DNA of 36,385 nt from a virus (IMGVR_UViG_3300038379_000145:1-36385); one strand, 5' to 3'; positions 1-36,385 are shown, counted from the stretch's first letter. The notes: generated by a model not told the origin, from the sequence alone. Numbers and translations are program-made.

Positions 1-63
1 AGGCTCCAAGCTCAGGGCCGAGGGCTCCAAGCTCAGGGCCGAGGGCTCCAAGCTCTGGGCCGA
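1..63 (+). repeat. 21-bp tandem repeat x3 (coding, truncated by window edge)
   Basis: Unit GGGCTCCAAGCTCAGGGCCGA at 1-21, 22-42 and 43-63, with at most one mismatch per copy. Confidence 0.9.
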
Positions 64-187
64 AGCGATTATCGCAGCATACGGCGACATCACGCTTGAA
101 TGGCGCTGGAACGAGGCCGCGCAGGACGATGACTGCATCCTGGGCAATGGCGAGCATTACGTGGCGCCGGTGAAGGAAACAGCATGA
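2..187 (+). CDS. Partial (3' end) phage protein with AEGSKL[R/W] heptad repeats
   Basis: Frame 2 reads GSKLRAEGSKLRAEGSKLWAEAIIAAYGDITLEWRW...VKETA*. The stop overlaps the next ATG (ATGA at 184-187). Confidence 0.75.
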   Translation, partial: GSKLRAEGSKLRAEGSKLWAEAIIAAYGDITLEWRWNEAAQDDDCILGNGEHYVAPVKETA

Positions 188-990
188 GCGCCCAAGAACA
201 AACTTTGACGGAACGCCGCTTGGCCAAGGCTGCCGCGCCCAGCGCGCTGATCGAGCAGGTGCTTATCAAGGGCGATCTGGCCAACCTCACGCCCGACGAG
301 CGCAATGCCTATTATCTGCGCGTCTGCGAGAGCGCTGGGCTGAACCCGCTCACCAAGCCGCTCGAATACATCAAGCTCAACGGCAAGCTCGTGCTCTACG
401 CGCTGCGCTCCTGCACCGATCAGTTACGGGCAATCCATGGCGTGAGCGTTGTGGACATGGACAACGAAGACCGCGACGGCGTGCACATCGTCACTGTGAA
501 GGTCACGGACAAACACGGGCGCTCGGACATGGCGCGCGGCGCCGTCAGCGTCGGCGGCCTCAAGGGCGAAGCGTTGGCCAATGCGATTATGAAGGCTGAG
601 ACGAAGGCCAAGCGCCGCGCGACTCTCTCGATCTGCGGGCTTGGGCTTCTGGACGAAACCGAAGTGGAAACCATTCCGGGCGCAGCCGCCATTGCGCCGG
701 AAGCTGCTGGCGGGGATGCTGACCCGGCAACACCCCCGCCCCGCCAGCAGCAGAAAATCCTGAACCCGGAAACGGGGCGCATGATCGATCCGAACAACGC
801 GCGCAATTCTCGCGCGAAGTGGGAGCGCTTCTGTGAGCGGGTGCGCGGCTTCACCGATCTGGACGAATTGGAAGCGTGGTGGGCGGACGCCTCCACGCAA
901 GCGGCGATCGATCAGATGCCATGGGCGGCAGAAGCGGCAGAGGAATACGAGAAGGCGCAGGAGCGCCTGATAAACGCGGGGCGGCCGTGA
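184..990 (+). CDS. Single-strand annealing recombinase, Bet/RecT-like
   Basis: GDLANLTPDERNAYYLRVCESAGLNPLTKP and NAIMKAETKAKRRATLSICGLG resemble phage annealases. It lies next to ninB. Confidence 0.75.
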   Translation: MSAQEQTLTERRLAKAAAPSALIEQVLIKGDLANLTPDERNAYYLRVCESAGLNPLTKPLEYIKLNGKLVLYALRSCTDQLRAIHGVSVVDMDNEDRDGVHIVTVKVTDKHGRSDMARGAVSVGGLKGEALANAIMKAETKAKRRATLSICGLGLLDETEVETIPGAAAIAPEAAGGDADPATPPPRQQQKILNPETGRMIDPNNARNSRAKWERFCERVRGFTDLDELEAWWADASTQAAIDQMPWAAEAAEEYEKAQERLINAGRP

Positions 991-1181
991 TCCGCCCACC
1001 GATCACCCTCCGCAGCGCGGCCATGATGACGGAAGCTCTAAAGCGAGCTTACTATGAATGGGCGATGAACAATGCGCGAATCCCTACGCGCGAGTCAGAC
1101 AATGTCATGGAGGGCATAGCGCACGAGTTAGAGAAGGCAGGCTTTGCGTTGGCGCCTAAGGATTGGGATGATCGGCAGTGA
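987..1181 (+). CDS. Hypothetical protein (64 aa)
   Basis: GTG at 987 overlaps the upstream stop (GTGA), and its own stop overlaps the ninB GTG. Confidence 0.6.
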   Translation: MIRPPITLRSAAMMTEALKRAYYEWAMNNARIPTRESDNVMEGIAHELEKAGFALAPKDWDDRQ

Positions 1182-1585
1182 TCCGCCCGCCCATCCGTCT
1201 CAACACGCGCACCGCCCGCCAGTTCGCAGCGTCCTACATTATGGACGCCGCGCCAGAGGGATGCGTGGTCAGCTTTAAGGAAGCAACCCGCTCGCTGGAG
1301 CAGAACAATCTGCTCTGGGCGCGGCTGTCTCAGCTATCACGCGATGTGAAATGGGATGGCGAGACGCTGACGCCGAATGAGTGGAAAGACCTGCTGACTG
1401 CCTGCCTGCGCAAGCAGAAGGCTGTGCGCGGGATCGAGGGCGGCTTGGTGTTCCTTGGCGCGCGCACGTCGCAAATGAGCAAGGGCGAGATGAATGATCT
1501 CCTGACGCTGATGGAAGCGTTCGCGGTCGAGCGCGGCATAGCGTTCCGCGATCAGGTTGAGGCGCTGGAGTATGCGCGGCAGTAG
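1178..1585 (+). CDS. ninB: NinB/Orf family recombination mediator
   Basis: RSLEQNNLLWARL, EWKDLL and GARTSQMSKGEMNDLLTLMEAF are characteristic NinB motifs. Confidence 0.88.
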   Translation: MIRPPIRLNTRTARQFAASYIMDAAPEGCVVSFKEATRSLEQNNLLWARLSQLSRDVKWDGETLTPNEWKDLLTACLRKQKAVRGIEGGLVFLGARTSQMSKGEMNDLLTLMEAFAVERGIAFRDQVEALEYARQ

Positions 1586-1594
1586 GAGGAGAGA

Positions 1595-1909
1595 ATGGCT
1601 AAGCATGAACTGAAAACCATCGCTCGATATTGGGACGCCGTAAATAAGGGCGAAAAGCTTTTCCAGGTCCGAAAAAACGACCGCTTTTTTCAAGCAGGCG
1701 ACACCGTCGTCCTGCTGAGGCTCCACGACTATGGAAGACCCCATCGGCCCTACTCTGACAAATACGGCAACGAGACAGGGATAGCAGACGCTGCAAGACT
1801 AACGTTTCGCGTCGGCCCAATCCTTCAAGGCGGGCAGTTCGGCATTGAGCCTGGGTATTGCGTGTTCTCGTTGCTGCCTGCTGTTCAGGAGACAGAGAGC
1901 GATGAGTGA
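1595..1909 (+). CDS. DUF3850/ASCH-like domain protein
   Basis: HELKTIARYWDAVNKGEKLFQVRKNDRFFQAGD matches the HELK...GxKxFExRxNDRxFxxGD pattern. GGAG RBS upstream. Confidence 0.8.
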   Translation: MAKHELKTIARYWDAVNKGEKLFQVRKNDRFFQAGDTVVLLRLHDYGRPHRPYSDKYGNETGIADAARLTFRVGPILQGGQFGIEPGYCVFSLLPAVQETESDE

Positions 1910-2240
1910 CCTAGTGGATAGAGCGGCGAAAACGATGTGCGAGGGAGACGGGTTTCACTGGCTCCCCGAACCGCCGGACGCCGTGTGTATTGATTACCGG
2001 GCCACGGCCCGCGCCGTGCTCCTCGCCGCGCTCGATCCTGAGGATAAGGCGCTGGTAGAGCGTGCAGCGCGCGCCTTGGGGCAGTTCTATGTCGGCGGCG
2101 ACGTGGGCGGCGATCGGGTTGTGTCCGCTTGGTGTGGTGACGCGGAGGCGTTGGCCCGCGCCGCCATCGCCGCGCTCAGAGAGCTAGTGGAGGGAGAGGA
2201 CGCGCCGCAGTACGAGCGCGCGGCCTTCCGCGCACTATGA
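1902..2240 (+). CDS. Hypothetical protein (112 aa)
   Basis: ATG at 1902 after AGGAG. Internal duplication LVDRAAK...ARAVL / LVERAAR...ARAAI. Confidence 0.65.
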   Translation: MSDLVDRAAKTMCEGDGFHWLPEPPDAVCIDYRATARAVLLAALDPEDKALVERAARALGQFYVGGDVGGDRVVSAWCGDAEALARAAIAALRELVEGEDAPQYERAAFRAL

Positions 2241-2290
2241 CATTCTCGAACGGTGCGGCGCCCGCATGGACGACTTCCGCCGCTCTTCCC

Positions 2291-2422
2291 CTAAAGAAAC
2301 GGAACGTTCGGAATGACGTACTTCGCCGCGAGCGCCCAGCCGATAGCGCCCCATAGGCCCGCGAAGGTCCAGCGCAAAATGAAGGCTGGCCAGGCGTTGG
2401 CGTCGATGTTCAAAGCTGCCAT
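2291..2422 (-). CDS. Small membrane protein (43 aa), last late gene; not in ORF track
   Basis: Manual translation gives MAALNIDANAWPAFILRWTFAGLWGAIGWALAAKYVIPNVPFL*. GGAG RBS, and the start is 6 nt after the upstream stop. Confidence 0.6.
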   Translation of the reverse strand: MAALNIDANAWPAFILRWTFAGLWGAIGWALAAKYVIPNVPFL

Positions 2423-2428
2423 GTGTGT

Positions 2429-3973
2429 TTACTCCGCTGCTGTGCGAGCGGCCAGCAAGTGGCTCTCGCGGGTTTCGGGTTCGTCGCGAGGCTCGGCATG
2501 CTCGCTCTCTTGATCTGGTTCGGCGCTGTCGGCTTGCTCCTGTTCCTGGTGTTCCGCCACAACAGGCGCATCCGCTAGCGGTTCATCGTCTTGGAAGGTA
2601 ATGTCTTCCAGTTCTTCTGCGGGAGGTTCGGGTTGATCCGTAGAAGGCGCTTCAGCAGAAGATGCATCGGCCTGCTTGTCGCTGGCTGGAAGGCTCTCTT
2701 CCATCGTGACCGGGGTTGGCGGCGCATCTACCGTGACAGCTTCGCTGACTTGCTCCGTCGCTGATGCCGCCGTCCGCTCGCCGCCGTCGTACTCGACGCC
2801 GGTTTCGTCGGGCGGGATTTCAGGCTTAATGGCAAGCTTCTGCACCTTGCCCTTGCGCTTGCGCCAGTACTCACGCGGCTTAACCTTCACCAGCTCCTCG
2901 CCGGTTTCCGCGTCGGTCACAACCTCGCGCGCGGGCCGCATCGGCTGCGGCGCCACGGGCTCTTGATCGCGCAAGTCCTCGATCCGGTGGCTTTCGTCTG
3001 CCCATCCGGAGCGCATCACATCGCGGGGATTGAGCCCCTGCATGAGCGCAAGCACCCACCAGGCCCCAAAGATGCCGATCAGCGTGCAGATCACGGCCAC
3101 GAACGGCGGGCGCCACACTTCGACGTATTGCGCGAACGTGTTCAGCTCGCGGCCAACATTGTCCTCGACGTTTGCCGCACTGGCGGCCTCAGGCGCGGCC
3201 GTGGCGCGCTCGATGGTCAGCCGTTCGATATTGGCCCGGCGCTGATCGGCGGCGCGGGCGGCGCCCAAAGCGCGCTCCAGCATCGGCAAGCGCGGATCAT
3301 TAGTGGCGCGGGCTTGCGCCACGTATGAGCGCTCCCATTCTGCGGCGCCCACATTGGCCGCTTGGTTGAGGTACGGATTGGAATTGTTGAGCGCCAAGCG
3401 AAGCTGCTCTTGCTCGAACGCCAGCCGCGCCTCGATGGCCGCGCGGCCCTGCGCCGCCGTCTGCTCGACCACCACCGCCTCGCGCACCTGATCCTGGCGG
3501 TTGTAGTTCATCACCACCGTACCGGAGACAATAACCAGGATGTTGGCCAGCAAGCCGCAGAGAATGACCGTCCCGCGCCGCCAGCGGCCAGATCCGCGCA
3601 TGGCGAACTGCACCGGCAGCCACACCATGGATAGCATGACGATGGGCACGGTCGCGCACACCAGGCCCACCAGCACCGGCCAATGTGCCGAGAAAGCGAA
3701 GTTCCAGAGCGCCGACGCGGGCGCCTCCGAGCCGAAGCTTGTCTCATAGTTCCAGTCGATGCGCCCCGTCGCTTCAATGCAGAACAGAAGCGCCCAGTAC
3801 CATTCGACTATCGCCGCGCAGATCGTCGCGGCGGCCGGAACATGAAGCAGGAAGAAACGACCATGGCCGTGCTCGCTATGGAGCGCTTGCTGCGCCTTCC
3901 TGGCTTCTGCCTTCTCCTTCCACTCCCGAAAAAACACCCCTGCTTTCAGCTTTGCGTTCTGAAAAAACTGCAT
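2429..3973 (-). CDS. Multi-pass membrane protein with coiled-coil loop and acidic tail (514 aa)
   Basis: About three N-terminal hydrophobic segments, an Ala/Glu/Arg-rich helical region, a fourth hydrophobic segment (FVAVICTLIGIFGAWWVLAL) and an E/D/P-rich C-terminus. Confidence 0.8.
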   Translation of the reverse strand: MQFFQNAKLKAGVFFREWKEKAEARKAQQALHSEHGHGRFFLLHVPAAATICAAIVEWYWALLFCIEATGRIDWNYETSFGSEAPASALWNFAFSAHWPVLVGLVCATVPIVMLSMVWLPVQFAMRGSGRWRRGTVILCGLLANILVIVSGTVVMNYNRQDQVREAVVVEQTAAQGRAAIEARLAFEQEQLRLALNNSNPYLNQAANVGAAEWERSYVAQARATNDPRLPMLERALGAARAADQRRANIERLTIERATAAPEAASAANVEDNVGRELNTFAQYVEVWRPPFVAVICTLIGIFGAWWVLALMQGLNPRDVMRSGWADESHRIEDLRDQEPVAPQPMRPAREVVTDAETGEELVKVKPREYWRKRKGKVQKLAIKPEIPPDETGVEYDGGERTAASATEQVSEAVTVDAPPTPVTMEESLPASDKQADASSAEAPSTDQPEPPAEELEDITFQDDEPLADAPVVAEHQEQEQADSAEPDQESEHAEPRDEPETRESHLLAARTAAE

Positions 3974-3976
3974 CCA

Positions 3977-4327
3977 TCATCCTAAGAAAAAACGCGCCGC
4001 CATGAACGAACCGAACGCGGTCAGCGCGAGCAGCAGCACGCGCTCGAACCCGCCCACGGCGTTCGTCTTTGGCAGAGCGTCTAGCGCGCGGTGCAGAGAC
4101 AGGGCCATGTGGTCCGCCTCTACAGGCTGCGCAGGGCGAGAACTCACCTTGCTCGATAATTCCTGTAGCGCCTTGGTCATTTCCTCGACGCGCGAGGGCA
4201 AGTGCATGAGCGATGCGGAGATGCGCGCCTGTTCCAGCTCGATGGCGTGCAGGCGCGCCCGCATCTCATCGCGGCTGGTGACAAACTCCCTGAACCTGAC
4301 AGATTGGCCCAAGTCCTCTTCGCTCAT
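3977..4327 (-). CDS. Coiled-coil protein with C-terminal TM anchor (lysis region)
   Basis: Heptad-like region followed by VLLLALTAFGSFMAARFFLG. ATGA coupling to the upstream ORF. Confidence 0.75.
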   Translation of the reverse strand: MSEEDLGQSVRFREFVTSRDEMRARLHAIELEQARISASLMHLPSRVEEMTKALQELSSKVSSRPAQPVEADHMALSLHRALDALPKTNAVGGFERVLLLALTAFGSFMAARFFLG

Positions 4328-4509
4328 GGTTGCTCCGGCGTAGTCGTGGTCAATAGTTGCTCGATGCGGGCGATCGCGGATTCGAGGCGGTCAAACCGCC
4401 CCTCGCGGTCGCGGAGAATGGAGAGCGTCGCAATGACCACCCCCATCATGATGACGACAGCCACGAGCGTAAGCCATTCTAGCGCGCGCTCCTGCGGCGA
4501 AGGTTTCAT
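4324..4509 (-). CDS. Small single-TM protein (61 aa)
   Basis: WLTLVAVVIMMGVVIATLSIL. ATGA overlaps on both sides. Confidence 0.7.
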   Translation of the reverse strand: MKPSPQERALEWLTLVAVVIMMGVVIATLSILRDREGRFDRLESAIARIEQLLTTTTPEQP

Positions 4510-4877
4510 TCCTCTTGCTCACGCGCCCAGTCGCGGCAGCGCGCCTGCGTCTCGGCGTTCATGATGCGGGCGTTCCGCTCGGCGTCGCGCTCTCCGAGAT
4601 AGTGGAGGCCAGCAAGCTCCGCGCGCTCCCGGCGCCTGGCTTCGTATGTGAGCCATGCGGGATAGTTCTGGGCGGTAGGCTGTCCTGCCGGGCGTTCGAT
4701 CGGATCGGGCATCGGCGGCTCCTCGACGGGCGCCGGCTCCACAGGCCCCACCAGACAGGCGGGCGAAATAACCACCGGCGCAATTACGGGCGCCGGATCA
4801 TTGCGAAACAGGCTCGTCGTCCCGCAAGCTCCAAGCGGGAGGGTCAGGGCTGTTAGCAAGCACGTTTTGAATCTCAC
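4506..4877 (-). CDS. Outer-membrane lipoprotein, o-spanin (Rz1-like)
   Basis: GTG at 4877 after AAGGAG. MRFKTCLLTALTLPLGAC contains a lipobox, the mature part is Pro-rich, and it overlaps the end of the upstream coiled-coil gene. Confidence 0.8.
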   Translation of the reverse strand: MRFKTCLLTALTLPLGACGTTSLFRNDPAPVIAPVVISPACLVGPVEPAPVEEPPMPDPIERPAGQPTAQNYPAWLTYEARRRERAELAGLHYLGERDAERNARIMNAETQARCRDWAREQEE

Positions 4878-5529
4878 GCTGCCGTCTCCTTTCTGCGGCC
4901 GCCGCGCGGGCGGCCCTGGCGCGCTCGCGTTCGAGCGCATCGGCGGTTTCGCTGGCGAGGCGGCGAGCGTCAGCCAAGCCGGCGGCGTATTGTTCCGCCC
5001 GTTCTTTCCAGCCGTCGCGCTCTTCAAGCGCTTGGCGCATGTCGCGCCGGGCGTCGGCTAGATCGCCCTTGGCGTTGTTGAGGCGGGCGGTCTGAATCCC
5101 GGTCAGCGCCAGCCCCGCCACAATCCAGGTGATCGGGCTGGCGAGGATAGCCATAGCCGGAGAAGCCCCCAGCGGGCCTAGGAAGCGCGCTGGGGCGAAC
5201 CCGCCGTCCGTGCGCCGCTCCAGCACCGGGGCGGCCATACCCTGCCGGCGGGCCGATATGGCCGCCTGGATGGCGTCCCGCTCCCACTTCTCCTCGCGGG
5301 TCAGCCTAGGCTTGCCCAGGAGCACCGTGAGGCGGCTTTCGGCGTCATGCTCGATATCGGACGCCATCCGCATCTGATCCGGGTCGGCGGCGTTGGCCGT
5401 CTCCATAAGCGAGAGCGAAACCCGTCGCTCGCGCAGAAGGTCGGCGTGCATGGCCTGCTCGCCCGCGAACCGATACCCCCGAACGCGCGCCCACAATTCC
5501 CGCGCACGGACGCGGACGCGCTCAAGCAT
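4798..5529 (-). CDS. i-spanin (Rz-like) with long N-terminal extension
   Basis: TM segment (ILASPITWIVAGLALTGI) followed by a long coiled coil ending PDPPAWSLRDD. Overlaps the lipoprotein gene. Start is ATG 5529 or TTG 5535. Confidence 0.7.
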   Translation of the reverse strand: MLERVRVRARELWARVRGYRFAGEQAMHADLLRERRVSLSLMETANAADPDQMRMASDIEHDAESRLTVLLGKPRLTREEKWERDAIQAAISARRQGMAAPVLERRTDGGFAPARFLGPLGASPAMAILASPITWIVAGLALTGIQTARLNNAKGDLADARRDMRQALEERDGWKERAEQYAAGLADARRLASETADALERERARAARAAAAERRRQREIQNVLANSPDPPAWSLRDDEPVSQ

Positions 5530-5531
5530 GG

Positions 5532-5888
5532 TCAAGGGCTGTCCCCCGGTCGCGGCCCGTCCGGCGACGGACCTAGGGCTGAAGAATCGAAAGGGGGCGG
5601 GCCCCCTCCCCGGGCGATCTCGTCGCGCCGCTCAATGTGACGCTGGTTGAAGATCTGCCAGAAGCTGGCCAGCGCCGGCAGCAAGGCCGCGAGGCCCGCC
5701 AGGATGGCGCCCAGGCCGCCGCTCATGTCCGGCACCGGCGCCCCGTTCTCGGCCGAGCGCTGGAACGCCAGCACGATGGCTGAGCCCACGCCCACAAAGA
5801 ACAGGAGCACAAGGCCCACCATGATGACCGCCAGCCACATGACCAGCGGACGCGGCGCGCGGTGCAGCCAGCCTTCGGGGCGCCTCAT
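5532..5888 (-). CDS. Putative holin (2 TM)
   Basis: RPLVMWLAVIMVGLVLLFFVGVGSAIVLAF and GLGAILAGLAALLPALASFW segments with a basic C-terminal patch. Directly upstream of the spanins. Confidence 0.55.
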   Translation of the reverse strand: MRRPEGWLHRAPRPLVMWLAVIMVGLVLLFFVGVGSAIVLAFQRSAENGAPVPDMSGGLGAILAGLAALLPALASFWQIFNQRHIERRDEIARGGGPPPFDSSALGPSPDGPRPGDSP

Positions 5889-6787
5889 GGCCAGTCGGCC
5901 TCTACCTCGAAGCTCTCGACCTCAGCGCGCGATGCGCCCTCCAGGAACTCGACCTTTGCGTCCCTGGCGCGCTCGATCTCGCTGATCCGGCGCAGCGTCG
6001 TCTCATAGCTTTCCAACTCCAGGCGGCGGCCCGGATCGTCCGGCCAGCGGTTCTCGGCCACGCCCATGGCGAAGTTGCGCAGCTCGATCAGAGCCGCCAA
6101 ATGGTTCGTCGTCCAGAACGGCATCAGCGTGCGGGCGTGGCGGATGACCAGCCCGATGGCCGCCGTGCGCTTCTGTTCGAGATTGTCGCCAAAGATGAAC
6201 GCGCCCGCCGCTTCGGCATTCGCGGCCTCGATCTCAGCCCCGAGCGAGTAGTCCTCTAGCTCGTTGGCTTCGAGGTAGTCGGCATCGAGAACCACTCCGG
6301 GATCATCTCGCCATTCTTCAGCGTGATCGTCTCGCCCCGGCTGTTCACCATCGTCGCTTGCGTCATGCCCCGAGGAAGCGTCAACGTCATGCTCGCCGAC
6401 GTAAGCGACATTTTCTGGCGCGGCATCATCCGACGCCTGTAGAGTTTCGCCGTGTGTCTCATCCTGCGGAATCCGCTCCGGTTCGGGCGGCGTGTAAACG
6501 TCACCCACAAGCGACTCGATGTCCTCTAGGCGCGGGATGGGCTGCGCCGGCGCGCCAGCCAGCCGGCTTGCCATGTCGACCAGCTCATGCGCAGCTTGTA
6601 TCGGATCGTCAGTGGTCGTGTCCGACATGCGCGTGTGCTTTGAGTGAACGCCGCCCGCGTGAACGCCGCCCATCCACCAGCCGCCGCCCGTCTCCTTGCA
6701 GAAGATGCCGCGCATCTCGCCCCGTGGCATAGGCGTAAAGCCGCCCGCCGCCAAAATGGCGGACACCTGATTTTCAATGTCGCTCAA
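5885..6787 (-). CDS. Acidic hypothetical protein, possible tail-fibre chaperone-like C-terminus
   Basis: TTG at 6787 after GGAGG, overlapping the tailspike stop. Ends AEVESFEVEADWP, like fibre-associated chaperones. Central D/E-rich linker. Confidence 0.6.
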   Translation of the reverse strand: MSDIENQVSAILAAGGFTPMPRGEMRGIFCKETGGGWWMGGVHAGGVHSKHTRMSDTTTDDPIQAAHELVDMASRLAGAPAQPIPRLEDIESLVGDVYTPPEPERIPQDETHGETLQASDDAAPENVAYVGEHDVDASSGHDASDDGEQPGRDDHAEEWRDDPGVVLDADYLEANELEDYSLGAEIEAANAEAAGAFIFGDNLEQKRTAAIGLVIRHARTLMPFWTTNHLAALIELRNFAMGVAENRWPDDPGRRLELESYETTLRRISEIERARDAKVEFLEGASRAEVESFEVEADWP

Positions 6788-8007
6788 AGCCAGCCTCCAG
6801 CGTCTGCTGAGTAATTGTTGCGCGCCACATACTGCCCCGTGTTCGTAACGCCAGCCGCAAAGCGAAAAGGCGTCGCCGTTGCAAACGTGCAATTCGCGGG
6901 CGCAATTTTCTTGTTGGCGCGGTTGTTCTGAAGCTCGATGTACGCTTGCACGCTGCCCGATTGGTTGCGCCAGAAGCGCTCTCCCTCAATCACCACATGC
7001 TCTGGCGCATCGTTGTCAGACAGGATCAGATGCAGCGGGACGTAATAGTCGTTACCGCCGCCCAGAATGATCGCCTTGTCGTAACCGTTCTGTCCGCCGA
7101 TCTTCACCGGCGCGCCGTCAAAGTTGTTTCCGTCTGCGATGTTGTGGCCGCGCGCTAGGCACTCAAACCGCGCCGCCGCTTGGGTCAGCGAGTACGTGCG
7201 GTTATTCTTGAATTGCAGTCCGCCGCAATTGGGGAACCAGAAGCCCTCCGCACCGCCGGACGCAGTGCAGCTTTCAACGCTTAGGTCAGTGACGGCTTGC
7301 GTGTTGTTATCCGCCGCCCCTTGCGTGCCGAATTGAGCGCCAGCGTTATTGCGAAACATGCAATGGCGCACTGTGTTGTCTGAAAGGAACCCTGTCGTTC
7401 CCAGCGTGCCATCCTGATTGCGCCGCGTGATGACGGCGCCGAAGTCGCCCACCGCATTAATGCACTGAACGCCGATAAGTTCAGAGCCGTATGTCTTCAG
7501 CGTCAGCGCGCGCTGGGCCAGATTGTTCGCGTCGAACACGACATTAGCGACACGGTACGGCTGGCCCGCATACACCTTCCATTGATGCGAGCCGAACCAC
7601 CGATCTGTCGCCACCATCGAAGATGACGCAGCGCGCGCGCGAATGGTTGCCGTGCCGCCGCGACAAAACAGGCCGAGTTTATTCCACGATCCGGCAAACG
7701 TTTTGAGCGCGATTTCATCGACAGAGTACACAGCGCCAGGCCGAAGCTCGACCGCGCCAGATTCACCCATTGCGTTTATCGCCTGCTGCAACGCCCATGT
7801 GTCGTTGGCGACGCCATCGCCAACCGCGTACCAGCTTTCCGGGCGCTTAGTCAGTTCGGGTGGTATTGCTGCAAGGGCGCTATTGGCTACAGCTTGCGCC
7901 GCTGATGCCGCGGATTGCGCGGACGCCGATTGCGCTAGCGCTGCGCTGACATCGGCCAAGTGATCTTCGATCGGCCGCCCTGCTACCTGAAGCGCAACAG
8001 TCATCAC
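6784..8007 (-). CDS. Tailspike / depolymerase, pectate-lyase-like beta-helix
   Basis: PESWYAVGDGVANDTWALQQAINA is the typical beta-helix cap motif, followed by Asn/Gly-rich repeats. Confidence 0.8.
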   Translation of the reverse strand: MMTVALQVAGRPIEDHLADVSAALAQSASAQSAASAAQAVANSALAAIPPELTKRPESWYAVGDGVANDTWALQQAINAMGESGAVELRPGAVYSVDEIALKTFAGSWNKLGLFCRGGTATIRARAASSSMVATDRWFGSHQWKVYAGQPYRVANVVFDANNLAQRALTLKTYGSELIGVQCINAVGDFGAVITRRNQDGTLGTTGFLSDNTVRHCMFRNNAGAQFGTQGAADNNTQAVTDLSVESCTASGGAEGFWFPNCGGLQFKNNRTYSLTQAAARFECLARGHNIADGNNFDGAPVKIGGQNGYDKAIILGGGNDYYVPLHLILSDNDAPEHVVIEGERFWRNQSGSVQAYIELQNNRANKKIAPANCTFATATPFRFAAGVTNTGQYVARNNYSADAGGWL

Positions 8008-8348
8008 GTCCTCGTCAGTGTGACGGCCTCAATCAGAGCGCCGCCGCTGTTGTTCTTGATCTCGAATGTACTGACCCAGCCCACGACGATCAGAGCGCAT
8101 CGCACCGCAAGCGTGTCTCCGTTCGACATCGCGAGCGTTCCGCCGTCCGTAATGGTTGTCCAAGCGCCGCCGTTCTTGGAGTATTCAGGAGTAAGAATAT
8201 CGCCGCCGATGTCTGAGAACAAAAGCGTACCCGTGCCGGTGATCGTGCGCGTTGCGGACGTGACAGGCGACGATGCCGACGATGTGCTGAATATGCCGTC
8301 AAACGTAAGCGCTGCGCGCGCCGTGAACGTAGCGATAAGCGGGTGCAT
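8004..8348 (-). CDS. Small Thr/Gly-rich beta protein, fibre-associated (114 aa)
   Basis: ATG at 8348 overlaps the fibre stop (TAATG). Contains EYSKNGGAWT. The ORF-track N-terminal extension is probably spurious. Confidence 0.7.
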   Translation of the reverse strand: MHPLIATFTARAALTFDGIFSTSSASSPVTSATRTITGTGTLLFSDIGGDILTPEYSKNGGAWTTITDGGTLAMSNGDTLAVRCALIVVGWVSTFEIKNNSGGALIEAVTLTRT

Positions 8349-9661
8349 TAGGTGAATTCCCCCGCAAGCACCACCACGGTTGCAGATCGCCAGTAAGCGC
8401 TGCCCATCTGGTTGGCAGACAGCGTTGCGGACGCAGAGTCCGTGCCGTTGACGTACATGGTCAGGCCCGAAGCGCGTGTGAACGTGCGCGCCGATGTGCC
8501 GGGGTCGAAGATGATCCAGTCGTCTGTAGCGAACACGCCGTCGTCTAACGTGATGCCGCCCGAGCAATTCACCACGCGATTGCGCGACGCAACTGTCAGC
8601 GTGCCGCTCGTTTCTGTGGATGCTTTGAGGCCAGACACCAGCTTGCCGGTTGTGGCCTCTATGACGGCTTGCGCGTTGTTGTGCGTCAGAATGACGTTGC
8701 CGTTGTTGAAGTTGTGCAGAGCGCCAGATGCCCAAAAGCCGTCACTGTACGAGAACGACGCAGTTCCGAGTGAAAGGCCGTCGTTTGTGTTCGGTCTAAT
8801 GGTCGTGCTGGTTACGATAAAGCGTTTCGCCAGCGTGCCGCCCGAGATGACGCTGAAATCTACGGAGCCGGACTCCGCGCCCGCTGTTAGCGCAAATGCA
8901 TTTGATGCAATGCGCCCAGTTTCGGTCTGCGTTCCCGAGAGGTTGGAGAGGTAAAAACTTACATACCCCTCGTCATTGTTCGCAGGCGTCGCGCGGTCGC
9001 TTTGGAAGCGTGCTACTTGCACGGATGCGCTGTCCGTCGCGTTCGTGAAGTTAGCGCTTGGCGTGGTCGCGCCCCCGCCCTGGCTTGCCGTGATGCTGCT
9101 CACGCTCGGCGTCAGCGTTAGGCTCACCGTGTCCGGCGCCGTGACCTGCACCAGCGCGTTGCCGGAAGACCAGGACAAAGCAGCAAACGCCGTCAGCATC
9201 GCGTCGAGGGGCTGGTAGGATGCAACGCCCGTCTCCGGGTTCAGCAGAATCCAGTACGTGCCGTTATAGACGACGAAGTAAATGCCGCCCGCAACGATGT
9301 CGTTTGCCGAAAGCGCCGTTTCCGCGCCGCCCTTGCGGATCGCGGTTGCGCCCACGCCGTCAACGTTCAGCGTCGCCGCGCCGGTATTGGTGAAGCCCGC
9401 CTTGAACACAAAGCCGCGCCCCGCTGCGTAGGACGTGATCGCCGCCACGCTGTCGGACGTGTACGTCTGCGCATTGCCAGAGCCGCCCGTGGTCTTGGCC
9501 CCGGTGATCTGGTTGGCGAAGCCCTTGAGCGCGGCCATGAAAGCGCGCGAACTATCGTTCAGCGACGCCGGGGTCTGCGCTTCGGCAAAGTTGATGTTGC
9601 TGTCGGCGCCGCCGTTGCTTGAGGCCGTGACGCTGAACGCCTGTTGTACGCCTACCGCCAT
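8348..9661 (-). CDS. Tail fibre protein
   Basis: N-terminal INFAEAQTPASLNDSSRAFMA anchor, NTGAATLNVDGVGATAIRK fibre motif and an S/T/G/A-rich body. Confidence 0.8.
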   Translation of the reverse strand: MAVGVQQAFSVTASSNGGADSNINFAEAQTPASLNDSSRAFMAALKGFANQITGAKTTGGSGNAQTYTSDSVAAITSYAAGRGFVFKAGFTNTGAATLNVDGVGATAIRKGGAETALSANDIVAGGIYFVVYNGTYWILLNPETGVASYQPLDAMLTAFAALSWSSGNALVQVTAPDTVSLTLTPSVSSITASQGGGATTPSANFTNATDSASVQVARFQSDRATPANNDEGYVSFYLSNLSGTQTETGRIASNAFALTAGAESGSVDFSVISGGTLAKRFIVTSTTIRPNTNDGLSLGTASFSYSDGFWASGALHNFNNGNVILTHNNAQAVIEATTGKLVSGLKASTETSGTLTVASRNRVVNCSGGITLDDGVFATDDWIIFDPGTSARTFTRASGLTMYVNGTDSASATLSANQMGSAYWRSATVVVLAGEFT

Positions 9662-9679
9662 TTAGTCAGTGCTCCGGGC

Positions 9680-9705
9680 AAAGAAAAACCCCGCTCGCGC
9701 GGGGT
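9680..9705 (-). terminator. Rho-independent terminator
   Basis: Minus strand reads ACCCCGC-GCGA-GCGGGGT followed by TTTTCTTT. Confidence 0.8.
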
Positions 9706-9716
9706 GGGGAAGTGGG

Positions 9717-9878
9717 TCATTTTGGGGTTATGTTTCGCGCTCGACGCTCTCGCTCCTCGCGGTCGCGCAATCTCTTATCAAGCCAATTCCAGCCCATGTG
9801 ATACCCGATCACTAGCCCGGCCATCACAGCCACCGGCCGAATATAGTTATAGGCAAAGTTCGGGTCATCGAACATCAT
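9717..9878 (-). CDS. Small single-TM protein (53 aa); not in ORF track
   Basis: Manual translation gives MMFDDPNFAYNYIRPVAVMAGLVIGYHMGWNWLDKRLRDREERERRARNITPK*. ATGA overlap with the upstream stop, terminator downstream. Confidence 0.65.
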   Translation of the reverse strand: MMFDDPNFAYNYIRPVAVMAGLVIGYHMGWNWLDKRLRDREERERRARNITPK

Positions 9879-11977
9879 GCGCCGCCGTACGCAAAGAACT
9901 CATTCGGCGCGAACCCAAGCGCGTTGACGGCGCCCCCTTGCAGAGCAAGGGGGCCAGCCCACGAACGTAGCTCGCGCTGCTCTTTCGCCCTCCTCAAAGC
10001 GCGGCTGAGCAATCCGCGCTCTTGCGCAAACGCCTGAATGTTGCGCGGCGCGTTCGGCCCAGTCAATGGCGTCCGCATGAGATCGAGAATTTCTGTAGCT
10101 AACTGCTCGTCATAGCGTGCCTGTTGATCGCGCCCCAGCGCCCGCTGAACGCGCGAGAAAGGCGATCCGTCCGCGCCAAACATCTGCTCGGCGCCCTGGA
10201 GTTTATCGGCGGTTGGCGAACCGCGCCCAAGATTCGTGTCGGCATAGTTGAGGAACAGCCGCCGCTCGTAATCGAGAGCGCGCATGACGCGGTTAAACCG
10301 CGCCTCGCCGCCAAAGATAGCGCGGAGATTGTTGCGCTTGGCCTCATTGCCGACGATAGCGCGAAGCACGTCAGCGCGGCCCGTGCCAGTATCAGCGCGC
10401 GCCAGCTCTCGACGTAGCCCGGAAATCGCCGCATGACGCGCGGCCTCGCGCTCAGCGTTACTCATGCGCGCCAAGCGGCGGGCGTAGTCGGCAAGATCAA
10501 CCTCCCCGCCGTTCAGCCGCACGCTATCCTCGCCCATGCGCCACGCTTCCTTCAGCCGTTCAGCGCCGGCATATTTGCTCATAGCGCGACCGTAGGCGCT
10601 CTGTGGCCCGCCCATCATGCGAATGACGGCCTGATTGACCATCTGGTCATCCTGAACCATCTCGCCAACCGCCGAACCTCGCGGTGCGCCAAGCGGCGTC
10701 ATTCGCGAAGCCCGATAGACCGCGCTGACTTCGGCGCTCACGTTCTCCTGAAGACGATGCCAGAAGCGCGGCGAGCGCATCATGGCCTCGTCGGTCATAT
10801 TGGGATTGCCGGTTAGCCGGCGCATTGACTCCCGCGCGGCCTCAACAGCAGAGCTGAAACGAGCGCCAGAGCGGCTGTTAAAAGCCACGAAGTCCCGCAA
10901 CTCACGCGGGACCGATTGCACGGTTTGCCGCATGGCCTCTGTGAAGAGCGGCGCCGCTTCGGTCTTCTGAATGCCGTCCAGTTCTTCCCAGGCTTGCGCC
11001 ACTGTACGATTGCGCCCGCCGCCGAGATCACGAACCAGCATCGCGTCAACGCGATCTCGTGCGCCCGAATTGCGTTGCTCTAGCGCCTCCTGCATGGCGC
11101 GTCGCCCAGCGCTTGGACGCGCCGCCGCCACCATCGTCATATTCGTCCCGGCGTCGCCCAGCGCATCCATAACCATGGGGTTGGAGCCGGGCGAGAAGCG
11201 TTCTAGCCGCGCCAAATTACGCGCGCGTGACGCCAACTCATCCTCAACGCTCACGCCCCTTGCAGCAGCCATCTCTGGGATGTCTGAGCGATTGATGGCG
11301 CGTCCAAGTTCCTGCGCGGCGCGCTCGGCCGGATCCAACATCGGGGAGACGGCAGAGCGCCAAGCATGCGCCGCGCCCATTCCCAACCCCTGCAAAGCGC
11401 CGCCTGTGACTGCCCCCAGCCCAGCGCCGATAGCGCCACCCGTCAGGCGATTCCGCCAGCCCTCTACACTGTCTAATCTGTCATCGTTGTCTGAGGCCGC
11501 TCCATAAAAGGCGCCAAAGCCAGCGCCGCTGCCGCCTGCCGCTAGAACTCTCTGCGTTGGCGTCAAATTGCGGAGGGCATTGGCGCCGGCCGCGGCGCCC
11601 CTAGCGCCGCGCGCAGCTAATCCAACCGCGCCGCCTAGAGGCAACGCGCCAGCCAACGCGCCAGCGAGCGCTGAGCCGCCGTGATATTGCCACGCATCGC
11701 GCAGACGCTGACGCGAGCGCTCGGCCTGGTCGCGATAGGCTGAACCGAAATCGCCGCCCCTAGCCGCCGCGCCAATGCCAGCGCCGAGGCCCATGAACTC
11801 GTCCCCCAAGCCCAGACTTAGCGAGTCTCCAGCAGACGAGAGAAATGAGCCGAACTCGCCGCCAGCGCCCTGCAGATTGCCCATGCGGCGCTCTTGCTCA
11901 ATCTCATAGCGAGTCGCGCGTCCGCTTGCGATGCGCTGCAATTCTTCTGTCGAAAAGGCATCCCAGCCTCGCGTCAT
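9875..11977 (-). CDS. DNA ejection/pilot protein (700 aa; P22 gp16-like position)
   Basis: Gly/Ala-rich hydrophobic N-terminal part (DSLSLGLGDEFMG, GAIGAGLGAVTGG) and a helical Arg/Ala-rich body. Last gene before the fibres. Confidence 0.75.
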   Translation of the reverse strand: MTRGWDAFSTEELQRIASGRATRYEIEQERRMGNLQGAGGEFGSFLSSAGDSLSLGLGDEFMGLGAGIGAAARGGDFGSAYRDQAERSRQRLRDAWQYHGGSALAGALAGALPLGGAVGLAARGARGAAAGANALRNLTPTQRVLAAGGSGAGFGAFYGAASDNDDRLDSVEGWRNRLTGGAIGAGLGAVTGGALQGLGMGAAHAWRSAVSPMLDPAERAAQELGRAINRSDIPEMAAARGVSVEDELASRARNLARLERFSPGSNPMVMDALGDAGTNMTMVAAARPSAGRRAMQEALEQRNSGARDRVDAMLVRDLGGGRNRTVAQAWEELDGIQKTEAAPLFTEAMRQTVQSVPRELRDFVAFNSRSGARFSSAVEAARESMRRLTGNPNMTDEAMMRSPRFWHRLQENVSAEVSAVYRASRMTPLGAPRGSAVGEMVQDDQMVNQAVIRMMGGPQSAYGRAMSKYAGAERLKEAWRMGEDSVRLNGGEVDLADYARRLARMSNAEREAARHAAISGLRRELARADTGTGRADVLRAIVGNEAKRNNLRAIFGGEARFNRVMRALDYERRLFLNYADTNLGRGSPTADKLQGAEQMFGADGSPFSRVQRALGRDQQARYDEQLATEILDLMRTPLTGPNAPRNIQAFAQERGLLSRALRRAKEQRELRSWAGPLALQGGAVNALGFAPNEFFAYGGA

Positions 11978-13437
11978 GGAACGAGCCCAGCTTGCCGCAT
12001 TTGTTGCTCGAAGACACGCGCCCTTTGCGTCTGTCTATTTCTGAGCGCTTCTTGATACTCACGCACCAGCACCGTCTCGCGGCCCTGGCGCGGCTGCCTT
12101 AGCAGCCTTGGCATGGACGTATCGCCGCCAATATTGCCATATCCGTTAGACGCTGGCGCGCGTTGACGCTCTGCAAGCACGCGGGCCGCCGCCTGTTGCT
12201 CCGCACTCGCGCTGCCGCCGCTTGATGGCGGCGGCGATGACTGCCCCGTTGCGCCGTAGCGCGTATAGCCGTCTTGGCTCTGATACCAGTTGCGTCCCGT
12301 TGCTGGATCTGGCTCGTAAAGCGAGCGCCCGCCGCCGCCCTGCATGTATTGAACGCGACTTTGCACGGAACGCTCCAAGTCGGCGCGATCCTGGCGCGCG
12401 CGCGCTAGCCAGTCTCTAACAAACAGATGCCCGGCCTGGCTGTTCGGATTGCCACGGACAGCAGAAAGTAAGTCGATATTGGAGACGGGCGTTTGCCCGC
12501 GTAGCTCTTCGCGAGCGAGGTTCGTGCTAACCGCATAGATCGTGTTCAAATCGCGCCGCATTTGCGGATCGCGGACGCGCGCCAGAACAACAGATTGATC
12601 GCCATCCATGATCTGATCGAACGCGGCAGGGTTGCGTTGGAGTATTTCCTCCAGCGCCGCAATGTCATTATCGACCAGACGCCAATTGCTCAGCCGACCC
12701 ATGTCGGTATTCATGCGCTCAGCTTCGCCACGACCAAGCAATCCTTGCGCCGAGTTGAAAAGCCGGTCCTGCTCCAAGCGGCGCGCGTCCATGGCAAGCG
12801 ACGCGCCACGATAGGCGCGGTTATCACGCGCCTCTTGCGTTTGCAGTTCCAGTTGCTGCCGCCGCAGGTCAAAATCGCGTTGCTGCTGCAAATATGATCC
12901 CAGCTCGTCGGGATCGACCATGCGCAGTTCTGCGCGCTCTGCCTCTGGGCGGCTGTTGATATACTCCTGCGCCAGCCGGCGACGCTCAGTCATACCAGAG
13001 CGCTCTTGCTGCGCCCATTGCCACTGCTCGCTCTCGCGCTTATCCGCCACCGCCTGCCGGCGCTGCTCGTTCTCCAGCGCTTGCCGCTCGCGCTGATCCT
13101 GCCCGTAGGCGCGCAAGTCCTGGCCCACGCCGGCCCAGTTCGAGCCCTGCGCATTGCCCAGCAAGCTCATGCCCAGCGTGAACAGCGGCGAGCTGAAAGC
13201 GTTGTTGAGCCGATCGCTGAACCCACCCTTTCCGTTCTGCCCGGTCAGCCGCGACAGCCACCCGCCGCCGCCCGTGTCCGGTCTGGATTGCACAAGCGGC
13301 TGCTGCATCGGTTGCGGCGGCGGCGCTATCGCCGGCCCCTGGCCTTGGCCAAAGGCTTGACCATAAGCCTGCTCGGCGCCGGGGATGTACGGATTGACGC
13401 CGGGGATGCGTTGCATCCAGGGAGAAAGGAGGCCCAT
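11974..13437 (-). CDS. DNA ejection/internal virion protein (487 aa; gp20-like position)
   Basis: Q/G/P-rich N-terminus, LFTLGMSLLG segment and Q/R/E coiled coil. Begins MGLLS. Confidence 0.7.
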   Translation of the reverse strand: MGLLSPWMQRIPGVNPYIPGAEQAYGQAFGQGQGPAIAPPPQPMQQPLVQSRPDTGGGGWLSRLTGQNGKGGFSDRLNNAFSSPLFTLGMSLLGNAQGSNWAGVGQDLRAYGQDQRERQALENEQRRQAVADKRESEQWQWAQQERSGMTERRRLAQEYINSRPEAERAELRMVDPDELGSYLQQQRDFDLRRQQLELQTQEARDNRAYRGASLAMDARRLEQDRLFNSAQGLLGRGEAERMNTDMGRLSNWRLVDNDIAALEEILQRNPAAFDQIMDGDQSVVLARVRDPQMRRDLNTIYAVSTNLAREELRGQTPVSNIDLLSAVRGNPNSQAGHLFVRDWLARARQDRADLERSVQSRVQYMQGGGGRSLYEPDPATGRNWYQSQDGYTRYGATGQSSPPPSSGGSASAEQQAAARVLAERQRAPASNGYGNIGGDTSMPRLLRQPRQGRETVLVREYQEALRNRQTQRARVFEQQMRQAGLVP

Positions 13438-13449
13438 AGACGTTGCTCT

Positions 13450-13803
13450 CTACCGCATCGGGTTCGTCTGCATCAGGATCAATTCGACATCATCGTAAAG
13501 CATAGGGCTCTGCGCCTTGACTTGTTGAAGTAGTTGATTCGCGCCCGCCTCGTTGCCTTGTTCGACTAGCGCGCGGACGTCCATTGCGATTTGGCGCGCA
13601 TGCCCTTTGTTTTGTAGCGAGACGCCATCTTCTGCCCAGGCAAGCCCCTGCCGCGCCATTGGCGCCCACTCAGGCAAGGCGCCGCGATAATCACCTGGGC
13701 GCATGACGTTATGCAACGTCTGTCCGAGGCTAGATTGAGCGCGACCGCCGAAAACTTCGCCTAGCCCACGCATTCGCTGAGCGGCGCGACTTAGTATGCC
13801 CAT
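13450..13803 (-). CDS. Hypothetical protein with shared N-terminal leader (putative virion cargo)
   Basis: Begins MGILSRAAQRMRGLGEVFG. GGAG RBS. Confidence 0.75.
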   Translation of the reverse strand: MGILSRAAQRMRGLGEVFGGRAQSSLGQTLHNVMRPGDYRGALPEWAPMARQGLAWAEDGVSLQNKGHARQIAMDVRALVEQGNEAGANQLLQQVKAQSPMLYDDVELILMQTNPMR

Positions 13804-13823
13804 GCTAATCTCCTAATAGGTCC

Positions 13824-14330
13824 TCAAAAGCTCTGCGGCCAGAAGCGTTGCAGGATGCCCTGCATCGGATCGCCAAGCGTCGAGCCGTAATTCGCCAGCG
13901 GATTGCCGTTCGGGCGGCCGCCCAGAGGGCCGCGCGTCGTCGCGGGCGCGCTGGTGCTCATCGGCATCGGCGGCGGGGTAAACGTTGGCGGCGCGCGCCC
14001 TGGGCCTTGGCCATTCATCATGGCGCCAAGCTGCTGCTGGAATTGCGGGCTGTTCGCGAACGCGCCTTGCATGCCGCCGAAGCTGGGCGCCTCGCCCGTC
14101 GCCATCATCTGCAAGCCATTCTGGAACATCGGGCCAGACAGCGCCGATGCCCCCTGGTGCAGCCACTTCGGCCCGCCAAGCTCGCTTGAGTTGACCGCCA
14201 TCGGCCCGCCGGGCTTCGGATCAATGCCCTGCCCCGGCTTGTTGTTGAGCAACATGGGCAAGAGGCCAAGCATCGCCGTACTGCCGCCCTGCCCCATACC
14301 GAGGCCGCCAAGCGCGCTGAGAATGCCCAT
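13824..14330 (-). CDS. Low-complexity G/P/M/Q-rich putative internal virion protein
   Basis: Begins MGILSALGG and starts 2 nt after the upstream stop. Confidence 0.65.
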   Translation of the reverse strand: MGILSALGGLGMGQGGSTAMLGLLPMLLNNKPGQGIDPKPGGPMAVNSSELGGPKWLHQGASALSGPMFQNGLQMMATGEAPSFGGMQGAFANSPQFQQQLGAMMNGQGPGRAPPTFTPPPMPMSTSAPATTRGPLGGRPNGNPLANYGSTLGDPMQGILQRFWPQSF

Positions 14331-14332
14331 TG

Positions 14333-15469
14333 TTACAACGCTCCATAATCAACGCACAGGAAGCCCGATGCGTGCGTGTAAACTGCGTGCGGCGGCGCTT
14401 CGTCGGCCATGACGCCGACGCGCTTCACGCCGGGCGCATCCCAGAGGTAGGCGAAGCGATAAAGCGGCGTGCCGTTGATGTCGGCGTCAAGCGGCTCAAT
14501 CTCGCGCTTCAAGCGCCGGTCAGAGAAAGCCGCAAACAGGCTCGCAATGCTCGACGCCGCGCCAAGGCCCTGCATGAGTCTGTTCGGCCCCGGCTGCGTT
14601 TGCGTCTGCGTGCTGCTGGAGAAATCCGGCAAGCCGCTCATCATGCCCGCGTATTGCTGCAAGTACTGCCACGGCGCGTTGGCCTGATAGTCATAACGCG
14701 CGCGGTCGTCGTTGATGTAGTTTTGCGCTTGGCCTTCATAGATGCCGCCCACGTCGAGCATGGCTTGGCCCGGCATCTGCCCGTAGCTGAAGAGGCTGGG
14801 CAGCAGCGCCTGCTGACGCGCGGCGTCCTGATTGCCCTGGCTCCACAGCCCACCCAGAAGATCGGCGCCCGCCAGCCTACGGTTGGCGTTGGCGTCGCCG
14901 TAACCGGCCAGCGCTGTCTGCGCCTGCAGGCCGCGATTGCGCTCCGTTTCATACGCGGGCGCGTAGATGGAGCTATAGAGATCGCCGATGCCGCGCGTCA
15001 GCGCTCCGGTGTGAGCGGCGTTGGCGCCGAAGCGGCCCGCTTGCGCGAAATTGGCGTTGACCGCGTTCGTGACCTGCTCGGCCCCGCGATTGAACAGGCC
15101 GTCAAGATGCGGATTGACGCCATTGCCGAACTGCGAGAGCCCGCCAAGGTTCTGGTTGTTCAGTCCGCCCTGCGCCGCGTTGGCCGCGAACGGCATGGCC
15201 GGGTTCCAGCCGGACAGTGAGCGCCCCGCCGCCGCATTGGCCGCCCCCAGGTTCGGCGCCCCGCCCATGGCGTGGTTTTGCAGATAGTCGAGCCCGCTTT
15301 GCGTCTGCTGCGAGAACGGAACAACCGTTTGCCCAGGGTAATAGTTCGGCGTGCCCTGGTTATAGAGGTTCGCCCCCGCCTGCATGATGTTCGAGCGCCA
15401 TGCCTGCGTGACCGGATCGACCTCGGTGACATTGCGCACCGTCGAATTTTGAGAGCCGCCGCCGCCCAT
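14333..15469 (-). CDS. Ejection/pilot protein with C-terminal peptidase-S74-like chaperone domain
   Basis: MGGGGSQNST start and G/A/Q/N-rich body. FSDRRLKREI...LYRFAY...GVMADEAPPHAV...GFLCVDY is the S74 autocleavage signature. Confidence 0.8.
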   Translation of the reverse strand: MGGGGSQNSTVRNVTEVDPVTQAWRSNIMQAGANLYNQGTPNYYPGQTVVPFSQQTQSGLDYLQNHAMGGAPNLGAANAAAGRSLSGWNPAMPFAANAAQGGLNNQNLGGLSQFGNGVNPHLDGLFNRGAEQVTNAVNANFAQAGRFGANAAHTGALTRGIGDLYSSIYAPAYETERNRGLQAQTALAGYGDANANRRLAGADLLGGLWSQGNQDAARQQALLPSLFSYGQMPGQAMLDVGGIYEGQAQNYINDDRARYDYQANAPWQYLQQYAGMMSGLPDFSSSTQTQTQPGPNRLMQGLGAASSIASLFAAFSDRRLKREIEPLDADINGTPLYRFAYLWDAPGVKRVGVMADEAPPHAVYTHASGFLCVDYGAL

Positions 15470-15477
15470 TTACATCC

Positions 15478-15789
15478 TCACTGTATAAAATCGTCGTAGG
15501 GAGTCGGCCGCCTTTGGCCCAAAAGCATCTGGGCGGCTTTTCCACTCCGAACCGCCCGAATCATCTCATCAAAAATCGCCTGCTCGTCCGGCGCTAGCGG
15601 CTCTCCGGCATAGAATTTCCGCGCGATCTCCCGCCCTAAATTGATGTCCGCCGCATTCGGACCAGATTGCGCCATGCGGTCAGCGACAGACGACATAACC
15701 TGAGAGGTTAGCCCACGCTCGGCGCCGGGCGTCGAAAACATATGCCCTGAGCGCAAAGCGCCCCTGGCGGCTCGGCTGAGAAGGCTCAT
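15478..15789 (-). CDS. Hypothetical protein with shared N-terminal leader (putative virion cargo)
   Basis: Begins MSLLSRAARGALRSGHMF. TGATG coupling to the upstream gene. Confidence 0.75.
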   Translation of the reverse strand: MSLLSRAARGALRSGHMFSTPGAERGLTSQVMSSVADRMAQSGPNAADINLGREIARKFYAGEPLAPDEQAIFDEMIRAVRSGKAAQMLLGQRRPTPYDDFIQ

Positions 15790-16187
15790 CAGATTTCACG
15801 CTCCAACGTCACAAAAGTCCCCGTCAGCTTCCAATGCGGCAAGGTCTTCAGCCAACCTTTGCGCCCGCGCGGAATGCGCACCATCGTGCAGCCAAGCGCC
15901 CGCGCGAATTGATCGAACTCACCGTCCACAAACGGCCATTCATGCGCGTTCTCGCCCGCCGCCAGCAGGCAATCCAAGATCAGCTTGCCGTCAGCTCGCA
16001 GCGTGACGCACGTCACCATGACCGCCTGCACTTCATCGCCCTGCACGATGGCGACGATGGGCCAATGCTCCAGGTTTTCGAGCACGCGGTGCACCGTGAA
16101 CTCGCCCCGGCTTTCGGCGCACGCCTTGCTTAGCAGCGGCTCGATGAACTCCCACACGGCAGGCAATTGCTGCGGGAGAATGTGCAC
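15789..16187 (-). CDS. GNAT-like virion assembly protein (P22 gp14-like position)
   Basis: VWEFIEPLLSKAC, LAAGENAHEW, FARALGC and GRKGWLKTL match a common podophage family found before the ejection genes. Confidence 0.65.
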   Translation of the reverse strand: MHILPQQLPAVWEFIEPLLSKACAESRGEFTVHRVLENLEHWPIVAIVQGDEVQAVMVTCVTLRADGKLILDCLLAAGENAHEWPFVDGEFDQFARALGCTMVRIPRGRKGWLKTLPHWKLTGTFVTLEREI

Positions 16188-16213
16188 GAGATGGCGAGAC
16201 TCGTCCTCGCGGG

Positions 16214-16438
16214 TCAGAACGTGCTCAGCGCTGCGCGTTTCCAGTTGCCGCCCCTTGTCTTGATGTAGATGTAATTGTCATCGCACACGATCTGCCCGGC
16301 AAAGCCCGCCGCGCTTATGCTCGCCGGCGTCCCCTCCGGTATGCGCGGACGGTCCTCAAGCGTGTCCACAGCGTCGCGCACGTCTTCCTTGCTGTATCCA
16401 GGCGCAAGCTTCGGATCGCGGCGGGCAATGATGGTCAT
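16214..16438 (-). CDS. Short tail needle/fibre-tip-like protein (74 aa)
   Basis: TPASISAAGFAGQIVCDDNYIYIKTRGGNWKRAALSTF resembles a common phage fibre C-terminal motif. Occupies a gp26-like position. Confidence 0.6.
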   Translation of the reverse strand: MTIIARRDPKLAPGYSKEDVRDAVDTLEDRPRIPEGTPASISAAGFAGQIVCDDNYIYIKTRGGNWKRAALSTF

Positions 16439-16893
16439 GGATCGAAGAGGCCTCTAATATTGCTCTCTCGCAAATCGGCAAATACAGATGACGGCGGAAG
16501 CTCCCATTCGGCATCGTCAATTATGTTGTTGATGCGAACCCCGTCGTATCGGCCGGCTCGCGCCAAAGCGACAAGCTCGTCTGTGTTTATTACGTCTCTA
16601 TTCCATCCGGCCTTTCGCAAGGCCGCTTGCGCGCGCTCTGGAAGGGAGGAGACGCGAACCACCTGCCCGCCGCCCGCATCGGCAGTGAGAAAATTCGCCG
16701 TTCTCATCATGGCCGGAACAACGTTAGCGCCATCGCCATAAGCATAACTTCCCGCAACGTGCGGCGAATCACTCCACCACTGCACAGAGCCAGTGCGTGA
16801 GTTAAACGGCCCGCGAAGCCCTCGAAAAACGGGGACCTCAAATTCGGGCGCCCGCGCCATTGCAGCTTTCATGGCGCGACTAAGTAAAGCCAT
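16435..16893 (-). CDS. ADP-ribosyltransferase-like protein (ART-PolyVal-like), 152 aa
   Basis: ATG at 16893 after GAGG. Contains VFRG, WWSDSPHVAGSYA, GANVVP, YDGVRINNIIDD and NIRGLFDP. Leader MALLSRA. Confidence 0.7.
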   Translation of the reverse strand: MALLSRAMKAAMARAPEFEVPVFRGLRGPFNSRTGSVQWWSDSPHVAGSYAYGDGANVVPAMMRTANFLTADAGGGQVVRVSSLPERAQAALRKAGWNRDVINTDELVALARAGRYDGVRINNIIDDAEWELPPSSVFADLRESNIRGLFDP

Positions 16894-16897
16894 GACC

Positions 16898-17323
16898 TCA
16901 GCCGCGCACCGGTAATATTCTGCCCGACAGATCGGCAACAACCGTCGTTGGCTCCAGAACGACGCCGGTGTCGTCATCCATGACATTGCGGATCACTAAG
17001 CCATCGTAGCCTCGGCGCTTCGCCGCTGCGGCAAGCGCCTCTGTGTCTGTGGTTTGCAGGCCGCGAAACTCTCTTCTCAGAGCCGCTGGGATCGGAACAT
17101 CAAACCACGGCCCGCCAGCGGCATCGATCTCTAGCGCGTTTTTAAACGAACCGCTGCCAGCGCCAACCTGCCCGTACTGAGCCGCCAAGGCTTCGCTTTC
17201 GCTCCAAAACGGCGCCACGCTTCTTTCACCGCGCTGCCCATTACCAAAGCCACGATAAAGGCGCGAGAATTTTACGCCATTTGAACGGCGCATCGCTTGC
17301 ATCAAAGGCCTCAACAACCCCAC
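16898..17323 (-). CDS. ADP-ribosyltransferase-like protein (ART-PolyVal-like), 141 aa
   Basis: GTG after GAGGAG. Contains LYRG, FWSESEALAAQYG and AKRRGYDGLVIRNVMDD. Leader MGLLRPL. Confidence 0.7.
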   Translation of the reverse strand: MGLLRPLMQAMRRSNGVKFSRLYRGFGNGQRGERSVAPFWSESEALAAQYGQVGAGSGSFKNALEIDAAGGPWFDVPIPAALRREFRGLQTTDTEALAAAAKRRGYDGLVIRNVMDDDTGVVLEPTTVVADLSGRILPVRG

Positions 17324-18777
17324 TAGCGCACGCTCCTCACCGCGCTCGCCTTGAACTCAACCCCACGCGCATACGTCCATGTCTGCCCCGCCGGGATCAC
17401 CATTTGCGCCGCGTGATAGAACCCGTTAGCGCCGCGCTGCGGGCAGCGCCCGCTCGCCTGCTGGCTCACCTGGCTTTGGAACGTCATCGTATCGCTCGGC
17501 TTGACCTTCGATCCTGCAGCCACCGTCGCCCCGCTCGCGTCGCTCAGAGGCTTAGCCCACTCAATCGATGAGCGCTGACCGTCAGCCAGCATGACCGCGT
17601 TTGTCTCGAACGTGGCTTCCATGTTCGAGCCAGCGAAGCTCGCCAGCTTGTGGTTCGTGTCAAAGGCCCCGAAGTAAAACGCCCCGCCCTGATAAAACGG
17701 ATCATCGAAGCTGATCGAATAATCCGTATCGAGATTGCCCGTCAGATCGTCCAAGCTCACGCCGATGGAGATCGCCGGCGCCAGCAATTCATGGTTGACC
17801 TCGGCGTGCGAGGCTTTGCCCAACTCATAGTTGAAGAACAGAATGTCGCTCGGCGTGTCGCCGCCGCCGCCGGGAAAGCCTGCGGCGAACACCCGGTTCT
17901 TGGGATCGATCGCCGTGGTGATCGCATACCAATAGTCGCGGGACGAATTGTCCAAAAACCAGCGATCGAACTTCTCCAGCCCAATCGGCACGGGCTGGCT
18001 CTCGAAGTCCCACATATACCAGCCGTCTTCGCTCAGGAAGAAGCAGCGCTGGCCGTACTGAATGAGACTATTGGGCTCGATGCAGCCGATATTCTCAATC
18101 AGCTTGTCGATCCGCATAATGACATCGCCGCCCACGTCCAGAATACGGCGAATGCACTTCTCCTGGAACAGGTAGAGCGCGGCCTTGGTTGAGGCGAACC
18201 CGGTGATGTTGCCGCCGTCCGCAAACTCCTGTTCGTCGCTCTCGCCCGTGCCTGGCGTCCAGCTTTCGCTGTTGCCGCGCGCGCTCCACTTGATCGCCAT
18301 GCCCGACGATCCGAGCGCGCCCAAAAAGACAAACTCGCCATAGGTGGCGATGAACTTGGCCGTTCCCGGCGAGCCGCCCAGATTGGCGAATTGCGTCGCC
18401 GCCGTGCTCATGTCGATATACTGCAAGGCGTCCAACGCATTGGTGAGAATGAGCCTGTCGCCGTATGTCGTGCCGCGCCAGCGTGTCGTCGTGGTCGCTG
18501 TCGTATAAGCCGCCGTGCGGCTGTAATTCGTCCAGGTCGTGCCGACGAGCTTGTAAATCTCATCGGCATCGCAAGCGAACATGTGGGCGGCGTTGTCGAT
18601 GTCGCGCACCGGAAAGACGCCCCGGCAGCGCGAGCCCAGCGCGTTTGTCGTCGCCTGCAAGCTCTTCAGCGGTCGGTAGTGATCGACGCACGGAATGCAG
18701 TTGAGCGCTTCGCGGGCGTGCGACGGGCCAATGGCGGCCTGATCCGGCAGCCAGGGGCCGAGATCAACGGCCGGCAT
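17323..18777 (-). CDS. Tail hub/nozzle protein (P22 gp10 / T7 gp12-like)
   Basis: Begins LGPWLPDQ, is beta-rich with WSARGNSESWTPG and FFLSEDGWY, and has the expected size and position. Confidence 0.75.
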   Translation of the reverse strand: MPAVDLGPWLPDQAAIGPSHAREALNCIPCVDHYRPLKSLQATTNALGSRCRGVFPVRDIDNAAHMFACDADEIYKLVGTTWTNYSRTAAYTTATTTTRWRGTTYGDRLILTNALDALQYIDMSTAATQFANLGGSPGTAKFIATYGEFVFLGALGSSGMAIKWSARGNSESWTPGTGESDEQEFADGGNITGFASTKAALYLFQEKCIRRILDVGGDVIMRIDKLIENIGCIEPNSLIQYGQRCFFLSEDGWYMWDFESQPVPIGLEKFDRWFLDNSSRDYWYAITTAIDPKNRVFAAGFPGGGGDTPSDILFFNYELGKASHAEVNHELLAPAISIGVSLDDLTGNLDTDYSISFDDPFYQGGAFYFGAFDTNHKLASFAGSNMEATFETNAVMLADGQRSSIEWAKPLSDASGATVAAGSKVKPSDTMTFQSQVSQQASGRCPQRGANGFYHAAQMVIPAGQTWTYARGVEFKASAVRSVR

Positions 18778-19297
18778 GCGCCATCCCGTAAGCGCCTGCG
18801 CCCGCTAGAGCGCCAGGCCCCAGCGTGCGCGCGGCCCATTGGGCGTACGCGCCGCTAGTTGGCTTTAGGAAGAACTCGTCACCCGATCGGATCATCTCAT
18901 AGCCGCTTCCCGCAAGCCTCGCCTCAAGATCGCGTGCGTAGCGTCGATTGTGGCCGCCGCTGATGCCGCGGAAGGTGTAAAGTTGCGGCGGCCTCGCTTC
19001 GATTTCCTTGGCGATCTTCTCTGCCGTTCCGTCAAAAACGTCCCTGACCTGCCTGGGCGATAGGTCAGCGCGGCGTTCGGCGCCGGTCCAGCCCCAATTG
19101 ATACTCGTTGCCAGTGGCTTGCCTTTGATGCCAACGGCTTGCGCGGCATCTGGCGTCACGTCTTGGAGAACGTAGTCAAAGTCTATGCGCTGCCCGCCCA
19201 CATTGTCGCTGTAGCGACTGAGTTTTGAACCTAGACGCCCCGCGAGGCGGCTGACCAGTCCCGGATTGCGCAGCGCGATCCTACTCAGAAAACCCAC
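18764..19297 (-). CDS. Hypothetical protein with shared leader (putative cargo; possibly GNAT-related fold)
   Basis: GTG start, MGFLSRIALRNPGLVSRLAGRLG, and a Gly/Ala-rich C-terminal tail. Confidence 0.7.
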   Translation of the reverse strand: MGFLSRIALRNPGLVSRLAGRLGSKLSRYSDNVGGQRIDFDYVLQDVTPDAAQAVGIKGKPLATSINWGWTGAERRADLSPRQVRDVFDGTAEKIAKEIEARPPQLYTFRGISGGHNRRYARDLEARLAGSGYEMIRSGDEFFLKPTSGAYAQWAARTLGPGALAGAGAYGMAHAGR

Positions 19298-19448
19298 GTT
19301 CCGCCTTCTCCCGCGCCTGGGCTTCCGCCCGGTCGCGCGCGTCCTGTTCCTTGCCGGAAAACACCCGCGCTGCGCCTTCGTGCTCGCCTATGCGACAGAC
19401 GATGATCTTGCCGCGTGCGTCGATGCGCTCGCTGAACTCAGGCGCCAT
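19281..19448 (-). CDS. Small hypothetical protein (about 55 aa)
   Basis: MAPEFSERIDARGKIIVCRIGEHEG... fills the gap and overlaps both neighbours. Confidence 0.5.
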   Translation of the reverse strand: MAPEFSERIDARGKIIVCRIGEHEGAARVFSGKEQDARDRAEAQAREKAERGFSE

Positions 19449-19908
19449 TCCGGCCATTCCAAGCGCCATAGAGAGCGCCGCCGCCGACCGGCACGCCAAG
19501 CAGCCATGCGGCCAGCAAGTCAGACGAATCCGCACGCGCCGGATCGAACGCCGCAAAGATCGAGCGCACGTCGCGCGGGTCGGCAACGATGCGGTCATTA
19601 TCCAGCGTCTTGGCGCTCCGGCCCCGGCGCAGGAAAACCGGGATCACGTTGGCGCCTTCCGGGTCGCCGTAGCCGTTGGCGTAATTGTTCGCCTTCAACT
19701 GATCGCGGGTCACATAGACGCCGCGCCCGTAGGCGCCCGGCCGCGCCTCAAAGGCCGGGAAGTTCGCGCGCGTGCCGTGATACCAGATCTTGCTCGTATC
19801 GAAGCCTAGCGCCTCGGCCCGCGCCAATTGCTCCGCGCGAGGCGAGAGACGGCCAAACATCTCGCCGGATTCCAGCGCGGCGCGCGCCGCTCGACTGAGA
19901 AGGCTCAT
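19438..19908 (-). CDS. ADP-ribosyltransferase-like protein (ART-PolyVal-like, H-type), 156 aa
   Basis: RAEALGFDT, WYHGT, GRGVYVT, ANNYA, GANVIPVFL and VRSIFAAFDPARADSSDLLA. Leader MSLLSRAA. Confidence 0.78.
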   Translation of the reverse strand: MSLLSRAARAALESGEMFGRLSPRAEQLARAEALGFDTSKIWYHGTRANFPAFEARPGAYGRGVYVTRDQLKANNYANGYGDPEGANVIPVFLRRGRSAKTLDNDRIVADPRDVRSIFAAFDPARADSSDLLAAWLLGVPVGGGALYGAWNGRNGA

Positions 19909-20561
19909 GCCACGCTCTGCGTTCTAGCCACGAGAATGGACCCGCTCGTTTGCCGGTTCTTGGCCTGTGCGTTGATGCCGCGCACCTTGGAGGCGAACTC
20001 CACCGTCTCCATCGCCATGCCGTCAGGATCGCGGCTCCAGCGATAGTATTCCGCCAGCACGCCGGACAGGTAAACGCCGGGATGCGCCGTCAGAACGGCG
20101 TCCGTTGAAGCGTCGGCCGTGAACGAGCCCAGCGCCGCCCAGTAGCTCACCTGCAGCGTTTGATCGGTCGTTGGCGCTATGAACAGCGTCGAGCCGTCGA
20201 TGGTGTATTTCGTCGGGGTTCCCGAAATCACGCTGTCGGGGTGCGTCCGAAACTGCCCAAGCGGCATGTAAAGCAAATCGATGCCCGTGCCGTCGCTGTT
20301 GTTCAGCCAAACGCGCTCATATTCCAGCACGGTCGCCGGAACGGTCGCTTGCCCGCTCGTCGTCGCCAGCGTCGTCGCCGTCAGCATGGACGGAATGCGG
20401 GCGGGCGGCACAAGCCAATTGCGCCCATCCGGCGACATGACGCCGCGATTGAGCTTATCGGCTACGGCGTTCGCCCATTCCAGGAACAGGCTGTCGTCAA
20501 AGGTGCGCTCGGCCCAGGACTCCGCCGCCGTTTGCAGCGTGCCGATATTGGTTATAGCCAA
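19905..20561 (-). CDS. Head-tail adaptor (P22 gp4 / T7 gp11-like)
   Basis: MAITNIGTLQTAAESW, SGTPTKYTI...LFIAPT and HPGVYLSGVLAE are typical of this adaptor family. Confidence 0.75.
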   Translation of the reverse strand: MAITNIGTLQTAAESWAERTFDDSLFLEWANAVADKLNRGVMSPDGRNWLVPPARIPSMLTATTLATTSGQATVPATVLEYERVWLNNSDGTGIDLLYMPLGQFRTHPDSVISGTPTKYTIDGSTLFIAPTTDQTLQVSYWAALGSFTADASTDAVLTAHPGVYLSGVLAEYYRWSRDPDGMAMETVEFASKVRGINAQAKNRQTSGSILVARTQSVA

Positions 20562-21169
20562 TGCTCACTCACCCAATCGATGTGCGAAAGCTCATGCGGC
20601 TTTTCATGGCCGTGAAAATAGACAATCCGTGTTTCCGGCTCGATGCCGTAATGCTTCACATGGCCCTTGTAGCTCACAACCTGGCGCGGAAAGAGATTGT
20701 CAATCACCGCCACCGGCAGCGAGCGAATCCATTCCATGTCATTGCCGCCGGGAAACTCGCGCCAAACCCAGGCATGACCCTTCGGCACAAGCGCCACGCC
20801 GTTACAGACCTTCTCAGGCCAGAACGGATCGCGCGGCACGGCTAAGGTCGTCGCTTCCAGACAGTAGCGCGCCAGCTCGTCGCAATTGCCGACAATCACC
20901 GTATCGAGCCCGACAAGGATCATCGGCTCGTCCAGCTTATATGGCTCGATGCAAGCGCCATAACCGGGTTCGCCCGCGCTCAAGCGCTCCTGCCAGATAT
21001 CCTCGCTGAACTTGCGCGGCTTCTCAGTGAAACACACCATGCGCCACGGCACGGTCAGATTGCGCTGAAAGCCCCGGTAGAGCTTCTCAACATCGGCCTC
21101 GCTGTAGTGACGCGAAAACGGCAGGCTGTCGTCATTGGCGTCCCAAAGCAGCGTGGCAACCGTAATCAC
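20552..21169 (-). CDS. Putative GT-A-type glycosyltransferase
   Basis: YSEADVEKLYRGFQRNL...VCFTE, GLDTVIVGNCD (degenerate DxD), VVSYK and RIVYFHGHEKPHE match small phage GT8-like enzymes. Confidence 0.7.
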   Translation of the reverse strand: MITVATLLWDANDDSLPFSRHYSEADVEKLYRGFQRNLTVPWRMVCFTEKPRKFSEDIWQERLSAGEPGYGACIEPYKLDEPMILVGLDTVIVGNCDELARYCLEATTLAVPRDPFWPEKVCNGVALVPKGHAWVWREFPGGNDMEWIRSLPVAVIDNLFPRQVVSYKGHVKHYGIEPETRIVYFHGHEKPHELSHIDWVSEHWL

Positions 21170-21729
21170 GGCGCCGCCATCCTGGCGCTGACGCCGCGAA
21201 TGCGCTCGCCAGCAAACCGCATCCGCACCTTGGCGGACTCATCGCCAATCGGCACGCAAACCTGATTGGACAGCATCATGTGGCCCGCCGGCACGTCATG
21301 GCCGCAAACCACGCCAGCGCCCACCATGGCGCCCTTGCCGATAATCACGCCCGGCAGGATCGTGGCGCCTGCGCCGACGCTCGCGCCCTCCTCAATAATG
21401 ATCGCCCAGCGATTGCCGTCGAAGGCTGACGGGTCGAACCGATCCTTGCTCACGCGCGGCCATGCGTCGTTGCAGAGCGTCACGTTCGGCCCAATGAACA
21501 CGTCATCCTTGAGCCAAAAGCCCGGCCCGGCCGCGAGATTGTGACAGATGATTACTCGGTTATCCGACCGGCTGCCGTCGAAGCACGCGCCGGACGCCAC
21601 CACGCAATCTTCACCCAGCACCGCGCCGCGAATGACGCTGGCGAATTGCCAGACCTTCGTGCGCGCACCAATTGAGCCCACGCCGTCAGTGACCGCCATG
21701 GGGTGAATAAACGCCGTCTCGTGAATCAT
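21166..21729 (-). CDS. Hexapeptide-repeat (LbH) acyltransferase, WxcM/WbpD-like
   Basis: ATG at 21729. IGARTKVWQFASV, DDVFIGPNVTLCND and GASVGAGATILPGVIIGKGAMVGAG. Confidence 0.85.
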   Translation of the reverse strand: MIHETAFIHPMAVTDGVGSIGARTKVWQFASVIRGAVLGEDCVVASGACFDGSRSDNRVIICHNLAAGPGFWLKDDVFIGPNVTLCNDAWPRVSKDRFDPSAFDGNRWAIIIEEGASVGAGATILPGVIIGKGAMVGAGVVCGHDVPAGHMMLSNQVCVPIGDESAKVRMRFAGERIRGVSARMAAP

Positions 21730-23165
21730 TCGGCCGCAACCGCCTTTCGCGCGTCGGTAAACGCCTTGAGATCGCGCGCCACCTGGTTGACGACCGGCGC
21801 CCAATCGCCCCATGTCTTCTGGCGATAGACCTTCACGCTCTCGTAAAAGCTCATCTTCTCTGCCCCGTCGCCCACATAGCGCCATTGCGGCACTTCATCG
21901 ACAAGGGCCCAGCACGGCACGCCCAGCGCCCCGCAGAGATCGACCACGCTCGTCTGCACCGAGATCACCAGATCGAGGTTGACCAGCAGCGCCGCCAACT
22001 CGTCCATGTCCTGGCCCTTCTGCGTCGCAGCGCGCGGGTTCAGGATGTGCGGCGCGAACTCCAGGTCCTTGCGCCTATCCTCATACTCCAGGCAGACGAA
22101 CGTTGCGTCTTGGCCCCGGATCAGTTGCAGCACGTCATCGAAGGCTAGCGATCGGCGTCCGCGTCCGGTTTCCCAGGAGCCACCGGTCCAGGCGAGGCCG
22201 ATGCGCGGATCGCCTTTGCCGTCCTGGCAATCGAGATAACCTTGCCAAGCGGCACGGCGAGCAAAATCCGGTCTGAGATATTCACGCCGTCTAAACGGCT
22301 CTTGGCCGAAATACTCACCCAGCCCTCCCATCTCCAGCCGATGCGTCACGCCCTCAAGGCGCGGCCATTCGCTGTAATCTTCACGCAGCGTGCCGTAAAC
22401 CGACACGCCAAAGCTTCGCGCGAACAAGCCCGCGTTGCGGTCATAGCACTCGATGACCACGCGCGAGCCCTTTGCTTCCGCCGCTTCGATGGCGCGGTCA
22501 ATCATGCTCGCATACATGATCTCGTCGCCTATGCCCTGCTCGCCGTAGATCGCGACGACCGCATTCTCATGCTTGTCAGGGTTCCAGCGCGGCGTTTCGC
22601 GGTCGGCGTGGTAGTTCCGCTTGCGCCGATTGGGCATGCCTAAGCTTGCCTTGAACTCGCGCCAGCCCTCGCGCCAGCGGCCAAGCGCAAAGAGCGCGAA
22701 GCTCTTATTGTGACAGACCTCGCCGGCAACGCCGTACTTGGCCTCGAACCGCTCGGCCCATTCCAGCGCCTCGGCATGGCGGCCCAGCACGCTAGAGACG
22801 TTGCAGAGCAGCGAGAGCGTATCAGGCAAAAGCGCCTCGCCGCCCAGGCGCAGAGCCGTCTGCGCCGCGCGGTAGGACTCCAGCGGATGGCGCTCCTGCA
22901 TGCATTGCGCCATCGCCAGCCAGATCGCCGCACGCTTCGGCTCGATTTTGGACGCCAGCGTCAGCAGCGCTAGCGCCGTGCCCTCGTTGCCGCTTTTGCG
23001 CAGCGCTTGGCCCGCCAGATACATGGCCGCCGCGCGCATCGGGTCGTTCTTCAGCGCCTCGTCGGCCGCCGCCAAGGCCCCATCCCAGCGGTCACGGTTC
23101 GCCTCGCGCTGCGCCGTCAGAATGAGCTTGTCGGTGATGTCGGTCACTTCGTCGGCCGAGATCAC
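21726..23165 (-). CDS. TPR-domain GT-B (GT9-like) glycosyltransferase
   Basis: N-terminal TPR-like helices, then EQGIGDEIMYAS, IGLAWTGG, RRSL and LAALLVNLDLVISVQTSVVDLCGALGVPCWAL. Confidence 0.85.
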   Translation of the reverse strand: MISADEVTDITDKLILTAQREANRDRWDGALAAADEALKNDPMRAAAMYLAGQALRKSGNEGTALALLTLASKIEPKRAAIWLAMAQCMQERHPLESYRAAQTALRLGGEALLPDTLSLLCNVSSVLGRHAEALEWAERFEAKYGVAGEVCHNKSFALFALGRWREGWREFKASLGMPNRRKRNYHADRETPRWNPDKHENAVVAIYGEQGIGDEIMYASMIDRAIEAAEAKGSRVVIECYDRNAGLFARSFGVSVYGTLREDYSEWPRLEGVTHRLEMGGLGEYFGQEPFRRREYLRPDFARRAAWQGYLDCQDGKGDPRIGLAWTGGSWETGRGRRSLAFDDVLQLIRGQDATFVCLEYEDRRKDLEFAPHILNPRAATQKGQDMDELAALLVNLDLVISVQTSVVDLCGALGVPCWALVDEVPQWRYVGDGAEKMSFYESVKVYRQKTWGDWAPVVNQVARDLKAFTDARKAVAAE

Positions 23166-23428
23166 TGCGGCGTATCCTCATTGATCGAGCGCCATGGGGA
23201 AATGGCCTTACCGGACGAGGCCGCATGCTTGGCGACGATGAAGTCATAAACGACCCCCACCGGGCGCCGCTCTTCACCTGAGCCTACAAATTTCCGGGCA
23301 AAGCCTAGCGCACATGGCACGTTCTTCCCGGCTTGCGCTTCGGCCCAAGCCTTCTGAAAGTCAGCCAAGCTCAACACCTCAACGTCTCGCCAAGCGCCAC
23401 CTTCTTCCCGCAATCGAATATAGAACAT
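23162..23428 (-). CDS. Hypothetical protein (88 aa)
   Basis: Abuts the upstream stop and has a GTGA overlap downstream. Confidence 0.6.
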   Translation of the reverse strand: MFYIRLREEGGAWRDVEVLSLADFQKAWAEAQAGKNVPCALGFARKFVGSGEERRPVGVVYDFIVAKHAASSGKAISPWRSINEDTPQ

Positions 23429-23959
23429 CTAAAGCCCGTCCTTGGTTGGCCAGATCAGGCCGTTGCCCGGCACGTGCGTCAGCCGGTAATTGCCCCACGC
23501 CTTGCCGTCGCCCATGTCCATGTCGGTGGTCTTCAGGTATTCCCATTCAGGATCGCGCAGGAGCCGCAGGCATCCGCGCATGTGCTCGTTGGGAACGCCG
23601 TTGCGGTCGGTCTCAGCCAACAGCACGTTGACGCCGTACTTGACCATCCACAGCTCAACCACGCCCGTTGGGATGGACGCGAACCGAACCCACTTGTCTT
23701 CTTTCTGGCGCCAGTTCTGCTCGGCCGCTCGCCATTCGGCGTTGTCGTCCAGCGTCTGCTGACACCATTGCGTCCGGCGATAGGTCATCGTGCCGGTGTC
23801 GCCGTCGTAATGGGTGTATTCCTCGATCGTGTTGTGGAACGGGTCCCAATCGAACATCAATTCCTGCTTGGAATACTTCCGCTGCGTCTTGGCGGCGTGC
23901 TCAAAGCGCGCGTCGTCGTCGTCGGGGTCGCCGACGTAATGGACCGAATCCCAGCGCAT
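23429..23959 (-). CDS. Conserved-looking post-capsid phage protein of unknown function
   Basis: TQWCQQTLDDN, FASIPTGVVELW and LLRDPEWEYLKT recall proteins found just downstream of this capsid type. Confidence 0.7.
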   Translation of the reverse strand: MRWDSVHYVGDPDDDDARFEHAAKTQRKYSKQELMFDWDPFHNTIEEYTHYDGDTGTMTYRRTQWCQQTLDDNAEWRAAEQNWRQKEDKWVRFASIPTGVVELWMVKYGVNVLLAETDRNGVPNEHMRGCLRLLRDPEWEYLKTTDMDMGDGKAWGNYRLTHVPGNGLIWPTKDGL

Positions 23960-23961
23960 GC

Positions 23962-24366
23962 TTATTCCGCGATCAGCACATGGCCCAGGTCGCGGCGCGA
24001 GATGAAGGCGTCGCGCTTCAGCCGCACGGGCTTGCCGTGCTCAAGCGTCCACTCGCGGCCGTCAGCCGTCTCGTCCGGCCGGAACGTGATCGCCTTAGGC
24101 TTGGTCACGATCCGCTCTTGGCCGCCGACATATTGCCGGACATCCTCGTAACCGGAGCGCACAGAGCAACGGACGATCTCGCCCAGCTTCTGCGTCGATC
24201 CCGGAGCGGAGGCCACCCGCGCCAAAGCCTTCGCCACAGCGTCGCCAATCTCGGACGCGCTCGGCATGTTGTCTTCGCCCAAGGCCGCGCGGCGCGCGCT
24301 CTTGGCCGCAGCGCGTTCGCCCTGGAACCGGGCGTCGCCGCTCATGTCGTCTGCTTTGTCTGACAT
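23962..24366 (-). CDS. Hypothetical protein downstream of capsid gene
   Basis: ATG at 24366 with GGAG RBS (alternative GTG at 24372). Confidence 0.7.
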   Translation of the reverse strand: MSDKADDMSGDARFQGERAAAKSARRAALGEDNMPSASEIGDAVAKALARVASAPGSTQKLGEIVRCSVRSGYEDVRQYVGGQERIVTKPKAITFRPDETADGREWTLEHGKPVRLKRDAFISRRDLGHVLIAE

Positions 24367-24375
24367 TTTCACTCC

Positions 24376-24410
24376 AAAAAATGGGGCGGCCGTTTCCAGC
24401 CGCCCCCGTT
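24376..24410 (-). terminator. Rho-independent terminator after major capsid gene
   Basis: Minus strand reads GGGGCGGCTG-GAAA-CGGCCGCCCC followed by ATTTTTT. Confidence 0.85.
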
Positions 24411-24417
24411 ACGTCAA

Positions 24418-25407
24418 CTAGCTCGTCGCCACGTCCGCGATGATCCAGTTGCCCTTTTCGTTGCGGGACGCCTGGCTGAACTCCATTTTGAGGAGCTTGC
24501 GTTCGGCGTGACCGACGCGCGCCAGAGGCCCGACGCTGAACGGCTGCAGGTTGTGCATCGACCACATCTTGGGATCGATACCCAGCACTGACCGTGGCGT
24601 TGAGGCGCCGCGTGTGGCCGAGGTAGCCACGAAGCGGCTCGGCACCGCCTTCTTGACCCCGAAGTCCGACGCATAGAGATCAACCGCGCCGACGATGACG
24701 TTCGAGTTAACGCCCTTATCCACGATGTTGTACTTCGTCGCCACGCCGGAGAAGGCCGAAAGCGTCTGCTTGGAGAACGAGCCGAGCAGGATGATGGAAT
24801 CCTCCCCGCCCTCGTCCCAGCAGGCCTTGATCCGCCCTTTGAGCAGCGTTTCGGTGAACGTCCGGGTCGATGACCCGTCCGTCGCCGCCGACACTTCGCC
24901 GTTGGAATAGCCGCCTTGCGTTGAGGCGGTGCCGCTCTTGCGGCTGTCGTTGGTGGTGATCCAGGCCTCGAAGCCGGCGCACTGCCGCGCCGTGAGCGCG
25001 GAGCCGTCGTCTGACTTCCAGTTGCCTGAGAGCCGCGCTTCTTGGTGGCGCTTCAGCTCCTTGGTGCGCTTCATGATCTGGTAGCCGGATTCCGTGTCGC
25101 GGCCTGCCGCCGTCACTTCGTCCGCCGAATCCGAGATGATGATCGCCCGGTCCATGAGTTGCTGATGGTTCTTCAGGCGAACAGTCGCCGTGAAGGTGCG
25201 GTCGGTGGCGCTTGCGCCTTCAATTACCGCGATAGAGCCGTCAGCCGACGCAAGGGTGTCCGTCTGCCATTCAATGACCCGGTTCGTGGCTTTCTTGCCC
25301 TTCTGGATCGTTGAGGAAAACGGGGTGTCGGTCGGCGCAATGTTGTAAATCGCGTCTTCCAGCATTTCCCTGACGCCGACCTGCCCGTAGGTGGTCGTCG
25401 TTGCCAT
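24418..25407 (-). CDS. Major capsid protein (DUF5309/SU10-like)
   Basis: REMLEDAIYNIAPTDTPF, IEWQTDTL, KELKRHQE and VDLYASDFG. Follows the scaffold, has an AAGGA RBS and a terminator. Confidence 0.92.
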   Translation of the reverse strand: MATTTTYGQVGVREMLEDAIYNIAPTDTPFSSTIQKGKKATNRVIEWQTDTLASADGSIAVIEGASATDRTFTATVRLKNHQQLMDRAIIISDSADEVTAAGRDTESGYQIMKRTKELKRHQEARLSGNWKSDDGSALTARQCAGFEAWITTNDSRKSGTASTQGGYSNGEVSAATDGSSTRTFTETLLKGRIKACWDEGGEDSIILLGSFSKQTLSAFSGVATKYNIVDKGVNSNVIVGAVDLYASDFGVKKAVPSRFVATSATRGASTPRSVLGIDPKMWSMHNLQPFSVGPLARVGHAERKLLKMEFSQASRNEKGNWIIADVATS

Positions 25408-25426
25408 GTTGAATTGTCCTTAAAGG

Positions 25427-26452
25427 TTAGATGCGCTTGTCGCGCACCAGGCCCGCAAAGAGCCTGACCGCCGCGTCATCGGAATTGGTCTTTCTCAAAT
25501 CCGCCAATGCGCCGGACGTAAACTGACCGTTCGCGGCCCGGTCGCGTTGCGCGCCGCCGCCTTTGGCCTCCTGCTTACTCCGCACCAGCTTTGGCGCCTT
25601 CGCTTCCACCTTGGCTTTGACGTTCCCGCTCTGCGCCTTCATGGCCCGGTAGGCCAAGGCGTCTCGGGCAACGATCGCTTGCCGGTGGTCAATCAGCACT
25701 GCGTCAAGTTCCTCACGGGTGAACCCGTAAGCCTTGCCCATGTCGCTGACGAATTTCTCAACCGTCTCTGGCTTGGTGAACTCCGGCCAAGCACGGTTCA
25801 ACTTCTCAAGCTCGCGGGCGTCGCGCGCTTCTTCCTGTTGCGCCTGCGCCTCCTGCGCCTGCTGCAAAAGCTGCTGACCCAAGCCCTGCGCCTGCTGGTA
25901 TTGCTGGCTCATCCGCTGGTAGTTCGCAAACGCCCGGTGATAGCCGTCCGGGTCGTATTGCGGGCTTGACGGATTGAGCATTGCATCGGCGTTCGGCGGC
26001 TGAGGCGGCGCCAGCATGCGCAGCGCGGCGTCAACCATGGCCGCCATTTGCCGGCCCGCCTGCTGAACGCGCGTAAAGCCTTCGCGCTGGCGCTCGACCG
26101 CCTCACGCTCGACCTGGGCGACAATCTCGTCCTTCTGCGCCTTGAATTGCTGGTATTCCTGATATTCGGCCACCACGTCCTTGAGCTTCAGCCTGACGGG
26201 CTCCTGGCCCTCCTCGCCTTCAAGCTCGATCTCGTCTTCTTCGGGCGCCTCTTCCTGCTTGGCTTGCTCGGCCTGCTTCGCCTCGGCCTTTGGCTTCTCC
26301 TCACCTTCGACCGCTTCCGCCTCGCGCTGGTCCACATCCTGGCCATTGTCCAGCGTGTTCGGGTCGCGCGCGTCCAGGTCCTGCTCGTCCGAGCCCATGA
26401 CCACAGACATGAGCAGGTTTTCTGTTTCGGCTTCCGTGTTCAACTCAGGCAT
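25427..26452 (-). CDS. Capsid scaffolding protein
   Basis: Acidic N-terminus, Q/A coiled coil, YGFTREELDAVLIDHR and a basic C-terminal helix. Directly before the capsid gene. Confidence 0.85.
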   Translation of the reverse strand: MPELNTEAETENLLMSVVMGSDEQDLDARDPNTLDNGQDVDQREAEAVEGEEKPKAEAKQAEQAKQEEAPEEDEIELEGEEGQEPVRLKLKDVVAEYQEYQQFKAQKDEIVAQVEREAVERQREGFTRVQQAGRQMAAMVDAALRMLAPPQPPNADAMLNPSSPQYDPDGYHRAFANYQRMSQQYQQAQGLGQQLLQQAQEAQAQQEEARDARELEKLNRAWPEFTKPETVEKFVSDMGKAYGFTREELDAVLIDHRQAIVARDALAYRAMKAQSGNVKAKVEAKAPKLVRSKQEAKGGGAQRDRAANGQFTSGALADLRKTNSDDAAVRLFAGLVRDKRI

Positions 26453-26461
26453 CTGTCATCC

Positions 26462-26773
26462 TCAAAAGTACGGCTTCACGCCGCGCTGTAGGCGCTGCAA
26501 TTCCGCCTCAGCCGCGCGCCCATCGCGCGCTAATTCCGTTAGGTAGCGAAGCATCTGGCGATGGCTCTGAATCGCCACGGCCAGATTGCGCCGGCCAGCA
26601 TCGTCATCGAGCGGCAAGCTGGTCATGGCGTTGACCATGTTGGCCTCAGCGTTCGCCATGAACGCCTGCACCTGCTCGCTTTCCAGAAACAGCCGCACCG
26701 CCGCGCCTTCGCTGGCGCGCTCAATCAGCCTGCCCTCGTCGGGCGCAGCAGCCGGCGGCTGAGGCGGACGCAC
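26462..26773 (-). CDS. Small helical protein preceding scaffold (Bbp19-like position)
   Basis: Helical 103 aa ORF in the usual portal-scaffold slot. Confidence 0.65.
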   Translation of the reverse strand: MRPPQPPAAAPDEGRLIERASEGAAVRLFLESEQVQAFMANAEANMVNAMTSLPLDDDAGRRNLAVAIQSHRQMLRYLTELARDGRAAEAELQRLQRGVKPYF

Positions 26774-26826
26774 CGCATCGTTGATGAATGAGCCTATCTC
26801 TTTGCGGACGAAGGCCTTGATCTGGT

Positions 26827-27489
26827 CTAGGCGGCTAACAACAGTAATAGGATTTCCTCCTCTTCATCGTATGCGGGCGTAGGCGCAACAGCCTGCTGCG
26901 GCGCCGGAGCCTTGATCCGAACAACCTTGTTTGCGACCGCCGGTGCGGGCGAAGCGATCTCCGCTTCCCGCGCCGCCACCGGCAGCGAATCCAAAAACTC
27001 TTGCAGCTCCCGGCCGCGCTTGCGGCCGTGGGCGCCGGTCTGCGTAGCGCTTGCGACCGCAGTCTCCGCGCCCACGCCCTCCGACGTGATTGTTGCCGTC
27101 GCACTGATCGGCGCCTCCGATTGAGCGCCCTTGCGGCCTGCCGCTGCGATAGCCGCAACCGCTATCAGCGGGGCGTTTTCGCTCTCACCCTCGCGGCCAA
27201 GCGCCGTTATCGTGGCCGCAGCGCTGAGCGGCGCGGCTTGTTGTGCGCCCTTTCTCCCATTGGCGACGATAGCCGCAACCGCGATCAACGGAGCAGCGCT
27301 TGATCCCGTCTCCGCGCCAGCGCCAACCAGCGCACTCGGATCGCGTAGCCTTATGTCCTTGGCCGACGCCTCGCCCTGGTAGAGGTAGATCGGCGTCGTA
27401 ACGACATCGGCAACCGGCAGGTCGCGAAGGGTTATGTCCTTCGAGCTGCCCGCACCCTGATAAAGGGTGACGTTCTTCTGATTAGCCAT
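26827..27489 (-). CDS. Repeat-containing putative virion protein with DEEEEILLLLLAA C-terminus
   Basis: LYQGxxSxKDIxLRD twice, four 20-aa AP(L/I)xAxAxIxAxGRxG repeats, and an acidic-then-hydrophobic tail. Confidence 0.7.
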   Translation of the reverse strand: MANQKNVTLYQGAGSSKDITLRDLPVADVVTTPIYLYQGEASAKDIRLRDPSALVGAGAETGSSAAPLIAVAAIVANGRKGAQQAAPLSAAATITALGREGESENAPLIAVAAIAAAGRKGAQSEAPISATATITSEGVGAETAVASATQTGAHGRKRGRELQEFLDSLPVAAREAEIASPAPAVANKVVRIKAPAPQQAVAPTPAYDEEEEILLLLLAA

Positions 27490-27564
27490 TGGGCCTGGAC
27501 AGTATCACGTACCGCAATCGGCGCGGTACGTCAGCCCAGGCAACGATTTCAGCGCGCCACTGCA

Positions 27565-28119
27565 TCAGGTTCCGTCCCTATTGGTGGCCGTTAGCGTGTT
27601 GACCGTGGTTCCAGCCGTGTCAGGCGAGCCCGCCCGGTACGCCACGAGATAATGCTGCGTTGGGCTCGCATATTCCGTGCCCAGCTCATAGCGCCCGTTG
27701 CTGTCCGCCGTCGTCTCGCGCACGAATGTATCGGTCGCGGTCAGGAAGCCCTGCACCGTTGCGCCAGACACCGTGCCACCGACGCTATCATAGCACGTGC
27801 CCATGATGAATTTCAGGTTCTGCGAGCCCGCCTCGTGGCTCTCCCATGGGCCATAGCCTTCTGCCCCGGCGCCGATCATGTCTTGGCTAATGATAAGGTT
27901 CGCGGGCGCACCAGGGTCTGTGTAGAAACCGCTGGAGCACGGCCAACGGCCATAGGAATGCGTCCAACCGTGGCGCGCGCGCGCCGAAGGCGCGCGCTCC
28001 TGGCTTTGGTAGCGAGCATCCCATAGCGTTGTGTCTTCCGCTCTCGCGCGCGGCAGCGTCGCCTGCATCGTAGCATAGATCGTGTTCGTGCCCGGAACGG
28101 CTTGGATGCTACCCGGCAC
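27565..28119 (-). CDS. Putative virion decoration protein with Ig-like C-terminal domain
   Basis: GTCYDSVGGTVSGATVQGF...TTADSNGRYEL resembles carboxypeptidase-regulatory-like beta sandwiches. Confidence 0.6.
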   Translation of the reverse strand: MPGSIQAVPGTNTIYATMQATLPRARAEDTTLWDARYQSQERAPSARARHGWTHSYGRWPCSSGFYTDPGAPANLIISQDMIGAGAEGYGPWESHEAGSQNLKFIMGTCYDSVGGTVSGATVQGFLTATDTFVRETTADSNGRYELGTEYASPTQHYLVAYRAGSPDTAGTTVNTLTATNRDGT

Positions 28120-28408
28120 GATCGCGCGCCTGGTGTAGTTCTTCGCGAGCGGCCAGGAGCTTCTTTTCCTCCGGCGTGCCCACTAAGCTCGTATCGTAAG
28201 CGGGGACGATCAGGGTTGAGCGCAGGCCCAGACGCTGCTGATTGTGATAGTTCCGCACCGTGTCGCGCGCCGTGTCCAACAGATGCAGCGCATAGGCCTC
28301 GTCAGTGATCGAGCCGCCCACGCTCATGGCCCCGTTGCGTCGAAGCTTGATCTCCAGGCTAGCGACCACAGTGTCGCCGTACAGGTCGTCTGGGTCGCGA
28401 CTACTCAT
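28109..28408 (-). CDS. Hypothetical protein (99 aa)
   Basis: ATG at 28408 overlaps the end of the upstream ORF. Confidence 0.6.
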   Translation of the reverse strand: MSSRDPDDLYGDTVVASLEIKLRRNGAMSVGGSITDEAYALHLLDTARDTVRNYHNQQRLGLRSTLIVPAYDTSLVGTPEEKKLLAAREELHQARDRAG

Positions 28409-28832
28409 CAACCACCGTATGCACCGCAACCGAGGCCGATGACGCCGCCAAATTCCATTGCAGCAGCGAGGCCGCCGATGCGCCCAGCACAATGCCGCGT
28501 GGGAATGTAAAGATGATGCCCGCGCCAATCGTCGCCGGTAGAAACGCGCGGCGGAAATGCTGCGTCGGCACAGTCGGCGCCACAGACCACGCCACTGCGC
28601 ACCCCGTCAGACCGGCCGGGCGGCCTTCATCCTCTGCTTGCACCAGCACCGGCGAGGTCTGCGTTGGCGTGTTGCCCGAGCGGCCATAGCCATAGGTGCA
28701 CGCGGTCGCCGCGCCATTGATAACGCCCACCTCCATGACAGCGGGCTCGTTCGTAGCCGCCGCTTTCACGTCCCAAGACGCCGCGCCTGAGGTTGTGACC
28801 GTTGACGCAAGCGCCAGTGAGTAGATTGCCAT
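28401..28832 (-). CDS. Putative beta-rich virion structural protein (143 aa)
   Basis: A/T/G/V-rich with GAGIIFTFPRGIVL. Starts shortly after the upstream stop. Confidence 0.65.
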   Translation of the reverse strand: MAIYSLALASTVTTSGAASWDVKAAATNEPAVMEVGVINGAATACTYGYGRSGNTPTQTSPVLVQAEDEGRPAGLTGCAVAWSVAPTVPTQHFRRAFLPATIGAGIIFTFPRGIVLGASAASLLQWNLAASSASVAVHTVVDE

Positions 28833-28841
28833 CCTGTTTCC

Positions 28842-29198
28842 CTAATCGCTCAAGCTCAACGTCGTCCCCGACGCCAGAAGGTCATATGTGCCCTGCCCTG
28901 TGTAGCTCTCGTTCGTCACCGGATCAGAGCCGTGGAAGGTGCCGCCGCTCACCGCATTCCAGTAGCCAACATGCGTGATCGTGGTTGATCCGGGCACGTC
29001 GAATTGAACCGTTGCATTGAGCGCCCGCGCCGCGCCTGATGCGGCGTTGAACGTCACCGCCTTGCGCGCATAGGCTGGCGAGCCGCCCGCGACCTCGTTT
29101 GCGCCAGTAGCGCCGGGATCGGCTGTGTGCAGACTTGCGTACGTCACCGTAAGCGCATCCAGCATGGTGTTTTTCGCCGCCGTGACGAACGAGCCCAC
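28842..29198 (-). CDS. Small virion structural protein (fibre-base type)
   Basis: YASLHTADPGATGANEVAGGSPAYARKAVTF and TITHVGYWNAVSGGTF are typical of a widespread phage fibre-associated family. Confidence 0.7.
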   Translation of the reverse strand: MGSFVTAAKNTMLDALTVTYASLHTADPGATGANEVAGGSPAYARKAVTFNAASGAARALNATVQFDVPGSTTITHVGYWNAVSGGTFHGSDPVTNESYTGQGTYDLLASGTTLSLSD

Positions 29199-31613
29199 CT
29201 ACTCTATCCCCTCAGGCTTCCCGTCTGGGCCGCGCTTGATCGTCTTGGGCTTGCTCATGGCCTGCGCCAGCGCCTCCAAGCCCTTGCCGATGGCCTCGCC
29301 GCTGCGGTCGTGACCGTTCTCCTTCGGCTCTGGCTTCTTTTCCTTGGCCTGCTCCTTGCGAGCCTCCTTGGCGTCCTTGAGCTTTTCGCCCTCAAGCGCC
29401 GCATTGACGGCCCGGTCGGCGGCGGCCTCCTGCTGGCGCACCTCAAGCTCGCGCTCCTTGATCGCCAGTTCGCGCGCTTTCAGCTCAAGCTCAGCCTGGG
29501 CTAGCGCCGCCTCGTTGGCCATGCGCGCCATCTCGCGTTCATGCTCCATCGCCGCCTGCTCGGCCGCCTGCTGAACCTTGGCCAGCTCAAGCGCCGCCGT
29601 GCGCTCGTTGTTCGCCGCGTCCATCTGAACGCGCACCATCTCGTCGCGCTGCTGAGCCGTCGCGACCTGCATGTCCTTCTCGGCCTGCAACACCGTCTGG
29701 CGCTCGGTCGCTTGGACCTTCATCGCCTCGGTCTGCTGCGTGGCCTGAATCTCCATCTGCTTGATTTGCAGATCGGCCTGCGCCTTGGCCGCGTTCGGGT
29801 CGGGCGGCGGCTGGGGAACAAACGGCTGCCCCGTCTGGGGATCGATCGGATCGCCAAAGAACTTGTCCGGCGTCTTGAAGCCAATCAGCCGGAGCTTTTC
29901 CGCCACCAGATTGTGCAGGTGCTGCGGCGTCACAACCGGCGTTCCCGGCCCATACGCCGTGACCCACGCCACCTGATCCTGCTGGATCATTTGCAGCATC
30001 ATAAGCTGCTTCTCGCGGGCGCCCGTGCCTAGGCCCACGCTCACCGTGCAGCGAACGTCCGCTTCCCATGCGCGCGGATCGATGTTGCGCCATTGGCCAG
30101 CGATCTTGACGCTGCGCGCCTCGTTCTGATGCTTGTGAATGAGCCGGTAGAGCTTCATCCCCAGCACTTGCAGGCCTACCGCCAGGTTGCGCGCGATCTC
30201 TTCCTTGCGAACGCTGGCCGCGTTCTGGAGCAGCTCCACACCCTTGGCCGTGTCGTGCAGCAGATCCGGGTCCATGGGCTGCGCCGAGCGGTTGACGCCC
30301 GTGCGGCTCTCTAGAACCCGATCCATCCATTGCATGCCCGTCAGGGCTGGCGCGCTCACGTCCGGCGTAATGAGCGGCTGCAACGCCTCGCCCGCCGCGC
30401 CCTCGCCCTCGATGATAACGCCGGGCCGAACCGTCAGCAGCGCATCAAGCCCGCGCTGGGTGATCATCTTGGTGTTCGCGTAGGTCCTGGGCACAATCGA
30501 GAAGTTGATCGCGTCCAGAAAGCCCCGCGTCAGCACCGTCTTGGTGCGCTGCACCGGGGCCGCCTCATCGGCCAGCGACAGCCCAAAGAATCGGTGCGGA
30601 ATCGGGTTGGGCGTCCAATGGCTATAGATGTGCTCATCAACCTCCTCGCATTCGAGGAGGCAATCGCCCAGCCGATAGCAGCGGATCAGCTCCGCAATGC
30701 CGTCGCCGTCCATGTCATGCCGGATATACTCCCGCATGATCTCGACCTCATCGGCCTCGCCCGCCTGGCCGTCGCGCATCGCGCCCGCGTCCCAGCCCTC
30801 CAGGTCGCGGAAACGCTCAGCCCGGCGCTCGTCGGTGTTGAACCCGCCCGTGTCGCCCTGGTGGGCGTCGATCTCGTCGGCGTACTCAGGCCACTTTTTC
30901 TTGGCCTCGCCCCGCATCATCCGCACGATGTCGCCGGCATAGCGCGCCGATTCCAAGTCAACCGTGCGCGCCGCTATGCGGAAATCCTCAGGCGCAATGC
31001 AGAATACTTCGGGGAAAGCATCCCGCGTGCGCTGCCTGATCTTCAGATCGAAGAACAGCCCGTCAGGGTGCGCCTCGTCTGGCATGTCCTGGCGGACTTC
31101 CTGCTCAACGATCTCGGTGCGGCCGTCGTGGAAGAGCTGCTGCACCTGCATCGAGTTGAGGCCGCTGACCTCCTGCGCCGGGCTGTATTCAGCCTCATGC
31201 CATTCGCAGCCCATCACCCCGACGCGCTGCAACAGCCCGTCGAAGATGAACGCATCAAGCTCGCGCTCGCCCTGGTTGTCACACAAGAACGTGTGGTTAA
31301 CGAGATCGGTGGCTTCCTGGGCGTACTGATCGGCCTCAGCCGTCACGCCCTCAAACTCGAATACCTTGTCGCCCGCCGTGAACGTGCGCCGCAGGTCGGG
31401 GCGAAGCCACTGAATGACCTCATAGACCTCGCGCGTCGTAACCCGTGAGCGGCCCTCAACCTCGTCGCCGTACTCGTCGCCATAGTAGCGGCGCAGCGCA
31501 TCGATCTGGGCTTCCTGAAGCTCGCTCTTGAGGTAGGACGCAGCCCATTGCTCCTCGGCCTTGAGCGCGAGCAGTAGTTCGGACTTCTTATCGTCCGAGC
31601 GGTCGTAGGCCAT
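29199..31613 (-). CDS. Portal protein with long C-terminal coiled-coil barrel (P22-like)
   Basis: ALRRYYG...EVEGRSRV and PIPHRFFGLSLAD, a long Q/A/E helical tail, and position directly after TerL. Confidence 0.92.
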   Translation of the reverse strand: MAYDRSDDKKSELLLALKAEEQWAASYLKSELQEAQIDALRRYYGDEYGDEVEGRSRVTTREVYEVIQWLRPDLRRTFTAGDKVFEFEGVTAEADQYAQEATDLVNHTFLCDNQGERELDAFIFDGLLQRVGVMGCEWHEAEYSPAQEVSGLNSMQVQQLFHDGRTEIVEQEVRQDMPDEAHPDGLFFDLKIRQRTRDAFPEVFCIAPEDFRIAARTVDLESARYAGDIVRMMRGEAKKKWPEYADEIDAHQGDTGGFNTDERRAERFRDLEGWDAGAMRDGQAGEADEVEIMREYIRHDMDGDGIAELIRCYRLGDCLLECEEVDEHIYSHWTPNPIPHRFFGLSLADEAAPVQRTKTVLTRGFLDAINFSIVPRTYANTKMITQRGLDALLTVRPGVIIEGEGAAGEALQPLITPDVSAPALTGMQWMDRVLESRTGVNRSAQPMDPDLLHDTAKGVELLQNAASVRKEEIARNLAVGLQVLGMKLYRLIHKHQNEARSVKIAGQWRNIDPRAWEADVRCTVSVGLGTGAREKQLMMLQMIQQDQVAWVTAYGPGTPVVTPQHLHNLVAEKLRLIGFKTPDKFFGDPIDPQTGQPFVPQPPPDPNAAKAQADLQIKQMEIQATQQTEAMKVQATERQTVLQAEKDMQVATAQQRDEMVRVQMDAANNERTAALELAKVQQAAEQAAMEHEREMARMANEAALAQAELELKARELAIKERELEVRQQEAAADRAVNAALEGEKLKDAKEARKEQAKEKKPEPKENGHDRSGEAIGKGLEALAQAMSKPKTIKRGPDGKPEGIE

Positions 31614-31617
31614 GCGC

Positions 31618-32925
31618 CTAGGCTATCGTCCCGATGGAGGGATAAAGCGGGCGATCGCTGGCCCGGAACTCCGGGGCCTTGTAGTCGATGCACATCAGCC
31701 CGAAGGCGTCCGCGCCGTGGCTTGACCAGTCATGCTCAGGGCCTAGGCCCACGTTCCGCTCCTCGTGTCTCTTCTCGTGATAGTGCCCCAAGGCGCGAAT
31801 GCCGGGGCGCGTCTTGTCTTCGTCGAAGTGAATGCGCGGGAACAGCCGCCTCGCGGCGTCAATCCGCTGCATCGCGGCGCCCGGCCCCTGGTTGCGGACC
31901 ACCCGCGTCTGAAAGCCCGCCGATCTGGCTTGGCTCTCATAGCTCATGCTGACCGGGTTATCCGGGTGAATGCTCGCCCCATCGTGAGGCAGAACGCACA
32001 GACATCCGTCATAGCCGTTGGACCGCAGCCAGTTGAAGTAATAGCCCGGCGCTTGGCCAACGCCCTCGCAATAGTCGATGACATTGATCCGCTCGCCCAC
32101 GAACTGAGCCACCCAGATCGCCGTCGCATCGTTGCGGCCCAAGTCCCAGTAAGCCCGAACCTGGAAGTTCGGATCAAACGTGAGCGGCAGAATCCGCCCC
32201 TGCTCCCGGCACGCCCGCAGATGGTGTGCGAAGTAGGCGCCTTCGACCGCCCGCGCGTATTCCCCGCCCCAGACATGCTCAGCCTTGTCCGGGTCGGTGG
32301 CGTAGTCATGCTCCATCTGAGCGCGCAGCACGCGCGGGAAGCGATCGCCCAAGTCCTCCCAGCCCACGCGCCGCACAATCGACCGGGGCGGCGGGCCGTT
32401 CGGCCCCCTGAACATCTGGTCAACCGGATCGTGCTCGTATTCCGGGTTCCAGGTCCAAATGAACCGGCTGTCCTCCCGGCGCACCGTGGGGATCAGGATC
32501 GTAATGCTCTGCCGGCTGGCCCGGTTGGCCTCCTCAACCCACAGGTCGGTGTAGCCTTCCAGCGACTTGATGCCCGCCGGATTGCGCCACAGCCCCAGGA
32601 ACGTGAACATCGTGTTGTTGCGCAGGCCGTAGATGCGGTCCTGCGTGCTCTCGTAATAGTCCCCAAGCCCCAGCCGCTCGATGCTGTCGTCCAACAGCAG
32701 CTTCACCGACTCGTTGATGTTCTTCTGAATCTCGCGGCAGCCGGCTATACGGCGCTCACCCTCGGCGCCCGCCAGCAGCAGATGCTCGGCCACAGTCCAG
32801 GACTTGCCCCCGCCCCGGCCGCCATAGAACGCATAGTGACGCGCCGGCTCCCACAACAGCCGCCCATAGTCGGGCAGCCATATGTCAGGCTCAGCCCGGC
32901 TTGCCAGAGCCGCCGAAGAAGCCAA
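31618..32925 (-). CDS. terL: Terminase large subunit
   Basis: Walker A YGGRGGGKS, CREIQK, Walker B LWVEEA, TWNP, nuclease YWDLGRNDAT and HDWSSHGADAF. Confidence 0.96.
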   Translation of the reverse strand: MASSAALASRAEPDIWLPDYGRLLWEPARHYAFYGGRGGGKSWTVAEHLLLAGAEGERRIAGCREIQKNINESVKLLLDDSIERLGLGDYYESTQDRIYGLRNNTMFTFLGLWRNPAGIKSLEGYTDLWVEEANRASRQSITILIPTVRREDSRFIWTWNPEYEHDPVDQMFRGPNGPPPRSIVRRVGWEDLGDRFPRVLRAQMEHDYATDPDKAEHVWGGEYARAVEGAYFAHHLRACREQGRILPLTFDPNFQVRAYWDLGRNDATAIWVAQFVGERINVIDYCEGVGQAPGYYFNWLRSNGYDGCLCVLPHDGASIHPDNPVSMSYESQARSAGFQTRVVRNQGPGAAMQRIDAARRLFPRIHFDEDKTRPGIRALGHYHEKRHEERNVGLGPEHDWSSHGADAFGLMCIDYKAPEFRASDRPLYPSIGTIA

Positions 32926-33172
32926 TGGTCAGAGCCTGTTTAATCGCTGGCATGCTGTCATCGCCCGCCACCGGCTGGGTCGCCTTGCCGTAGCCTCGAT
33001 CCAGGATTTCCCGCGCTGCGGCGATTTTGGCCGCATCGCTGTCAGCTTCCCTGAATAGCCGTACAAGCCCTTCGACAACCTCAGGCCCATGAGCCCGCGC
33101 CAGCTCTTTGATGTCCCTGGTGGCCTTGTTAAGCGCACCCTTGGGCCTTCCCTTGCCTCTATTTCCGCTCAT
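32891..33172 (-). CDS. terS: Terminase small subunit
   Basis: GRPKGALNKAT and AAAREILDRGYGKATQ. Overlaps the TerL start. Confidence 0.8.
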   Translation of the reverse strand: MSGNRGKGRPKGALNKATRDIKELARAHGPEVVEGLVRLFREADSDAAKIAAAREILDRGYGKATQPVAGDDSMPAIKQALTIGFFGGSGKPG

Positions 33173-33190
33173 TCCCTATCTGCCCGTATT

Positions 33191-33628
33191 TTAAGGCGCA
33201 TCCCCTGGCTCACGCGCGGCGCGCTCGTACTCTAGGTTACTTTCAGGAACCTGCAACGTGGGCGGGTTGGGGTAGTTCACCCGCTGCGTGGCTGTGTTGA
33301 AGACAACCACCTGCTTCATGACCGCCCAGGTGGCGAAGGCCAGCCCTATGGCGCAGAGCATGCCGGCGACGAGGCCCTGCAGCATGCCGTCCCTGTGGGC
33401 GGCGCGCGAGACGATCTTGGCGGATCGGGACAGCTCGGCCTCCTGGGCCTGCTTCATGCCCTCGATCGCGCCCGCGTGGCGTATGGCCGTTTCCTTGGCC
33501 AAAGCCTCCTGGTCTGCCCGCTCGCGGAGGCGACCCTCTGTGATGCCCTTGGAGACGTAGGCTTTCGCGCTCTTATCGGACAGGCCCTCAGGGACCTCGG
33601 CCACCTTGAAGCGGGTCACGTCACCCAT
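33191..33628 (-). CDS. Single-TM membrane protein (145 aa)
   Basis: GMLQGLVAGMLCAIGLAFATWAVM segment after a helical region. Confidence 0.7.
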   Translation of the reverse strand: MGDVTRFKVAEVPEGLSDKSAKAYVSKGITEGRLRERADQEALAKETAIRHAGAIEGMKQAQEAELSRSAKIVSRAAHRDGMLQGLVAGMLCAIGLAFATWAVMKQVVVFNTATQRVNYPNPPTLQVPESNLEYERAAREPGDAP

Positions 33629-33632
33629 GGGC

Positions 33633-33701
33633 CTACTTCAGCGCCTGCCATGTGAGCCAGCCCGCCACGATCAGCGTTCCGGCCATGATGAGCCAGATCA
33701 T
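33633..33701 (-). CDS. Hydrophobic micro-peptide (22 aa)
   Basis: MIWLIMAGTLIVAGWLTWQALK*. ATGA overlap with the upstream stop. Confidence 0.55.
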   Translation of the reverse strand: MIWLIMAGTLIVAGWLTWQALK

Positions 33702-33775
33702 AGCCAGCCCGCCATTCCGGCCAAGAGCACCAGCATAAGCACCCCGAAGGCTGCGGCGATGATCTTGCCGATCAC
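33698..33775 (-). CDS. Hydrophobic micro-peptide (25 aa)
   Basis: MIGKIIAAAFGVLMLVLLAGMAGWL*. GTGA overlap with the upstream stop. Confidence 0.55.
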   Translation of the reverse strand: MIGKIIAAAFGVLMLVLLAGMAGWL

Positions 33776-33870
33776 AGCAGGAAGCCGCCCAGAAAAGCCG
33801 CGCCCAGCGCGACCACCAGCAGGCCGACCCACTGCGTCGGGGTTATGGGAAGGAAGTCTTTCCAGTTCAT
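33772..33870 (-). CDS. Hydrophobic micro-peptide (32 aa)
   Basis: MNWKDFLPITPTQWVGLLVVALGAAFLGGFLL*. GAGGAGG RBS and ATGA overlap. Confidence 0.65.
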   Translation of the reverse strand: MNWKDFLPITPTQWVGLLVVALGAAFLGGFLL

Positions 33871-34220
33871 CGGGTTGCCTCCTCAAAGGCCTGCGTCACG
33901 CGCTCGGCCCCGTTGGCCAGGGCTTGCGCCTGGAAGTCGGCGGGCTCTGAGAACACGGAATTGAAGGCCTGAGGGCTGTCCGCCAGATCGTCGCCCGTCT
34001 TACGGACAAGGGCGGCGATGTGGTCGGCCAGCGCCTCTCGCTCAGCCTCAAGCTCAAGGCAGATGCACGTCGCCTTTTCGTGCGCCTCAGCGGCGATGTC
34101 CGCAATGCGGAGCTTTGCGGCGTGGTCGGCGGCGCAATCCGCCTCATGGGCGCGCGCGGCCTTGATGGCGCCGCTGAGGTCCTTAGCTCGTTCGACGGCT
34201 TGGGAAAAGGTCAGGTTCAC
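33867..34220 (-). CDS. Ala-rich coiled-coil protein (117 aa)
   Basis: GTG at 34220 overlaps the upstream stop (GTGA). The ORF-track extension to 34586 runs through the structured leader. Confidence 0.7.
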   Translation of the reverse strand: MNLTFSQAVERAKDLSGAIKAARAHEADCAADHAAKLRIADIAAEAHEKATCICLELEAEREALADHIAALVRKTGDDLADSPQAFNSVFSEPADFQAQALANGAERVTQAFEEATR

Positions 34221-34321
34221 TTGGAACGCCCCTGCTTCATGGCCTGCGCGACGCCAGCGATCGGGGCCTTCTTGGCCGCCTTCTTCGCCTTGCGGACGGT
34301 CTTTTTCGCTTTCTTGGCCAT
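34217..34321 (-). CDS. Lys/Ala-rich basic peptide (34 aa), histone-H1-tail-like
   Basis: MAKKAKKTVRKAKKAAKKAPIAGVAQAMKQGRSK*. AGGAG RBS. Confidence 0.7.
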   Translation of the reverse strand: MAKKAKKTVRKAKKAAKKAPIAGVAQAMKQGRSK

Positions 34322-34346
34322 GTGTCGCTCCTGTGGTTAGGGTGGC

Positions 34347-34540
34347 ATCAGCGGCCCGCCCAGGTCCGCAGCGCCTGCGTTCGTTTGGGGTCGTCCGCAG
34401 GCAGAGGCGGGCCGCTGATAGGGTTCTGGCGACCCGGATCGGTCGGGCGCTCTGGGGGAGAGTTTTAGGGGTTACTGAAACCCCGCCGCCCGAGTCGCCA
34501 GAATGCGAAGCGCGCCGCAGGCCGGGAAGCCTGGGCGCGC
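34347..34540 (-). ncRNA. Structured 5' leader of the late operon (three adjacent stem-loops)
   Basis: 34347-34360 pairs with 34406-34419 (14 bp, perfect). 34424-34437 pairs with 34490-34503 (13 Watson-Crick pairs plus a G-U on the - strand). Third hairpin at 34510-34540. Confidence 0.55.
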
Positions 34541-34554
34541 GTTTAGCAGCTTTG

Positions 34555-34586
34555 CATAAGTGGCCAGTGTTCGTGCCATGTGTCAA
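34555..34586 (-). promoter_or_regulatory. Candidate late promoter
   Basis: Perfect TTGACA at 34586-34581 just upstream of the structured leader. The -10 region (CCACTTATG) is poor. Confidence 0.4.
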
Positions 34587-34786
34587 CCCGCAGGCTCAAG
34601 CCGTTTAATGGACACCGTTTGTGTACGCGGCAACAAGGACTCAAGCGCACTAGCCACGCGATTGAGACTCATCATCCGATCATAGTCCACCGCCCATGGC
34701 CCCGTCAGCGCTCTTTGGGCCTCAGATTTCAGCGCGGCGACGGCCGTCTCAATGTCGCCAACAGTTGGCTGTCCGTAATTGCTCAT
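34583..34786 (-). CDS. Hypothetical protein (67 aa)
   Basis: ATG at 34786 after AAGGGA. Confidence 0.55.
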   Translation of the reverse strand: MSNYGQPTVGDIETAVAALKSEAQRALTGPWAVDYDRMMSLNRVASALESLLPRTQTVSIKRLEPAG

Positions 34787-34817
34787 CTCGTTCCCTTTCG
34801 CGCAACAATCAAAAACC

Positions 34818-35339
34818 TCATGCCGCCCTCCAGCTCGCAACGCCCCGGTCGCAGTCAGCGTAATATTCGGCCATGCCGATCAGCACATGATGCACGATGC
34901 GCTTGGCCGGGCGGATGTTGGGGATCGGATCGCGGCCCGCGCCCATGCTGCGGAAAAAGCTTAGACCCGAAGCCACGTCCTGCAAGGTGTAAAGCTGGAC
35001 GAGCCATTCCGCCACGTTCGGCGCGCTGGTGATCTTGCAGCGTTTGGAAACGCCCTGCCGCAGCCCGTAGAGCGCGTGGCCCGCGTCCATCTGCTTGGCT
35101 AGCCCCGCGTCGCTCCAGGCCATGTCAACACGGTCATAGTTCGCCTTGGCGCCGGGAAAGAACAGGATGCATTCGCGCACGGCGCGCTGTGCTGCCGCGT
35201 ACTCCTCCTCGGTTAGCTCCGGCTTCATCGCTTCGGCCGCCCAGATGCGGCGCGGCTGGCGCTTGGCCTCGCCGTTGTAGCGCGCGGCCAGCTCGGCCTG
35301 GTCCTGCGCGGCAATGCGCTTGAGTAACGCTGTGGTCAT
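34818..35339 (-). CDS. Putative late-gene regulator (Q-equivalent position)
   Basis: ATG at 35339 after GGGAG. Helical 173 aa protein with an HTH-like C-terminal region, just before the late promoter. Function inferred from position. Confidence 0.5.
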   Translation of the reverse strand: MTTALLKRIAAQDQAELAARYNGEAKRQPRRIWAAEAMKPELTEEEYAAAQRAVRECILFFPGAKANYDRVDMAWSDAGLAKQMDAGHALYGLRQGVSKRCKITSAPNVAEWLVQLYTLQDVASGLSFFRSMGAGRDPIPNIRPAKRIVHHVLIGMAEYYADCDRGVASWRAA

Positions 35340-35731
35340 GCCGATTGCTCCCGTAGCGCGTAAAGCGGGCGAATGCCCTTGTTCCATCGCCACAAACGAA
35401 CCTTGATGCAGTTCGCGCTCAGCCCGGTGCGCTCAGCCATGGCGCCCACCAGCGCTTCACCCTTGAGCCCGTGCGCCTTGAGCTTCGCTTGCAGCGACAG
35501 CAGCGTCTCGATCGGCACGCGCGGCGGACGGCCAGCGGCGCGCTGCCACGCCTTCAACCGGGGAACGTCGACGCCCTTCTTGCGGGCGTTGTGGAACAGG
35601 ACCGACAGGTGCTTGCGGTCAATGTCCATCTCGTCGCAAATCTCATCCCGCGTCGCTCCGTTGCGGAACATCTCGACCGCCTTGTTTTCCTGCGGCGCAA
35701 GGCGGGCGTCGTAAAAGCGCTCGTGCCTCAT
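35336..35731 (-). CDS. HTH DNA-binding protein (LuxR/sigma region 4-like)
   Basis: LAPQENKAVEMFRNGATRDEICDEMDIDRKHLSVLFHNARKK, plus a second HTH-like MAERTGLSANCIKVRL. Confidence 0.7.
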   Translation of the reverse strand: MRHERFYDARLAPQENKAVEMFRNGATRDEICDEMDIDRKHLSVLFHNARKKGVDVPRLKAWQRAAGRPPRVPIETLLSLQAKLKAHGLKGEALVGAMAERTGLSANCIKVRLWRWNKGIRPLYALREQSA

Positions 35732-36126
35732 CGCGTCCGCCCCTTGAATGGCGCTCCCCTGGTGGCGAGCGCGGCCAGCGCATCGTCCACATCGCGGCAC
35801 ACGATCACCGGCACGCCCAGGCCGGCGAGCTTGGGGAACATGCCCGCCTGCGCCTCGTTGAAACGCGGCTTGGCCTTCGACCGCGCGCCGCGCTTGCCTA
35901 TCACGGGCGGGGCCTTGCATTCGAGGCCGATCAGCGTCGGGCCAGGTCCGAGCACGAACAGGTCGGGCAAGCCCGCGCGCTGGCCCATGGCGTTCAGGAT
36001 CGCCTGCTCCCACGGCTTGCGCGTGCCCCGCTGCGCCGTGTTGGCCCAGAACAGCCACGGCGACTCAAGCCGCAAGCGCAAGTGCTGAACGATGGCGCGT
36101 TGCAGCTTCTCCTCAGGTCTGCGCAC
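35728..36126 (-). CDS. VRR-NUC family nuclease / Holliday junction resolvase
   Basis: EEKLQRAIV, GQRAGLPDLFV, GLECKAP, NEAQ and VIVCRDVDD form the PD-(D/E)xK VRR-NUC pattern. Confidence 0.85.
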   Translation of the reverse strand: MRRPEEKLQRAIVQHLRLRLESPWLFWANTAQRGTRKPWEQAILNAMGQRAGLPDLFVLGPGPTLIGLECKAPPVIGKRGARSKAKPRFNEAQAGMFPKLAGLGVPVIVCRDVDDALAALATRGAPFKGRTR

Positions 36127-36307
36127 GGCGCCCCTCCATCTCGATTTGCTTGGCCGCGAACTCGAAATGCTCAGCCATGCCCTCGGGTCCGATGTTGCGC
36201 GTCGAGTGCGCCGCGAAGCGCAGGAACTCCGCGAAGATGTCGGGGCCGAGCGTAGCGACGCCGTGTGCCTTGAGCTTCGCCCAATGCGGATTGACGCTGA
36301 CGTTCAT
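36113..36307 (-). CDS. Hypothetical protein (64 aa)
   Basis: GGAGG RBS and ATGA coupling. Confidence 0.6.
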   Translation of the reverse strand: MNVSVNPHWAKLKAHGVATLGPDIFAEFLRFAAHSTRNIGPEGMAEHFEFAAKQIEMEGRRAQT

Positions 36308-36384
36308 GCCGCGCCTCCCGTTTGCAGAGCAGCCTGCTCGCGAATGTCTTCAAGCGCGCGCTCGTTGGTGGCGTAGAAATCCGG
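36304..36384 (-). CDS. Partial (3' end) hypothetical protein
   Basis: ...PDFYATNERALEDIREQAALQTGGAA* is open from the window edge, and its stop overlaps the next ATG. Confidence 0.45.
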   Translation of the reverse strand, partial: PDFYATNERALEDIREQAALQTGGAA

Positions 36385-36385
36385 A

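Follow-up and report, generated by a model that had tools for sequence, protein, structure and literature searches.

The recruitment of podophage ejection proteins into the head, and their queuing there, is poorly understood even for P22 (PMC8402733; 10.64898/2026.09.03.749273). Each P22 ejection protein loads independently, the scaffold is required, and N-terminal parts are sufficient to load gp7 and gp20 (PMC8402733); after ejection, the N-terminal 47 residues of gp20 insert into the gp7 ring (10.64898/2026.09.03.749273). In the large myovirus T4, the CTS is an N-terminal propeptide that binds the scaffold core and is cut by the protease gp21 after L/I-X-E (PMC9026906). Here we describe a podophage locus at which a short tag, G-L-L-S-R, may act as a loading address.

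The locus lies in an uncultured short-tailed phage whose entire virus record, of 36,385 nt, is the stretch of DNA that we analyzed (the window). The window phage is P22-like. Its portal, capsid protein, and adaptor are of the SU10 type (the head block, with portal, scaffold, and capsid protein, is at 24418..31613; this and all other features below are on the minus strand), and its late operon has the P22/SU10-type gene order: adaptor, hub, needle-slot gene, gp14-slot gene, and three ejection-slot genes (gp7, gp20, and gp16 in P22). The nozzle or tail hub (17323..18777; P22 gp10 slot; phrog_3287) contains 8 cysteines, the tail-needle slot is occupied by a 74-aa gene (16214..16438; synteny and phrog_17312), and the gp14 slot is occupied by a GNAT-fold protein (15789..16187; model pLDDT 89.5, with Foldseek hits to acetyltransferases, best E = 1e-4). 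None of these three is tagged. The first ejection protein (14333..15469, 378 aa), which has no strong tag, was assigned to the gp7 slot by its match to a DNA-ejection PHROG (phrog_4287, E = 1e-28), and profile searches linked it to PaP3 orf16 (E = 4e-8) and SU10 gp22 (E = 0.005). The second (11974..13437, 487 aa) and third (9875..11977, 700 aa; phrog_5880) were placed in the gp20 and gp16 slots mainly by position, and their profile matches were confined to RHph_N3_2 proteins (for the second, a "putative injection protein", E = 4e-8), with none to P22 or SU10. An untagged 55-aa gene lies between the adaptor and the nozzle (19281..19448); a dsRNA-binding-like fold, considered for its product, found no Pfam or atlas support. 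A search for a close cultured relative found none (the nozzle was at most 32% identical and the 700-aa protein had no match), and a search of genome contigs found no prophage relatives.

A sequence-only reading of this DNA had described eight ORFs of the virion module that share an N-terminal leader. All eight starts are present as quoted; those at 19297 and 17323 are GTG codons. They belong to seven small genes and one core gene, the 487-aa second ejection-slot protein, rather than to six small genes and one core gene as first counted. The small genes encode tagged proteins of 103-177 aa (longer fused relatives occur elsewhere), which we will call cargo. The 156-aa cargo at 19438..19908 matches ART-PolyVal above the Pfam cut-off (PF18760, 35.9 bits versus 31.2), as is also seen in alignments, and ends in a Gly-rich hydrophobic stretch. 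It retains the Y-[HR]-G start; the central segment and the strand-5 Glu, which are present in L001:8343 and L007:4660, are missing, and this incomplete ART core counts against the address reading. The 152-aa cargo at 16435..16893 is ART-PolyVal-like below the Pfam cut-off (PF18760, E = 9e-4), and the 141-aa cargo at 16898..17323 is a divergent ART-PolyVal-like protein by alignment only. Thus, the claim that the proteins are unrelated behind their leaders fails for these three paralogues, although many distinct bodies do stand behind the tag. There is no family match for the 177-aa cargo at 18764..19297 (an atlas look-up gave nothing), which has a second copy of the motif at residue 13, or for the 117-aa cargo at 13450..13803. 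The remaining two are a 103-aa cargo (15478..15789) and a 168-aa Gln/Pro/Gly/Met-rich protein (13824..14330) that is semi-conserved, with orthologues in the same slot in relatives (an 8-member cluster). The start at 16893 is a downstream ATG, and the same ORF could begin at 16986. We prefer 16893 because it is 4 nt past the previous stop and has an upstream GAGG, while a start at 16986 would overlap the neighboring gene by 89 nt.

The motif is concentrated in the virion module, as the sequence-only reading had claimed: of the 14 genes that follow the adaptor, up to and including that of the 700-aa ejection protein, 8 begin with it, versus 0 of 40 genes elsewhere (Fisher p = 3e-6). A loose regular expression would be expected to hit 0.2 of the 54 window genes. 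Furthermore, a profile built without the window's genes ranked the eight starts 1-7 and 10 among 1,337 starts on both strands; the ranks of 14330 and 13437 are not independent, as the training set held their orthologues. The leaders of 19908 and 15789 are identical at 15/19 residues, as reported; at the nucleotide level they are identical at 39/57 positions, and the following 57 nt at only 18/57. A shared Phe at position 18 does occur in four window leaders, but it is found in 0 of 56 leaders of relatives and is part of a sub-motif, G-[EH]-[MV]-F-[GS], of just 5 of 64 tagged proteins, so it is not part of the signal.

Searches with the nozzle, the portal, and the first ejection protein yielded 71 loci (lineage 1). 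From gene calls and motif hits we hand-picked 56 tagged genes in 22 of these loci, after discarding off-frame hits, internal starts, and duplicate contigs; together with the eight from the window, this gives a curated set of 64 tagged proteins. The consensus is M-G-L-L-S-R, with G2 in 55/64, L4 in 59/64, S5 in 41/64, and R6 in 34/64, frequencies that are partly circular because the set was chosen by the motif. The tag is predicted to form an amphipathic and basic helix (hydrophobic moment 0.45 versus 0.23). Relatives do bear different cargo behind the same leader: the bodies form 29 clusters by BLAST, or 24 by phmmer among the 54 non-core proteins, and include ART-PolyVal and ParB-like domains, proteins of 794-838 aa, Gly-rich hydrophobic hairpins, and Gln/Pro-rich proteins. 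At the same slots, the cargo differs between genomes. In four held-out genomes (G005-G008), the top-scoring starts were those of virion-operon genes; in G006, 3 of the 9 rows scoring 7 or more were off target, which counts against reading the tag as an address.

A shared leader might also be expected if the small genes were late passengers that had gained a ready translation start by acquiring an ejection gene's 5' end. The peptide would then be no more than a relic, or else a signal for stability, and the proteins would lie outside the virion. All eight tagged genes adjoin or overlap their upstream neighbors, and a 54-nt match between 19908 and 15789, with 72% identity, bears the mark of leader copying. 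Nevertheless, this explanation is very improbable. The residues of the tag are kept while its codons vary: all synonymous types are used, including both Ser codon boxes, and given an identical residue, the codon is identical only 0.23 of the time. The tag also has C-terminal and internal copies, and the bodies, which lack cysteine, are under purifying selection. Of 17 cargo pairs, 3 were saturated and the other 14 gave dN/dS of 0.05-0.52; these 14 comprise 12 pairs from lineage 1 and two from a second lineage, described below, none of them includes a window gene, and dS exceeds 1 in several. We also considered a DNA cassette or repeat as the origin of the shared leader and rejected it, as the matches besides the 54-nt pair are short and weak and the codons are randomized.

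The tag is not the strictly N-terminal leader that had been proposed. The best-scoring site in the genome (score 21.4) is an internal copy near the C-terminus of the 700-aa protein (residues 655-664; 9986..10015), outside the region to which the leader had been assigned, and it is kept in orthologues that otherwise align poorly there. The 487-aa second ejection-slot protein has an internal copy at residue 59 as well as its N-terminal tag. In 6/6 of the closest genomes, the motif lies near the C-terminus of the third ejection protein, and most second ejection proteins begin with it. Against the address reading, some core orthologues lack the tag at its usual place (the second protein of L014 and the C-terminus of the third protein in L012-L014), and 1 of 5 internal hits in the window falls in the portal. 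In more distant phages, G-L-L-type motifs appear to open the second ejection-slot protein and to recur at the ends of longer ART-PolyVal proteins. The cultured Pelagibacter phage HTVC106P, a distant proxy, has a tag-like peptide at the beginning of gp42 and, in gp43, an additional gene without cysteine within its ejection block. We considered the ends of PaP3 orf17 and orf18 as instances of the same tag, but the candidate is weak, as Pa223 gp54 does not retain the G-I-L-S-R with which PaP3 orf18 was matched at its end.

Cysteine content provides evidence that is independent of the motif. We found 2 cysteines in 4,864 aa from 28 cluster representatives of the tagged cargo, versus 53 expected (P about 1e-20). 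The eight proteins proven to be ejected (P22 gp7, gp20, and gp16 and SU10 gp20-24) each have 0 cysteines, while their non-ejected tail neighbors have 4-9, and ejection-slot proteins from seven cultured phages are cysteine-free in 25/25 cases. This pattern was seen in our analysis; a literature search found no paper that states a cysteine-free rule for ejected proteins. The argument is weakened by the low complexity of the bodies and because 9/23 of the other small window genes are also cysteine-free. The window's first ejection protein has a single cysteine, in a C-terminal extension.

Since the same peptide is found on two predicted DNA-injection proteins and on many small cysteine-free proteins, it is likely to be a loading address for interchangeable cargo. 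From the sequence evidence, it is likely that the tagged proteins are internal to the virion and ejected, and the tag is probably the loading signal. By a modest balance of the evidence, we favor the more specific reading that G-L-L-S-R is an uncleaved address that would bring proteins into the prohead alongside the core ejection proteins, with the result that a varied set of small cargo would be injected with the DNA.

Alternatively, the proteins might be packaged and ejected with the help of other features for loading, and the helix might work at or after ejection, either by seeking membranes or as a handle that docks in the nascent channel. We view this as unlikely. It is consistent with the amphipathic and basic character of the helix, with the Gly-rich hydrophobic stretches in 12/54 cargos, and with the entry of the P22 gp20 N-terminus into the gp7 ring after ejection (10.64898/2026.09.03.749273). 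However, unrelated cargo would still require a common way into the head, and a generic membrane helix has no need for two lineage-specific sequences that are mutually exclusive.

Just such a second sequence is found in homologues of the 19908 cargo from another lineage, which have different termini. Their loci belong to podophages in which the capsid protein and the hub are different ones but small genes are wedged in between others in the same arrangement. In each of the 18 lineage-2 cargos examined we found the tag L-R-[ERQ]-A-L, which occupies 33 distinct sites in total and in most cases lies close to both ends, and the cargos have 0 cysteines in 4,056 aa. When we scanned each set for the other's tag, tag 2 (with a profile built from those same 18 cargos) was found in 1/64 lineage-1 proteins and tag 1 in 0/18 lineage-2 proteins. 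The ART bodies are 48-55% identical between the lineages, as near as within lineage 1. In the complete genome G001, tag 2 begins six ORFs, all among the virion genes, including the head block, and there is no tag-1 array. Against the address reading, the core ejection proteins of lineage 2 carry tag 2 weakly (scores up to 9.6 versus 10.6-24.8).

A reader that is tied to the scaffold or the capsid protein of this particular head is not supported, as the tag persists across swaps of two dissimilar head modules. Lineage 1 uses either the SU10-type head block or, in many tag-bearing relatives, a P22-type portal with Phage_capsid_3. The scaffolds of the two head types have no detectable likeness (alignment probability 9.9%), and their capsid proteins have no BLAST match. 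On a nozzle tree of 21 rows, whose long outer branches are unsure and whose relevant inner forks are mostly well supported, the head types interleave, and a single clade was rejected (p-AU 5e-54). Thus, the tag follows the tail/ejection block. The swaps are recent: L008 and L063 have nearly identical nozzles and different heads, and two cargos from phages of different head types share 91% identity. Given the persistence of the tag through repeated swaps, the gene for its reader probably lies with the ejection genes, and we lean somewhat towards placing the reader in the ejection block.

Alternatively, the tag might be read directly by a head protein with enough tolerance for both head types, be it the scaffold, following the examples of P22 and T4, or some conserved surface of the portal. 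This would be closest to the original model, and it seems improbable. The P22 scaffold recruits ejection proteins (PMC8402733) and Pa223 gp54 binds the portal crown (10.1101/2025.06.11.659172); also, the scaffold N-termini of both head types are acidic while the tag is basic, and the head block itself contains some tagged genes (L011:1644, L015:6941, and G001). But the recent swaps and the dissimilarity of the scaffolds and of the capsid proteins argue against such a reader, and we rejected the C-terminal tail of the portal, which is common to both head types, because it is missing in the tag-bearing L063.

P22-type tails are joined after head assembly, so the nozzle and the needle are unlikely readers, which leaves an ejection protein, a loading helper, or a tolerant surface of the head as the expected one. 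Our first guess is the untagged first ejection protein, because the N-terminus of P22 gp20 sits in the gp7 ring after ejection. On the other hand, the independent, scaffold-dependent loading reported for P22 speaks against a hub among the ejection proteins (PMC8402733), and in Pa223 the second ejection protein is described as docking on the portal via central residues 174-319 and not a terminus, which is evidence against a terminal tag (10.1101/2025.06.11.659172). The 55-aa gene is a candidate reader or lineage marker: it accompanies the tag whichever head type is present and is missing in distant relatives, and any lineage marker would do likewise. We also considered that N-terminal acylation by the GNAT-fold protein may be the address, as position 2 is always G/A/S/P, but this is made less likely by the Gly that is kept in internal copies.

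In the mechanism that we propose for the uncleaved address, tagged proteins would lie inside the head and leave it unfolded through the portal and the nozzle. The helix would dock on a partner from the ejection block, and this partner would link the tag to either head type; the likeliest candidates are the first ejection protein, itself untagged, and two possible loading helpers, the GNAT-fold and 55-aa proteins. New cargo would arise by recombination, if the tagged 5' end is copied onto a new body or a body from another lineage is re-tagged, and some cargo (ART-, ParB-, and GNAT-like) may act on host targets early in infection. The modular address first proposed gains support from the varied bodies behind one tag, re-tagging, purifying selection, the motif on two ejection-slot proteins, and a lack of cysteine like that of proven ejected proteins; the strictly N-terminal position, Phe18, the unrelatedness of all bodies, and the head-specific reader are not supported. 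More tentatively, P22-type podophages may have plug-and-play injection, in which lineage-specific, position-independent, uncleaved helical tags are read by the ejection machinery and not by the capsid. The injected payload could then take up any protein that is free of cysteine, and re-tagging could carry such a protein from one lineage to another.

If this is true, then a variable injected payload is kept by small podophages as well as by large T4-like phages; the injected proteins of a phage could be predicted from sequence alone by the tag and the lack of cysteine, which would also bring to light the way in which ejection proteins are loaded; and the tag would be a compact means of delivering reporters into bacteria. 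With a five-residue motif, a natural second version, and natural head swaps, the question of recruitment is reduced to simple deletion, fusion, and swap tests.

A literature search, mostly outside subscription journals and of main texts, found no description of this motif or of a shared podophage tag. As in T4, where the CTS is found on IPI, IPII, and IPIII, a short common peptide is carried by otherwise unrelated small late proteins, it is a proposed loading route for varied proteins, and the cargo includes an ADP-ribosyltransferase (Alt) in T4 and ADP-ribosyltransferase-like proteins here (PMC9026906 for T4). Unlike the CTS, the tag is also internal or C-terminal, is common to channel-slot proteins, and is found in a 36-kb P22-like podophage. 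Among 45 window ORFs, Pfam and PHROGs identified no prohead protease (a divergent phage protease or a host protease is possible), and the tagged leaders have no conserved Glu at positions 2-14. We do not classify the tag as a CTS because two defining features, cleavage and a strict N-terminal position, fail. The ejection proteins of P22 (gp7, gp20, and gp16) and SU10 (gp20-24) (PMC8402733; PMC9509320; 10.64898/2026.09.03.749273) have the same gene order and are also cysteine-free. They match the tag only loosely; the available portions of these sources describe no short common loading motif, and P22 is without variable small genes between the genes of its ejection module. The Bruynoghevirus Pa223 shares the SU10-type head and a small gene between the first and second ejection genes, but its gp54 docks on the portal by its middle (10.1101/2025.06.11.659172). 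Finally, phage polyvalent proteins also bring ART-PolyVal, ParB-like, and GNAT-like domains among late genes and are predicted to be packaged and injected (PMC5512222 and PMC9503650). In contrast to these fused polyproteins or MuF/portal fusions, most of the domains described here stand alone as small proteins that are individually tagged.

Cysteine is absent from all 25 of the proteins in the ejection slots (the positions of P22 gp7, gp20, and gp16) of seven cultured podophages (loci L163, L181, L178, L176, L074, L076, and L180), and its absence can be used as a rule for annotating these proteins. The first ejection protein of the window ends in a Peptidase_S74-like chaperone domain (14333-14520; 21.9 bits, just under the cut-off of 22), which the first ejection proteins of L007, L012, and L013 do not have.

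A 55-amino-acid gene (window 19281-19448) is found only in the tag-bearing relatives. Its product has an invariant cysteine and no family match, and its predicted pattern, as judged by eye, is three strands plus a helix. Between the capsid and adaptor genes (window 20552-23165) lie glycosyltransferase, hexapeptide acyltransferase, and TPR-containing genes, which are also sited there in relatives with the SU10-type head; these genes may have a role in virion glycosylation.

The window encodes an SU10-type portal and L003 a P22-type one (L003:190-2421), and the two are alike only over their last 149 amino acids (window 29199-29640; 35% identity), which implies that portal tails move between portal families. 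The portal of L063, a tag-bearing relative, has a different tail.

The head and ejection genes of a complete lineage-2 genome (G001:C1:16526-37445) run on one strand, and its genes for the hub, the needle, and three cargo proteins run on the other. In L084, a cargo gene with tag 2 (L-R-[ERQ]-A-L) is upstream of a terminase (10812-12953) that bears an intein-like domain (35.4 bits, under the cut-off of 35.8).

Peptides of the G-G-L-L type, which may represent a broader version of tag 1 (G-L-L-S-R), start or end many ART-PolyVal phage proteins of 500-830 amino acids (L085, L129, L131, L133, L136, and others), whose genes are often near terminase or portal genes. Among cultured phages, the ejection block of the pelagiphage HTVC106P (gp43 and gp42, L076:18969-21574) has one extra gene, whose product (gp43) is cysteine-free, and gp42 starts with a tag-like peptide. 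In PaP3, both orf17 and orf18 (L178:14314-16225) end in S-G-I-L-S-[KR]; Pa223 gp54 lacks this end of orf18.
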